DNA from: Candidatus Syntropharchaeum caldarium | GTDB taxonomy: Archaea > Halobacteriota > Syntropharchaeia > Syntropharchaeales > Syntropharchaeaceae | DNA length: 32,000 nucleotides | NCBI GenBank assembly: GCA_001766815.1 | Contig: LYOS01000001.1 | Span: forward strand, 300,001-332,000 | Direction of reading: 5' to 3' | Shown: one piece after another, positions 1-32,000 of the stretch | Layout: each line of letters begins with the position of its first letter | Numbering within the stretch: the first letter of the stretch is position 1 | Position numbers and translations under genes: made by a program | The notes under the pieces: model-generated | The model's input: only the letters and a program-made list of their open reading frames with translations | Databases searched by the model: none | What the model was told of the DNA's origin: nothing

Positions 1-1
1 A

Positions 2-346
2 GTGACAGCTAAAAGATCGATGCTATTCATAACACACGATCTCGGGGCTGCAGCAGAGATCTGTGATAATATTGCTGTGATGTATGCCGGAGAGCTTCTT
101 GAACATGCCAGTGTAGATTCTATATTCAGTGAGCCGCTGCACCCTTACTCAGAAGGACTACTGAACTCTCTTCCAGAAAGAGGTCTAAAACCGATAAGAG
201 GTATCAGTCCGTCGCTTATCGATACGCCACAGGGATGCAGGTTTCACCCGAGATGTGATTATGCGATGGAGATATGCAGGGAAAAGCATCCTGAGATGGT
301 TAAATTAGAGGATGGACGTGCTGTGAGGTGTTTCCTGTATGCTTGA
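2..346 (+). CDS. ABC transporter ATP-binding protein, Opp/Dpp/Nik family, C-terminal part (5' end outside window)
   Basis: The translation carries the H-loop region 'LFITHDLG' and the family-specific C-terminal tail 'HPYSEGLLNSLP...GCRFHPRC...C'. The stop overlaps the next start (ATGCTTGA). Confidence 0.85.
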   Translation: MTAKRSMLFITHDLGAAAEICDNIAVMYAGELLEHASVDSIFSEPLHPYSEGLLNSLPERGLKPIRGISPSLIDTPQGCRFHPRCDYAMEICREKHPEMVKLEDGRAVRCFLYA

Positions 347-1100
347 AGTTAAAGGCCTCAGCAAGTATTTTTCTTCAGGAATATTAAGAAAGCGTTACAC
401 AAAAGCCGTGGATGATGTAAATTTCAGTATAAAGAGGGGTGAGACGCTCGGGCTTGTGGGGGAGAGTGGATGCGGTAAAACAACGCTCGGGAGATCCATC
501 CTGCGGCTCATTGAACCAACCGCTGGGAAAGTCCTCTTCGATGGTATAGATATACTAAAACTGAATAAGAAAGAGCTTAGAACTTTCAGACCCAGGATGC
601 AGATGATCTTTCAGGATCCCGATGCATCGCTGAATCCCAGAATTAAGATCAAAGAAAGTATTGCAGAGCCATTGAAGCTTCAGAGGGTGGAAAAATGTGA
701 GATTGAGGGAAAGGTTCAGGAACTTATGGAAAAGGTGGGATTGAGTCCTGAGCATGCAAACCGCTATCCACACCAGTTGAGCGGTGGACAGAATCAGAGG
801 GTCGTTCTTGCAAGGGTACTTGCTCTAAATCCTGATTTTATCGTTGCAGATGAGCCTACTTCCGCCTTAGATGTCTCTGTTCAGGCGCAGATCTTGAATC
901 TGATACAGGATCTAAAACGTGAGCTTAACCTGACGCTTCTTTTTATATCGCATGATCTTGAGGTTGTGCGGTATATGAGCGACAGGATCGCGGTGATGTA
1001 TGGTGGTAAGATCGTTGAGATGGGGGATGTGGAAGATATATTCAATAACGCAAAGCACCCTTATACAAAGCTGCTCGTGTCAGGAAAGGAGGTGGTATGA
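339..1100 (+). CDS. ABC transporter ATP-binding protein, Opp/Dpp/Nik family (DppF/OppF/NikE-like)
   Basis: Walker A 'GESGCGKTT', signature 'LSGGQNQR', Walker B 'FIVADEPTSALD', H-loop 'FISHDL', C-terminal 'HPYTKLL'. ATGA overlap with the next gene. Confidence 0.9.
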   Translation: MLEVKGLSKYFSSGILRKRYTKAVDDVNFSIKRGETLGLVGESGCGKTTLGRSILRLIEPTAGKVLFDGIDILKLNKKELRTFRPRMQMIFQDPDASLNPRIKIKESIAEPLKLQRVEKCEIEGKVQELMEKVGLSPEHANRYPHQLSGGQNQRVVLARVLALNPDFIVADEPTSALDVSVQAQILNLIQDLKRELNLTLLFISHDLEVVRYMSDRIAVMYGGKIVEMGDVEDIFNNAKHPYTKLLVSGKEVV

Positions 1101-1918
1101 TCAGAGCCATAGACTGGAACAAACGCTGGATGGAAGCGATGGAGAATAGTTCATTGAGAAGATGTCGTGAGAATATGACAGCATTCTGGAACAGAAGAGC
1201 CAGGCGATATAACGAAGCGGTGAAACGTAATAATCGTTCGATGGAGATGATATCGAAGTTAGATATCGATCCAGCGTACACTGTACTTGATATTGGTGCA
1301 GGACCTGGCACGCTAACGATTCCACTTGCAAAGCGGGTGAAACATGTAACGGTCGTAGAGCCCTCCAGTGGGATGCTCGTCTGTCTGAAGGAGAATGCAA
1401 GAAGTGAGGGATTGAAAAATATAACCTGCATAAACAAGAGATGGGAGGATATCGTCCCTGGAGTCGATCTTGATGAGCACGATCTTGTGATAGCATCCTA
1501 CTCGCTCGCGATGCTGGATATGAAAGAAGCACTCTCGAAGATGAACAGGGTTGCAAGACGATCTGTTTATCTATTTGACTTTGCAGGAGGTCGTATGAAG
1601 GGCTACAGTGAACTCTGGCCCAGGCTGTACGGTGAGGAATTTCGAGCAAGGCCTGATTACATCTATCTCTACAACATCCTCTATGAGATGGGGATCTATG
1701 CAAACGTTGAGATCTCAAAGACCGAGTTCAAAGAGCGATTTTCAAGTCTAAATGAGGCGATAGAGGAATGGAAGGAGAATCTTGGTGTATCAACGCCAGA
1801 AGCAGAGGAAGTGATAAGAACCTATCTCTCAGCGAATCTGGTCGAAGAAGACGGTGCGTTCTACTTGAAGAATGAAATAAAGTCTGCGATGATCTGGTGG
1901 AAGAAAACAGACGGATAA
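1097..1918 (+). CDS. class I SAM-dependent methyltransferase
   Basis: SAM-binding motif I 'VLDIGAGPGTLTIPLA' followed by an acidic 'VVEPS' motif II. Size is 273 aa. The substrate cannot be determined from sequence. Confidence 0.75.
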   Translation: MIRAIDWNKRWMEAMENSSLRRCRENMTAFWNRRARRYNEAVKRNNRSMEMISKLDIDPAYTVLDIGAGPGTLTIPLAKRVKHVTVVEPSSGMLVCLKENARSEGLKNITCINKRWEDIVPGVDLDEHDLVIASYSLAMLDMKEALSKMNRVARRSVYLFDFAGGRMKGYSELWPRLYGEEFRARPDYIYLYNILYEMGIYANVEISKTEFKERFSSLNEAIEEWKENLGVSTPEAEEVIRTYLSANLVEEDGAFYLKNEIKSAMIWWKKTDG

Positions 1919-1955
1919 AGTGCTGATCTTGAAGAAAGGTAGTTTTACTGAACAA

Positions 1956-2004
1956 TTTTTGATCTTATCTAATATTACTAATATCAAAAACTTTATTAAT
2001 TAAG
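1956..2004 (+). promoter_or_regulatory. candidate archaeal promoter of the first binding-protein gene: inverted repeat plus TATA-like box
   Basis: An AT-rich TATA-like 'TTTATTAATTAAG' lies at 1992-2004, about 46 nt upstream of the ATG. A GGAGG RBS sits at 2036-2040. Immediately upstream, 'TTTTTGAT' (1956-1963) and 'ATCAAAAA' (1983-1990) form perfect 8-nt inverted arms. Confidence 0.45.
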
Positions 2005-2049
2005 AACCTGATTCTATTTTAACCTTAAGAGGAACGGAGGAATTACTGA

Positions 2050-2310
2050 ATGAATCTGAATAAGATTGGTAGTTTAGCGATGGCAACTTTGATGGTCCTT
2101 GCGTCTGTTACGCTTCTGAGCATTGTGCCAGTATCGGCATCAGATGATTTCACATTGGGCATCTATGGCAATGCAAACCAGGATGATACAATCGATATGC
2201 GGGATGTGACAAAGATCGCACGGATGATCTGCTGGCTCGAGGATGAGGTGGATTTAGCAGATGCGAAGTACGATGGGAATATAAATGTGCTTGATATAAT
2301 CCAGACTGAG
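2050..2310 (+). repeat. approx. 260-nt signal-peptide+dockerin coding module, near-identical copy A (partner at 4735-4995)
   Basis: By eye there are only about 4 mismatches across about 260 nt versus 4735-4995. Similarity then drops abruptly, and the remaining parts of the two proteins are only distantly similar. Confidence 0.9.
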
Positions 2311-3336
2311 CTGATCATTCTGGGGAGGGAGAAGGAGCTTACACTCATAGATGAAGTCGATAGAATCGTGACGGTCGAGAAGCCGGTAGAACGAATGGTC
2401 GTCTCGTATCACGCGACAGCCGGAGTTATCAAAGCAATTGGAGCAGAGGACAAAGTAGTCGGTGTGAGCTCCACCATAGTGTCGGCAGAGTTATTGTTCC
2501 CTGAGTTAAGTCAACTCCCCTCCATTGGCTCCACGTGGGCGCCAGACGTTGAGAGCATACTGATGCTTGAGCCAGATCTCGTCCTCACGATTACATCCGG
2601 TAGCAAAACTGAGACGCTTGCAGAGCAACTTGAGGGAACCGGCATATCTGTTATTGGCGCATACTGCACCAGTCCACTTACATACACAGAAACGGTGGAA
2701 AAGCTTGCGTACATCCTTGATAAGAGGACGGAAGCTGAAGAGTACATTGATTGGTACGAAGGCTACACAGATCTGATCAAAGATCGAACAGAAGAGCTGA
2801 CAGAAGAGGATAAGCCACGAGTATTTGGCACCTATAAATACAACGAAGAATGGAAGACGTACGGTAATGCCAACCAGGGTGCAAATCAGATGATCAAGAT
2901 GGCAGGCGGCATCAATATCGCCGGGGATCTTCCAGGTGGCTGGATCACGGTGGACCCTGAGTGGGTGCTTGAGGAGAATCCGTCTATCATATTCGTGCAA
3001 TCAGGGTGGCCCCCTCATACCTTTGGCTATGACGTAGATGACATATCAGAAGCAAAAGCGTTCAGAGAAGAGTTCATGAGTCTCCCTGTATTTGAGAACA
3101 TGGACGCAGTGGAGAATGAAGAAGTCTATCTACTGCATGGTGATTCAATGGTGTGGCGGAGCTGGTTCATCGGACAAGTATACCTTGCAAAATGGTTCCA
3201 TCCGGAGCTATTCGAGGATCTGGATCCAAAGGCAATCCATCAGGAATGGTTGACAGAATTTCTGGGGATAGACTACGATCTGGACGAGCACGGTGTATTC
3301 GTATATCATCCGGAGAAGCATCCGGATGGAAAGTAG
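2050..3336 (+). CDS. FepB/BtuF-type (Peripla_BP_2-like) ABC substrate-binding protein with N-terminal signal peptide and dockerin module (paralog 1)
   Basis: A hydrophobic signal sequence 'LAMATLMVLASVTLLSIVPVSA' is followed by two dockerin-like Ca-loop/helix repeats, 'GNANQDDTIDMRDVTKIARMI' and 'ADAKYDGNINVLDIIQTELIIL'. The binding-protein body then follows ('RMVVSYHATAGVIKAIGAEDKVVGVS', 'LEPDLVL', 'WF'-rich C-terminus). It sits in a cluster with a FecCD permease and a FepC ATPase. Confidence 0.8.
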   Translation: MNLNKIGSLAMATLMVLASVTLLSIVPVSASDDFTLGIYGNANQDDTIDMRDVTKIARMICWLEDEVDLADAKYDGNINVLDIIQTELIILGREKELTLIDEVDRIVTVEKPVERMVVSYHATAGVIKAIGAEDKVVGVSSTIVSAELLFPELSQLPSIGSTWAPDVESILMLEPDLVLTITSGSKTETLAEQLEGTGISVIGAYCTSPLTYTETVEKLAYILDKRTEAEEYIDWYEGYTDLIKDRTEELTEEDKPRVFGTYKYNEEWKTYGNANQGANQMIKMAGGINIAGDLPGGWITVDPEWVLEENPSIIFVQSGWPPHTFGYDVDDISEAKAFREEFMSLPVFENMDAVENEEVYLLHGDSMVWRSWFIGQVYLAKWFHPELFEDLDPKAIHQEWLTEFLGIDYDLDEHGVFVYHPEKHPDGK

Positions 3337-3399
3337 GGGCACGGTGTATTCGTGTATCTACCGCTGGAGAGTTGATATGATTAAAAGGAGGCAACGAAC

Positions 3400-4657
3400 A
3401 TGAAAACGAACGCAATATTACTTGGAATAACCATGACTTTGCTGCTGACGTCGCCGGCGGCTGCATCAGACTACACCCTCGGAATCTTCGGGAACGCAAA
3501 CGAGGATGACACAATAAACATGCAGGATGTGACGTACACTGAGCTCATCATCCTCGAATACAGAGACCGAACAAGAACTTGCGGATGCCAAGTATGATGG
3601 CAGGATCAACATGCAAGATGTAACACAGACCGAGCTGACCATTCTGGGGAGAGATAAAACTCTGACGGTAATCGATGATACCGGAGAGACAGTAACACTA
3701 TCCGAGCCGGTAGAGAGCTTTGTGTATCATGGACATAACGCATACGTCTACGAAACCTTGCGCGCAATCGGTGCAGCGGATAGAATCGTTGGTGTCAGTG
3801 ATCGATTCGTCACACCAGGCAAGTGCAGATATAGCGAGGCTTATTTCCCTGAACTCCTCGTCGGTTGCACAAATGTCGGCCTACTTAAATCGCCTGACTA
3901 TGAAGTGGTAAACACGCTGAGACCGGATCTTGTGATCAGTGATGAAGAGAAATATTATGACAGGACGAAAACCCCGGGCATTCCTGTTATAGCCCTGGAT
4001 GTAAAGATGGAGCAATTTACAGAGAACACAATGAAGTACGGGTATATCTTCGATAAGGTGGAGGAAGCAGAGGAGTACATCAACTGGCGCAATGGATGGC
4101 GGGACACGATCGAGGAACGAACCGCCGGACTCTCAGAGGATGAAAAACCGCTGGTATACTTCGGCGCCACATACACACCCGGATCTACAACCACCGCAAT
4201 CTATGCCGAGTATAGAGGTGCATTGGTTCGACTGGCAGGAGGAAAAAATTTGGGAGATGAACTACCAGGCGCCGTTGGTTACAATAAAATAGATCCAGAG
4301 TGGATAATAGACCGAAATCCTGACGTTGCAATATTTGCAGCAGGAAATACATACTGTGGCTATGACATCGACGATACATCAGCAATGGCAGCATTTAGCG
4401 CGGATTTCTTGAATTCTCCTAATTTCGCTGAGGTCAACGCAGTGACGAATAAACAGGTTTACATAATAAACTTTCCACATTTCGTAGTTGGTGGAGCGAG
4501 TGGCATGTTGGCAAGTGCATACTTTGCAAAATGGCTCCACCCAGATCTCTTCGAAGATATGGATCCACAGGAGATACAGCAAGAATTTATAACTGAATTC
4601 CAGCACATAGACTTCGATGTGGAGGAACACGGCACGTTCGTTTATCCCGAGATGTGA
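3400..4657 (+). pseudogene. dockerin-tagged FepB/BtuF-type binding protein, paralog 2, interrupted by a +1 frameshift inside the dockerin module
   Basis: ORF 3400-3597 encodes a signal peptide and the first dockerin repeat ('GNANEDDTINMQDVTYTELIIL'), then runs into a stop. The +1 frame is open from 3533 and reads 'TETEQELADAKYDGRINMQDVTQTELTILG...', continuing as ORF 3611-4657 (binding-protein body). The frame switch must lie at about 3555-3575. Confidence 0.7.
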
Positions 4658-4680
4658 GAAATGAAGCTAAAAAAGACGAT

Positions 4681-4706
4681 CCGGGCGGAATCCCGGTTTT
4701 TATTTA
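4681..4706 (+). terminator. candidate terminator: short GC hairpin followed by a T-tract
   Basis: 'CCGGG-CGGAAT-CCCGG' (5-bp stem) is directly followed by 'TTTTTATTT', 24 nt after the paralog-2 stop. Confidence 0.35.
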
Positions 4707-4734
4707 ATTTGAATGAAGTAAGGAGGTATGGCGA

Positions 4735-4995
4735 ATGAATCTGAATAAGATTGGTAGTTTAGCGATGGCAACTTTGATAGTCCTTGCGTCTGTTACGCTT
4801 CTGAGCATTGTGCCAGTATCGGCATCAGATGATTTCACATTGGGCATCTATGGCAATGCAAACCAGGATGATACAATCGATATGCGGGATGTCACAAAGA
4901 TCGCACGGATGATCTGCTGGCTCGAGGATGAGGTGGATTTAGCAGATGCAAAGTACGATGGGAATATAAATGTGCTTGATATAATCCAGACCGAG
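4735..4995 (+). repeat. approx. 260-nt signal-peptide+dockerin coding module, near-identical copy B (partner at 2050-2310)
   Basis: See copy A. Mismatches noted at ATG->ATA (M/I), GTG->GTC, GCG->GCA and ACT->ACC; three of the four are synonymous. Confidence 0.9.
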
Positions 4996-6000
4996 CTTGT
5001 TATACTTGGAAGAGAGAAGGAGTTAACGGTTCTTGATTCTGCTGACAGGACGGTGACGATACCCAGGCCCATCGAGAGAATCGTCGTATTCAACTCTGAG
5101 ACGGTTGAGACGATGCGATCACTCAGAGCAACTGAAAAAATAGTCGGCGTTGGTAAATACACGATTAGGGATGGGATCTTCTTCCCTGAGTTTGCCGACT
5201 ACCCAAATGTAGGGTCAGTATGGTCACCAGACTATGAAGGTGTGGTAAGCTGCAACCCGGATCTCGTATTCCTCTACGGGACGTGCTCTGTGAGCTACTG
5301 TGATGAGATTCAGAATAAGCTTGAGGAACTCGATCCAGCGATTACAGTGGTTCGTCTCGACTGCTATAAGCCAGAAAGCTACATACGTGAAGTGGCAGAG
5401 CTTGGATACATTCTCAATCATGTGAGTGATGCCGATAACTTCATCAGATTTTACGATGGTTACATGGAAACGATCAGGGATCGGGTCAAGGATATCCCAG
5501 AGAATGAACGGCCAGAGGTCTACTTTGAGGCGTGGAGGCCATATCACACCGCAGGAATAGGGGCAGGGTGGCACGAGAAGGTCGTGTATGCCGGAGGTAA
5601 GAATATCTTTGACGATCTTAGCGGTTATCCCGACGTGGATCAGGAAGAGGTCGTGGAGCGGGATCCTGAGATTATCATCAGAGCTGCAAAGGATGAGGGG
5701 GGTTATGACACGAGTGACGTAAGTGAGCTTTCAGAGATATGGGATGAGATCATGGCTCGACCTGAGCTTGCAAACGTCACAGCAGTGCAGAATCAAACGG
5801 TCTACATAATCGCAAACCCGATTCTCGGTGGTGTGAGGCACTTCATAGGTATCGGATACATGGCAAAGTGGTTCTACCCTGATCTCTTCACCGATCTGGA
5901 TCCAGAAATGGCTCATCGACAGTATCTGAGAGAGTTCCAGGGGCTTGATGAGAGCCTTGTCGATAATGGAGTGTTCGTCTATCCACCACAGGAAAGCTGA
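4735..6000 (+). CDS. FepB/BtuF-type ABC substrate-binding protein with N-terminal signal peptide and dockerin module (paralog 3)
   Basis: The first ~87 aa are essentially identical to paralog 1. The body is divergent but keeps the family layout ('RIVVFNSETVETMRSLRATEKIVGV', 'CNPDLVF', 'YMAKWFYPDLF'). An AGGAGG RBS lies upstream. Confidence 0.8.
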   Translation: MNLNKIGSLAMATLIVLASVTLLSIVPVSASDDFTLGIYGNANQDDTIDMRDVTKIARMICWLEDEVDLADAKYDGNINVLDIIQTELVILGREKELTVLDSADRTVTIPRPIERIVVFNSETVETMRSLRATEKIVGVGKYTIRDGIFFPEFADYPNVGSVWSPDYEGVVSCNPDLVFLYGTCSVSYCDEIQNKLEELDPAITVVRLDCYKPESYIREVAELGYILNHVSDADNFIRFYDGYMETIRDRVKDIPENERPEVYFEAWRPYHTAGIGAGWHEKVVYAGGKNIFDDLSGYPDVDQEEVVERDPEIIIRAAKDEGGYDTSDVSELSEIWDEIMARPELANVTAVQNQTVYIIANPILGGVRHFIGIGYMAKWFYPDLFTDLDPEMAHRQYLREFQGLDESLVDNGVFVYPPQES

Positions 6001-6027
6001 GTGCTTTCCTTTTATCTTTATATCAAT

Positions 6028-6801
6028 ATGATCGAAGTCAATGACTTAACCAAGTACTTCGGGAATCTTTGTGCGGTCGATCACGTCAGTCTGCACGTTG
6101 AGAACGGGATATTTGGACTCCTGGGTCCAAATGGGGCTGGAAAAAGCACAATTGTACGAATATTATCGACGCTTCTGAAGCCGACAGGGGGTAATGCCAC
6201 TATCTGTGGGTATGATGTTGCAAGAGAGCCAAAAAAAGTGAGGGAAGTGATCAGCTATGTGCCTCAGGAGATGGCGCTTGATATCAAGTTGACAGGCAGG
6301 GAGAACGCACTCCTCTACGCAAAGCTCTATGGTATCGCTGATAGATCCAGAAAGGTGGATGAGGTGCTCGAACTGATGGAACTGACCGCACGTTCTGATG
6401 ATCTGGTGAGGACATATTCTGGTGGTATGAGGCGGAGACTGGAGCTTGCACAGGCACTGGTACATGAACCAGAGGTACTTTTTCTCGATGAACCCACGCT
6501 TGGTCTTGATGTTGCAGCGAGAACGAAGATCTGGAGGCATATATTATCGTTGCAGGAGCAGGGCATCGTGATTTTTATGACAACCCATTACATGGAGGAA
6601 GCAGACGAGTACTGTGACACCGTGGCGATCATCGATCACGGGCGTATCGTTGCCCTTGACACACCAGAACGGCTGAAGAGTGAGATGAAGGGTGAGAAAA
6701 CGTCGCTGAACGATGTCTTCATAGATCGAGTCACAACACCCGAAGAAGAGAGTGTCTTTGATGGCTATAAATTTAGAACGATGCTGAGGCGACGGCGATG
6801 A
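6028..6801 (+). CDS. ABC-2 type exporter ATP-binding protein (DrrA/CcmA-like)
   Basis: Walker A 'GPNGAGKST', signature 'YSGGMRRRL', Walker B 'VLFLDEPTLGLD', H-loop 'TTHYMEEA'. The ATG at 6028 ('MIEVNDLTKYF') is preferred over the GTG at 6001 listed in the ORF track. ATGA overlap with the permease gene. Confidence 0.85.
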   Translation: MIEVNDLTKYFGNLCAVDHVSLHVENGIFGLLGPNGAGKSTIVRILSTLLKPTGGNATICGYDVAREPKKVREVISYVPQEMALDIKLTGRENALLYAKLYGIADRSRKVDEVLELMELTARSDDLVRTYSGGMRRRLELAQALVHEPEVLFLDEPTLGLDVAARTKIWRHILSLQEQGIVIFMTTHYMEEADEYCDTVAIIDHGRIVALDTPERLKSEMKGEKTSLNDVFIDRVTTPEEESVFDGYKFRTMLRRRR

Positions 6802-7526
6802 ATGCAACATGGTACTATTTTGAGAGAGATCTCGTTAAATGGATCCGCGGAAAGGTGACGGTATTCTCACATCTGGTGACCCCTGCGGCATGGCTCATAT
6901 TTGTTGGGCTTACACTCCCTGTGACATTCACTGATAATTATCTTGAGTATCTCACTCCCGGTATCATGGTGATGAGTGTACTCTTCGCAGCTCTCCAGAG
7001 CGGAAACCTCGTAATATTTGATAAAGTACTGGGATTTCTGAATAAGTTTTTTGCCATGCCTCCACCGAGAGAGAGTTATCTCTTTGGCACGATCCTGTTT
7101 ATAACATTTCGGGGCATTATACAGGCAACTGTGATATTTTGTGTCGCAGTCTTGCTTGGAATTACAATCTACAGCCTGAAGAGCGTTCTCTTAACCTACG
7201 TTGTCCTGTTCCTCTTTGGAATACTCTTTGCCTCGATTGCAACAACCATCGCACTTGCGGTTGATGACCACGATGGATATGCTGCGATAAACAGCATGAT
7301 CAGTATGCCCCTATTTTTCACAAGCACAGCTCTGATGCCCTATGATAAGATGCCAGACTGGCTCCAGATGGTGGCATCGGTGAATCCGGTAAGCTATGCT
7401 ATCGATAACGCGAGAGCGCTCCTGAGTGGAAGCAATCCGGTGATAGGGGAGATTGTGATGCTTGCAGTGGGGGCTGTGATCGTACTTACGATCTGTAGTT
7501 ATCTCTTCAGGAGAGCGACATTGTGA
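6798..7526 (+). CDS. ABC-2 type transporter permease
   Basis: 242 aa with about 6 hydrophobic segments. It is translationally coupled to the ABC-2 ATPase gene. Confidence 0.75.
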
Positions 7527-7548
7527 TACGAACTGTACAGATAAGGAG

Positions 7549-9651
7549 ATGATTGGAATGCACCATATAGAAAGAAAGATACTTCCTTTCACCGCGATCG
7601 TGGGGCAGGAGAAGATGAAGAAAGCACTGATCCTGAACGCCATCAATCCAAAGATCGGTGGTGTCCTGATCAGGGGCGAGAAGGGAACTGCTAAATCCAC
7701 GGCAGTACGGGCGCTTGCAGAACTGCTTCCTGAGATCGAGGTCGTAAACGGCTGTTCTTTTAACTGTAATCCCAGAGACGTGAAAGAGATGTGTGATATC
7801 TGCTATGGGCGTATGAAGGGGGGCGAAAAACTTGAAAGCATAAAGAGAAGAGCCCGTGTCATAGATCTTCCGCTTGGCGCAACCGAAGATAGGGTTGTTG
7901 GCACGCTTAACATAGAGAAAGCGATCAAGGAGGGGATACGGGCACTTGAGCCTGGAATACTGGCAGCCGCAAATCGTGGAATCCTCTACATCGATGAGGT
8001 GAACCTTCTGGATGACCACGTCGCTGATGTTCTTCTGGATGCAGCCGCGATGGGTGTTAACCTCGTCGAGCGAGAAGGGGTCTCTGTGGCTCACCCGTCC
8101 AGATTTATCCTGGTCGGAACGATGAACCCTGAAGAAGGTGAGCTCAGACCACAGCTCCTTGATCGATTCGGATTGCAGGTTAATGTTGAGAGTCTGGATG
8201 ATGCTGATTCACGCGTTGAGATTGTAAAGATTGCAGAAAGCTTTGAAACCGATACAGATGAATGCATAGCAAAATTTAAGGATCAGCAGCTTGAGCTGAG
8301 CGAGAGAATTGTTTTAGCAAAGTCGCGCCTTCCTGAGGTTAAAATCTCTGATGACCTTCTCAGAACAACTGCCAGGATGTGCATCGAGCTTGGTGTAAAG
8401 ACACATCGTGCCGAGATTGTGATAACCCGAACCGCAAAGACGATTGCAGCGTTCGATGATCGTCAGGAGGTCACGCTCGATGATATAAAAGAGGCGATGG
8501 AACTTGCACTGCCACACAGAATGCGAAAGCGTCCCTTTGAGCCGCCACAGCTTGATACCGAGAAGCTCGATGATATGATGAAGGAGAAGAATGAAAAGGA
8601 AGAAAAAAAGCAGGAGAGCAGAGAGAAGAAGGATCAGGATGAACATAAGCAGGATCACGAGCACAACCAGCAACAGGAGCCGCAAAATCCACCTGATGAT
8701 GGGGATGAGAGATCAGAGATGGAGCAGTCTGAGTCAGTCTTTGAGATAGGGGATCCAATCGATATTAGCAGCGTGCGACCAAAAGAGAGGCAGGACAGGC
8801 TATATCGCAGAAAGACATCTGGCAGACGGATTCCATCGCTTGCGCGTTTCAATCGTGGTCGTTATGCTCGCCACACCATGCCACGGGGAAAGCCCACCGA
8901 TATCGCTATAGACGCAACGATCCGCGCTGCTGCACCATACCAGAAGGATCGTGGTGTCAGCACCCCCGGAAAAAATGCCATCATCCTCAAAAATCAGGAT
9001 ATCAGGGAAAAGATCAGGGTCGGGAAGGTCTCAACCGCAACCCTCTTTGTGGTAGATGCCTCTGGCTCGATGGGCGCCTCAAATCGGATGGAGAGCGCCA
9101 AGGGTGCCATCATGTCGCTTCTCATGGATTCTTATCAAAAACGAGATAGGGTTGGAATGGTTGCGTTCAAAGGTGATGGTGCAGATGTGCTACTTCCACT
9201 CTCTTCAAGTGTCGATCTTGCATTTGAAAGGCTCAGAACGCTTCCAACCGGTGGGAGGACACCACTTGGTGCAGGACTCATGAGGGGCCTGAACCTCCTT
9301 CTTGGTGAGAAGCGAAAGAATGAAGAGACGATCTCGATGATGGTCTTAATCTCGGATGGCAGGGCAAATGTTCCAATCGTGGAAGGTAGATCTGAGAGGA
9401 TAAGAGAAGAACTCGTTGCGATTGCAGAAGAAGCAAGATCTTCCGGTATTCATGTGGTTATTCTTGATACCGAATCCACCGGTAGTTCGTTTGTGAAGAT
9501 GCAGCTTGGGTACTGTAAAGAGATCGCAGATCATGCAGGAGGACGGTATTTTTCGCTTGATCGCCTTTCAGGGAGGGAAGTCCACGATATTGTCTCATCT
9601 GAGCAGGAACTTCTGACAGAGATCTACTCGATGGGTGGTCGTGTATCATGA
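7549..9651 (+). CDS. class I (ATP-dependent) chelatase ChlI-ChlD fusion subunit: AAA+ domain, acidic linker, vWA domain
   Basis: The N-terminus '[41 protein letters not shown]' is the ChlI/BchI hallmark. An acidic/Gln-rich linker spans about 8560-8720. The C-terminal vWA domain has the MIDAS motif 'VVDASGSMG'. ATGA overlap with the CobN-like gene. Confidence 0.9.
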
Positions 9652-12600
9652 AGATTGGATGCATCATGTGGAGCGGGTACATTGCAACAATGGCAGAGGC
9701 TGCACGTGAGCTTGACTTTCTTGAGATGAACCTCAAATCTCTGAAGGATCTTGAGGATGCAAGAAAGCGGGGTGAGTTTCTCGATTACCTTGAGAATGAA
9801 GCTGATGTAATCCTTGTGTTGCACTCAGGCTTCGACGGGACGCTCGATGAGATTCTATCCCAGGTCAAGGATAAGTTTATCATATCTTTTGGCTACACAG
9901 CCTCCTTCCTCTCTTCAAGAGTGAGTGCCAGGCAGGTAGGTATGATCTACCGTTACCTGAGACACGGTGGGATCGAGAACCATAAAAACGCTCTTACCTA
10001 TATCGCAAAGGAGTTCTTCGGGATCGATATTGAGGTTGAACCTCCAGCAGAGACGCCGTGGGATGGGATATATCACCCCAGGTCTCCTGTTCCTTTCTAC
10101 TCGATCGAGGATTATATCGAGTGGTATGGAGAGGAGCGGATGGGGAGAAATCCAACTGCTGGATTGATCTTCTACAAGACTCACCTTGTCATGGAGAATC
10201 CGGAGCTTGAAGATGCCATCATTGAGGCACTGGAAAAACGAGGGATCAACGTCATTCCGGTATTCTCATGGGGCTTTCCAAACCAGGAGCTTGGAATTAG
10301 GGAGAACCATGACGTCATTAACGATTACTTTATGAGAGATGGCAAACCCATCATAGATCTCCTGATCGATCTCCAATCCTCATTCCTGATACATACTGGT
10401 GATAGAAGTATTCTGGAAGAGATGGACGTCCCGATCATAAAGGGTGTGATCGTATATCATAGAAGTGAGGATGAGTGGCAGGATGATGAACATGGGCTTG
10501 GTGGTGAGCTTGTATGGTCGGTTGTCATGCCCGAGTTTGAGGGGATAATAGAGCCACTTGTTGCAGGTTCAAGGGTGAGAGAGGAGATAGGAGGAGGGAC
10601 ATTTGAACGCTTCTCTCCGATAGAAGAGCGAGTTTCTCATCTCGCAGATAGGGTTTTGAAGTGGGTCAATCTCAGGAAAAAACCAAAAATAGAGCGAAAG
10701 ATCGTGTTCATCCTTCATAACAATCCATGTTCAGGGCTTGAGGCAAACGTTGGTGGAGGATCAAACCTCGATACACTCGAGAGCGTCGTAAGGATTCTGA
10801 AAAGGATGAAAGAAGAGGGCTACTCGATAGAAGATATACCAGCTGATGGCAGAGAGCTTATAGATCGGATAATGGATAGAAAGGCAATATCAGACTTCAG
10901 GTGGACATCTGTTGATGAGATCGTTGAGAAAGGTGGTGCGATTTACCTTCTTGATGAAGAAGATTACAGGTCATGGTTTGATGGACTCCCCGCTGATGTT
11001 AGGGAGAGGATGATCGAAAGCTGGGGCACACCTCCAGGGAATGCGATGGTATATGATGGCAGAATCGTTATAACCGGGCTTGATCTTGGGAATGTGCTTG
11101 TTTGCACCCAGCCAAAGCGGGGATGTTATGGTGCAAGATGTGATGGAAGTGTCTGTAAGATCCTCCATGATCCAGATGTTCCACCAACACATCAGTATCT
11201 TGCGACATACAGGTTTTTTGAGAGGGTCTGGGGTGCGGACGGAATCGTGCACGTCGGCACGCACGGAAACATCGAGTTTCTACCAGGAAAGTCTGTTGGG
11301 CTTTCAGGAAGCTGTTATCCGGATATTGCGATTGGAAGTCTGCCCCACCTCTACATCTACTCGGTTGATAACCCTTCGGAAGGTATCGTTGCAAAGCGAA
11401 GGTCGTATGCGACACTTGTAGATTATATGCTCCCTGTGATGACCGCAAGCGGAACGTATGGAAAACTAAATGAGCTTGAGCAGCTTCTGGGAGAGTATGA
11501 GCTTGCAAAGGTGGGAGATCATGCAAGGGCGCATGCACTTGAGCATCTGTTACTTGAGGCGATCGATGAGGCGAATCTCGGTGATGAGATCGGATTTTCT
11601 GAGGAGATGGCATTTGAAGAGGTTGTAAAAATAACACATGATGCAATCTCGAGGATAAAAGGATCGCTTATAAACAGGGGGCTCCACATATTCGGAGAAG
11701 TTCCAGAGGGGGAAATGAAGGTTGAGCTTATAACATCGATGATACGTTTCGATGAGGATGTGAAGAAGCTCTTTGATAATGATCGGGATCGTCTCAGGGA
11801 GGCTGTATCAGGTATCCTTGAGGGTAAAGATGACGTGATCGCTCCCCAGGTTAAAGACATCTCAGAAAGGATCGATCGCTGCAAAAATGAGATCGATAAT
11901 CTTCTTCATGGATTTGACGGAGGTTACATAGAACCAGGACCCTCCGGACTTCCAACCCGGGGCAGGTGGGATGTGCTTCCCACAGGAAGAAACTTCTACA
12001 CACTCGATCCAACAAGAATTCCCACGAGGGCTGCATGGAGGGTTGGAAGGAAGCTTGCAACAGGTTTAATAGAAAAGTATGAGCGTGAGACTGGCAGGAT
12101 TCCTGAAAACTGCGGGATGATACTCTTCTCAACCGATATAACATGGGCAGATGGTGAGGAGCTTTCACAGATCTTTTACCTCATAGGCGTTGAACCTGAA
12201 TGGGATGAATCTGGAAGGGTCAACGGGTTCAGAATAATCCCGCTTGATGAGCTTGGAAGACCGAGGATCGATGTTACTGTGAGAATCAGCGGGATAATGA
12301 GAGATTCATTCATGCAGATCATTGAACTTCTCGATGAGGCGATAAGACGGGTTTCAGAGCTTGATGAACCCCCTGAGCTGAATTTTATTAGAAAGCATGC
12401 GCTGGCGCAGGCAAACGCAGGACAGGAGTGGTCGCGTGCTGCAACAAGGATATTTGGATCAAAGCCAGGGACGTACGGTGCAGGGGTTAACCTTGCGGTC
12501 AATGCATCGGCATGGAAAGATGAAGAGGATCTTGCTGATGTATTTGTTTACTGGAGTGGCTATGCCTATGGAAAAGGAATCGATGGTAAGGAATCACACG

Positions 12601-13280
12601 AGGAACTTTTGAATCAGCTTAAAACAGTTGATCTCTCCTTCAGATCCAACCCAACTGATGAGCATGATCTCTTCGGATGCTGCTGCTACTTCGGATATCA
12701 TGGAGGATTGACCGTTGCTGCACGCTCCCTTTCAGGGAAAGAGGTTAAGGCTTACCATGGTGATACGAGAGATCCTTCAGATGTACGGGTGACAGATCTC
12801 AAAGATGAGATAAAGCGGGTTGTGAGGACAAAGCTCCTCAATCCAAAGTGGATCGAGGGGATGAAGGAGCATGGATACAGGGGGGCGTCTGAGATCTCTG
12901 GCAAGGTTACAAGGGTTTATGGCTGGCAGGCAACCACGCGTGAGGTGGATGACTGGGTCTTCGATGATATAGCCCGGACGTATATTCTTGATGATGATAT
13001 GCGAGCGTTCTTTGAGGAGAACAACCCTTATGCACTTGAGGAGATGGGAAGAAGGCTACTGGAGGCTTATGAACGGGATCTCTGGGACCCTGATCCTGAA
13101 GTCTTGGATGAACTTAAGAGATACTACTTGGAGATCGAGGGATGGATCGAGGGGCGAATGGGAGGTGTCTCCGGGGTCCAGGGAGGATCGATCGATGTTT
13201 TTACGATGGAAGAGGTTGAGGAGTGGAAGGGAAAGATGGAGAAGGTTGCAAAATGGACAAAGGAAACAGATCTAAAGTGA
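9648..13280 (+). CDS. cobN: CobN/ChlH-family class I chelatase large subunit
   Basis: 1210 aa with the family motif '[15 protein letters not shown]' and a '[12 protein letters not shown]' region. It is coupled to the ChlID gene. The metal and tetrapyrrole substrates are unknown. Confidence 0.9.
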
Positions 13281-14368
13281 GCAGATCAGAGGTAAAAGAA
13301 GAATACAGAAGTTTTATCCGGCAGAGGATCCTCTTCGTCCTCATACTCCTTGTGATCACGCCACTTCTTGTGGGCTATGCTGCAACGCTTGGCTCCGCCG
13401 ATATATCTGTAAAGGCTGCCTATGATGCGATACTCCATAGGTTCTTCCCTGATCGTTTCAATCCTGCACCAACTGAAAAGCTTGATTCTGGTACGATCGT
13501 GACAATCCTCTGGACATTGCGACTTCCAAGGATCGTGCTTGGCATCCTTGCAGGGATCGGTCTTGCTCTTGCAGGAGCTGTGATGCAGGCGATACTCAAA
13601 AACCCCCTTGCATCTCCTTATACCTTAGGGATAGCATCGGCCGCATCCTTTGGTGCATCGCTTGCGATAATACTTGGGGTTGGATTGGTTGGAGGAGAAC
13701 ATCTCATCATCGCAAACGCCTTTATATTCGCGATGATCGCAGCGTTACTCATCTATCTGCTCTCGATAAAGAGAACCTCACCTGAGATGATGGTGCTTGC
13801 AGGTATTGCGATCATGTATCTATTCTCTGCGATGACCTCCTCACTCCAGTATATGGGAGAGGCAGAAGAGGTTCAGGAAGTGGTTTACTGGATGTTTGGA
13901 TCACTCGGCAGGGCAGACTGGGAATCATCGTTCCCGTATGGGAATATCGGGATCATCGCGATGGTACTTCTTGTCACAATCCCATATCTGCTCTTGAAGT
14001 CATGGGACCTCAATGCTTTAGGAGCAGGGGATGAGACCGCAAAGAGCCTCGGTGTGAGGGTTGAACGGATCAGAATAACCTGCATGTTCATCGCATCCTT
14101 TATAACAGCATCGATAATAGCTTTCACAGGCACGATCGGTTTCATAGGGCTTGTCTGCCCACATATAACAAGGATGATGATCGGATCTGATCACAGGTTT
14201 CTTCTACCTGGGACATGCCTCACAGGTGCGGTGCTCCTGCTTGCTACAGATACGGTTGCAAGAACGATTGTTGCACCTGTGATACTTCCTGTCGGAATCG
14301 TGACAGCTTTTATGGGTGTTCCGCTCTTTGTGTATCTTCTGATGAGGCAGAGGGGTGGTTACTGGTGA
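13277..14368 (+). CDS. FecCD-family (BtuC/FepD-like) ABC permease
   Basis: Multi-span hydrophobic protein with typical 'LRLPRIVLGILAGIGLALAGAVMQ' and 'GAGDETAKSLGV' motifs. The start is uncertain: the GTG at 13277 gives a GTGA overlap with the cobN stop, and ATGs at 13223 and 13253 are also in frame. Confidence 0.85.
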   Translation: MSRSEVKEEYRSFIRQRILFVLILLVITPLLVGYAATLGSADISVKAAYDAILHRFFPDRFNPAPTEKLDSGTIVTILWTLRLPRIVLGILAGIGLALAGAVMQAILKNPLASPYTLGIASAASFGASLAIILGVGLVGGEHLIIANAFIFAMIAALLIYLLSIKRTSPEMMVLAGIAIMYLFSAMTSSLQYMGEAEEVQEVVYWMFGSLGRADWESSFPYGNIGIIAMVLLVTIPYLLLKSWDLNALGAGDETAKSLGVRVERIRITCMFIASFITASIIAFTGTIGFIGLVCPHITRMMIGSDHRFLLPGTCLTGAVLLLATDTVARTIVAPVILPVGIVTAFMGVPLFVYLLMRQRGGYW

Positions 14369-15138
14369 AGCTTAAGATAAAAGATCTCACGTTCAGTTAT
14401 CCAGGCCATACGATACTTGATGGTATTACGGTCGAGATTGAGCCTTCAGAGTTCTTCGGTATCATAGGTCCAAACGGGACAGGTAAGACCACGCTCATAA
14501 AGTGCATCGACACAATCCTGAAGCCACACGGCGGTTGCGTCATGCTTGATGGAATGGAAGTGAGAGATCTTGATAAACGAGAGCTTGCAAGAAAGATCGG
14601 ATATGTTCCGCAGCATGCTCCAGGAGGCTTTCCTGCCACGGTATTTGATACGATTCTGATGGGAAGGCGTCCCTATATCGGATGGCGAGTCACGGAGAGC
14701 GATATTGATAAGGTTCTTGAGACCGTGGAACTTCTCGGGATAGAGGAGTTATCACTTCGCACCTTCAGTGAATTAAGCGGTGGTGAGCGGCAGAAGGTAC
14801 TGGTTGCCCGTGCACTCTGTCAGGACCCGGAAGTTCTCCTCCTGGATGAGCCGACATCCAATCTCGATATTAAGCACCAGCTTGAAGTCATGAAGATAAT
14901 ACAGACGATCACAAAAAAGCGTGGAATCCTGGCGATAATGGCGATCCATGATCTCAATTTAGCCTCCCGTTATGCAGACAGGGTCGCGATGATGCACGGG
15001 GGAAAGATTGCAGCGGTTGGTACGCCCGAGGATGTGCTAACCGTTGAGAACATAAGATCGGTCTATGGCGTTGAGGTCGCTGTCAGGAACGATGGGGGTA
15101 AGCCATATATTCTACCTATAAGACCTGTGGAAGTTTGA
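14365..15138 (+). CDS. FepC/BtuD-type ABC ATP-binding protein
   Basis: Walker A 'GPNGTGKTT', signature 'LSGGERQKV', Walker B 'VLLLDEPTSNLD', H-loop 'AIHDLN'. The GTG start at 14365 ('VKLKIKDLTF') overlaps the permease stop (GTGA). The track ORF from 14215 would lie inside the permease gene. Confidence 0.9.
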   Translation: MKLKIKDLTFSYPGHTILDGITVEIEPSEFFGIIGPNGTGKTTLIKCIDTILKPHGGCVMLDGMEVRDLDKRELARKIGYVPQHAPGGFPATVFDTILMGRRPYIGWRVTESDIDKVLETVELLGIEELSLRTFSELSGGERQKVLVARALCQDPEVLLLDEPTSNLDIKHQLEVMKIIQTITKKRGILAIMAIHDLNLASRYADRVAMMHGGKIAAVGTPEDVLTVENIRSVYGVEVAVRNDGGKPYILPIRPVEV

Positions 15139-15216
15139 GGATGAAAGTTCCCTGGTAAAGGCTGAGAGATGGGATGTATCCGATGTTGAAGCAGAAAACG
15201 ATAGAATAGATACCTG

Positions 15217-15330
15217 GTTATTCATAATAACATTGCTATAATAATTTTTTATTAATTAAGACTCCAATTCAATCATGATTTTATGAGGAATGGAGGTATT
15301 ATTGAACGAATCTGAACATAACATAGTTTA
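15217..15330 (+). promoter_or_regulatory. candidate mcr operon promoter/leader, homologous to the promoter and 5' end of the binding-protein gene at 1992-2076
   Basis: TATA-like 'TTTATTAATTAAG' at 15248-15260 is identical to 1992-2004. A 6-3-6 palindrome 'GTTATTCATAATAAC' lies at 15217-15231. A relic RBS 'GGAGG' and a relic start codon (ATG->ACG at 15306-15308) follow. The mcrB ATG is at 15429, implying a long leader. Confidence 0.5.
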
Positions 15331-15428
15331 ATAAAGTTATGGGATGTGATTACGGGGTGGAACAAAAAAGAATGCTAATAACAATAATTATATATAGTAG
15401 ATGGGTAATTACATGGTGGAGGAATTAC

Positions 15429-16784
15429 ATGCCATACCCATATTTAAAAGATAGGGTTAGTCTATACAGTGACCGTGGAGAGGTCCTTGCGGAAGATGTA
15501 CCAATCGAAGCAATATCTCCTCTTCACAACCCAGGCGCACAGCAGGTGAAAGACACACTTTGCCGAACCATTCTCTGGAATGCAGAAGAAGCAGAGTATA
15601 AGATAAAGTCAGGGCACCTTGGGGATGAATATATCCACATACCGCGGACGCCATGGCTAGCAATGGAAGATTATGAAATCATGGCGAACATCGAGAAGAT
15701 CGCCAAGCGTGTCGAGGAACTTTTAAGGACAGCACCTGATGATGATACCGAGGTTCAGATACTGAGGGGAGGGCGTTATCTATTGGTTAGGCCACCAACA
15801 AGGCTTGCCTGGTGTGGTATTGAATACCAGACAGCACTGACGAACGTGGCTTACGCCATTGAGCAGGCGTGCGTTGATGTCTGTGATGCTGACTGGAGAA
15901 CATATCCATACATCCATGCCGCCATCTATGGGAGATTCCCGCAGACACCTGAGTATGACGGTTCATCACTCAGATGGATGCTGAAGCCTGTTATCGAGGA
16001 TGAAAACCCGGGCTATGCTCTCAGGAACATGCTGATCAACCATATTGCAGCATGTACAAGATCAAGAACACTTGAGGCTGCCGCCCTATGTTCGCTCCTT
16101 GAGACGATATCAGTTGTCGAGATGGGTGAAATGCTTGGACCATGGTACAGGCACTACCTAATGACGATGGCGTACCAGGGTTTCAATGGAAACGATCTCG
16201 TGCGAGATATACTGAAGGAATGCGGGCAGAACGGTACAATGGCAGATGTCGTTGCATATACGGTCGAGCGAATGATTGATGATGGCGTAATAAAGGAGAA
16301 GAAAACCTTCCCGTCTGGTTACAAGATGTATGAGAGTGTGGATGAGGATCTCAGACATGCCTACCTGTCTTCTGGTATGCTTGCAGCAACCATCGTGAAC
16401 TGTGGTTCAGCCAGGGCAGCACAGGGTGTCATGACCAGTATCTATTACTTCAATGACCAGATGGAAATGGAAACCGCACTGCCATGCACAGGATATGGTG
16501 TCTCGATGGGAACAGCTCTTGCATCAGGGTTCTTCTCGCACACGATCTACGGTGGTTCAGCGCCGGGTCTCTACTCAGGAAACCACGTCATCACCAAGAC
16601 AGGTAAGGTTTACTATATGCCATGTTATGCAGCAGCAGTTGCGATCGATGCTGGAACACAGACCTGGACACCCGAGATGACATCCGAGTTTGTCGGTGAC
16701 GTCTACTCAGAGATCGACATCATCCGTGAGCCGATGGAAGCTATCGCGGAAGGTGCGCTCGAGATAAAGAGTAAGTTTGAATGA
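15429..16784 (+). CDS. mcrB: methyl/alkyl-coenzyme M reductase beta subunit (divergent)
   Basis: The N-terminus 'DRVSLYSDRGEVLAEDVPIEAISPLHNP' matches the McrB consensus ('DLYDDRG..L...VPLEA.SPL.NP'). 'PGYALRNMLINH', 'GSARAAQGV' and 'GFFSHTIYGGSAPG' (beta Phe361/Phe362/Tyr367 region) are all present. The ATG at 15429 is preceded by 'GGAGGAATTAC'; the track ORF start at 15339 is rejected. Confidence 0.93.
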   Translation: MPYPYLKDRVSLYSDRGEVLAEDVPIEAISPLHNPGAQQVKDTLCRTILWNAEEAEYKIKSGHLGDEYIHIPRTPWLAMEDYEIMANIEKIAKRVEELLRTAPDDDTEVQILRGGRYLLVRPPTRLAWCGIEYQTALTNVAYAIEQACVDVCDADWRTYPYIHAAIYGRFPQTPEYDGSSLRWMLKPVIEDENPGYALRNMLINHIAACTRSRTLEAAALCSLLETISVVEMGEMLGPWYRHYLMTMAYQGFNGNDLVRDILKECGQNGTMADVVAYTVERMIDDGVIKEKKTFPSGYKMYESVDEDLRHAYLSSGMLAATIVNCGSARAAQGVMTSIYYFNDQMEMETALPCTGYGVSMGTALASGFFSHTIYGGSAPGLYSGNHVITKTGKVYYMPCYAAAVAIDAGTQTWTPEMTSEFVGDVYSEIDIIREPMEAIAEGALEIKSKFE

Positions 16785-16795
16785 GGTGATCTAAA

Positions 16796-17638
16796 ATGGG
16801 TGCTGAAGAAATTTTAAAGCAGCAGGTTGAAGCTGCCAAAGAAAGGATGGCAAAGCGAAAGTACCAGCGTCAGTATTACCCTGGAAGCACGATGGTTCCC
16901 GAAAACAGAAGGAAGTTCTATGATCCAATCAGGCCACTTGAGGTATTGAGAACGCTTACAGATGAGGACTTCCAGAACCTGCTTGGTTTCAGGGCGCTTG
17001 GACAGCGTTATCTCTCGGTTCACCCACCACTCGAGGAGATCGGTGAGCCAGACGATCCTATACGAGAGCTTGTCCCTGCAGATGCAGGTGCAAAGGCTGG
17101 TGATCGTATCACAACAATGGTGATGAGTGACTCACTGACACACCCGCTCATCGGTCCTTATACCAGAATCTGGATGTATCTTAATCGATTCAGGGGGATC
17201 GATGGCGCTTCATACTCTGCGCGAACAACGCTCGAGATGAGAGAGCGAGAGATGGAAGGTGTCTCTCGTGTCATCATCGAGGCCGAGTGCTTCGATCCTG
17301 CGAGGGATGCATTCAGGCAGTTCGGATGTACTGGGGCGTCATCCAGGCTTGACAAAAACGGGCTCTTCTTTGATCCGATGGCACGAATCGAATACGATCC
17401 TTCAACAGGACACTACATGCAGGTGAAGGACGGATTCGGCATTCCGCTGGATAAACCTGTCGATCTCGGTCCAACACTCCCTGAAGAAGAGAAGGCAAAG
17501 CGAAACGTCATGTACATGAATACAGATGGAAATCCTGTACTTGCAGGTCCTGAGTGGGAAGTACTGGTCGTCAAGCGAAGGATACAGGCGCTGAGGTTCC
17601 TTGCAGGGATGGGACCGTATAAGTTGAATGGTAAGTGA
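16796..17638 (+). CDS. mcrG: methyl/alkyl-coenzyme M reductase gamma subunit (divergent, approx. 25-aa N-terminal extension)
   Basis: 'QYYPGSTMVPENRRKF', 'SVHPPLEEIGEPDDPIRELV', 'GAKAGDR', 'YLNRFRG' and 'FDPAR' match McrG hallmarks. It is 280 aa versus the usual ~250 aa. Confidence 0.92.
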   Translation: MGAEEILKQQVEAAKERMAKRKYQRQYYPGSTMVPENRRKFYDPIRPLEVLRTLTDEDFQNLLGFRALGQRYLSVHPPLEEIGEPDDPIRELVPADAGAKAGDRITTMVMSDSLTHPLIGPYTRIWMYLNRFRGIDGASYSARTTLEMREREMEGVSRVIIEAECFDPARDAFRQFGCTGASSRLDKNGLFFDPMARIEYDPSTGHYMQVKDGFGIPLDKPVDLGPTLPEEEKAKRNVMYMNTDGNPVLAGPEWEVLVVKRRIQALRFLAGMGPYKLNGK

Positions 17639-17648
17639 GGTGATATGA

Positions 17649-19850
17649 ATGGCAGAAGAAATTAAACTTGATCCTGAACTTCTTGCAAAGCTCTGTGAGC
17701 GAAAGATACGATCATGGCAGACCGATAATGCAGAACTCCTGAAAGCTACCAGGGCCGATCTGACTGAAGCCGAGCGTGCAGAGCTTCTCGAGAAGATGTA
17801 TGACGATGAAGAGGCGCTCAAGAAGGTTTTCCAGACCATGGGAAATCCGCAAGTGGCTGTTGGGATGGAATTTACCAGAGAGGGAGGAGATATCAGTGAC
17901 GAGGAGATGAAGGAAATCTGTGATCGATGGGGACTCACAAGAGAAGAAGTCGATCAGATATGTGATGAACTCTGGATCTCCGAACGTGATATTGCAACCT
18001 GTCCTGGTTTCCTCTTCGGAAGAGGTGTTCCACATCCGGACCAGGGAGACACCCCCGAGGCTAAAGATGATCCAACCCAGTCGATCTGGTACCACCGCCT
18101 GATGAAGACACAGATGCAGCTTGCGATGCACGAGTATGGAACGTACCAGCGTGCGATGAATGAGTCGGTACTGGCAAAAGGTTTTGGCGTGGAAGATGTA
18201 CGCGAAGAGACAACCGAGTATCCAGCAGGAGGTATCAGTCAGGTTCCAGAGAAGCTTGAATATGTTAAGGTCTCAAAGGAGATCGAGAAGCAGCGTGGTA
18301 TCTCACTCTACAGACCACACCTGCACTGGCATGGTATCGAGCTTGGACAGAAGCCATACGTCAAGTGGAAGATAACCGCAACGCATATGCAGCGACCATG
18401 CAGGACTTTCGATGGTCTCTCGATGGAACAGATAAACTTCCTGAACAACGCAGCCTGCCACCAGTGGATGGCTGATGTCCAGCGGACACACATATTCGGT
18501 CTGGATCTTGCCCACAGAACGGTTGAGAGACGATTCGGTAAGGAGGTTACCCCTGACTCGATCAACCTGTACATGGAGATGCACAACCACAACATCGCAG
18601 CAGGTTCACTGATCATGGAACACATCGGTGAGACTGATCCAAGGCTTGTTGCAGACTCCTATGTCAAGATTATAACAGGCAACGAGGCGATGCTCGAGGT
18701 GCTCGATCCACAGTACATAATCGATGTGAGGCAACTCTTCCCCGAGTATCAGGCATCACAGATCATGAACCAGATCGGTGATAAGCTCTTTGAGGTTGCA
18801 CGTATCCCGACACTTATCACGATGATAGGTGATCACGGGACAACAAGAGGATGGACAGGACAGCAGGCATCACTTGCGTTCCTCTCAGCATACAGAATCC
18901 CTGCAGGTGAGGCAGTAACAAGTGACTTCGTCTATACGGTTAAGCATGGAGATAACATTTTCATGGGTAACAGGTTGCCATGGAGGCGTGCCAAGATGGT
19001 AAACAATCCTGGCGGTGTATCATTTGGATATGCAGCCGATATATCACAGGCATCACGAGCTCCTGAGTCACAGGATCCATTTGATCCAGTGAACGTCTTC
19101 CTCGAGAGTGTGGCATGGTCTGGATACTATGATATCGGGTATCTCCACAACTACCTTGCAGGCGGTTCATCTGGATGGACACAGGTCATGATCACCCAGG
19201 GCTACTGCTCAGATATCGACAACGACTTCTGTTACAGGACACTCGATGCTGATACAATGACCCACTTCATGGGACTTGACTTTGCACCAACAAGTATGGA
19301 CTCACTCTACACTGCAACTGAAGGTATCGTTAAGTACGGTATGGAGTACTTTGACAAGATGCCGATCGCTCAGGAAACACTCTACGGAGGGCTCCAGCGC
19401 GCAGCTCTGATCTCAGCAGTCGGAGGTGCATCCACGGCATACTTCTGCAGAACTCCAACCTTTGGACTGCCTGGATTCTACCACGGTCTCCTGCTTTGTA
19501 AGGAAGGCTGGAACAGGCTCGGATTCTATGCATCCGATGGTCCACACCAGCAGGGAACATTCCATGCATACACCCTCATCGGTGAGTATGGAGGTCCACT
19601 TGAGTTAAGAGGTCCAAACTACCCAGACTACAACTGGTCAGTCGCACATCTTGGTATATACACTGCATACGTCAATGGGCCACACTTCCTCTGTGGACAT
19701 GGATACTCATGCAACCCGATCGTACACGGAGCATTCGCAGATCCATCGCTACTCTTTGACTTTGCCCACGTAAGAAGAGAGGTTGCAAGAGGAGCGGTCC
19801 ATGAGTTTATGCCCGCAGGTGAGCGTGACGTCGTTATACCGGCACACTGA
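17649..19850 (+). CDS. mcrA: methyl/alkyl-coenzyme M reductase alpha subunit, highly divergent (733 aa; long N-terminal extension; altered active-site motifs)
   Basis: Conserved McrA blocks: 'FLNNAACHQWMADVQRT', 'RRFGKEVTPDSINLY', 'VARIPT', 'VKHG...LPWRRAK..NPGGVSFGY', 'GGLQRA', 'RLGFY', 'ELRGPNYPDY', 'NPIVHGAFAD', 'EFMPAGERDVVIPA'. The first canonical block (KRGIP.YNPD-like 'KQRGISLYRP') only starts at residue ~214. Confidence 0.93.
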   Translation: MAEEIKLDPELLAKLCERKIRSWQTDNAELLKATRADLTEAERAELLEKMYDDEEALKKVFQTMGNPQVAVGMEFTREGGDISDEEMKEICDRWGLTREEVDQICDELWISERDIATCPGFLFGRGVPHPDQGDTPEAKDDPTQSIWYHRLMKTQMQLAMHEYGTYQRAMNESVLAKGFGVEDVREETTEYPAGGISQVPEKLEYVKVSKEIEKQRGISLYRPHLHWHGIELGQKPYVKWKITATHMQRPCRTFDGLSMEQINFLNNAACHQWMADVQRTHIFGLDLAHRTVERRFGKEVTPDSINLYMEMHNHNIAAGSLIMEHIGETDPRLVADSYVKIITGNEAMLEVLDPQYIIDVRQLFPEYQASQIMNQIGDKLFEVARIPTLITMIGDHGTTRGWTGQQASLAFLSAYRIPAGEAVTSDFVYTVKHGDNIFMGNRLPWRRAKMVNNPGGVSFGYAADISQASRAPESQDPFDPVNVFLESVAWSGYYDIGYLHNYLAGGSSGWTQVMITQGYCSDIDNDFCYRTLDADTMTHFMGLDFAPTSMDSLYTATEGIVKYGMEYFDKMPIAQETLYGGLQRAALISAVGGASTAYFCRTPTFGLPGFYHGLLLCKEGWNRLGFYASDGPHQQGTFHAYTLIGEYGGPLELRGPNYPDYNWSVAHLGIYTAYVNGPHFLCGHGYSCNPIVHGAFADPSLLFDFAHVRREVARGAVHEFMPAGERDVVIPAH

Positions 19851-19864
19851 GGAGGTAGTTAAAA

Positions 19865-20395
19865 ATGGTACTAACATTTGCATCACCCGAATGGTGTGAG
19901 GCTATAGGGAAGAGTATCAGCGAGGGACCACACAGTCACTGGTTCAAGTCATGTATGGAGGATCTCAAGGCAGGACTTGGTATCGGTGAGATTACGATGG
20001 TTGCAAGAGCGACTGATGCTAACGTCGCACTGGTCTGCGAGCTTACAACCGATGGTTGCAAGAACTGCTACATGACAACAGATCCTGATAGTGTACCAGA
20101 TGTCTTTATCGAGCTTTCTGGGACGCTGCACTCATGGCTCTCCGTACTCTGCGGACTCCAGCCAACATTTACAACGCTGGTTGGCCCCGTCTCATCGGAT
20201 ATCGACCGCAGGATCAACATAACGAAGTTTGCGGGAGGAATGGAAAATATCCCTTCACAGATCATGAAACCACTACCGTTGAACCTGCTGTACGCAGTCA
20301 CGCATGCTATAAAGGATGTCTGCATAGGACCAACCGATGTGACAGAGGTTCCAGGTGTGAATCTGGATATACTGATGGGCAGGGTGCACCACTAA
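19865..20395 (+). CDS. hypothetical protein, possibly SCP2-like hydrophobic-ligand-binding fold
   Basis: 176 aa, starting 14 nt after mcrA with a GGAGG RBS. The pattern 'SPEWCEAIGKSI...', a central 'ELTTDGCKNCYMTTDPD..PDVFIELSGTLHSWLSVLCG.L.P' and a helical tail resemble SCP2-type domains. This is a weak by-eye call with no similarity to McrC or McrD. Confidence 0.35.
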   Translation: MVLTFASPEWCEAIGKSISEGPHSHWFKSCMEDLKAGLGIGEITMVARATDANVALVCELTTDGCKNCYMTTDPDSVPDVFIELSGTLHSWLSVLCGLQPTFTTLVGPVSSDIDRRINITKFAGGMENIPSQIMKPLPLNLLYAVTHAIKDVCIGPTDVTEVPGVNLDILMGRVHH

Positions 20396-20408
20396 GGAGG
20401 GATGTTAA

Positions 20409-20822
20409 ATGACTGTTGACAAACCAGAACGAGAAACAGAGATCGCGGGACACAAGGTGAGGATCTACCCGGATCCATCATACCCGAGGCTCTCATGGGA
20501 AGAGGACTACGGCGCACCTGGACATAAGTTCCAGCTCAAAGGTGCAAACGCAGCAGGTCCATGTATTGTGAAGTGTCCAACCTGTGGACACACAATGCGC
20601 AAGTGGCACCTGCCGGGGAAGGCGTTCATCGTGCCACCTGACAGGAAGATCGCAAAGACCGTCTTTGAGTACTGTTCAAAGTGCGGCTCTATTATCGTCC
20701 TGAATGGTGTGCTTGCATCACCATGGGTTTCACCGGAACGTGTCAAGTGTCCCTACGACCTGAGCATAAAGAAGTTCAGTAAGCAGGAAAGAGAAGTTTT
20801 GCCAGACGATAGAGGGTGGTAA
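20409..20822 (+). CDS. small zinc-ribbon protein (4-Cys), function unknown
   Basis: 137 aa with 'CPTCGH' ... 'CSKCGS' about 35 residues apart. An AAGGAGG RBS is present, 13 nt after the preceding stop. Confidence 0.6.
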   Translation: MTVDKPERETEIAGHKVRIYPDPSYPRLSWEEDYGAPGHKFQLKGANAAGPCIVKCPTCGHTMRKWHLPGKAFIVPPDRKIAKTVFEYCSKCGSIIVLNGVLASPWVSPERVKCPYDLSIKKFSKQEREVLPDDRGW

Positions 20823-20828
20823 TACCCC

Positions 20829-20846
20829 TCTTTCTTTTATTTTTGT
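20829..20846 (+). terminator. T-rich tract, possible partial or attenuating archaeal terminator inside the operon
   Basis: 'CTTTCTTTTATTTTTG' lies directly after the zinc-ribbon gene stop. It is the only oligo-T intergenic tract between mcrB and the end of the operon. Confidence 0.25.
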
Positions 20847-20855
20847 GAGGTTTTG

Positions 20856-21365
20856 ATGGACGACGAACTCGATGAAATACGGCAGAAGAAGCTTGATGAG
20901 CTGACAGAAAAGATGGGAATCCAGGTGATGCAGAAGAAAGAGCGTAAGGTGGAGGAAGATGATGGTGGAATCTATGATCTTGTACTTCCCGGATGGATAC
21001 CACCATGGGTTGCAGAGAAGATTGCTCCCGAGGTGGGTGTTGAGCTTGTGGAGCGAAAGATACAGGGAGTGGTAACAGATCCTGAGACAGGTGCACCATC
21101 TGATATGATGAAGATGGCGCTGTGCATCAGGGGATCGCTTAACGACATAGAACGATTCAAAATGGCAGCGGTTGAACAGCTCAAGCAGTTTATGAAGAGT
21201 ACAAGTGAGCGAAAACTCACAGAACCATCAAGCTGGTGGAAACACTATCATATCGACGAATGGGATGATGTCAGAAAGAACAAGAACTATGACCCTGATG
21301 AAGAATGGAAGAGGTTTAAGAAAGCGGGGTTGGATAAATTCAACATTGAAGAAGTTTTTAAATGA
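20856..21365 (+). CDS. acidic hypothetical protein
   Basis: 169 aa from the ATG at 20856 (the track starts at an adjacent TTG, 20853). The N-terminal helix 'DDELDEIRQKKLDEL' is reminiscent of PDCD5-like proteins, but the rest is unrecognised. The C-terminus is Trp/Asp-rich. Confidence 0.55.
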   Translation: MDDELDEIRQKKLDELTEKMGIQVMQKKERKVEEDDGGIYDLVLPGWIPPWVAEKIAPEVGVELVERKIQGVVTDPETGAPSDMMKMALCIRGSLNDIERFKMAAVEQLKQFMKSTSERKLTEPSSWWKHYHIDEWDDVRKNKNYDPDEEWKRFKKAGLDKFNIEEVFK

Positions 21366-21368
21366 TAG

Positions 21369-22946
21369 ATGCAACTGCTTAAATTAAAAAATGTATCACT
21401 TGTTCTGAATGAAACAGAGTTACTTAGCTGTTTAAATTTTGAGATCAATGAGCAGGATATCATTGGTATCACTGGCAGGCGTGGTGCTGGAAAAAGCCTG
21501 CTACTACATCTGATAAAAGGGGTCGAGGGATACGAACCTGTAGCAGGAGAGATACGCTATCACATACGTTTCTGTGAAAGATGTAAACGTGTGGAGTTAC
21601 CTTCAAAGCCCACCTGTCCGATCTGCCACTCGCAGATGGAATTGCTCGATATAGACCTGCATGCTGATAAACAGATCCATGACGCGATAAAAAGACGTGT
21701 AGGACTGATGTTTCAGAAGACACAGGCACTCTTCTCATTCAGAACTGTGGAGGAGAATATACTCGAAGCCCTCAGAACAGCAAAGTTCCCATATGAGATG
21801 CGGGATGAGCGTACCCGTGAGATCATCGAGATGATGAATATAACACATAGAAGGGAGTTTGCCTGTATGGATTTGAGCTGTGGTGAGAAGCAACGGGTAA
21901 TAGTTGGGAGACTCATCGCACTCGACCCGCTCCTGATGCTCCTTGATTCGCCAGAAAGTTTCCTTGATCCTTTAACCACCTCGATGATCTGCAGTGCGAT
22001 ACGTGCTGCAGGTCTCACGGTTATGATGAGTTCATCGAGACCTCAAATATTCGAAGGTATCGCTGACAGGATACTTTTTCTCGATAAAGGAAAGATTGAG
22101 CAGTTTGACAGGGTCGATCCAGAGATGTTTGTGCAATCCACGCAATTAACTCCCACGCAAAGATCAGAAGGGGCGCCCCTCATACGGCTTAAAGGCGTAT
22201 GTAAGTACTATGCCATGCCGGTAAACCTCTACAGCAAAGAAGCGACGCATGTCAGGGCGGTTGACGATCTTGATATCACAATCCAGCGGGGTGAGATACA
22301 CGGGCTTGTGGGTGTAAGTGGATCTGGAAAGAGCACGATTCTCAAGATTATCTGGGGAGATGAGAAGACAAAAGATTTTAGGGGTAACTGCGAGTTCACA
22401 TTCACTGATGGAAGATATCGCCTGGATAGTCTGGAGGCGATCGCTCGTGCACGTACTCACATCTCATATCTTGGTCAGGACTCGTGTCTAATTCCATCCC
22501 GTACGATCTTCGATAACCTGAAGTCCTTTATCGCTGAAGATAAATTGCGGGAAGCAGCAATCGATAATGCTATGGAAGTCTTACTGCGCTTTGGATTTAG
22601 TGAGGAGGAGGTGCTCTCGCTCTATGATCGATTGCCATCTGAGATCAGTGCAGGTGAGGCACAGTTAATACTTATATCGATGGCAATTCTCCGCGATCCG
22701 GAGGTGATCCTGCTCGATGATCCCACATCTGCACTTGATGCTCAATCTGCAGCAAAACTTGCAGACGTGATACTTCAGATCAGAGCTACGTGTGGAACCT
22801 CGTTCCTCATAGCTTCAAACGACACCGATCTTCTTACAATATGTGATCATATTGATCTGATTCAGGAAGGACGCATGGCATACTGTGGCACGTCTCTCAA
22901 TGAATGCCTTAAGATCATGGACATAAACAATTCCCAAAGCTTATAA
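21369..22946 (+). CDS. atwA: methyl-coenzyme M reductase system component A2-like protein (tandem ABC ATPase domains)
   Basis: 525 aa with two ABC domains. The first is 'GITGRRGAGKSLLLHLIKGVEGYEPVAGEIRYHIRFCERCKRVELPSKPTCPICHS', that is, Walker A followed by the Cys4 insert remembered as typical of component A2. Signatures are 'LSCGEKQRV' and 'ISAGEAQLI'. The second Walker A is 'GVSGSGKST'. Confidence 0.8.
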   Translation: MQLLKLKNVSLVLNETELLSCLNFEINEQDIIGITGRRGAGKSLLLHLIKGVEGYEPVAGEIRYHIRFCERCKRVELPSKPTCPICHSQMELLDIDLHADKQIHDAIKRRVGLMFQKTQALFSFRTVEENILEALRTAKFPYEMRDERTREIIEMMNITHRREFACMDLSCGEKQRVIVGRLIALDPLLMLLDSPESFLDPLTTSMICSAIRAAGLTVMMSSSRPQIFEGIADRILFLDKGKIEQFDRVDPEMFVQSTQLTPTQRSEGAPLIRLKGVCKYYAMPVNLYSKEATHVRAVDDLDITIQRGEIHGLVGVSGSGKSTILKIIWGDEKTKDFRGNCEFTFTDGRYRLDSLEAIARARTHISYLGQDSCLIPSRTIFDNLKSFIAEDKLREAAIDNAMEVLLRFGFSEEEVLSLYDRLPSEISAGEAQLILISMAILRDPEVILLDDPTSALDAQSAAKLADVILQIRATCGTSFLIASNDTDLLTICDHIDLIQEGRMAYCGTSLNECLKIMDINNSQSL

Positions 22947-22970
22947 GGACGTGCAAACAATTACCTAACT

Positions 22971-23561
22971 ATGGTTCTTAAAGTTGACTTTGAAGAGATA
23001 GCAATGGGTAAGGGTGTCTATCCAACGCTGGCGGTGGGTGTACGCATCGAGAGTCCTGAACCATTTCAGGTTGTAGAACTCTTAAGCTGTGTGTGCACGA
23101 TCGAGACTGCTTTTAACGAAGAATCGATGATATTTCTGGGGTACGCACCGATCAGAGACTATCCGCAGATTGCAGAACATGCGCTTGTTGCGTTTGACAT
23201 TGAGCTCGATGGAAGAAAGCTTGCAACCATTGAAGAGCTGCGTGATGGCGGCGATCTCTGGTTACGTCTTGGAGGCGTCATGAAATATGCTGTCCTCTAT
23301 GAGCCAACAGAGTTTGGGTACGATAAGACGAAAGTTGTAAGGGATACCTTCGTGGTCAGGCAATTTGGACAGGCAAGAATACGTGTCGAGAAGGAAGAGT
23401 GGGAAAATTATCTATCGTTCCTCGCGCTCAAGCGAACAGTGTTGCTTGACACAGATACCATCACAAAGCTCGATAAGGTAAGGCCCATGATAAATCCTGA
23501 GTATGAGGACAGGGACATCATCAACGAATTGCTGGAGATGTATCTGAAGAAAAAAATTTAA
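22971..23561 (+). CDS. hypothetical protein
   Basis: 196-aa ORF, co-oriented, 24 nt after the A2-like gene and 9 nt before the chaperonin-like gene. No recognisable motif. Confidence 0.55.
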   Translation: MVLKVDFEEIAMGKGVYPTLAVGVRIESPEPFQVVELLSCVCTIETAFNEESMIFLGYAPIRDYPQIAEHALVAFDIELDGRKLATIEELRDGGDLWLRLGGVMKYAVLYEPTEFGYDKTKVVRDTFVVRQFGQARIRVEKEEWENYLSFLALKRTVLLDTDTITKLDKVRPMINPEYEDRDIINELLEMYLKKKI

Positions 23562-23570
23562 GGAGAAGCA

Positions 23571-25370
23571 ATGGCTGTAGATAAAAGAGAAAAGATACGA
23601 TATTTCAAAAAAACGCTCGAAGAGGAAGCGCAGCGGGCGATGCAGGAGTTCCAGATACATCAGGCTATTGCCGCAGAGGTAGCGAGGGAGCGCAAAATTG
23701 AAGAGCCAAAAAAAGTGCTGGATGAGAACATATCGGTGATAAGGGCATTCCATGACGCCGTAAAAACAGCATTTGGTCCCCGGGGTTCGTATAAGATGAT
23801 GGTGGATTCCTATGGTGAAGTCGATGTCACATGTGACGGTTCACTCATCATCGATGAGATGGATATAGAGCATCCAGCAGGCAAGATGCTGGCATCCACA
23901 ATCGAGAACCTGAACGAACTTGGGGATGGTGCGACAAAGACGGTGATACTCACAGGAGCACTCCTCAGGGAGGCAGAATCACTGATTTCGATGAAGATAC
24001 ATCCTGCTACGGTCATACGGGGCTATGAACTTGCATCGGCCTTTATTAGAGATACACTCAATGATCTGGCCATCGTGAGTGATGACGCCACATTGCTTGA
24101 GGTTGCAAGAACATCGCTTACCTCCCTCCCTGATCTTTCCGATGAACTGCATGAGCGTATCGCCGCGACGGTCGTCGATGTTGCAAAGTCGGTAACTGAG
24201 GAGGATGAAGTAGGGAAGAGAATAGTACAGCGAAAACGTGTGTGCGTGGAGCGGTCTGTTGGTGGAAGCACGTCTGAGCTTGAAACCCTGGATGGCATCA
24301 TTATCAACAGAGATCTTCTTGATGAAGATATGCCAGATCGTGTGGAAGATGCGAGGATTGCGTTGCTTGACTTCCCGCTGGAGATAAAGATGAAACGCGT
24401 GGAAGAGAAGTTCATGCGCGAGCGGCAGGGTAGTGATAAGCCGTATATTGCAATTAATGCTCCACCAGGTGTCAGCCCTGTGAAGGCGATGCTGGATCAT
24501 CTCGACAGGTTGATGCAGGATGATATCGATAAGTTGCAGCGTCTTGGTGTCAATGTTCTCTTCTGTCACAGGACGATCGATGAGGTTGCTAAGCGCTATC
24601 TAACAAAAGCCGGGATATTTGCGGTAAAACGGGTGGAAAGTAGTGTTCTCAGGGATCTTGAGAAGACCACCGGTGCAAAGACTGTAATTCTGCTTAAAGA
24701 TCTTTGCGAGGATGATATAGGAACCGCCTCGCTTGTTGAAGTGAGAAGATTTGGCAGAAACACGATGATCGTGGTTGAAGGCTGTCCTGGCGAGAGATTC
24801 AGGTCGGTTATGCTTCGAGGTGGAACACTTCATTCGATAAATGAGGTCCAGCGCGCATTTATGCGAACACTTAAGGTGGTTGCAGCTGCTATCGAGGAGA
24901 ATAAAGTGATCACTGGGGGTGGGCATACCGAGATTGAACTTGCGTTACGCCTCAGAACGTACGCCAATAGACTTTCAGGGAAGGAGCAGTTTGCAGTCTT
25001 ATCGTACGCAGATGCCCTTGAGATGGTCCCTGCAGCACTTGCAGAGAATATGGGCTATAACAGGGTTGATAAAATCGTTGAACTACGTTCAAAGCACAGA
25101 TCAGGCGATAAAATCGATACGAAACTGGTTGAACCACTCAGGATAGAGCGGCAGGTGGTATCTTCGGCAACAGAGCTTGCATGCGCCCTGCTAAGGATAG
25201 ATTACCAGATAAATGCCAAGAACAAGCTATCGACGCTGGATCAACAGTCCGTGGAACCACACCCAGATACTCCATCGGAATGCTTAGAGTATATGGCACC
25301 GCGACAGTGGGGCCTATGGGATGCACGAATGCGCACAGACAAGAGATCAGTTTACTGGAAGAATGACTGA
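23571..25370 (+). CDS. thermosome-like group II chaperonin (Cpn60/TCP-1 family) homologue, divergent
   Basis: 'AFGPRGSYKMMVDSYGEVDVTCDGSLIIDEMDIEHPAGKM', 'LGDGATKTVILTGALLREAE', 'IHPATVIRGYELA', 'GVNVLFCHRTIDEVAKRYLTKAGIFAVKRV' and 'VITGGGHTEIELALRL' align block-for-block with thermosome subunits. It has a ~45-aa N-terminal extension and an atypical Trp-rich C-terminus. An AAGGAG RBS is present. Confidence 0.85.
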   Translation: MAVDKREKIRYFKKTLEEEAQRAMQEFQIHQAIAAEVARERKIEEPKKVLDENISVIRAFHDAVKTAFGPRGSYKMMVDSYGEVDVTCDGSLIIDEMDIEHPAGKMLASTIENLNELGDGATKTVILTGALLREAESLISMKIHPATVIRGYELASAFIRDTLNDLAIVSDDATLLEVARTSLTSLPDLSDELHERIAATVVDVAKSVTEEDEVGKRIVQRKRVCVERSVGGSTSELETLDGIIINRDLLDEDMPDRVEDARIALLDFPLEIKMKRVEEKFMRERQGSDKPYIAINAPPGVSPVKAMLDHLDRLMQDDIDKLQRLGVNVLFCHRTIDEVAKRYLTKAGIFAVKRVESSVLRDLEKTTGAKTVILLKDLCEDDIGTASLVEVRRFGRNTMIVVEGCPGERFRSVMLRGGTLHSINEVQRAFMRTLKVVAAAIEENKVITGGGHTEIELALRLRTYANRLSGKEQFAVLSYADALEMVPAALAENMGYNRVDKIVELRSKHRSGDKIDTKLVEPLRIERQVVSSATELACALLRIDYQINAKNKLSTLDQQSVEPHPDTPSECLEYMAPRQWGLWDARMRTDKRSVYWKND

Positions 25371-26701
25371 GCCCGATGCTCTTTCACGATCCGTGTAACA
25401 AGAACTGCTTCCCTGCTTGGGTCTTTCAATCCTGAAAGCACCTTTTTATATTTTTTATCAGTCAGCGCAGAGGGTAGTGGGGATGCTGCGATCGCAGTGA
25501 GATATAACTCCAGCATTCTGCGCTCTGCCACGGTGAGATTGTGTCGCTTCCCGATTCTGGTATCATCCATCTTAAGTACCGGATTCTCATCGTCATCAAG
25601 TTCCATGACCCGTGCTGCAAGCGCAGTGCCAGGGATGGGTGATGCTATGTTGACGAATACTTCCTCGAGCATCAGCTCACCGATCAGCTCTTTTGTGGCT
25701 TCATGGTCATCCTCAGTCTCGCCAGGATAGCCTGTGATAAACGCACCGATTACCATCCTGATGCCGCAATCACGCGCCATTTCGACAGCTTCGATGATAC
25801 GATCCACGTTTATCCCCTTATTCATCTCATTAAGGATGCGGTTGCTGCCTGACTCGATGCCAAAGGAGATGTAGCCTGCTGTATAGTCACGGATCGCCTC
25901 AAGTGCATGTTCTGAGACCATATCCACCCTGACATCAGCACACTTTACGTTCTTTGGGCCAAGGATACCACTCACTGTTTTGAGCAGTTCTGTGAAGGCG
26001 ATCTCGTTCAGACCCTTATCCCAGCCGTATTGTGTCACGGTCTCAAGTCCAAGCCCGATGCTCTCTATTCCGTGTTTTTTCAGGAGTTTGACCTCTTTCA
26101 CGATCTCTTCCAGTGGTCTCGATCTTATATCACTGCCAAAGAGTCGATGAGCGAGACAGAAGCTGCACCTCCCACCACATCCCCTGTGCGTCTCGATTGC
26201 GGTTGAAACACCGCGCATATCATGATGTTTAAGATCTGGTGGTATGAACGGCATCGAGCGCTTCTCGATCTCAAAAGGCTTTCTCGATCCGGTTACAACG
26301 ACCTCACCATCATGAACGAAGGCAATTCCCTCGATACCTTCAGGATCTTTCACTCCTGCTCTGACTGCATCCAGGAGTTCAGGTGTTGTCTCCTCTCCTT
26401 CTCCGATTACAACGAAATCGATCTCAGGCAGGTACTCAAAGATCAGTTCAGGTACAAGTGAGAGTGAACCTCCTGCTATAATCAGCGGTGGATTGATGCC
26501 ATGTTTTATCTTGAAGAGTTCTGCTTTCAGATCCAGAAGGTGCGTGGTTGCACCAAGACTTAAACCCAGCACATCTGTCTCAAGCGACCAGTCAAAGGCT
26601 TTTCTGATCTCAACTTTATAACCCTCATCATGCAGGGTCCCACCTATAACCATGGCACCGTACGCATAAAAATCTGGAGATATAAGTGTTATCTTCTTCA
26701 T
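25352..26701 (-). CDS. B12-binding-domain radical SAM protein (class B radical SAM, COG1032-like)
   Basis: An N-terminal Rossmann-like B12-binding domain ('KITLISPDFYAYGAMVIGGTL...IIAGGSL') is followed by the CX3CX2C motif 'GCGGRCSFC'. 449 aa. The 3' end overlaps the convergent chaperonin-like gene by 19 nt. Confidence 0.85.
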   Translation of the reverse strand: MKKITLISPDFYAYGAMVIGGTLHDEGYKVEIRKAFDWSLETDVLGLSLGATTHLLDLKAELFKIKHGINPPLIIAGGSLSLVPELIFEYLPEIDFVVIGEGEETTPELLDAVRAGVKDPEGIEGIAFVHDGEVVVTGSRKPFEIEKRSMPFIPPDLKHHDMRGVSTAIETHRGCGGRCSFCLAHRLFGSDIRSRPLEEIVKEVKLLKKHGIESIGLGLETVTQYGWDKGLNEIAFTELLKTVSGILGPKNVKCADVRVDMVSEHALEAIRDYTAGYISFGIESGSNRILNEMNKGINVDRIIEAVEMARDCGIRMVIGAFITGYPGETEDDHEATKELIGELMLEEVFVNIASPIPGTALAARVMELDDDENPVLKMDDTRIGKRHNLTVAERRMLELYLTAIAASPLPSALTDKKYKKVLSGLKDPSREAVLVTRIVKEHRAQSFFQ

Positions 26702-26707
26702 CTATTT

Positions 26708-27286
26708 TCACCCCTGCTCTGGAAGATCCCACCGACGGTAGAGGTTATGCTCGATTCCGAAGAGATCCAGCACCTTCCCAACGACAAAATCCACAAGATC
26801 ATCGATTGTCTTCGGTGCATGATAAAATGCAGGTGATGCTGGAAGGATTGTGCCCCCAGCCTCTACCACCTTCAGGAGATTTTCGAGGTGAATTCTGCCA
26901 AGCGGAGTTTCTCTTGGTATAAGAATCAGTTTTCGTTCCTCTTTGAGGGTTACGTCGGCAGCACGAACGATCAGATTCTCAGCGATCCCGTTTGCAACCA
27001 TTGCCACAGTTTTCATGCTGCACGGAGCGATGATCATACCTTCAACCTGAAAAGACCCGCTTGAAATCGGTGCGGTAAGATCACTGTTTGGGTAAACGCT
27101 GGTGGCATGTTCGAGAAGGTCATCGAGTGTGAGTCCAAGCTCAAGTTCGAGGATCTTTGCCCCCATATCTGAGATTACAAGATGCGTCTCAATCTCCCTG
27201 CCAAGTACCTCAAGCAGTCTTACACCGTATATTACGCCACTTGCACCTGTTATTCCAAGAATGAGCCTCAATTTACCCTCTATCAC
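26708..27286 (-). CDS. ubiX: flavin prenyltransferase UbiX/Pad1 family
   Basis: 'LILGITGASGVIYGVRLLEVL', 'MIIAPCSMKTVAMVANGIAENLIVRAADV' and 'LILIPRETPL' are UbiX hallmarks. The GTG at 27286 gives a GTGA overlap with the upstream regulator stop; the ATG at 27316 is the alternative start. Confidence 0.88.
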   Translation of the reverse strand: MIEGKLRLILGITGASGVIYGVRLLEVLGREIETHLVISDMGAKILELELGLTLDDLLEHATSVYPNSDLTAPISSGSFQVEGMIIAPCSMKTVAMVANGIAENLIVRAADVTLKEERKLILIPRETPLGRIHLENLLKVVEAGGTILPASPAFYHAPKTIDDLVDFVVGKVLDLFGIEHNLYRRWDLPEQG

Positions 27287-27657
27287 TTGATTAAATCCTT
27301 TAATTTGCGAATGCAATCCATATCCTCTTCAAACTCGCGCTTTTTCAGCGCCTCAATCTCATCCACGATTGAGCCAATATCTACCGCAAGCCGATACTCC
27401 TTTATGGGTCGACCTTTTCCGCCCTGTTTTATCTCTCGCTCCAGTACCCAGTTATGCTGATGCATCTCTCTCATCGTGATACTCACTTCAGGCTGCCTGA
27501 GGTCTGCTGCATACTCGATACTCCTCGAGGTTGCGCCATCGACCTTTGAGAGAAAGACGATCACATTTGCGACGTTTTTCTTGAACCCAAGTTTGATCAA
27601 AAGATCCACAATCTTTGTGTCATCGTCATCCAGCACATGAATTGACCGCTCCCTCAT
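27283..27657 (-). CDS. winged-helix transcriptional regulator (ArsR/TrmB-like small archaeal regulator)
   Basis: 124 aa. 'KIVDLLIKLGF...ATSRSIEYAADLRQPEVSITMREMHQHNWV...GRPIKEYRL' has an HTH + wing layout followed by a C-terminal coiled helix. An AT-rich TATA-like region lies at about 27695-27715. Confidence 0.65.
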   Translation of the reverse strand: MRERSIHVLDDDDTKIVDLLIKLGFKKNVANVIVFLSKVDGATSRSIEYAADLRQPEVSITMREMHQHNWVLEREIKQGGKGRPIKEYRLAVDIGSIVDEIEALKKREFEEDMDCIRKLKDLIK

Positions 27658-27742
27658 AGATATGCACCTTTTAATGATAGATATTAATACATCTTTTAAT
27701 ATTTAAACTATTCGAATTTACGGGTTGAGTGGCTATTTATGG

Positions 27743-28711
27743 TCATTGATCAGACTTTAATCGATCAAGCTCCTCAATTATCAGATCTCTGGCTTCATTA
27801 ATACCAGCGCCGGTTGTTGCTGATACTGCAAGTGCAGAGCCTTCAAACTCAACGCCAAGATCAGCCTTATTTGAGATCACGACAATCGGAAGATCAAAAT
27901 CGGACCTGATTTCTTCGAGTAATCGAATCTGTTCCTCGATCGAATAGCCACATGTCCCTGATGGGTCGATGATGAATATTATAAGATCTGTGAGGTTTTT
28001 GAGCGCCAGAATCGCCTGCATCTCGATCTTGTTTCGCTCATCGAGTGGACGGTCAAGGAGCCCTGGTGTATCGATTATCTGGTAAATCTCACCACCTTTT
28101 CGTATCTCTCCAACCGAGGTCTCCTTTGTTGTGAAGGGGTACGCTGCGATCTGTGGATTTGCGCTGCTTATCAACCTGACAAAGCTCGATTTACCAACAT
28201 TTGCAAAACCTGCAACAGCCGCAGTTGGACAATCACGAAAGGATGGCAATTTTCTGAAAAGTTCTCTTGTATCAGATAAAAGGTCGATATCCTCTGAAAT
28301 CTCCCGCATTATCGATCCAATCCGCCCAAAAGCCCGTTTTCTAACAATTACAGGGTCAGTTCGTCGCATTTCACGAAGCGATCTACGAGAAATTTCATTT
28401 ATTTTGTTTGCTGCCCAGTCAATCGATCCAAGCGCAATTTTAAGCCTTTCAACGCCTACCAGTAGATCAGTGAGTTCGATGAAGAATGGAGGTATGTTAT
28501 TGAGTGATGGGAAATTACGTATGATGTTTTTGAGATTATCACTGAGGATGTTTGAAGCTGTTAGAAGCATTGTGCGCTCACCAGCACGAGAACTTCGCTT
28601 ACCGCGTTTTGCCCGTTTCGCCCTCCGAAATGCCTTATCCACCAGCTCATCTGAGCTTAAAATTGTTGGTATCCTGCTGTATGGATTCTCAAATTTGATT
28701 TCGTGCTCCAT
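27743..28711 (-). CDS. NOG1/Obg-like GTP-binding protein
   Basis: G1 'GFANVGKSS', G2 'YPFTT', G3 'IDTPGLLDRP', G4 'NKADL', with a NOG1-type N-terminal helical domain. The ATG at 28711 ('MEHEIKF') is preferred because it avoids a 35-nt overlap with mfnB. Confidence 0.8.
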   Translation of the reverse strand: MEHEIKFENPYSRIPTILSSDELVDKAFRRAKRAKRGKRSSRAGERTMLLTASNILSDNLKNIIRNFPSLNNIPPFFIELTDLLVGVERLKIALGSIDWAANKINEISRRSLREMRRTDPVIVRKRAFGRIGSIMREISEDIDLLSDTRELFRKLPSFRDCPTAAVAGFANVGKSSFVRLISSANPQIAAYPFTTKETSVGEIRKGGEIYQIIDTPGLLDRPLDERNKIEMQAILALKNLTDLIIFIIDPSGTCGYSIEEQIRLLEEIRSDFDLPIVVISNKADLGVEFEGSALAVSATTGAGINEARDLIIEELDRLKSDQ

Positions 28712-28715
28712 AAGT

Positions 28716-29417
28716 TCAGGCTTCAAGGCGATCTTTGAGATCCTGCACAAGCTCCTTTCTGATCACGGATTTACGATCTCCGCCGCAGACAATTCCACGC
28801 ACGCCGAGTATATCAGGGTTGACTCGCAGCACTGCATCGATATCATCAAACCGAATCGCTCCAGCAAGTGCAACAAGAAGCCCCCGATCGTGTGCATCAC
28901 TCACAAACCCGCAGAGTTCATCCTCTGATAGAAACTCGAATGTGGTTCTCCCATCTTTTATTCCAGTATCAAGCATCACAACATCCACACCAACATCCGC
29001 CCCAATCGATGGGAGTTCAAAGGGCGAGAGAATCCCAAGCCGTTTATAGTCTGAATATGACGAAGCTACAACTTTCTTTTCAGGATCGAACGACTTTACA
29101 GATTTATTTACTGCTTCAAGGATTTCATGGGCCTCCTCAACAGTCTTTATCCCGTAAAGCCCAACTTTGATGAAGTGCGCACCAGCATACGCCGCCCCAA
29201 GCGCTGCAAGCGACGCTGTCCCTGGCTTAAATTCAAAATCACCGATCGTTGCAGAGAGTGGCACCCCATCGATTACACCCTTCACATCCCTGATCACCCA
29301 CGGAAAGTTTGCACCAAGCGACCCTTCCTTCGGGTTCTTAACATCAATAATATCCGCACCACCTGCTACTGCTGATTTTGCCTCCTCCACATTCATTGGA
29401 CTTACAAGCAACTTCAT
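28716..29417 (-). CDS. mfnB: (5-formylfuran-3-yl)methyl phosphate synthase (methanofuran biosynthesis; UPF0264/DUF556)
   Basis: 'MKLLVSPMNVEEAKSAVAGGADIIDVKNPKEGSLGANFPWVIRDVK' closely matches the remembered MfnB N-terminus. The track start at 29438 is a TTG; the ATG at 29417 is preferred. Confidence 0.8.
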   Translation of the reverse strand: MKLLVSPMNVEEAKSAVAGGADIIDVKNPKEGSLGANFPWVIRDVKGVIDGVPLSATIGDFEFKPGTASLAALGAAYAGAHFIKVGLYGIKTVEEAHEILEAVNKSVKSFDPEKKVVASSYSDYKRLGILSPFELPSIGADVGVDVVMLDTGIKDGRTTFEFLSEDELCGFVSDAHDRGLLVALAGAIRFDDIDAVLRVNPDILGVRGIVCGGDRKSVIRKELVQDLKDRLEA

Positions 29418-29531
29418 GAACTTCTCTTCAGAATCCAATCTATTAAGGTTTACGGTTTACTCAAGTTATTGAGCATGGTTTTTGAGTTTCCTTTTTAACT
29501 ACCTGTAACGTATGCAGTTCTGGAGTGACCT

Positions 29532-30356
29532 ATGAAGACAAGAATTATCACCCTGAGTGAAAATACACCTGCCAGGGATGGATTTATTGGAGAATATGGG
29601 TTATCCGTACTTATAGAGCGGGGTTCTGAGAAGATACTCTTTGATACTGGACAGGGTACCGCATGTGTCAGAAACGCAGATCTGATGGGTGTGAAACTCG
29701 ACGATATCGGAATAATAATCCTGAGTCATGGCCATTATGACCATACAGGTGGTTTGAAGTCAGTACTGCATCGTACAGGAAGAGTTGATGTCTATGCACA
29801 TCCCGATATCTTCTGTAAGAGGTATGCGATCAGAGGTGATCATAAGCGGTCCATTGGAATACCATTTGAGAGATCTGAACTCGAAGCACTTGGAGCACGT
29901 TTTATTCTTAGCCGCGATCCGGTGCATTTAAACGATATTATAATATCAGGTGAGATCAAACGCCAGACCGCATTTGAGTTACCCGATCCTGCACTTTTCA
30001 TCGAAGATCAGGGCACCCTGAAACCTGATCCGTTTGCTGATGACCAGGCGATTGCAATAAAGACCAGTGACGGGCTTATTATAATTCTTGGATGTGCACA
30101 CAGCGGGATGGTCAACACAATAGCACAGTTGATCGAACTCACCCGCGAAGATCGCATCCACACCATCATCGGCGGCACCCATCTCATGTTTGCAGAAAAA
30201 AGGCAGATTGAAGCGAGTATAAAGTATCTTAAAAGTATAGAGGTTGGAAAGATAGGTGTTTCGCACTGCACGGGTCATGAGGCATCGAATCGGCTCAAAG
30301 AGGCCTTTGGAGATCGATTCTTCATGAACAATGCAGGGTCCGTGATCGAGATCTAA
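29532..30356 (+). CDS. MBL-fold metallo-hydrolase family protein (COG1237-like)
   Basis: The 'ILSHGHYDHTGG' metal-binding motif, 274 aa, and later 'GCAHSG' and 'VSHCTGHEA' motifs are typical of the archaeal COG1237 group. Some members of that group are annotated in methanopterin biosynthesis. Confidence 0.7.
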   Translation: MKTRIITLSENTPARDGFIGEYGLSVLIERGSEKILFDTGQGTACVRNADLMGVKLDDIGIIILSHGHYDHTGGLKSVLHRTGRVDVYAHPDIFCKRYAIRGDHKRSIGIPFERSELEALGARFILSRDPVHLNDIIISGEIKRQTAFELPDPALFIEDQGTLKPDPFADDQAIAIKTSDGLIIILGCAHSGMVNTIAQLIELTREDRIHTIIGGTHLMFAEKRQIEASIKYLKSIEVGKIGVSHCTGHEASNRLKEAFGDRFFMNNAGSVIEI

Positions 30357-30360
30357 AAGA

Positions 30361-31272
30361 CTACATCACCTCACCTATCACCTCAAACTCCTCACCTATA
30401 TTTGCTATTAGACTGTTAAGACGCTCTTTTTGCACCATCAGAAGGATAGCGCTTGTTGATCCAGACGATGTATCCAGTTTAACCCTGATATTCTCCTTAA
30501 TCTCAATTCTGATACCATATAACTGCTCAAGATCCTCGATCTCTCGCTTGATCCCTCTGCTACCAACAGGCAGGATCTCATGGACATAATCTGATCCTGC
30601 AAGTTTCATCACGGTTTCAAGCGCTATGGGATCTTTCTCAAGGATATCGCGACCAACCACTGGCCTACCGACTGCAATAACGAGATCGCCTGGCGTGATC
30701 TTCCCGATCTTCAGCTCTTCTTCATCAGCGATCCCAACCACCGTGATTCCAAGTCCCGTTTCATTCGTCTCAAAGTTCTCCTCGGTATGCCCTTCAAGGA
30801 TCTCAACTGTCCTGATCTTGCGTGATTCTTCTCTGATTCCGCTGAATATCGAAAGACCACTGGGGGCAAGCTCAACAGTAAGGTTACAGACAAGGGCGAT
30901 TGGCGTTGCACCCACAGCAACCACCTTTATCAGCGCGGTTCGTGCCATGATTCGTCCAAGAACTCTCCCGTCGATCTGGAGTTTATCACCAGGTTTATTA
31001 CCTACACCTCCAGAGGATGTGTTTCCCAGTGTGATCACCTGCCGGTTTCTGAGTCGTAAGAGTAAGAGGTCCCTCCTTCTTGTTGCGGTGATCTCGCTCG
31101 GTTTGATCCTGAGTCCCCTTATCCCTGAGAAATTACCTACATTCTCAAGGAGTGTGAGGTAGATCGTTAACGCCTGGCGCACAACCTCGGATCTGGTTAT
31201 TCCGTTCTTCAGGGCGATCTCATCGATCTTCTCAAGCTTCTTTTCAGGAAGTCGTATATTAATCGGCTCCAT
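30361..31272 (-). CDS. ribbon-helix-helix (CopG-like) N-terminal domain fused to an AIR-synthase-related (PurM-like) domain protein
   Basis: 'MEPINIRLPEKKLEKIDEIALKNGITRSEVVRQAL' is a classic RHH. The remainder ('GRIMARTALIKVVAVGATPIALVCNL', 'TEENFETNETGLGITVVG', 'ITPGDLVIAVG') resembles the PurM/ThiL/HypE superfamily. The ATG at 31272 is preferred over the 40-aa upstream extension. Confidence 0.5.
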   Translation of the reverse strand: MEPINIRLPEKKLEKIDEIALKNGITRSEVVRQALTIYLTLLENVGNFSGIRGLRIKPSEITATRRRDLLLLRLRNRQVITLGNTSSGGVGNKPGDKLQIDGRVLGRIMARTALIKVVAVGATPIALVCNLTVELAPSGLSIFSGIREESRKIRTVEILEGHTEENFETNETGLGITVVGIADEEELKIGKITPGDLVIAVGRPVVGRDILEKDPIALETVMKLAGSDYVHEILPVGSRGIKREIEDLEQLYGIRIEIKENIRVKLDTSSGSTSAILLMVQKERLNSLIANIGEEFEVIGEVM

Positions 31273-31348
31273 GAGCAAAATTAAATTGAAATGCTTATAT
31301 ATGTGTGGTATCAACTTCAGATGGTGGTGGATGTAATATCCGGGTAAA

Positions 31349-32000
31349 ATGTTTGGCAGACCCTCCAGAAAGAGTGAACTTGAAGCAACCATTCAGAATT
31401 TGAATGATCGGATCAAATCCCTTGAATCTGAACGAGACTCGTTGAGCAGACGGCTTGAGAAAGAAGAGAAACGGGCAAGGATGGCAGGATCTGATCTTAA
31501 AGAATGCGAAACACTGTTAAAAAAAGCAAGAGAGAAAATTACATATCTTGAAGGTGAACTTGAGCGACTTGAAGGGGCAAGCAAAAACGATAAAGCCTAC
31601 AGAGAGACATTCACGCTGACAGAGCAGGCATCGCTCGACCTTCTCTACAAAATCGGGTCGATTAAGTCTCGGAAAGAGGATCTTCTGACGATTTACCTCA
31701 AACCACAGGAGACGATAACCGATCTTGAGCATGCAGAAAGGATACCGCCTCTGGGAGATGAACTTGAGCATCTCGTAAATAAGCCTGAGTCAGATACAGG
31801 GATTGCCATATTTCGGGACACCGGCAGGATCTCTCTGAATACGTTCATCGCTATACCCGCGTTCCCGTTTGAAGCATCAAGCTGGATTATTTCTGATGCG
31901 TTCGATACCAGGCCGCTTGATGAATTGATCCAGAAAGAACGGTTCTTTTGTGTTCTGCTACCACATGCTGGGGAGACTTTCATAGGAATATTCAACCAGG
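31349..32000 (+). CDS. coiled-coil protein, 3' end outside window; possible eRF1/Pelota-like (Vms1-type) domain beginning near the end
   Basis: This ORF is not in the supplied track because it runs off the window. My own translation from the ATG at 31349 is open to position 32000: 'MFGRPSRKSELEATIQNLNDRIKSLESERDSLSRRLEKEEKRA...GELERLEG...FFCVLLPHAGETFIGIF'. It shows heptad-like coiled coil, and 'FCVLL..GE..IG' resembles the start of the eRF1 central domain. The three minus-strand track ORFs here are low-complexity shadows. Confidence 0.5.
   Translation, partial: MFGRPSRKSELEATIQNLNDRIKSLESERDSLSRRLEKEEKRARMAGSDLKECETLLKKAREKITYLEGELERLEGASKNDKAYRETFTLTEQASLDLLYKIGSIKSRKEDLLTIYLKPQETITDLEHAERIPPLGDELEHLVNKPESDTGIAIFRDTGRISLNTFIAIPAFPFEASSWIISDAFDTRPLDELIQKERFFCVLLPHAGETFIGIFNQ

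Follow-up and report, generated by a model that had tools for sequence, protein, structure and literature searches.

Positions 15429-19850 (+ strand) of the window, the whole 32,000-nucleotide stretch of DNA that was analysed, carry an mcrBGA-type operon for a three-subunit (beta, gamma, alpha) enzyme of the MCR family, which we identify, with a probability of roughly 0.85, as the fourth, ECR-related alkyl-CoM reductase (ACR) of Ca. Syntrophoarchaeum caldarius (OFV68674-OFV68676). The three subunits are full-length and under purifying selection. ACRs determine the substrate range of archaeal anaerobic alkane oxidation, and to our knowledge the ethyl-CoM reductase (ECR) is the only ACR with a solved structure. 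The enzyme described here appears intermediate between ECR and the other ACRs, combining a predicted Met-ligated cofactor site with the tyrosine loss typical of C3+ enzymes, and it is devoid of the glycine bearing the otherwise universal thioamide. It hence offers a useful natural test case for the residues that select alkane size, the role of the Met ligand and the need for thioglycine. The operon comprises the following features:

15429-16784, + strand: ACR beta subunit, 451 aa (OFV68674.1; Pfam MCR_beta_N and MCR_beta)
16796-17638, + strand: ACR gamma subunit, 280 aa (OFV68675.1; Pfam MCR_gamma)
17649-19850, + strand: ACR alpha subunit, 733 aa (OFV68676.1; Pfam MCR_alpha_N and MCR_alpha)
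17649-18173, + strand: clade-specific N-terminal extension of alpha, residues 1-175 (SD motif, dN/dS, orthologue conservation)

All five MCR domains of Pfam were detected across the three subunits, with E-values of 1e-17 to 1e-93 and scores far above the gathering cut-offs, and a phmmer search against PDB chains ranked the ECR structure 7B1S first for each of them, in agreement with the original prediction that the three adjacent open reading frames are relatives of McrB, McrG and McrA. An alkyl-CoM-reductase-type operon without mcrC or mcrD had also been proposed, and among the open reading frames of the window that were scanned, none indeed gave a Pfam or NCBIfam match to McrC or McrD. The gene order is BGA, and the locus departs from the canonical mcrBDCGA type by Met323, Ala628 and Val513 in alpha and by the missing McrC/McrD domains. 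From the beta gene to a thermosome-like gene downstream, the genes form a packed array with gaps of 3-30 nt, most of them preceded by an SD-like motif.

The enzyme and its divergence were already known from the literature. The beta, gamma and alpha subunits are exact matches of OFV68674.1, OFV68675.1 and OFV68676.1 (Ca. S. caldarius, Butane50 culture, 2016), and proteins of the window match OFV68670-OFV68683 exactly, on a 491,986-bp contig of this organism. Published trees already include OFV68676.1, termed 'the distant homolog' (PMC6478937), and a 2022 review reported the axial Met of this protein, the exchange of Met480 for Trp and the conserved methyl-Gln site, and called the N-terminal extension "suspicious" (PMC9118554). 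The earlier suggestion of an undescribed MCR-family clade is thus not supported. What the present comparison adds is modest: comparative evidence for a real extension, a pair of conserved partner genes that includes an SCP2-like one, and the re-annotation of two neighbouring genes as an MgmA homologue and as MCR component A2-like, respectively.

The beta gene is preceded by an SD motif (GGTGGAGG) upstream of its ATG at 15429. Its product matches ECR beta best (7b1s_B, 1.7e-127) and retains the 'FFSHTIYGG' segment with betaPhe361 and betaTyr367, while its alignment contains no counterpart of the 16-residue ECR insertion (7b1s_B residues 74-89). The gamma subunit, whose best match is ECR gamma (7b1s_C, 1.9e-76), bears a Lys/Glu-rich N-terminal extension of 22 residues, keeps an Arg at the gammaArg120 position, displays an ECR-like Tyr at gammaLeu117, and has a loop eight residues shorter than that of 7b1s_C.

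The catalytic core of alpha spans residues 176-733, and the best PDB matches of this subunit are ECR (7b1s_A, 6.6e-151) followed by the M. marburgensis MCR (1.3e-128). Residues were mapped through a HMMER alignment to the latter (3POT_A), in which the relevant blocks are ungapped and whose chain index equals the literature numbering, since Gln147 falls at index 147. Eight positions are changed (Q147->M323, F330->W510, Y333->V513, G445->A628, D450->H633, C452->Q635, M480->W663 and N481->S664), and H257 (H433), R270/R271 (R446/R447), Q400 (Q583) and F443/Y444 are kept. The corresponding codons are:

18615-18617 (M323, ATG), 19176-19178 (W510), 19185-19187 (V513, GTC), 19395-19397 (Q583) and 19530-19532 (A628, GCA), + strand
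19545-19547 (H633), 19551-19553 (Q635), 19635-19637 (W663) and 19638-19640 (S664), + strand

Met323 aligns, in ungapped blocks, with the Met of the ECR 'MMEH' motif and with Gln147 of MCR, so that Met takes the place of the Gln that is the lower ligand of the F430 Ni in MCR, as in the crystallised ECR. A one-residue gap lies beside V513, and neither way of placing it offers a Tyr. These alignments reproduce the residue assignments of the original prediction, namely Met323 at the axial position, Trp510, Val513, Ala628, His633, Gln635 and Ser664, together with the retained methyl-His, Arg270/271 and methyl-Gln positions, and translation confirmed the codon coordinates it gave for Met323, Val513 and Ala628.

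The binding residues that we checked are kept for both CoB (alpha Arg270 and His257) and CoM (beta Phe361 and Tyr367, gamma Arg120). Of the conserved coenzyme-binding residues of the superfamily (these, alpha Arg271 and alpha Tyr333), only alpha Tyr333 is changed (Val513), a residue that other accepted ACRs lack as well. Tyr333 is in fact absent from every non-ECR divergent homologue aligned. At Gly445, a Methanosuratincola homologue has Ala and one labelled Methanomassiliicoccales has Ser, and the Gly is apparently replaced in OFV65745 of S. butanivorans too. The loss of these two residues had been thought to go beyond described ACRs; it proved to be common in multi-carbon ACRs for Tyr333 and to occur in a few divergent homologues for Gly445. 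The whole substitution set is fixed in all three known members of the clade, including orthologues at 88% and 62% identity, and the alpha core evolves with a dN/dS of 0.10. Gly445->Ala, Asp450->His and Asn481->Ser all lie near the CoB channel, and together they could alter more than the size of the cavity.

Translation of alpha from the ATG at 17649 is supported by an SD motif, GGTGAT, 4 nt upstream (5 nt, 17644-17648, if the GAGGTG core is counted), which sits inside the 10-nt gap between the gamma stop and the alpha ATG. Relative to the 88% orthologue, the extension has a dN/dS of 0.19 (residues 1-86: 0.24); in the 62% orthologue the extension is 50% identical, with a near-invariant ER.ELL.KM..DEEALKKV block. 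Judged on these coding signatures, we consider the 175-residue extension to be genuine coding sequence. No homologue of it was found outside the clade among 1.84 billion representatives searched, and its AlphaFold2 (AF2) model is helical, with low confidence (pLDDT 49).

The clade is rare, with three distinct sequences in the collections searched. In a neighbor-joining tree, this three-member clade and the GoM-Arc1 ECR clade each received a bootstrap value of 1.0 and their union 0.99, which places OFV68676-type enzymes as the sister group of GoM-Arc1 ECRs, outside the ECR clade itself. Published trees leave OFV68676 out of the Syntrophoarchaeum/Bathyarchaeia/Helarchaeota ACR cluster (PMC6478937).

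Downstream of alpha, the array continues with six genes and is faced by a seventh on the opposite strand:

19865-20395, + strand: orf176 (OFV68677.1, annotated hypothetical), predicted SCP2-like fold, clade-specific partner gene
20409-20822, + strand: orf137 (OFV68678.1, annotated hypothetical), four-Cys zinc-ribbon protein, clade-specific partner gene
20853-21365, + strand: orf170 (OFV68679.1 from the ATG at 20856, 169 aa), conserved in the window and in loci L002, L003 and L010
21369-22946, + strand: divergent MCR component A2-like double ABC ATPase (OFV68680.1, annotated YejF; TIGR03269)
22971-23561, + strand: orf196 (OFV68681.1), conserved in L003 and L010
23571-25370, + strand: divergent thermosome-like chaperonin subunit (OFV68682.1), final gene of the tightly packed array
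25352-26701, - strand: B12-dependent radical SAM enzyme of the MCR glutamine C-methyltransferase family, MgmA (OFV68683.1; TIGR04014)

orf176 lies directly 3' of alpha in the window and in the orthologous loci L002 and L001; the ECR loci L004-L009 contain no match to it. No Pfam family, SCP2 included, matched its product; its AF2 model (mean pLDDT 62; core at residues 5-97 with pLDDT ~80 and pTM 0.64) retrieved with Foldseek the putative sterol carrier protein 1WFR as best PDB match (E 1.9e-5, probability 1.0, TM 0.52/0.61), followed by further SCP2 domains. orf137 follows orf176 in each of the three loci and is 50-80% identical between them, with invariant CPTCG...C.KCG motifs and a C-terminal PDDRGW, its Pfam matches being limited to weak zinc-ribbon hits. 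Profile searches found no family for orf170, which was not seen in L001, or for orf196. The ATPase, which begins 3 nt past orf170, scores 342.6 bits against TIGR03269 (met_CoM_red_A2), under the cut-off of 517.1. The thermosome-like gene begins 9 nt past orf196, with an SD motif, and its product scores 434 bits against NF041083 (cut-off 400) and 438 bits against TIGR02339, under the cut-off of 671. Gene neighbourhood and one medium-confidence structure model suggest that four products of the operon, the SCP2-like, zinc-ribbon, A2-like and thermosome-like proteins, probably help this particular enzyme to handle its substrate, to assemble or to become active.

The MgmA homologue, annotated in GenBank merely as 'radical SAM protein', reaches 461.5 bits against TIGR04014 (cut-off 360), which fits the retention of Gln583 at the 2-methyl-Gln400 position; it probably methylates this residue. 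Immediately upstream of the operon lie genes for a class I chelatase (ChlID-like and CobN) and a corrinoid-type ABC transporter, which do not adjoin the orthologous operon in L001. They could supply cobalamin to the B12-dependent MgmA.

We propose that the enzyme would act like other ACRs, as an alpha2-beta2-gamma2 assembly with F430 or a modified F430, reversibly converting an alkane and the CoM-S-S-CoB heterodisulfide into alkyl-S-CoM and HS-CoB, and of the pair of tyrosines that sit over the Ni, one is Val here, as in C3+ ACRs. Because the ECR beta and alpha insertions are missing, the gamma loop is shorter and Tyr is changed to Val, the putative substrate is likely a short alkane larger than ethane, that is propane or butane, both of them substrates of the source culture, and either would be a likelier substrate than ethane, which the Butane50 consortium is reported not to oxidise (PMC9118554). 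Ca. S. caldarius accounts for ~2% of the cells of the culture, where its role is described as unclear (PMC11543930), and the substrate range of the culture therefore says little about this enzyme. Ethane, which the original prediction had considered, is at best weakly supported, given the absent beta and alpha insertions, the shorter gamma loop and a source culture reported not to oxidise ethane.

That the operon encodes a true ECR, an ethane-specific orthologue of the GoM-Arc1 enzymes, would accord with 7B1S being, for each subunit, the nearest relative of known structure, with the sister position to the ECR clade, and with the shared Met axial ligand, Trp330, Gln400 and 'GGSSGW' insertion. 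We nevertheless regard it as unlikely: the enzyme branches outside the ECR clade, all five ECR-clade sequences retain the Tyr333 and Gly445 that are changed here, the beta and 13-residue alpha insertions, which a review calls ethanotroph-specific (PMC9118554), are lacking and the gamma loop is shorter, and the source consortium is reported not to oxidise ethane (PMC9118554). The absence of the alpha insertion is not decisive in itself, because three GoM-Arc1-like ECR homologues (P0003, P0104 and P0105) lack it too. A more tentative extension of our assignment, possible though doubtful, is that OFV68676-type enzymes form a distinct ACR subtype and not merely a divergent relative of ECR, with an alpha domain of their own, two partners that could be a carrier of hydrophobic ligands (SCP2-like) and a zinc-ribbon protein dedicated to the holoenzyme, and an active site that could be rewired by the missing Tyr333, the Ala in place of the thioglycine and the His at 450. 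Such enzymes would receive or select their substrates in a way unlike both the ECR tunnel and other ACRs, and a homologue may be present in a basal ANME-1c lineage, a lineage not known to carry ACRs.

Five active-site-proximal changes beyond ECR are fixed in the clade (Y333V, G445A, D450H, M480W and N481S), and with the unique 175-residue alpha domain, the clade-specific partner genes and the chelatase and transporter genes directly upstream, they could be read as signs of a tetrapyrrole with another modification or metal, of a substrate that is not an alkane, or of an enzyme dedicated to forming alkanes. Such altered chemistry is quite improbable, as every single change is also found in some other ACR (PMC9118554 and our alignment), the coenzyme-binding alpha Arg270, Arg271 and His257, gamma Arg120 and beta Tyr367 are kept, and the chelatase and transporter genes, not being beside the L001 operon, could serve the cobalamin supply of MgmA. 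Least credible of all is a decaying or non-catalytic paralogue among four ACR sets: despite the rarity of the clade (three distinct sequences in the collections searched) and the loss of Tyr333 and of the otherwise strictly conserved thioglycine Gly, the dN/dS values of core and extension are low (0.10 and 0.19), reading frames and SD motifs are intact, orthologues at 62-88% identity share the same substitutions, and the partner genes are conserved.

Compared with known systems, the ECR-related ACR described here has its best solved relative, for all three subunits, in the ECR of Ca. Ethanoperedens thermophilum (7B1S/7B2C), and its alpha core is ~40-47% identical to GoM-Arc1-clade homologues (P0003, P0104-P0107). 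The features that it shares with ECR are the Met below the Ni, Trp330, the Gln where MCR has 2-methyl-Gln, the one-residue 'GGSSGW' insertion and the gamma Tyr at 117. The Met ligand is present in the Ca. E. thermophilum enzyme and not in that of Ca. A. ethanivorans. Ethane-specific activity and dimethyl-F430 are further marks of an ECR in the strict sense, and the scan of the window showed no methyltransferase of the CobM type. Unlike ECR, it lacks the 16-residue beta insertion and the 13-residue alpha insertion (that of Ethanoperedens/Argoarchaeum-type ECRs), its gamma loop is eight residues shorter, and it differs at five alpha positions (Tyr333->Val, Gly445->Ala, Asp450->His, Met480->Trp and Asn481->Ser) and by the 175-residue alpha domain and the 22-residue gamma extension; according to the review, the loop insertions in alpha, beta and gamma occur in ethanotrophs specifically and build the entry of the hydrophobic ethane tunnel (PMC9118554). 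The SCP2-like and zinc-ribbon genes were not found within 10 kb of the ECR genes in loci L004-L009.

With other ACRs of the Syntrophoarchaeum, Bathyarchaeia and Helarchaeota type (e.g., S. butanivorans OFV65745.1), to which its identity is ~33-35%, the enzyme shares the mcrBGA order without mcrC or mcrD. Those of S. butanivorans come from the same genus, and throughout this type Tyr333 is likewise unconserved and Gly445 not always conserved. Unlike the enzyme described here, these other ACRs have kept the axial Gln and lost Gln400 and Phe330/Trp. Canonical MCR I (M. marburgensis, 3POT/5A0Y) belongs to the same three-subunit family (alpha E 1.3e-128) and has in common His257, Arg270/271, Gln400, Phe443, Tyr444, beta Phe361/Tyr367 and gamma Arg120, whereas the present enzyme differs by the eight alpha substitutions (147, 330, 333, 445, 450, 452, 480 and 481), a BGA rather than BDCGA order and a long alpha N-terminal extension.

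Three adjacent genes encode the MCR-family enzyme in the order beta, gamma and alpha, and a Pfam profile search places all five MCR domains within 15429-19850, in agreement with the original prediction of B, G and A genes:

15429-16784, forward strand: beta subunit (Pfam MCR_beta_N and MCR_beta)
16796-17638, forward strand: gamma subunit (Pfam MCR_gamma)
17649-19850, forward strand: alpha subunit (Pfam MCR_alpha_N and MCR_alpha)

For the beta gene, the start at 15429 was favored over the longest-ORF start (15339) because GGTGGAGG lies just upstream of the ATG, residue 5 onward aligns with residue 3 onward of ethyl-CoM reductase (ECR) beta, and the resulting protein equals the GenBank entry. 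All three products match deposited Candidatus Syntrophoarchaeum caldarius proteins exactly (alpha, OFV68676.1; gamma, OFV68675.1; beta, OFV68674.1), and the genes around the operon correspond to OFV68670-OFV68683 on one 491,986-bp contig of this organism, whose source, the Butane50 enrichment, was reportedly described in 2016. When all PDB chains were searched with phmmer, the top match of every subunit was 7B1S, the ECR crystal structure from Ca. Ethanoperedens thermophilum (alpha 6.6e-151, beta 1.7e-127, gamma 1.9e-76), with the canonical MCRs ranking behind. None of the ORFs scanned in the window matched a McrC or McrD model, as anticipated. Downstream ORFs considered as McrC or McrD in disguise did not match the Pfam models MCR_C and MCR_D with the threshold relaxed to E ≤ 10.

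The enzyme itself is already known. OFV68676 has been called ‘the distant homolog’ among four Syntrophoarchaeum MCR-like enzymes (PMC6478937), and a 2022 structural review (PMC9118554) reported for OFV68676.1 the Gln→Met axial substitution shared with the Ca. E. thermophilum enzyme, the retained (methyl-)Gln400 position, the replacement of Met480 by Trp and a ‘suspicious’ N-terminal extension, 86 residues ahead of the next Met. The main surprise, an ECR-like Met ligand, is therefore on record, and the idea of an undescribed clade fails since OFV68674-OFV68676 have been discussed in print; the reading of the sequence as an alkyl-CoM reductase (ACR) with this ligand and further active-site changes was right. 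In the literature searched, no passage naming Gly445→Ala, Tyr333→Val or Asp450→His was found; the alignment figure of PMC9118554 spans these positions. The present analysis adds little beyond this: evidence that the N-terminal domain is real coding sequence, two clade-specific partner genes, better names for the radical SAM and ‘YejF’ genes, and a hint concerning ANME-1c.

The window alpha was aligned with 3POT_A, the M. marburgensis MCR alpha chain, whose index was equated with the literature numbering because Gln147 falls on index 147. The key-residue blocks were ungapped.

Active-site positions of M. marburgensis MCR alpha and their counterparts in the window alpha
Gln147 (axial ligand): Met323
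His257: His433, kept
Arg270/271: Arg446/447, kept
Phe330: Trp510
Tyr333: Val513
Gln400: Gln583, kept
Phe443/Tyr444: both kept
Gly445 (thioglycine): Ala628
Asp450: His633
Cys452: Gln635
Met480: Trp663
Asn481: Ser664

The substitutions foreseen at Gln147, Phe330, Tyr333, Gly445, Asp450, Cys452 and Asn481 are thus confirmed, as is the retention of the His257, Arg270/271 and Gln400 positions, and the codons assigned to Met323, Val513 and Ala628 translate as expected. A one-residue gap adjoins Val513, and neither alignment choice supplies a Tyr. The Phe361/Tyr367 motif of beta is intact (‘FFSHTIYGG’), and gamma keeps the Arg of the Arg120 position and carries an ECR-like Tyr in place of Leu117. Judged from these alignments, most coenzyme-anchoring residues are kept, and Met is the axial ligand, a feature shared with ECR. 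By analogy, the presence of Ala628 alone would not preclude a backbone thioamide, since YcaO/TfuA thioamidation in RiPPs acts on non-Gly residues.

Relatives of this alpha subunit are rare in the collections searched. One orthologue, 88% identical, comes from a JGI metagenome and shares a 90%-identity cluster with GenBank RLG35499.1; another, 62% identical, lies on a 10-kb contig of a MAG labeled Ca. Methanospirareceae. A word-based protein search found no further members of this three-member clade, and an exhaustive search of representatives yielded one 50%-identity cluster for it. Two scans of GTDB species genomes, among whose representatives the S. caldarius genome is apparently absent, returned GoM-Arc1 ECR loci only and no new members, and a JGI metagenome scan gave just one contig, which was near-identical. 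Outside the window, two weak distant matches (P0038 and P0083) have odd MCR_alpha architectures, one being a 740-residue pentapeptide-repeat and MCR_alpha fusion and the other a 1012-residue AAA/TPR protein ending in a C-terminal fragment of MCR_alpha; these may be chimeras produced by assembly or genuine fusions.

Phylogenetic placement, originally suggested as a check, was performed by neighbor joining on 17 alpha sequences and 539 core columns (the window, its two orthologues, five GoM-Arc1 ECR-type sequences, S. butanivorans OFV65745, several divergent homologues and a canonical-type outgroup). The window sequence joined its two orthologues (bootstrap 1.0), and this clade, with OFV68676 already in the literature, grouped with the ECR clade (1.0; union of both, 0.99). 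Identity of the alpha core to ECR-type sequences is about 40-47%, and full-length identity to other ACRs is 33-35%. All three members carry Met, Trp, Val, Ala, His, Gln, Trp and Ser at positions 147, 330, 333, 445, 450, 452, 480 and 481, whereas Tyr333, Gly445, Asp450 and Met480 are kept in the ECR clade (5/5 sequences). Independent orthologues carry exactly these substitutions, and dN/dS is low (alpha core vs the 88% orthologue, 0.10), on which grounds a pseudogene or sequencing error as their source was rejected; the ACR genes are, on these sequence comparisons, under purifying selection. The losses of Gly445 and Tyr333 had been thought to go beyond described ECRs and ACRs. Tyr333 is replaced in every aligned divergent homologue outside the two clades, while Gly445 is Ala in a Methanosuratincola homologue, Ser in a Methanomassiliicoccales-labeled one and apparently Ile in S. 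butanivorans OFV65745, where the alignment is less certain. From these replacements, Tyr333 loss appears typical of multi-carbon ACRs, and loss of the thioglycine Gly appears uncommon, not unique.

The N-terminal extension of alpha deserves separate treatment, as residues 1-86 were doubted in PMC9118554, whereas the comparative data favor coding. The start codon (ATG, 17649) follows the gamma stop by 10 nt and has GGTGAT 4 nt ahead of it, a layout also found at the beta-to-gamma junction, and comparison with the 88% orthologue gives dN/dS values of 0.24 (residues 1-86) and 0.14 (residues 87-175). The extension is 50% identical in the 62% orthologue, which shares the near-invariant block ER.ELL.KM..DEEALKKV and the conserved block EEMKE.C..WG.T.E.V..ICDE.W.SE.D, and the ORF including it is continuous in all three orthologues. 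Start layout, dN/dS, conserved blocks and unbroken frame together argue that the extension is a real, translated coding sequence. It had no match outside the clade among 1.84 billion representatives, and its AF2 model is helical, unreliable (pLDDT 49) and too poor for a fold search. The gamma subunit also begins with a Lys/Glu-rich extension of 22 residues (16796-16861) that is lacking from ECR and MCR gamma chains.

From beta through a thermosome-like gene (15429-25370), nine genes follow one another with gaps of 3-30 nt and SD-like motifs before most. Past alpha, the order is orf176, orf137, orf170, an A2-like double ABC ATPase, orf196 and a divergent thermosome subunit, with a convergent gene beyond. 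L001 and L002 below are the locus of the 62% orthologue and a further orthologous locus:

19865-20395 (L002, 2577-3107; L001, 8295-8777): orf176, hypothetical protein OFV68677.1, directly after alpha
20409-20822 (L002, 3121-3534; L001, 8791-9162): orf137, 137 residues, always after orf176
21369-22946: A2-like double ABC ATPase, deposited as ‘YejF’ (TIGR03269, 342.6 bits, under the cut-off of 517.1)
23571-25370: divergent thermosome subunit with an N-terminal extension of roughly 40 residues
25352-26701, reverse strand: ‘radical SAM protein’ OFV68683.1 (TIGR04014, 461.5 bits vs a cut-off of 360)

Both orf176 and orf137 lie downstream of alpha in 3/3 orthologous loci and had no match within 10 kb of the ECR genes in six GoM-Arc1 loci; on this gene context, they are predicted to be clade-specific partner genes. 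The AF2 model of orf176 (core pLDDT ~80, pTM 0.64) has as its best PDB match in Foldseek the putative sterol carrier protein 1WFR (E 1.9e-5, probability 1.0, TM 0.52/0.61), followed by AF1534 SCP2, alkylsulfatase SCP2-like domains and UbiJ-SCP2. The protein is thus probably SCP2-like and might carry hydrophobic ligands for the ACR; no SCP2-ACR connection was found in the literature searched. As for orf176 being McrD, no McrD-described chain occurs among the 50 Foldseek matches listed, and SCP2 is indicated instead. The conserved product of orf137 has a four-Cys zinc ribbon (CPTCG...C.KCG), and PDDRGW is invariant at its C terminus. The ‘YejF’ gene would be better named A2-like, and its product and the thermosome subunit may be paralogues that specifically activate or fold the ACR.

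The OFV68683.1 gene is convergent to the ACR array, sharing 19 nt with the 3′ end of the thermosome-like gene. TIGR04014 is the MCR glutamine C-methyltransferase family (MgmA), and a name of MgmA type would suit this protein better and fits the retained Gln583, the Gln of the Gln400 position being lost in most other Syntrophoarchaeum ACRs (PMC9118554). Also downstream are genes for a UbiX-type flavin prenyltransferase (26708-27316, reverse strand) and the 4-HFC-P synthase MfnB of methanofuran biosynthesis (28716-29438, reverse strand), both consistent with a methanogen-derived C1 pathway in the host. Directly 5′ of the ACR operon, a block (7549-15138 and 2050-7526) encodes a class I chelatase (ChlI/D-like fusion and CobN), BtuC/BtuD-like ABC proteins, three tandem Peripla_BP_2 binding proteins and an ABC-2 exporter. 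Its gene content suggests uptake and insertion of a tetrapyrrole or metal, and it was left out of the ACR system because it is not adjacent to the orthologous operon in L001. A methyltransferase at 1097-1918, considered as shared with the gene after the L001 operon, proved unrelated to it. No structured RNAs or tRNAs were found in the window.

The 62% orthologous BGA operon with its two partner genes occupies 3813-9162 of JBTNFS010000193.1 (GCA_054798995.1). This 10-kb contig, from the MAG labeled Ca. Methanospirareceae (ANME-1c), shows the same active-site substitutions and the orf176/orf137 homologues. To our knowledge, ANME-1 are described in the literature as lacking ACRs, and the locus reflects either misbinning or an ACR that has been overlooked in a basal lineage of ANME-1.

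The enzyme would be an alpha2-beta2-gamma2 F430-type alkyl-CoM reductase, reversibly forming alkyl-S-CoM from an alkane and CoM-S-S-CoB. A non-methane alkane, possibly ethane, had been proposed as substrate; the first part agrees with this assignment, whereas propane or butane seems a more likely substrate than ethane. The smaller Val takes the place of one of two tyrosines over the Ni, as in C3+ enzymes, the clade falls outside the ECR clade, and the source consortium is reported to use propane and butane, not ethane (PMC9118554), with the caveat that Ca. S. caldarius makes up ~2% of its cells and that its role has been called unclear (PMC11543930). Comparison with ECR points the same way: the window enzyme has no counterpart of ECR beta residues 74-89 or of a 13-residue loop in ECR alpha, the alpha insertion being missing from three ECR-type sequences as well, and the ECR gamma loop is longer than that of the window gamma, the ECR insertions having been described as ethanotroph-specific and as making up the tunnel entry (PMC9118554).

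What the first reader, a model, noticed from the sequence alone, without database searches (positions are those of the whole stretch)
17649..18290. About 175 extra residues at the N-terminus of the alpha subunit, plus a 25-aa extension on gamma
SEEN: the first recognisable McrA block ('EIEKQRGISLYRPHLHWHGIELGQKPY', equivalent to canonical '..KRGIP.YNPDIG.PLGQR..', normally near residue ~45-60) begins only at residue ~211. The offset to M. marburgensis numbering is a constant +176 from residue 147 to 271. The extra sequence (residues 1-~170) is helical and acidic ('AERAELLEKMYDDEEALKK', 'DISDEEMKEICDRWGLTREEVDQICDELW') and includes a Pro/Asp-rich linker ('GVPHPDQGDTPEAKDDPTQ'). McrG also starts with an extra 'MGAEEILKQQVEAAKERMAKRKYQR' (16796-16870) before the canonical 'QYYPGST'. 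ESTABLISHED: McrA proteins are normally ~550-580 aa. INFERENCE: the extension may be an added surface domain, for example a substrate-tunnel cap, partner docking site or oligomerisation element. Loop extensions forming a gas tunnel were described for ECR, but I do not recall an N-terminal domain of this size.
Basis: partly seen in the sequence, partly recalled or inferred. Interest (0 to 1): 0.7.

Follow-up and report, generated by a model that had tools for sequence, protein, structure and literature searches.

The report
Real N-terminal add-on domain on an alkane-activating reductase
One of the four methyl-coenzyme-M-reductase-like enzymes of the butane-oxidising archaeon Candidatus Syntrophoarchaeum caldarius carries about 165 extra residues at the start of its alpha subunit; a 2022 review called this suspicious, but the extra stretch is conserved, selected protein sequence, and it sits directly in front of the N-terminal 'latch' that controls access to the nickel cofactor.

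Summary
The window is from Ca. Syntrophoarchaeum caldarius, and the 733-aa McrA is OFV68676.1. Its canonical fold starts at residue ~175, so about 165 residues are extra. McrG has about 20 extra residues.

Lemaire & Wagner (2022) flagged this extension as 'suspicious', possibly a wrong start codon, and left it undiscussed. My evidence says it is real:
- An identical SD (GAGGTGAT) lies 4 nt before the ATG, and that ATG is 10 nt after the mcrG stop.
- The same open frame occurs in two other lineages on independent contigs: 88% identity (JGI) and 62% (a Methanospirareceae/ANME-1 MAG).
- dN/dS is 0.20 (95% CI 0.11-0.32), with a third-position excess of substitutions (p=3e-5).
- All indels are in-frame, and no internal Met has a usable SD.

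The domain is an orphan: there was no homologue among 1.84 billion representative proteins, Pfam, NCBIfam or PDB. It is acidic and predicted all-helical, with a Pro/Asp-rich linker. AlphaFold models were poor.

The gamma extension occurs only in operons whose alpha has the extension. A bona fide component A2 gene lies 1.5 kb downstream.

The function is inferred, not shown. I propose an accessory module on the alpha N-terminal latch that affects assembly, activation or partner docking. This is a new variant of a known kind, of moderate interest.

The parts
17637..17644 (+). Shine-Dalgarno GAGGTGAT, 4 nt upstream of the mcrA ATG. The same octamer precedes mcrG at 16782-16789.
   Evidence: Sequence. 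It is identical in locus L002, and GGGGGTGA sits at the equivalent place in L001.
17649..18146 (+). N-terminal extension of the alpha subunit (residues 1-166). It comprises a helical acidic module (res ~9-118), a Pro/Asp/Gly-rich linker (res 119-145) and an extra helix (res 146-162).
   Evidence: No Pfam, NCBIfam or PDB match. The only homologues are orthologues P0001 and P0002. dN/dS is 0.20. The AF2 secondary structure is all-alpha. Net charge is -17 and pI 4.5.
17895..18002 (+). Best-conserved core of the extension (res 83-118, 'SDEEMKEICDRWGLTREEVDQICDELWISERD'). It forms three short helices, has invariant C91, W94, C105 and W109, and carries the repeated motif EE[MV]xxICD.
   Evidence: This is the only segment with pLDDT 61-79 in both AF2 runs. 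Invariant columns are, and the motif repeat has p~0.02. UBA-like/AMPK-AID hints were weak and non-significant.
18147..18290 (+). Start of the canonical McrA fold: the N-terminal 'latch' helix equivalent (res ~170-180, L175/F179) and the beginning of MCR_alpha_N.
   Evidence: The alignment to solved McrA starts at query 173-188, and Pfam starts at 176. The latch role of the canonical helix comes from PMC12176620 and PMC10288656.
17649..19850 (+). mcrA/acrA, 733 aa (= OFV68676.1), an ECR-related alkyl-CoM reductase alpha subunit.
16796..16861 (+). N-terminal extension of the gamma subunit (res 1-22, 'MGAEEILKQQVEAAKERMAKRK'). It is basic, with pI 9.5.
   Evidence: It is present in the window and L001, and absent in L003 and in all solved gamma chains.
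16796..17638 (+). mcrG, 280 aa (= OFV68675.1).
15429..16784 (+). mcrB. The real start is probably ATG 15429 (451 aa), preceded by the SD GGTGGAGG. It has no N-terminal extension.
19865..21365 (+). Three small ORFs of unknown function: 176 aa, 137 aa (with CxxC...CxxC) and 170 aa. The first two are conserved downstream of mcrA in every extension-bearing operon seen; the 170-aa ORF was seen only in the contigs nearest the window (L002, L004, L005), not in L001. All three are absent from the non-extended L003 operon.
21369..22946 (+). Component A2 (AtwA) homologue, with two ABC domains and the N-terminal Zn-binding motif C69/C72/C83/C86.
   Evidence: TIGR03269 scores 342 bits, E 3.5e-102, below the equivalog cut-off. 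The motif was read from the translation. The ZBM criterion comes from bioRxiv 10.64898/2026.03.18.712670.

Best explanation
SHOWN. The 733-aa reading frame is the real alpha subunit of an ECR-related alkyl-coenzyme M reductase of Ca. Syntrophoarchaeum caldarius. Its first ~165 residues are a translated, selectively constrained, lineage-specific orphan domain. The domain has three parts: an acidic, all-helical module of ~115 aa; a ~27-aa Pro/Asp-rich, poorly conserved linker; and an extra helix that runs into the canonical N-terminal helix. A ~20-aa basic helix on gamma co-occurs with it.

INFERRED. In canonical MCR, the alpha N-terminal helix and domain cap the F430 side of the active site. 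They act as the 'latch' that McrD (cofactor insertion) and McrC, Mmp3 and A2 (reductive activation) grip, and A2 also binds gamma. So the two extensions most likely form a surface module at the alpha-N-terminus/gamma corner of the hexamer. That module would stabilise or gate the latch and/or serve as a docking handle for the assembly and activation factors encoded in the same cluster: component A2, three conserved unknown ORFs and a thermosome. The catalytic core would work as in other ACRs. My confidence that the extension is genuinely part of the protein is ~0.9. My confidence in the latch/activation-docking role is ~0.3.
For: Start site: the SD GAGGTGAT lies 4 nt before ATG 17649, which is 10 nt after the mcrG stop. 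This is identical in L002, and GGGGGTGA plus ATG sits 18 nt after mcrG in L001. No internal Met at residues 50-189 has a properly spaced SD, and M152, M156 and M160 are not conserved.

Coding constraint, window vs L002: the extension has dN/dS 0.20 (bootstrap 95% CI 0.11-0.32), against 0.10 for the core. Substitutions by codon position are 32/17/55 (p=2.6e-5). Against L001, synonymous sites are saturated (pS 0.91) while pN is 0.37, and substitutions by position are 73/53/110 (p=2.4e-5). Frame 0 has 0 stops against 5-17 in the other frames, and all indels are multiples of three.

Independent assemblies: the S. caldarius 492-kb contig, JGI 3300009431 (L002) and NCBI GCA_054798995.1 (L001) all span mcrG-mcrA continuously.

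Clade specificity: relatives at 40-47% identity are 573-640 aa and lack the domain. phmmer of residues 1-175 against 1.84e9 representatives finds only the orthologue cluster.

Gamma extension: it is present in both operons whose gamma N-terminus could be read (window, L001). It is absent in L003 and in all 20 solved gamma sequences. The charges are complementary: alpha extension net -17, gamma extension pI 9.5-10.3.

[quoted passage not shown] McrC wedges into the N-terminal helix. A2 and Mmp3 sandwich L12/F16 of McrA, and A2 binds McrG electrostatically. The equivalent L175/F179 are retained here.

Gene cluster: it contains an A2 with a Zn-binding motif, an MCR glutamine C-methyltransferase and a thermosome. 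A2 is reported to co-evolve with ACR versus MCR.
Against: There is no direct evidence of translation, because neither proteome nor transcript 5' ends were accessible. The first 49 codons show only a weak codon-position signal: 10/7/17 (p=0.10) and 28/24/33 (p=0.49). M50 is conserved, so a start at M50 cannot be rigorously excluded for that segment. The functional inference rests on the position of the canonical N-terminus taken from papers on methanogen MCR, not on a model of this enzyme. The AF2 models were unusable: mean pLDDT 34 and 45. Co-occurrence of the alpha and gamma extensions rests on only two independent lineages. Other ACRs and MCRs of the same organisms work without such a domain, so it is not generally required. 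The A2 gene is also found next to mcr genes that have no extension.
Confidence: 0.45

Rival explanations
1. Generic surface decoration. The extension is a real domain whose role has nothing to do with the latch or activation. Examples are thermostabilisation, higher-order oligomerisation of hexamers, or docking of the unknown downstream enzymes that convert alkyl-CoM.
For: The domain is acidic, hydrophilic and helical, with a flexible linker, which is typical of an interaction module. It evolves ~3x faster than the core, dN 0.15 vs 0.045. A ~810-kDa trimer-of-hexamers MCR has been reported in Ca. Methanoperedens and discussed as serving regulation or partner contact (review). The organism is a thermophile.
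Against: Nothing distinguishes this reading from the latch hypothesis except location. The extension is covalently continuous with the latch helix, so any docking there will affect the latch. There is no coiled-coil or known oligomerisation motif, and no family hits.
Confidence: 0.3
2. Substrate gating. The extension caps or forms an alkane access tunnel. It would functionally replace the ECR-specific loop insertions that are missing from this enzyme, and so set substrate specificity.
For: The closest solved relative is ECR, whose tunnel mouth is built from insertions in alpha, beta and gamma. The window clade lacks the ECR alpha insertion 'WAGGEDTPAHKGWKPGTD' and the gamma C-terminal insertion. 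It would therefore need another solution if a tunnel exists.
Against: The domain is strongly acidic and hydrophilic (GRAVY -0.73), which is unlike a hydrophobic gas tunnel. It is separated from the core by a poorly conserved, probably flexible linker. No structural model is available.
Confidence: 0.1
3. Annotation artefact, as suspected by Lemaire & Wagner 2022. Translation starts at an internal Met, and the upstream frame is not part of the mature protein. A variant is that both long and short isoforms are made.
For: The review explicitly raises this. M50 and M170 are conserved in all three orthologues. The first 49 codons show weak constraint. Two environmental contigs begin exactly at the M50 ATG.
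Against: There is purifying selection and third-position bias across residues 50-166. The ORF is open in three lineages with only in-frame indels. A strong SD precedes the first ATG, and no properly spaced SD precedes any internal Met. The gap from the mcrG stop is 10-18 nt. A start at M152-M170 would leave ~500 nt of conserved 'non-coding' ORF.
Confidence: 0.07
4. Assembly chimera or frameshift that fuses a separate small gene to mcrA.
For: L004 and L005 break at the same nucleotide inside the extension.
Against: Three independent assemblies at 62-100% identity have the same uninterrupted frame and the same mcrG-SD-ATG junction. No free-standing homologue of the extension exists in 1.84e9 representatives.
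Confidence: 0.02

Closest known systems
Ethyl-coenzyme M reductase (ECR) of Ca. Ethanoperedens thermophilum, PDB 7B1S/7B2C
   Same: It is the best solved match for both alpha (E 6.6e-151) and gamma (E 1.9e-76). It has the same Met in place of the Gln axial Ni ligand (Met323, 'LIMEH'). The operon is mcrBGA without mcrC or mcrD.
   Different: ECR alpha is 595 aa and has no N-terminal domain, and ECR gamma has no N-terminal helix. The window enzyme lacks the ECR tunnel-forming alpha insertion and the gamma C-terminal insertion. Identity to ECR-type sequences is only ~42-47%.
Canonical MCR alpha N-terminal 'latch' (M. maripaludis activation complex, PMC12176620; M. acetivorans McrABGD, PMC10288656)
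   Same: The latch-equivalent helix with its hydrophobic pair (L175/F179, matching L12/F16) is retained directly after the extension. A component A2 with a Zn-binding motif is encoded in the same cluster.
   Different: In canonical MCR the latch is a free N-terminus. Here about 165 residues precede it, and gamma, the A2-binding subunit, also carries an extra helix.
'Suspicious' N-terminal extension of Ca. Argoarchaeum ethanivorans McrA (RZB32666.1-type; P0036, 640 aa)
   Same: It is another ECR-family alpha subunit with extra N-terminal residues, flagged in the same review.
   Different: Its extension is only ~36-45 aa and has no sequence similarity to the S. caldarius extension (not found). 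I did not test whether it is real.
McrD (MCR assembly chaperone)
   Same: It has a similar size (~160 aa), and it binds where the alpha N-terminal domain sits. ANME-1 is reported to lack mcrD.
   Different: There is no Pfam MCR_D hit. [quoted passage not shown]

Membership tests
MCR/ACR alpha subunit (coenzyme-B sulfoethylthiotransferase alpha) | Both Pfam domains, MCR_alpha_N (PF02745) and MCR_alpha (PF02249), score above the gathering threshold. | tested here: met
   251.5 bits (cut-off 27) and 65 bits (cut-off 25).
MCR/ACR alpha subunit (coenzyme-B sulfoethylthiotransferase alpha) | The gene is encoded with beta and gamma subunits in one operon. | tested here: met
   mcrB 15429-16784, mcrG 16796-17638 and mcrA 17649-19850.
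Canonical methanogenic/methanotrophic MCR (NCBIfam equivalog TIGR03256) | The score is above the curated equivalog cut-off of 767.75 bits. | tested here: not met
   476.2 bits. This is a divergent ACR-type enzyme, not a canonical MCR.
Ethane-specific ECR | The closest sequence relationship is to solved ECR, and Met is the lower axial Ni ligand. | tested here: met
   7b1s_A is the best PDB hit, and Met323 aligns with the ECR Met in 'IMMEH'. The review also notes Met in OFV68676.1.
Ethane-specific ECR | Tunnel-forming insertions are present in the alpha and gamma subunits. | tested here: not met
   The alpha insertion 'WAGGEDTPAHKGWKPGTD' is present in P0035, P0036 and P0037 but absent in the window clade. 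The gamma insertions of 7b1s_C appear as gaps in the query.
Ethane-specific ECR | A dimethylated F430 cofactor and ethyl-CoM formation. | not testable with these tools
   This needs biochemistry.
McrD-like assembly chaperone (for the extension) | [quoted passage not shown] | tested here: not met
   There is no hit at E<=10. The predicted secondary structure is all-alpha, although the models have low confidence.
UBA-like / AMPK autoinhibitory three-helix domain (for res 83-118) | A significant profile or structural match. | tested here: inconclusive
   Pfam PF21147 gives E 0.01-0.03 at 14-16 bits, against a cut-off of 27. Foldseek hits to 2ltu and 4f2l have E 2.9-7.7 and probability <=0.08, on a low-confidence model.
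Component A2 (for the neighbouring gene 21369-22946) | Two ABC nucleotide-binding domains plus the N-terminal Cys4 zinc-binding motif. | tested here: met
   Pfam ABC_tran occurs twice. TIGR03269 is the best NCBIfam hit, at 342 bits, below the 517 cut-off. C69/C72/C83/C86 were read in the translation.

The most novel reading that the evidence does not exclude
The alpha extension and the co-occurring gamma helix form a built-in adaptor on the N-terminal latch that controls F430 insertion and Ni(I) activation. In effect this is a cis-acting assembly/activation module. It would be matched to a dedicated component A2 and to the conserved unknown ORFs of the same cluster, in lineages (Syntropharchaeia/ANME-1) where McrD is reported absent in ANME-1. 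That would make this the first ACR in which the regulatory latch has been elaborated into a domain.
Probability: 0.2. Interest if true: 0.75.

Novelty: new variant of a known kind. Interest (0 to 1): 0.5.

Why it matters
How MCR/ACR enzymes are assembled, loaded with F430 and reductively activated is the main obstacle to expressing them heterologously for alkane bioconversion. Structures from 2023-2025 identified the alpha N-terminal helix as the latch that all known assembly and activation factors grip. This natural ACR variant has that latch preceded by a conserved 165-residue domain, and the A2-binding gamma subunit is also extended. It therefore offers a ready-made experiment on how much the latch tolerates, and on whether activation partners are enzyme-specific. 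There is also a practical point. Phylogenies, structural models and expression constructs of OFV68676.1 should use the full-length protein and not the truncated version used in the 2022 review.

Tried and rejected
1. Remote homology of the extension.
- Pfam at E<=10, NCBIfam, a PDB profile search and phmmer against 1.84e9 representatives gave nothing significant.
- The two weak hits (P0005, P0006) are repetitive or artefactual proteins.

2. Structure.
- AF2 of the full-length protein with 5 sequences gave pLDDT 34. AF2 of residues 1-199 with 3 sequences gave pLDDT 45.
- Foldseek against PDB gave no hit with E<1.
- No conclusions about the fold were drawn beyond helical content.

3. Finding more clade members.
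- Two GTDB scans and two metagenome scans, using N-terminal and clade-specific alignments, found nothing.
- The word-indexed search with the N-terminal alignment failed even to recover the known orthologues. These negatives are therefore weak.

4. Paralogy with other ORFs of the window or loci: none.

5. Internal duplication within the extension: not significant, apart from a short EE..ICD motif.

6. My recollection that the 176-aa downstream ORF looks SCP2-like was not supported by Pfam.

7. Expression data.
- The Laso-Pérez 2016 paper is not held.
- No paper mentions the locus tags.
- No structural paper on Syntrophoarchaeum ACRs was found.
Full report
**What is there.**
The window carries an mcrB-mcrG-mcrA operon on the + strand:
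- mcrB, real start probably ATG 15429 behind the SD GGTGGAGG;
- mcrG, 16796-17638, 280 aa;
- mcrA, 17649-19850, 733 aa.

Exact-sequence look-up identifies the source as Candidatus Syntrophoarchaeum (Syntropharchaeum) caldarius, on a 492-kb contig. The alpha subunit is OFV68676.1 and gamma is OFV68675.1.

Pfam places MCR_alpha_N at residues 176-444 and MCR_alpha at 498-624. All 18 solved McrA sequences align only from query residues 173-188 onward. The best is the ethyl-CoM reductase of Ca. Ethanoperedens (7b1s_A, E 6.6e-151, query 188 = chain 33). M. marburgensis residue 10 equals query 175.

The N-terminal surplus is ~165 aa. The other 11 residues of the +176 offset come from two small internal insertions. 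The gamma subunit is ~20-23 aa longer at its N-terminus than every solved gamma chain, ECR included.

**Already noticed, but unresolved.**
Lemaire & Wagner (Biochemistry 2022, PMC9118554) state that OFV68676.1 shows 'a suspicious N-terminal extension'. Seitz et al. 2019 only call the protein a 'distant homolog'. I found no paper that resolves the question.

**Is the extension real?** Five lines of evidence say yes.
1. *Start context.* The octamer GAGGTGAT lies 4 nt upstream of ATG 17649, and the same octamer precedes mcrG. The gap from the mcrG stop to the mcrA start is 10 nt.
2. *Orthologues.* Two orthologues on independent assemblies have the same architecture.
   - P0001 is 733 aa and 88% identical, on JGI 3300009431 (locus L002). 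Its junction and SD are identical.
   - P0002 is 746 aa and 62% identical, from NCBI GCA_054798995.1, annotated Candidatus Methanospirareceae (order Methanophagales/ANME-1), locus L001. There GGGGGTGA precedes an ATG 18 nt after mcrG.
3. *Selection.*
   - Between the window and L002, residues 1-166 have dN/dS 0.20 (bootstrap 95% CI 0.11-0.32), against 0.10 for the core.
   - Substitutions fall 32/17/55 on codon positions 1/2/3 (p=2.6e-5).
   - Against L001, synonymous sites are saturated (pS 0.91) while pN is 0.37, with 73/53/110 by position (p=2.4e-5).
   - Frame 0 has no stop in any of the three genes, while the other frames have 5-17. All indels are in-frame.
4. *Internal starts.* None of the in-frame Met codons between residues 50 and 189 has a properly spaced SD. 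The AGGAG before M87 abuts the ATG.
5. *Chimeric assembly.* This is excluded by three contigs that span the junction.

There is one caveat. The first 49 codons carry only a weak codon-position signal (10/7/17 and 28/24/33), and M50 is conserved. For that segment the evidence is the open frame (0 stops vs 2-9 in the other frames), in-frame indels, and the SD/ATG immediately after mcrG. Oddly, two environmental contigs that are identical in sequence (L004 from JGI 3300014913, L005 from ENA ERZ27227317) both begin exactly at the M50 ATG, window position 17796. I regard this as an assembly-graph break, but it is unexplained.

**How widespread is it?**
The nearest other McrA sequences (47-40% identity over the core) are 573, 580, 580, 595 and 640 aa and lack the domain. 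The 640-aa Argoarchaeum-type protein has its own, unrelated ~45-aa extension.

An exhaustive phmmer of residues 1-175 against 1.84 billion cluster representatives found only the orthologue cluster, plus two spurious repetitive proteins. GTDB and metagenome pattern scans found no further members. These scans are weak negatives, because the word-indexed search failed even to recover known positives.

The extension is thus restricted, as far as can be seen, to a small clade. That clade is present in Syntropharchaeales and, if the binning is right, in one ANME-1-family MAG.

**Anatomy.**
The extension is acidic (net -17, pI 4.5) and hydrophilic. In both AlphaFold runs it is predicted entirely helical: H9-25, H40-49, H54-64, H84-94, H98-108, H112-117 and H146-162. 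Residues 119-145 are Pro/Gly/Asp-rich, poorly conserved and carry an indel, so they look like a linker.

Model confidence is too low for fold assignment, with mean pLDDT 34 and 45. Only residues 81-120 reach 61-79. This segment is also the best conserved, with invariant C91, W94, C105 and W109 and a repeated EE[MV]xxICD motif.

Pfam, NCBIfam, PDB sequence and Foldseek searches give nothing significant. The concordant but sub-threshold UBA-like/AMPK-AID hints are recorded as inconclusive. There is no paralogue in the window and no significant internal duplication.

**Gamma and neighbours.**
The gamma extension (MGAEEILKQQVEAAKERMAKRK, pI 9.5-10.3) is present in the window and in L001. It is absent from the operon of the closest non-extended relative (L003: alpha 573 aa, gamma 260 aa) and from all solved gammas. 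Beta has no extension.

Two small ORFs of unknown function, 176 aa and 137 aa (the latter with CxxC...CxxC), follow mcrA in every extension-bearing operon seen and are absent from L003. A third ORF of 170 aa follows them in the window and in L002, L004 and L005, but was not seen in L001.

Further downstream in the window lie:
- a component A2 homologue with Walker A and the Cys4 zinc-binding motif (TIGR03269, 342 bits);
- a 196-aa unknown ORF;
- a thermosome subunit;
- on the opposite strand, the MCR glutamine C-methyltransferase (TIGR04014, above cut-off).

**How it most likely works (inference).**
In methanogen MCR the alpha N-terminal domain caps the F430 side of the active site and is disordered before cofactor insertion. 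McrD sits between gamma, alpha and alpha', in the place of this domain (PMC10288656/bioRxiv).

In the ATP-driven activation complex, a McrC loop wedges into the N-terminal helix. Mmp3 and A2 sandwich L12/F16 of that helix. A2 binds McrG electrostatically, and the authors call the helix a 'latch' that regulates access to the F430 cavity (PMC12176620). A 2026 preprint reports that A2 has co-evolved with ACR versus MCR.

Here the latch-equivalent helix (L175/F179) is retained, but ~165 residues precede it. The A2-binding subunit gamma is also extended, with opposite charge, and a cognate A2 is encoded in cis.

The most economical reading is that the two extensions form a surface module at the alpha-N-terminus/gamma corner. 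That module would stabilise or gate the latch and/or provide a handle for assembly and activation partners.

This is a positional argument, not a demonstration. A generic docking, oligomerisation or thermostability role is nearly as likely. A substrate-tunnel role is less likely given the domain's acidic, hydrophilic character. [quoted passage not shown]

**Classification.**
The protein is a member of the MCR/ACR alpha family, since the Pfam criteria are met. It falls below the canonical-MCR equivalog cut-off (476 vs 768 bits).

It is ECR-related: ECR is the best PDB hit, and it has the Met axial ligand. It lacks the ECR tunnel insertions in alpha and gamma, so it should not be filed as an ethane-specific ECR.

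**Verdict.**
The extension is almost certainly a genuine, selected part of the protein (~0.9), which answers in silico a doubt raised in the literature. Its function is unknown, and the latch-module hypothesis is testable.

It is a new variant of a known kind. It is of moderate interest to MCR/ACR specialists, and of practical importance for anyone modelling or expressing OFV68676.1.

Noticed in passing
window 17796 (ATG of Met50 of mcrA); loci L004 and L005, position 1: Two environmental contigs (JGI 3300014913, 6983 bp; ENA ERZ27227317, 4276 bp) carry an identical mcrA and both begin at exactly the same base, the ATG of Met50 inside the extension. This is probably a shared assembly-graph break or strain variation upstream, but it is unexplained.
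   Followed up: partly
window 19865-20395, 20409-20822, 20853-21365 (+): Three small ORFs lie here: 176 aa; 137 aa with a CxxC...CxxC zinc-ribbon-like pair; and 170 aa, acidic. None has a family match. The first two are conserved directly downstream of mcrA in every extension-bearing operon seen (28% and 60% identity in L001), and all three are absent from the non-extended relative L003. They are candidate partners of the extension.
   Followed up: partly
window 21369-22946 (+): This is a component A2 (AtwA) homologue with two ABC domains and the Cys4 zinc-binding motif (C69/C72/C83/C86). It is encoded in the same orientation 1.5 kb after mcrA. It scores below the NCBIfam equivalog cut-off (342 vs 517 bits), so it is a divergent, possibly ACR-dedicated A2.
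   Followed up: partly
window 25352-26701 (-) and 23571-25370 (+): The MCR glutamine C-methyltransferase (TIGR04014, 461 bits, above cut-off) and a thermosome subunit flank the cluster. The locus therefore looks like an ACR maturation island. This fits the review's remark that the (methyl-)glutamine position is conserved in OFV68676.1.
   Followed up: no
window 18615-18617 (Met323) and ~18390-18420: The lower axial Ni ligand is Met ('LIMEH'), as in ECR. However, the ECR alpha tunnel insertion ('WAGGEDTPAHKGWKPGTD') and the ECR gamma insertions are absent. The enzyme is ECR-related but probably not an ethane-tunnel enzyme.
   Followed up: partly
window 2050-15138 (+): Upstream of the operon lie three periplasmic-binding-protein genes (Peripla_BP_2), ABC ATPases, an ABC-2 permease, a FecCD permease, a ChlI/ChlD-type chelatase ATPase (700 aa) and a CobN-type large chelatase subunit (1210 aa). 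This is a metal or tetrapyrrole uptake-and-chelation cluster next to a Ni-tetrapyrrole enzyme.
   Followed up: no
window 15339-15428: The mechanical ORF for mcrB (481 aa) overshoots. The real start is most likely ATG 15429 (451 aa), behind the SD GGTGGAGG (15415-15422). An AT-rich promoter-like region lies at 15200-15410.
   Followed up: yes
protein P0036 (640 aa, Argoarchaeum-type ECR alpha): It carries its own ~45-aa N-terminal extension, which is unrelated in sequence to the S. caldarius one. This is the second 'suspicious' extension named in the 2022 review. I did not test whether it is real.
   Followed up: no
window 17901-17930 and 17943-17975 (residues 85-94 and 99-109): A short repeated motif, EE[MV]xxICD[RE]xW, has invariant Cys91/Cys105 and Trp94/Trp109 in all three orthologues. 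With invariant His149/His161 it could in principle bind a metal. This is pure speculation.
   Followed up: no

Follow-up and report, generated by a model that had tools for sequence, protein, structure and literature searches.

Alkyl-CoM reductases (ACRs) have been hard to make in active form outside their uncultured hosts, with uncharacterised accessory proteins named in reviews as a main obstacle (PMC9081873, PMC9118554). In the butane-oxidising archaeon Ca. Syntrophoarchaeum caldarius, four unnamed small open reading frames (here called P4, P5, P6 and P8) lie beside alkyl-CoM reductase genes within the locus SCAL_000352-357, raising the question of what they might do for the enzyme. An initial annotation had read them as candidate ACR-specific accessory factors, standing in place of mcrC and mcrD within one transcription unit. 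We revisited that reading on the same 32,000-nucleotide stretch of DNA (contig LYOS01000001.1, positions 300,001 to 332,000; hereafter, the window), using gene calls, a neighbourhood survey, profile searches and structural models. The physical interactions and biochemical roles proposed below for the four proteins are predictions, with function read entirely from synteny.

Gene content and coding status

The features of the locus, in window coordinates, are as follows:

15429..16784, + strand: mcrB-type beta subunit of a divergent alkyl-CoM reductase (Pfam MCR_beta_N and MCR_beta)
16796..17638, + strand: mcrG-type gamma subunit (Pfam MCR_gamma, E 5.9e-67)
17649..19850, + strand: mcrA-type alpha subunit, 733 aa, with an N-terminal extension of ~175 residues (Pfam MCR_alpha)
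19865..20395, + strand: P4, 176 aa, SCP2-like fold, OFV68677, SCAL_000353 (AF2 model and Foldseek)
20409..20822, + strand: P5, 137 aa, basic, zinc ribbon, OFV68678 (invariant CxxC pairs)
20814..20846, + strand: terminator-like hairpin and T-rich tract across the P5 stop codon (terminator scan)
20856..21365, + strand: P6, 169 aa, acidic, Trp-rich, abutting A2, OFV68679 (open reading frame and homologues)
21369..22946, + strand: divergent component A2, an AtwA-type double ABC ATPase with a zinc motif (TIGR03269, PDB match)
22971..23561, + strand: P8, a 196-aa orphan coupled to the thermosome, OFV68681 (open reading frame and homologues)
23571..25370, + strand: divergent group II chaperonin, a thermosome paralogue whose C-terminal tail is unusual (Pfam Cpn60_TCP1)
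25352..26701, - strand: McrA glutamine C-methyltransferase (B12 radical SAM), convergent (TIGR04014)

The coordinates and lengths first given for the four small genes were re-derived exactly, and the gaps of 14, 13, 33, 3, 24 and 9 nt downstream of mcrA were confirmed. Ribosome-binding sites of the GGAGG type, noted earlier for several genes, were seen before mcrB, mcrG, mcrA, P4, P5, P6 and the thermosome gene; none was found upstream of A2 and P8.

P4, P5, P6 and P8 are genuine, lineage-restricted protein-coding genes rather than chance reading frames, because dN/dS against a sister species is low (P4 0.32, P5 0.18 and P6 0.27, with McrA at 0.13 and A2 at 0.25 as reference genes) and because each has homologues in other lineages, that of P8 being 46% identical. 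All four families are very rare, P8 forming just three clusters among 1.84 billion representatives. A search with full-length McrA returned at least four matches, two scans of GTDB representative genomes, one with McrA and one with the P5 alignment, found no relatives, and the metagenome scan with the P5 alignment matched only the same species.

The neighbourhood survey found the small genes alongside MCR-family or MCR-maturation genes in other genomes, the synteny resting on three lineages for P4 and P5, two for P6 and two for P8. The four genes make up three modules rather than one block. Going by gene order, the first, mcrB-mcrG-mcrA-P4-P5, would form the core operon in a clade of ACRs in which the alpha subunit carries the ~175-residue N-terminal domain; the second would pair P6 with the divergent A2, and the third P8 with a dedicated thermosome paralogue. 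The label 'ACR-specific' is borne out only for P4 and P5, whose occurrence follows a single McrA clade; P6 and P8 go with A2 and the thermosome instead of the reductase itself.

The extended reductase and its companions P4 and P5

The reductase itself is divergent: mcrB scores 425 bits against TIGR03257, below the equivalog cut-off of 516, and the closest solved relative of McrA is the Ca. Ethanoperedens thermophilum ethyl-CoM reductase (7b1s), matched over residues 188-733 at E 6.6e-151. That enzyme lacks the ~175-residue N-terminal domain, whereas here the domain is conserved, at 77% over the first 200 residues in locus L002 and at 51% in L004. L002 and L003 represent a sister species and L004 a more distant lineage (McrA 62% identical to that of the window); both lineages have P4 and P5 after mcrA. 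The extension is present in all three lineages with P4 and P5, is missing together with P4 and P5 from two other ACR loci (L005 and L006) and, among the loci compared, is the only setting in which the two genes occur. An extension described in the literature as 'suspicious' is thereby shown to be conserved coding sequence. In the solved activation complex, Mmp3 and A2 grip the McrA N-terminus (PMC12176620), which provides a rationale for dedicated partners where that terminus is extended; its conservation is also relevant to the way in which A2, Mmp3 and McrD-type factors, holding the McrA N-terminus in methanogens, could operate on the extended enzyme.

Homologues of P4 directly follow mcrA in L002 (72% identical) and L004 (28%, E 3.5e-20). 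An AF2 model, built from only three sequences and of medium confidence (mean pLDDT 62), places residues 8-95 in an H-H-E-E-E-E-H arrangement (pLDDT 78-89), with pLDDT at ~80 for residues 10-90. The best PDB match of this model in Foldseek is the SCP2-like protein TT1886 (1wfr; E 1.9e-5, probability 1.00, TM 0.52/0.61), and SCP2 domains account for about 20 of its top 50 matches, so that the SCP2-like pattern first noted in the sequence is supported at the level of the modelled fold. The helix-helix-beta-sheet-helix topology is common to the P4 model and the SCP2 superfamily (TT1886, AF1534 (3bn8), UbiJ-SCP2 and alkylsulfatase C-terminal domains). Unlike those proteins, P4 has ~60 additional, poorly modelled C-terminal residues and its sequence is not recognised by Pfam SCP2 models: neither it nor its L002 and L004 homologues matched SCP2, SCP2_2 or Alkyl_sulf_C even at E<=10. 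Several of the SCP2 domains among its best Foldseek matches bind alkyl chains or isoprenoid lipids. A literature search on SCP2 and alkyl-coenzyme M found no SCP2 protein described as adjoining an MCR-family enzyme. P4 is a fast-evolving protein with a modelled SCP2-like fold, and would most likely hold a hydrophobic or amphipathic ligand (such as alkane, alkyl-CoM or CoB) at the enzyme. In L006, a 195-aa open reading frame after the S. butanivorans-type McrA seemed SCP2-like on visual inspection, and was set aside after hhalign against the P4 family and Pfam searches proved negative.

P5 was described initially as a four-cysteine zinc-ribbon protein, and the motif holds up. Its CPTC and CxKC pairs (C56/C59 and C89/C92) are invariant in three lineages, as is C52, and the two CxxC knuckles, ~30 residues apart, are kept across homologues; all Pfam zinc-ribbon matches fall below their cut-offs (E 0.005-0.1). 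The C-terminal 91 residues are 60% identical to those of L004, close to the 62% of McrA. Most likely, P5 would serve the extended reductase as a small, tightly bound partner or additional subunit.

Behind P5 lies the T-tract, reported initially at 20829-20846 and found here at 20827-20846; between 15139 and 25500 the + strand has just one other T-rich 18-mer. A terminator-like tract also follows P5 in L002, L007 and L004, making three lineages overall. Because hairpin and T-tract are conserved in this way, the sequence argues for mcrBGA-P4-P5 as the core unit, with P6-A2-P8-thermosome as a second, possibly read-through unit, and so speaks against the earlier view of 15429-25370 as one transcription unit.

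P6 with component A2, and P8 with the thermosome paralogue

P6 is, as first described, acidic (pI 5.0) and Trp-rich (six Trp). It ends 3 nt before the start of A2, which it also abuts in L002. The adjoining ATPase aligns with TIGR03269 from end to end but, at 343 bits, misses the equivalog cut-off (517) and is therefore divergent; its best PDB match is nonetheless the A2 chain of the activation complex (8s7v_K/9h1l, E 3.4e-93, residues 1-517), with the Cys motif aligned. In L013, from a distant lineage, a P6 homologue (34% identical, E 2e-24), A2, a P8 homologue and the thermosome paralogue are clustered again, this time on a contig from which mcr genes are absent. The L013 cluster also holds Mmp17 (104 bits against a cut-off of 67), a CobM-like tetrapyrrole methylase, Mmp3's C-terminal domain and the McrA Gln C-methyltransferase. 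Its A2 is bona fide (534 bits, above the cut-off), its Mmp3 lacks the N-terminal ~207 residues (matching 8s7v_J residues 208-496, E 9e-46), and its methyltransferase is 63% identical to that of the window, which scores 461.6 bits against TIGR04014 (cut-off 360). We suggest that P6 is a partner of the divergent A2 ATPase, which would drive reductive F430 activation.

The P6 homologue of L013, located between A2 and the truncated Mmp3, is found at the point where one would expect the N-terminal part that this Mmp3 lacks. This observation is positional: sequence gives no support for P6 as a detached Mmp3 N-domain (residues 1-207), since neither P6 nor its L013 homologue matched TIGR03268 and the P6 profile did not match the Mmp3 chain in the PDB (8s7v_J). 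A thioredoxin-like reading, prompted by a sole PDB lead (N-terminal helix resembling Trx-3 4xhm, E 0.6), was dropped after hhalign against E. coli TrxA (approximate query sequence) gave a probability of 0.2.

A 46%-identical homologue of P8 stands directly upstream of the homologous thermosome in both L008 and L013, with a gap of 1 nt there and 9 nt in the window. A more distant relative (28% identical) adjoins DUF4145, with no mcr or thermosome gene nearby. The AF2 model of P8, a beta-sandwich with three helices, is of low confidence (pLDDT 59.6, pTM 0.43), and its Foldseek matches (best E 5.7e-3) are generic beta-sandwiches (LEA14, Asf1 and arrestin-like), so no family was assigned. The chaperonin matches Pfam Cpn60_TCP1 over its full length (E 6.7e-118) and exceeds the thermosome_beta cut-off (434 bits against 400), but falls short of that for TIGR02339 (438 against 671). 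As with archaeal thermosomes and co-chaperones such as prefoldin, a group II chaperonin is paired here with a small gene; P8, however, bears no prefoldin or Hsp20 signature, and the chaperonin differs from the archaeal thermosome in its divergence, its location among MCR maturation genes and its conserved, non-canonical C-terminal tail, with the motif PHPDTP..EYM..GLWDAR..YW common to the L008/L013 paralogue. P8 would be an adaptor, co-chaperone or other partner for a dedicated thermosome paralogue, whose task would be folding or assembly of the reductase.

Helpers, subunits or bystanders

We consider it reasonably probable, judging from the sequence comparisons, that this is a gene island serving the production and activation of a single alkyl-CoM reductase, organised in three modules with the predicted roles given above. 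The locus resembles the activation complex McrC-Mmp7-Mmp17-Mmp3-A2-DUF2098 (8s7v, 9h1l) in that small accessory proteins are encoded with or near mcr, in having an A2 homologue inside the cluster and in the placement of the L013 homologues of P6 and P8 beside Mmp17, Mmp3 and A2. It differs in that a thermosome paralogue belongs to the cluster (a chaperonin is no described component of the complex), that the new genes follow mcrBGA, in contrast to the order mcrBDCGA, and that P4, P5, P6 and P8 show no likeness in sequence, or in fold for the P4 model, to McrC, McrD or the proteins of the complex.

That the four might be homologues of McrC, McrD, Mmp or DUF2098 proteins that have diverged strongly, a standard accessory set in disguise, seems very improbable. 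Their sizes would fit (15-23 kDa, against 10.6-24 kDa for DUF2098, Mmp17 and McrC; PMC12176620), as would their position beside A2 and that of the L013 P6 directly upstream of an Mmp3 without its N-terminal ~207 residues. Yet MCR_C, MCR_D, Mmp and DUF2098 were all missing from the Pfam and NCBIfam results even at E<=10, searching PDB sequences with profiles (8s7v, 9h1l and 8gf5 among the targets) turned up nothing of the kind, and homology to McrC (PF04609), McrD (PF02505), Mmp or DUF2098 was ruled out on those searches. Foldseek agrees for P4, nearest to SCP2 and not McrD, and gave no such match for P8, whose model is too weak for a verdict. This is in line with the initial impression that the four are unlike McrC and McrD. 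In L013, moreover, a normal Mmp17 sits next to the P6 and P8 homologues. Nor is the idea that the genes stand in place of mcrC and mcrD supported, because the operon of an alkane oxidiser usually comprises mcrBGA and nothing else, the accessory genes acting in trans (PMC9584954), and Syntrophoarchaeum has been reported to have mcrC and mcrD homologues (PMC6474303). It is also rather unlikely that the small genes are functionally unlinked to the reductase, being lineage-specific fillers, or else serving a general stress chaperonin and a generic ABC ATPase, and adjoin mcr by chance. The families are tiny, the distant P8 relative lies in an unrelated neighbourhood and the terminator-like tract parts P6-A2-P8-thermosome from mcrBGA; against this, gene order has been kept despite saturated synonymous sites (pS ~0.8-0.9) relative to L004 and L008, all four genes are under purifying selection, the ATPase is component A2 and not a transporter subunit, and the same genes recur in L013 beside Mmp17, Mmp3 and the McrA Gln methyltransferase.

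A stronger contender, still doubtful, is that P4 and P5 are permanent extra subunits of the N-terminally extended reductase, giving a five-subunit enzyme, rather than transient factors. The tight spacing of mcrA-P4-P5 with strong ribosome-binding sites, the terminator-like tract conserved directly after P5 in three lineages, the McrA-like conservation of P5 (60% against 62%) and the restriction of both genes to extended McrA all favour it, but P4 diverges far faster (28% identity, against 62-76% for the catalytic subunits) and solved MCR/ECR structures have three subunit types only. The reading of the four genes as helpers that travel with the enzyme or with its activation or folding machinery, and not as McrC/McrD replacements, is credible.

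The gene-island interpretation yields a short candidate list: P4 and P5 for one reductase clade, P6 as a possible partner of A2, and the chaperonin with P8. More tentatively, and with the odds against it, one ACR clade may possess its own, previously unrecognised maturation and activation system, in which the extra McrA N-domain would have two partners of its own (P4 as a ligand carrier of SCP2 fold, P5 as a zinc-ribbon subunit), the divergent A2 would use P6 as a new adaptor replacing the Mmp3 N-domain, and a dedicated thermosome paralogue would have P8 as co-factor. If that were true, these genes would be the missing parts for active ACRs in a heterologous host.

Four conserved small genes within the alkyl-CoM reductase cluster

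Exact look-ups matched the genes to OFV68676-OFV68681 (SCAL_000352-357), with the four small open reading frames (P4, P5, P6 and P8) all annotated as hypothetical proteins. The cluster is laid out as follows:

15429-16784, + strand, mcrB
16796-17638, + strand, mcrG
17649-19850, + strand, mcrA (OFV68676), 733 aa
19865-20395, + strand, P4, 176 aa
20409-20822, + strand, P5, 137 aa
20856-21365, + strand, P6, 169 aa
21369-22946, + strand, component A2, the AtwA-type activation ATPase
22971-23561, + strand, P8, 196 aa
23571-25370, + strand, thermosome-like chaperonin

The initial annotation's observation of four small ORFs in the mcr cluster was confirmed, as were its gaps of 14, 13, 33, 3, 24 and 9 nt after mcrA and its GGAGG-type ribosome-binding sites; no obvious ribosome-binding site was seen upstream of A2 or P8. 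The nearest solved structure to McrA is ethyl-CoM reductase (7b1s, E-value 6.6e-151), and the scores of the MCR subunits fall under the NCBIfam equivalog cut-offs for methanogens, which is what an alkyl-CoM reductase (ACR) should give.

All four small ORFs are real genes, as evidenced by an identical order of mcrA (733 aa)-P4-P5-P6-A2 in the sister species (L002, L003), by dN/dS values against that species of 0.32 for P4, 0.18 for P5 and 0.27 for P6 (McrA 0.13, A2 0.25) and, for P8, by a homologue at 46% identity. Identity to the sister species is 72% for P4, 80% for P5 and 75% for P6, versus 88% for McrA and 84% for A2. Neither Pfam nor NCBIfam matched P4, P6 or P8 at E ≤ 0.1, and at E ≤ 10 these three drew only isolated chance-level matches to unrelated families; P5 drew nothing but sub-threshold zinc-ribbon matches. 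Profile searches of all PDB sequences with the four ORFs were empty; that set covers both the MCR activation complex (8s7v, 9h1l) and an MCR-McrD complex. As these family and PDB searches were negative, homology to McrC, McrD, Mmp proteins or DUF2098 is unsupported. P4, P5, P6 and P8 are new, very narrowly spread families joined to a known kind of system.

P4, P5 and an extended McrA

A hairpin and T-rich tract at 20814-20846 spans the P5 stop codon and is kept in L002 (where it is longer), L007 and L004; the sole other T-rich 18-mer on the + strand across 15139-25500 lies ~70 nt beyond the thermosome stop. This conservation, together with the scarcity of such 18-mers, suggests that mcrBGA-P4-P5 is one transcription unit and P6-A2-P8-thermosome another, into which the first may read through.

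The AlphaFold2 model of P4, built from three sequences, has a mean pLDDT of 62 (about 80 across residues 10-90). Its top Foldseek match in the PDB was the SCP2-like protein TT1886 (1wfr; E-value 1.9e-5, probability 1.00, TM 0.52/0.61), followed by matches that include AF1534 (a putative SCP2), alkylsulfatase SCP2-like domains, UbiJ-SCP2 and rabbit SCP2. The earlier guess that P4 is SCP2-like thus draws support from the fold but not from sequence, given the lack of a Pfam or NCBIfam match.

Beyond the sister species, the order mcrB-mcrG-mcrA-P4-P5 recurs in L004, a locus from a MAG labelled Ca. Methanospirareceae (McrA 746 aa), where a SAM methyltransferase comes next and the contig then ends. 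P4 is 28% identical there (E-value 3.5e-20). Both CxxC pairs of P5 are invariant, and over the C-terminal 91 residues P5 keeps 60% identity in L004, against 62% for McrA, so P5 is under about the same constraint as the catalytic subunit.

In all three lineages with P4 and P5, McrA carries an N-terminal extension of ~175 residues (window 17649-18173; 77% identity in L002, 51% in L004) with conserved motifs: EEALKKV; YTREG.D..EEMKE.C..WG.T.E.V..ICDE.W.SE.D; and DPTQS..YHR. The extension, P4 and P5 were all absent from two other ACR loci, L005 (McrA 47% identical) and L006 (S. butanivorans-type McrA, 31%). Lemaire and Wagner regarded the McrA extension as ‘suspicious’ and possibly a mis-annotated start (PMC9118554); its conservation in two further lineages (L002, L004) shows that it is true coding sequence, probably an additional domain. 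The solved activation complex shows the N-terminal helix of McrA unfolded and held by A2 and the C-terminal domain of Mmp3, in the same region that McrD is said to recognise (PMC12176620). As these partners act at the McrA N-terminus, we infer that an enzyme with a 175-residue addition there plausibly needs adapted partners.

In L006 (8281-12475), two proteins of 375 aa and 183 aa come before McrA (OFV67021 cluster, 623 aa), and neither had an MCR_beta or MCR_gamma Pfam match even at E ≤ 10. A 195-aa ORF after this McrA looked SCP2-like by eye, with no support from hhalign or Pfam.

P6 and P8 among activation and maturation genes

When 1.84 billion representatives were scanned exhaustively with HMMER, P8 had just three clusters, at 99%, 46% and 28% identity. 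The 28% relative has an unrelated gene context. The P8 model was poor, its structural matches being generic beta-sandwiches and nothing more specific. In L008 and L013, a gap of 1 nt separates the 46% homologue from a thermosome paralogue downstream. L013, the longer contig at 12.8 kb, encodes:

McrA glutamine C-methyltransferase (TIGR04014, 483 bits)
Mmp17 (TIGR03291, 104 bits, above the cut-off of 67)
bona fide A2 (TIGR03269, 534 bits, above the cut-off of 517)
P6 homologue, 174 aa, directly after A2 (34% identical, E-value 2e-24)
Mmp3, 308 aa, without the N-terminal ~207 residues (matches 8s7v_J residues 208-496, M. maripaludis numbering, E-value 9e-46)
P8 homologue (46% identical)
thermosome paralogue (41% identical to the window chaperonin, as in L008)
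CobM/CbiF-like tetrapyrrole methylase

At 2026-3469 (- strand) of L013, the P6 homologue sits directly upstream of Mmp3 with an 8-nt overlap, where the absent N-terminal domain of Mmp3 would be; comparison of the homologue with the Mmp3 N-terminus detected no resemblance in sequence. The window has its own McrA glutamine C-methyltransferase gene (25352-26701, - strand; TIGR04014, 461.6 bits against a cut-off of 360). It converges on the thermosome gene, overlaps the 3′ end of that gene by 19 nt and shares 63% identity with its counterpart in L013. As the gene order in the window and L013 shows, P6 goes with A2 and P8 with the thermosome, and in both of these distant lineages the pairs sit among genes for MCR activation and maturation.

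Thermosome tails are normally Gly/Met-rich. The window thermosome (25200-25370) and its counterpart in L008 and L013 (7380-7548 of L013) share an odd C-terminal tail, PHPDTP..EYM..GLWDAR.R..YW, and from their sequences these paralogues look like a separate chaperonin subfamily.

Wider neighbourhood and candidate roles

Immediately upstream of mcrB lies a long co-oriented block (2050-15138) with three Peripla_BP_2 binding proteins, ABC ATPases, permeases and a FecCD permease with its ATPase, as well as:

7549-9651, ChlI/ChlD-type ‘putative cobaltochelatase’ (TIGR02442, 791 bits)
9648-13280, CobN

An Opp/Nik-type ABC transporter lies just outside the window start (L014). The block resembles a system for taking up and chelating metal or tetrapyrrole, placed beside an F430 enzyme.

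Methyltransferase genes are repeated neighbours of ACR or maturation clusters: TP_methylase then CfbE and CfbD after mcrBGA in L005 (11830-14842), TP_methylase in L008 and L013 (the CobM-like L013 copy coming after the thermosome), and class I SAM methyltransferases both behind P5 in L004 (9191-10069) and upstream of the cluster in the window (1097-1918). Alkane oxidisers are reported to have methylated variants of F430, to which these genes may be linked.

The four genes had been proposed as ACR accessory factors standing ‘in place of mcrC/mcrD’. That framing is not right, since the operons of alkane oxidisers are mostly plain mcrBGA or mcrBAG, with mcrD said to be missing (PMC9584954), and Boyd et al. 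reported homologues of both mcrC and mcrD in Ca. Syntrophoarchaeum (PMC6474303). Furthermore, McrC and McrD work in trans (PMC9584954). Our literature search found no paper connecting SCP2, thermosomes or atwA with alkyl-CoM reductases or Syntrophoarchaeum. Conserved synteny and the MCR activation and maturation genes nearby lend partial support to the accessory-factor proposal itself, in which each function is a candidate role. Its chief worth is a concrete list of candidates for ACR assembly and activation.

What the first reader, a model, noticed from the sequence alone, without database searches (positions are those of the whole stretch)
23571..25370. Thermosome-like chaperonin as last gene of the mcr operon, with ATPase motifs eroded
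SEEN: the equatorial, intermediate and apical blocks of group II chaperonins are all present. However, 'GPKGMDKM' is 'GPRGSYKM' (Asp->Tyr). The phosphate-binding 'GDGTTT' is 'GDGATKT'. The 'RGG(T/S).H..DE.ER(A/S)..DA' region reads 'RGGTLHSINEVQRAFMRT', so Arg-Thr replaces the conserved 'DA' pair whose Asp is the hydrolysis residue (GroEL D398 / Mm-cpn D386 equivalent). There is a ~45-aa charged N-terminal extension, and the C-terminus 'APRQWGLWDARMRTDKRSVYWKND' is unlike the usual Gly/Met-rich tail. ESTABLISHED: those motifs bind and hydrolyse ATP in chaperonins, and thermosome genes are normally stand-alone housekeeping genes. INFERENCE: this may be a client-dedicated, possibly ATPase-dead chaperonin-like scaffold for folding or assembly of the oversized reductase. 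That association is not part of the known MCR maturation set as far as I know.
Basis: partly seen in the sequence, partly recalled or inferred. Interest (0 to 1): 0.75.

Follow-up and report, generated by a model that had tools for sequence, protein, structure and literature searches.

The report
Reductase-linked chaperonin with eroded ATP site
The last gene of an ethane-type coenzyme M reductase operon encodes a very rare, fast-evolving relative of the archaeal protein-folding machine (thermosome) that has lost key ATP-handling residues, always travels with an unknown partner gene, and lies next to reductase-activation genes wherever the contig reaches upstream unbroken, which suggests a helper dedicated to building that enzyme.

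Summary
Observation confirmed. ORF 23571-25370 (+) is a full-length group II chaperonin (Pfam PF00118, E=7e-118; AF2 pLDDT 84.5; TM up to 0.91 to thermosomes). The motif changes are real and broader than reported.

In M. maripaludis chaperonin (Mm-cpn) numbering:
- D45->Y, T93->A, T95->K
- nucleotide-sensing-loop K161->L
- catalytic D386->R
- a 14-residue deletion that removes an adenine-pocket hairpin
- D60, D91, T94 and GGG403-405 are kept

It is not a housekeeping copy. Searches of 5.8 billion clusters and 1.84 billion representatives found only four clade members: the window (Methanosarcinales MAG), an 82% relative, and two ANME-1c (Methanospirareceae-type) proteins at 41-48% identity. The clade is monophyletic (100/100 NJ bootstraps) and about twice as divergent as canonical thermosomes are from each other.

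All four share a conserved aromatic/charged C-terminal tail and sit directly after an orphan ~195-aa protein found nowhere else. Three of four contigs also carry MCR component A2 and an orphan ~170-aa protein. Three of four carry the MCR glutamine C-methyltransferase. One carries Mmp3 and Mmp17.

dN/dS of 0.21 indicates purifying selection. D386 is kept in the ANME-1c pair, so ATPase loss is lineage-specific.

Best reading: a client-dedicated chaperonin-like assembly or maturation factor for methyl/alkyl-CoM reductase. Function is inferred, not shown.

The parts
23571..25370 (+). Divergent group II chaperonin paralog (599 aa), last gene of the co-directional cluster
   Evidence: PF00118 E=6.7e-118. 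AF2 pLDDT 84.5, pTM 0.76. Foldseek TMt 0.83-0.91 to thermosomes. At most 41% identity to any canonical thermosome. dN/dS 0.21 against the 82% relative.
23571..23714 (+). N-terminal region, residues 1-48, about 29 aa longer than canonical and predicted as one long helix (5-40)
   Evidence: Alignments. AF2 secondary structure. It replaces the hydrophobic N-terminal strand motif (QPIxILxEG) of canonical thermosomes. dN/dS 0.44.
23775..23798 (+). GPRGSYKM: Mm-cpn D45 -> Y74
   Evidence: D45 is D in 105/105 canonical sequences. The clade has Y/C/K/K.
23922..23939 (+). P-loop GDGATK: T93 -> A121 and T95 -> K123, with D91 and T94 kept
   Evidence: The equivalent Thr89 and Thr91 of Ch-CPN hydrogen-bond the beta/gamma-phosphates (PMC5635000).
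24111..24146 (+). Remodelled nucleotide-sensing loop TSLTSLPDLSDE: K161 -> L plus a 2-aa insertion
   Evidence: K161 is K in 99 and R in 6 of 105 canonical sequences, and L in all four clade members. The NSL Lys contacts the gamma-phosphate (PMC5635000).
24411..24479 (+). Lid (helical protrusion) insertions: a 12-aa insertion FMRERQGSDKPY and a 6-aa insertion GVSPVK just after APP (the aa 298-303 stretch PPGVSP spans its start)
   Evidence: Alignment. AF2 confidence is low at residues 287-295.
24816..24872 (+). RGGTLHSINEVQRAFMRTL: catalytic D386 -> R432 and A387 -> T433
   Evidence: D386 is D in 105/105 canonical sequences, R in the window and P0001, and D in P0122 and P0270. PDB entries 3j02, 3izh and 5w74 use the D386A mutant to capture pre-hydrolysis/ATP-incubated and open ADP-bound states. 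This segment has the second-highest dN/dS in the protein (0.39), after the N-terminal extension (0.44).
25095..25118 (+). Junction of the 14-residue deletion (Mm-cpn 469-482) that removes the adenine-pocket hairpin; M483 -> K
   Evidence: G472 (105/105 conserved) and F476 are deleted. The adenine ring in Ch-CPN is lined by Phe461, Met469 and Val474 in this region (PMC5635000).
25260..25367 (+). Clade-specific C-terminal tail HPDTPxxC.xY...WGLW(D/E)AR.R...YWK, replacing the Gly/Met-rich tail
   Evidence: Conserved in all four clade members across 41-48% overall identity. AF2 predicts short helices at 569-575 and 581-590.
22971..23561 (+). Orphan 196-aa partner protein (beta-sandwich plus C-terminal helices), immediately upstream of the chaperonin
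   Evidence: It sits directly upstream of the chaperonin in all four contexts. A profile search of 5.8 billion clusters finds only these four proteins. 46% identity between subclades. dN/dS 0.15. No Pfam or NCBIfam match. AF2 pLDDT 61.8 and no significant fold match.
21369..22946 (+). Divergent MCR component A2-like double ABC ATPase (525 aa) with both catalytic Glu and both H-loop His replaced
   Evidence: TIGR03269 scores 342.6 bits, below its 517 cutoff. 34-36% identity to the bona fide A2 next to the ANME-1c chaperonins (556 and 534 bits). Walker B reads LLDSPES and LLDDPTS against LLDEPTG.
20853..21365 (+). Orphan ~170-aa protein with the SWWKHYH..DDVR..K.Y.P motif, co-conserved with A2
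   Evidence: Homologs lie next to A2 in L028 (178 aa) and L031 (174 aa): 34-35% identity, E=1e-25.
15339..19850 (+). ECR-like alkyl-CoM reductase genes mcrB (15339-16784), mcrG (16796-17638) and mcrA (17649-19850; 733 aa with a ~175-aa N-terminal extension)
   Evidence: Pfam and NCBIfam matches. The best solved relative of McrA is the ethyl-CoM reductase alpha subunit 7b1s, at 507 bits against 434 bits for MCR.
19865..20822 (+). Two small unknown ORFs in the operon: 176 aa, and 137 aa with a zinc-ribbon-like pattern
   Evidence: No family match. No homolog in the ANME-1c contigs. Not Mmp17.
25352..26701 (-). MCR glutamine C-methyltransferase (B12-binding radical SAM), convergent with the chaperonin and overlapping its 3' end by 19 nt
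   Evidence: TIGR04014 scores 461.5 bits, above its 360 cutoff. The same convergent gene is present in L001, and a 63% identical homolog lies 4 kb from the chaperonin in L031.

Best explanation
The gene encodes a lineage-restricted, fast-evolving paralog of the archaeal group II chaperonin. I propose it has been recruited, together with an obligatory orphan partner (~195 aa), into the gene set that matures and activates methyl/alkyl-coenzyme M reductase.

Shown:
- an intact three-domain chaperonin fold with an enlarged lid;
- a new conserved aromatic/charged C-terminal tail;
- purifying selection;
- strict co-occurrence with the partner gene;
- recurrent linkage to component A2, an orphan ~170-aa protein and the McrA glutamine C-methyltransferase, in two archaeal orders;
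- a remodelled nucleotide pocket.

Inferred mechanism: the protein binds a reductase subunit through its conserved apical domain and clade-specific tails. McrA is the most likely client. McrA's buried Gln has to be methylated, its F430 site has to be loaded, and its N-terminal helix is unfolded during activation. The chaperonin-like protein would hold McrA in a state competent for modification and assembly, alongside the partner protein, A2 and the radical SAM methylase.

In the ANME-1c members the three catalytic acids are kept. A Lys/Arg at P-loop position 95 may take over the gamma-phosphate contact of the lost sensing-loop Lys, so these versions may still cycle with ATP.

In the window's lineage, D386R, T93A, M483K and the hairpin deletion make ATP hydrolysis, and probably tight ATP binding, unlikely. 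There the protein most likely acts as an ATP-independent holdase or scaffold, or as a non-catalytic adaptor that hands the client to the housekeeping thermosome. This would parallel BBS6/BBS12 working with CCT in eukaryotes.
For: - Family and fold.
- Motif table against 105 canonical thermosomes with verified Mm-cpn numbering.
- Residue roles from the literature. The P-loop Thr and Asp bind phosphates and Mg. The sensing-loop Lys (or an equivalent basic residue) is required for ATPase activity. Two Asp activate the attacking water. The adenine pocket is lined by residues in the deleted hairpin (PMC5635000). D386A structures include pre-hydrolysis ATP-bound (3j02) and ATP-incubated (3izh) states (PDB titles).
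- Rarity and clade: only four members in 5.8 billion clusters and 1.84 billion representatives; monophyly 100/100.
- Synteny:
  - window, L002 and L029: mcrBGA, unk176, unk137, unk170, A2-like, unk196, cpn, with the Gln C-methyltransferase convergent;
  - L001: unk196, cpn, then the Gln C-methyltransferase convergent;
  - L028: A2 and unk178 divergent from unk194 and cpn;
  - L031: Gln C-methyltransferase, Mmp17, Mmp3 C-terminal part, unk174 and A2 divergent from unk192, cpn and a CobM-like methylase.
- The partner family exists only in these four contexts.
- Purifying selection: cpn 0.21, partner 0.15, and the apical domain most constrained at 0.13.
- Controls: three canonical thermosome genes, one of them from the ANME-1c family, sit among housekeeping genes.
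- A2, Mmp3 and Mmp17 are structural components of the MCR activation complex, in which the McrA N-terminal helix is unfolded (PMC12176620).
- The field expects that MCR assembly may need chaperones (PMC9081873).
Against: - There are no experimental data of any kind: no expression, interaction, oligomeric state or ATPase measurement.
- The evidence base is only four sequences from fragmentary metagenomic contigs.
- Two of the four contexts show no mcrABG within reach.
- In L001, A2 is replaced upstream by an HTH/transposase-like gene.
- D60, D91, T94, GGG403-405 and E490 are retained even in the window protein, so residual nucleotide binding cannot be excluded.
- The ANME-1c members keep D386, so an ATP-driven folding cycle may be the ancestral and still relevant mode.
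- The window's A2-like protein is itself degenerate. That could mean the whole module in this lineage is a decaying second copy rather than a specialised scaffold.
- The client is a guess.
- A canonical thermosome in the same genome was not demonstrated.
Confidence: 0.55

Rival explanations
1. It is still a genuine ATP-driven folding chamber, a specialised thermosome with a rewired active site. The Lys/Arg at P-loop position 95 would replace the lost sensing-loop Lys. In the window protein, R432 or another residue would support catalysis or ATP-triggered closure without D386.
For: - D60, D91, T94, GGG403-405 and E490 are kept in all four members, and D386 is kept in the ANME-1c pair.
- Loss of K161 and gain of K/R95 co-occur in all four members.
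- A basic residue contacting the gamma-phosphate can sit at a different structural position, as Arg155 does in group III chaperonins (PMC5635000).
- The fold and lid are intact, and both equatorial segments are under strong constraint (dN/dS 0.15).
Against: - In the window protein and P0001 the invariant D386 is Arg, with no nearby acidic residue.
- T93 is Ala.
- The adenine-pocket hairpin, including the invariant G472, is deleted and M483 is Lys.
- Mutation of the equivalent Asp cuts ATPase in group II and III chaperonins (PMC5635000; D386A structures).
- The catalytic-helix segment (aa 401-445) is among the least constrained parts of the protein (dN/dS 0.39; only the N-terminal extension is higher at 0.44).
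Confidence: 0.2
2. It is a generic extra thermosome subunit, for example a stress or temperature isoform that co-assembles with the housekeeping subunits. On this view its position next to mcr and A2 genes has no client-specific meaning.
For: - Archaea often carry several thermosome paralogs (established knowledge).
- It passes the NCBIfam thermosome_beta cutoff, 434 against 400.
- Two of the four contexts lack mcrABG within the contig.
Against: - Linkage to A2 and to two orphan proteins is kept between two orders at 41-48% identity, despite inversion and reordering of the genes.
- The partner protein exists only with this clade.
- The clade is twice as divergent as canonical paralogs are from each other.
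- One third of the near-invariant thermosome positions are changed, including the N-terminal strand used for ring contacts.
- Canonical thermosome genes in related lineages sit in housekeeping contexts.
Confidence: 0.13
3. It is a decaying relic: a horizontally acquired second copy of an MCR-activation module that is losing function in the Methanosarcinales host.
For: - ATP-site residues are eroded in parallel in the chaperonin and in the adjacent A2-like ATPase of the same operon.
- The distribution is patchy and extremely rare.
- An IS-type HTH gene lies next to the module in L001.
Against: - The 599-aa ORF is intact in three independent assemblies and in the 82% relative.
- dN/dS is 0.21 overall and 0.13 in the apical domain, with dS 0.48, which is enough divergence for stop codons or frameshifts to have appeared.
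- A strong Shine-Dalgarno sequence is present with tight spacing to the upstream gene.
- The C-terminal tail and the partner gene are conserved.
Confidence: 0.07

Closest known systems
Archaeal thermosome (group II chaperonin; e.g. Mm-cpn 3kfb, T. acidophilum 1a6d, Thermococcus KS-1 1q3r)
   Same: - Same three-domain fold with a built-in lid, full-length PF00118 match, TM 0.83-0.91.
- Keeps D60, D91, T94, GGG403-405 and E490.
   Different: - 34-41% identity only, with 44 of 132 near-invariant positions changed.
- D45, T93, T95, K161 and D386 are replaced, and the adenine-pocket hairpin is deleted.
- The lid is enlarged.
- The N-terminal strand is replaced by a long helix.
- The Gly/Met tail is replaced by a conserved aromatic/charged motif.
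- It is encoded inside an alkyl-CoM reductase operon with an obligatory partner gene, rather than as a stand-alone housekeeping gene.
Eukaryotic chaperonin-like BBS6/MKKS, BBS10 and BBS12
   Same: - Highly diverged group II chaperonin paralogs that keep the domain architecture.
- They carry specific insertions, and some have an altered ATP-hydrolysis motif.
- They are dedicated to assembling one complex (the BBSome) and act as adaptors to the canonical chaperonin (PMC5534436).
   Different: - They are eukaryotic and derive from CCT8, so the origin is independent.
- Their client is different.
- Their role is shown experimentally; here it is inferred from synteny only.
- Whether the archaeal protein forms rings or binds the housekeeping thermosome is unknown.
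Known MCR maturation/activation set (McrC, McrD, A2/AtwA, Mmp3, Mmp7, Mmp17, DUF2098, PTM enzymes)
   Same: It is genomically embedded among A2, Mmp3, Mmp17 and the Gln C-methyltransferase.
   Different: No chaperonin is part of the purified activation complex or of published accessory lists (PMC12176620, PMC9081873, PMC9584954). The module is restricted to four known sequences, so it is not a general requirement.
Asgard tandem-fused double group II chaperonins (~1050 aa; P0121, P0271-P0273, P0123)
   Same: - They are the next-best hits and the NJ sister of the clade (their C-terminal halves).
- The C-halves also lack D386 (S/N/K) and carry a Lys in the P-loop.
   Different: - They are fused two-module proteins.
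- They keep K161, lack the tail motif and the partner gene, and the P-loop Lys is at position 94 rather than 95.
- The sister grouping may be long-branch attraction.

Membership tests
Group II chaperonin / thermosome (Cpn60_TCP1) | Full-length match to the family profile | tested here: met
   PF00118 E=6.7e-118, profile positions 3-489 of 490.
Group II chaperonin / thermosome (Cpn60_TCP1) | Equatorial-intermediate-apical fold with a built-in helical-protrusion lid | tested here: met
   AF2 pLDDT 84.5. Foldseek TMt 0.83-0.91 to thermosomes. The lid is present but 18 aa longer.
Group II chaperonin / thermosome (Cpn60_TCP1) | Curated thermosome score thresholds | tested here: inconclusive
   TIGR02339 438.5, below its 671 cutoff. 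thermosome_alpha 433.9, below 450. thermosome_beta 434.2, above 400.
Group II chaperonin / thermosome (Cpn60_TCP1) | Canonical ATP site: GDGTT(T/S) P-loop, sensing-loop Lys161, and water-activating Asp60 and Asp386 | tested here: not met
   GDGATK, K161L and D386R. Only D60, D91 and T94 are kept. The adenine-pocket hairpin is deleted.
Group II chaperonin / thermosome (Cpn60_TCP1) | Double-ring 16-18-mer and ATP-driven lid closure | not testable with these tools
   Only a monomer model is available. The N-terminal strand motif used in the inter-subunit beta-sheet is replaced by a predicted helix (PMC5635000).
Housekeeping thermosome of the host genome | Groups with the thermosomes of its own taxonomic lineage and sits in a housekeeping gene context | tested here: not met
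   It clusters with ANME-1c paralogs and not with Methanosarcinales thermosomes (P0016, P0026, P0051), 100/100. Its context is an mcr operon, whereas the canonical controls sit in housekeeping contexts.
Housekeeping thermosome of the host genome | Is the only thermosome gene in the genome | not testable with these tools
   The rest of MAG GCA_003661135.1 could not be queried. The GTDB representative scan found no close relative. A canonical thermosome was found in another MAG of the ANME-1c family.
MCR/ACR maturation-activation gene set | Conserved genomic linkage to established components (A2, Mmp3, Mmp17, PTM enzymes, mcrABG) | tested here: met
   A2 is adjacent in 3 of 4 contexts. The Gln C-methyltransferase is present in 3 of 4. 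Mmp3 and Mmp17 are present in 1 of 4. mcrBGA is present in 1 of 4.
MCR/ACR maturation-activation gene set | Physical or functional interaction with the reductase | not testable with these tools
   Needs pull-down or co-expression experiments. The published activation complex contains no chaperonin (PMC12176620).
Chaperonin-like assembly adaptors (BBS6/10/12 type) | Diverged chaperonin fold with a degenerate ATP motif and lineage-specific insertions | tested here: met
   compared with PMC5534436. This is an analogy of mechanism, not common descent.
Chaperonin-like assembly adaptors (BBS6/10/12 type) | Does not form rings and bridges the client to the canonical chaperonin | not testable with these tools
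   No multimer prediction or biochemistry was available.

The most novel reading that the evidence does not exclude
Archaea that use unusual methyl/alkyl-CoM reductases (a GoM-Arc1-like ethane-type lineage and thermophilic ANME-1c) carry a previously unrecognised, horizontally shared assembly module. It comprises a chaperonin-derived scaffold with a relocated or lost ATP site, an orphan beta-sandwich co-factor, an orphan Trp-rich protein and A2. The module would hold McrA open for radical-SAM methylation, F430 loading and Ni(I) activation. This would be the first client-dedicated chaperonin-like assembly factor in archaea, and a missing ingredient for heterologous production of active ACR and ANME MCR.
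Probability: 0.3. Interest if true: 0.8.

Novelty: new variant of a known kind. Interest (0 to 1): 0.64.

Why it matters
Producing active methyl- and alkyl-coenzyme M reductases in heterologous hosts is a long-standing bottleneck. Reviews state that unknown chaperones and accessory proteins may be required (PMC9081873). A chaperonin paralog and an orphan partner that co-travel with A2, Mmp3/Mmp17 and a McrA-modifying radical SAM enzyme give concrete, directly testable candidates to co-express with ECR-like or ANME-1 enzymes.

For chaperonin biology, this would be a prokaryotic counterpart of the eukaryotic BBS chaperonin-like adaptors. It also offers a natural series for study. The ANME-1c versions keep all three catalytic acids, while the Methanosarcinales versions carry D386R and the hairpin deletion. 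That series shows a folding ATPase being converted into a possibly nucleotide-independent scaffold, with an apparent move of the gamma-phosphate-contacting basic residue from the sensing loop to the P-loop.

Its extreme rarity limits its generality: four sequences in about 15 billion proteins.

Tried and rejected
1. I tried to restore the motifs by alignment. MAFFT L-INS-i with a verified Mm-cpn sequence and a 108-sequence alignment both give the same substitutions, and there is no acidic residue near R432. The eroded-motif claim stands.
2. I looked for close relatives in GTDB species representatives. Only canonical thermosomes at 31-37% identity turned up.
3. A JGI metagenome scan with the partner-protein profile returned only the already known 6983-bp contig.
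4. I tested for a viral or mobile-element origin. The partner profile and a tail-motif DNA pattern against IMG/VR gave no true hits; the 56 pattern matches are chance, and tblastn was negative.
5. I tried to identify the partner (unk196), unk170, unk176 and unk137 through Pfam and NCBIfam at permissive E-values, AF2 plus Foldseek, and a pairwise test of unk176 against Mmp17. No significant assignment resulted. unk196 gives only a low-confidence generic beta-sandwich.
6. I tried to find a canonical thermosome in the same MAG. Looking up P0042 led to a different MAG of the ANME-1c family. P0003 and P0026 served only as context controls.
7. I checked whether DUF2111 next to the canonical thermosome P0003 is a methanogenesis marker. 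There was no NCBIfam hit.
8. Literature searches for any link between thermosome or chaperonin and mcr, ACR, ECR or A2, and for the MAG accession, found nothing relevant.
9. Rfam and tRNA scans of the window found nothing.
10. I rejected the pseudogene reading on the basis of dN/dS and intact ORFs.


Full report
**1. What is at the coordinates**

ORF 23571-25370 (+) encodes 599 aa. It matches Pfam Cpn60_TCP1 end to end (E=6.7e-118; residues 62-550 against profile positions 3-489 of 490). Its best solved relatives are archaeal thermosomes and a reconstructed ancestral group II chaperonin, at 34-39% identity.

Against NCBIfam it falls well below the thermosome_arch cutoff (438.5 against 671.1 bits). 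It just passes thermosome_beta (434.2 against 400).

An AlphaFold2 model built on a 108-sequence alignment is confident (mean pLDDT 84.5, pTM 0.76). It superposes on thermosome subunits with target-normalised TM-scores of 0.83-0.91. The three-domain fold and the built-in lid are therefore intact.

**2. The motif claims**

I verified that my Mm-cpn reference sequence is identical to PDB 3kfb_A. I used it to number alignments against 105 canonical thermosomes.
- D45 (D in 105/105) -> Y74
- T93 (T in 105/105) -> A121
- T95 (T in 88, S in 17) -> K123
- D386 (D in 105/105) -> R432
- A387 -> T433

There is no acidic residue near R432, so no realignment can rescue the catalytic Asp.

- The sensing-loop Lys K161 (K in 99, R in 6) is Leu, with a 2-residue insertion in the loop.
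- A 14-residue deletion removes Mm-cpn 469-482, including the invariant G472 and F476. M483 becomes Lys.
- N59 -> C, E374 -> L, D/E378 -> N, E/D381 -> Q.
- The lid carries 12-aa and 6-aa insertions.
- The N-terminal hydrophobic strand motif is replaced by a predicted 36-residue helix.
- The Gly/Met tail is replaced by HPDTPSECLEYMAPRQWGLWDARMRTDKRSVYWKND.

D60, D91, T94, GGG403-405 and E490 are kept. In total, 44 of the 132 columns that are >=95% conserved among canonical thermosomes are changed.

Residue roles come from An et al. 2017 (PMC5635000):
- The first and third P-loop Thr and the Asp hydrogen-bond the beta/gamma-phosphates and bind Mg.
- A basic residue on the gamma-phosphate is required for ATPase activity. 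In group II this is the sensing-loop Lys.
- Two Asp (the D60 and D386 equivalents) activate the attacking water.
- The adenine ring is lined by residues in the segment deleted here.

D386A Mm-cpn structures include pre-hydrolysis ATP-bound and ATP-incubated states (3j02, 3izh), plus an open ADP-bound lidless form (5w74) (PDB titles).

**3. It is not a housekeeping thermosome**

- A word-indexed search of 5.8 billion protein clusters returned one 82% relative (P0001), a 100% identical fragment from a Guaymas-type 'Methanosarcinales archaeon' MAG (P0002, GCA_003661135.1), and otherwise thermosomes at 39% identity or less.
- An exhaustive HMMER pass over 1.84 billion 50%-identity representatives added one further cluster. 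This is P0122, 48% identical, and it aligns through the C-terminal tail.
- Searching with P0122 added P0270, 69% identical to P0122.
- P0122 is annotated as Candidatus Methanospirareceae, the ANME-1c family of Methanophagales.
- GTDB species representatives, JGI metagenome contigs and IMG/VR contain no further member.

In an NJ tree of 118 sequences the four proteins are monophyletic in 100 of 100 bootstraps. Their mean Kimura distance to canonical thermosomes is 1.1-1.2, against 0.56 among the canonical ones. The canonical thermosomes of Methanosarcinales and of Methanospirareceae do not group with them.

The nearest branch is the C-terminal halves of ~1050-aa tandem-fused Asgard chaperonins. 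That may be long-branch attraction.

**4. Conserved neighbourhood**

- **Window.** The gene closes a run of nine co-directional genes with 3-30 nt spacers:
  - mcrB, mcrG and mcrA. The reductase is ECR-like: 507 bits to ethyl-CoM reductase alpha subunit 7b1s. McrA has a ~175-aa N-terminal extension.
  - Two unknown small ORFs.
  - An orphan 170-aa protein.
  - A divergent A2-like double ABC ATPase.
  - An orphan 196-aa protein.
  - The chaperonin.

  An AAGGAG site lies 5 nt upstream of its ATG and overlaps the upstream stop codon. The MCR glutamine C-methyltransferase (TIGR04014, 461 bits) converges on it and overlaps its 3' end by 19 nt.
- **Other assemblies.** The same layout recurs in three independent assemblies of the same or a very close organism (L002, L029, L030).
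- **The 82% relative (L001, 2.9 kb).** The order is unk196, cpn, then the convergent methyltransferase. An HTH/transposase-like gene lies upstream.
- **ANME-1c contig L028.** Bona fide A2 (556 bits, above the 517 cutoff) and an unk170 homolog are divergent from an unk196 homolog and cpn.
- **L031.** The Gln C-methyltransferase (63% identical to the window's), Mmp17, an Mmp3 C-terminal-domain protein, an unk170 homolog and A2 (534 bits) are divergent from an unk196 homolog, cpn, a CobM/CbiF-like tetrapyrrole methylase and a geranylgeranyl-reductase-like protein.

A profile of the four unk196 homologs finds exactly those four proteins in 5.8 billion clusters. The partner and the chaperonin are therefore strictly co-inherited, and they diverge at the same rate (46% against 41-48% identity).

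As controls, three canonical thermosome genes lie among housekeeping genes. One of them is from a Methanospirareceae MAG. The neighbours include EF-2, TFB, SepRS, Cdc6, DNA ligase and RIO2.

A2, Mmp3 and Mmp17 are structural subunits of the ATP-driven MCR activation complex. In that complex the McrA N-terminal helix is unfolded and held by Mmp3 and A2 (PMC12176620). No chaperonin is part of that complex or of published accessory lists.

**5. Is it functional?**

Nei-Gojobori dN/dS between the window gene and the 82% relative is 0.21, with dS 0.48. The partner gene gives 0.15.

| Region | dN/dS |
|---|---|
| Apical domain | 0.13 |
| Equatorial segments | 0.15 |
| Catalytic-helix segment (aa 401-445) | 0.39 |
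| N-terminal extension | 0.44 |

This pattern fits a protein that is maintained for substrate or partner binding, with relaxed constraint on the former catalytic helix. It argues against a pseudogene.

**6. How the ATP site evolved**

All four members share D45 -> non-acidic, T93 -> A/S, T95 -> K/R, K161 -> L, E374 -> L/S, 378 -> N, 381 -> Q, and a deletion in the hairpin.

The ANME-1c pair keeps D386, G472 and M483, and its deletion is only 6 residues.

Loss of the sensing-loop Lys always comes with gain of a basic residue at the P-loop position that normally hydrogen-bonds the gamma-phosphate. I infer, without a test, that the positive charge was relocated. On that reading the ANME-1c proteins may remain ATPases.

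The window lineage then added D386R, T93A, M483K and the full 14-residue deletion. Hydrolysis there is very unlikely, and nucleotide binding is doubtful.

The A2-like ATPase in the same operon has lost both Walker-B catalytic Glu (LLDSPES and LLDDPTS) and both H-loop His. The ANME-1c A2 proteins keep them. The two ATPases of the module have therefore degenerated in parallel in this lineage.

**7. Interpretation**

The best-supported reading is a client-dedicated chaperonin-like factor of methyl/alkyl-CoM reductase maturation. It would act with its orphan partner, A2 and the Gln methyltransferase.

The likely client is McrA. Its modified Gln (the GGLQRAA motif is present in the window McrA) and its F430 site are buried, and they must be reached before final folding.

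In the window organism the protein probably works without ATP hydrolysis, in one of two ways:
- as a holdase or scaffold;
- as an adaptor to the housekeeping thermosome. The closest mechanistic precedent is the eukaryotic BBS6/BBS10/BBS12 chaperonin-like proteins. These have diverged ATP motifs and insertions, do not form rings, and bridge BBS7 to CCT during BBSome assembly (PMC5534436).

This is inference from sequence and synteny only. Oligomeric state, nucleotide binding, partners and client are all untested.

Rival readings are scored in the report sections:
- an ATP-driven chamber with a rewired site;
- a generic extra subunit that is linked by chance;
- a decaying transferred module.

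**8. Verdict**

Dedication to the MCR/ACR machinery gains real comparative support. 'ATPase-dead' holds only for the Methanosarcinales pair. The conserved link is to the A2-centred maturation genes rather than to the oversized reductase as such.

It is a new variant of a known kind. It is interesting for MCR/ACR biogenesis and for chaperonin evolution. Its weight is limited by extreme rarity (four sequences) and by the absence of any functional data.

Noticed in passing
window 21369-22946 (+): The A2-like double ABC ATPase in the operon has lost both Walker-B catalytic glutamates (LLDSPES at aa 191-197 and LLDDPTS at aa 448-454). It has also lost both H-loop histidines, and both signature motifs are altered (LSCGEKQR, ISAGEAQ). 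It scores 342 bits against the 517 cutoff of TIGR03269. The A2 genes next to the ANME-1c chaperonins keep all of these motifs.
   Followed up: partly
window 17649-19850 (+), also 15339-16784 and 16796-17638: The ECR-like McrA is 733 aa because of a ~175-aa acidic, helical N-terminal extension with no family match. McrB (481 aa) and McrG (280 aa) are also extended at the N-terminus. The best solved relative is the ethyl-CoM reductase 7b1s.
   Followed up: partly
window 339-15138 (+): A long co-directional block lies directly upstream of the reductase operon. It holds a CobN-type large chelatase (9648-13280), a ChlI/ChlD-VWA ATPase (7549-9651), three periplasmic-binding proteins, a FecCD permease, an ABC-2 permease and several ABC ATPases. 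This is possibly a metal or tetrapyrrole uptake and insertion island serving F430 or B12.
   Followed up: no
window 19865-20395 and 20409-20822 (+): Two small ORFs lie between mcrA and unk170, of 176 aa and 137 aa. The 137-aa ORF has two CxxC-type zinc-ribbon-like motifs. They occupy the position where mcrC/mcrD-type accessory genes might be expected. They match no family and have no homolog in the ANME-1c contigs.
   Followed up: partly
window 20853-21365 (+); L028 3349-3885 (-); L031 2945-3469 (-): An orphan ~170-aa protein is always adjacent to A2. It carries a conserved Trp/His-rich C-terminal motif (SWWKHYH..(W/F)DDVR..K.Y.P), reminiscent in composition of the chaperonin's own new C-terminal tail.
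   Followed up: partly
L001 3-314 (-): In the 82% relative, the gene upstream of the partner-chaperonin pair is a winged-HTH (HTH_29, IS630-transposase-like N-terminus) protein on the opposite strand, in place of A2. This hints at rearrangement or mobility of the module.
   Followed up: partly
L031 7578-8291 (+): A CobM/CbiF-like tetrapyrrole C-methyltransferase (205 bits, below the equivalog cutoff) lies directly downstream of the ANME-1c chaperonin, followed by a geranylgeranyl-reductase-like flavoprotein that is also present in L028. Both are candidate F430-modifying enzymes.
   Followed up: no
proteins P0121, P0123, P0271-P0273 (Asgard MAGs): These are ~1050-aa tandem fusions of two group II chaperonin modules in Lokiarchaeia, Freyarchaeota and Jordarchaeum. 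Both halves have a Lys in the P-loop (GDGTK(T/A) in most; P0123 and the P0273 N-half differ at position 93: GDGSKS, GDGAKT). Except in P0123 (N-half Q, C-half K), the N-half keeps D386 while the C-half has S/N at D386. This looks like a built-in active/inactive pair.
   Followed up: partly
L090 7113-7766 (+); L031 9754-10440 (+): A DUF169 gene lies immediately upstream of a canonical Methanosarcina-type thermosome gene. Another lies about 2 kb downstream of the divergent chaperonin in L031. This may be coincidence.
   Followed up: no
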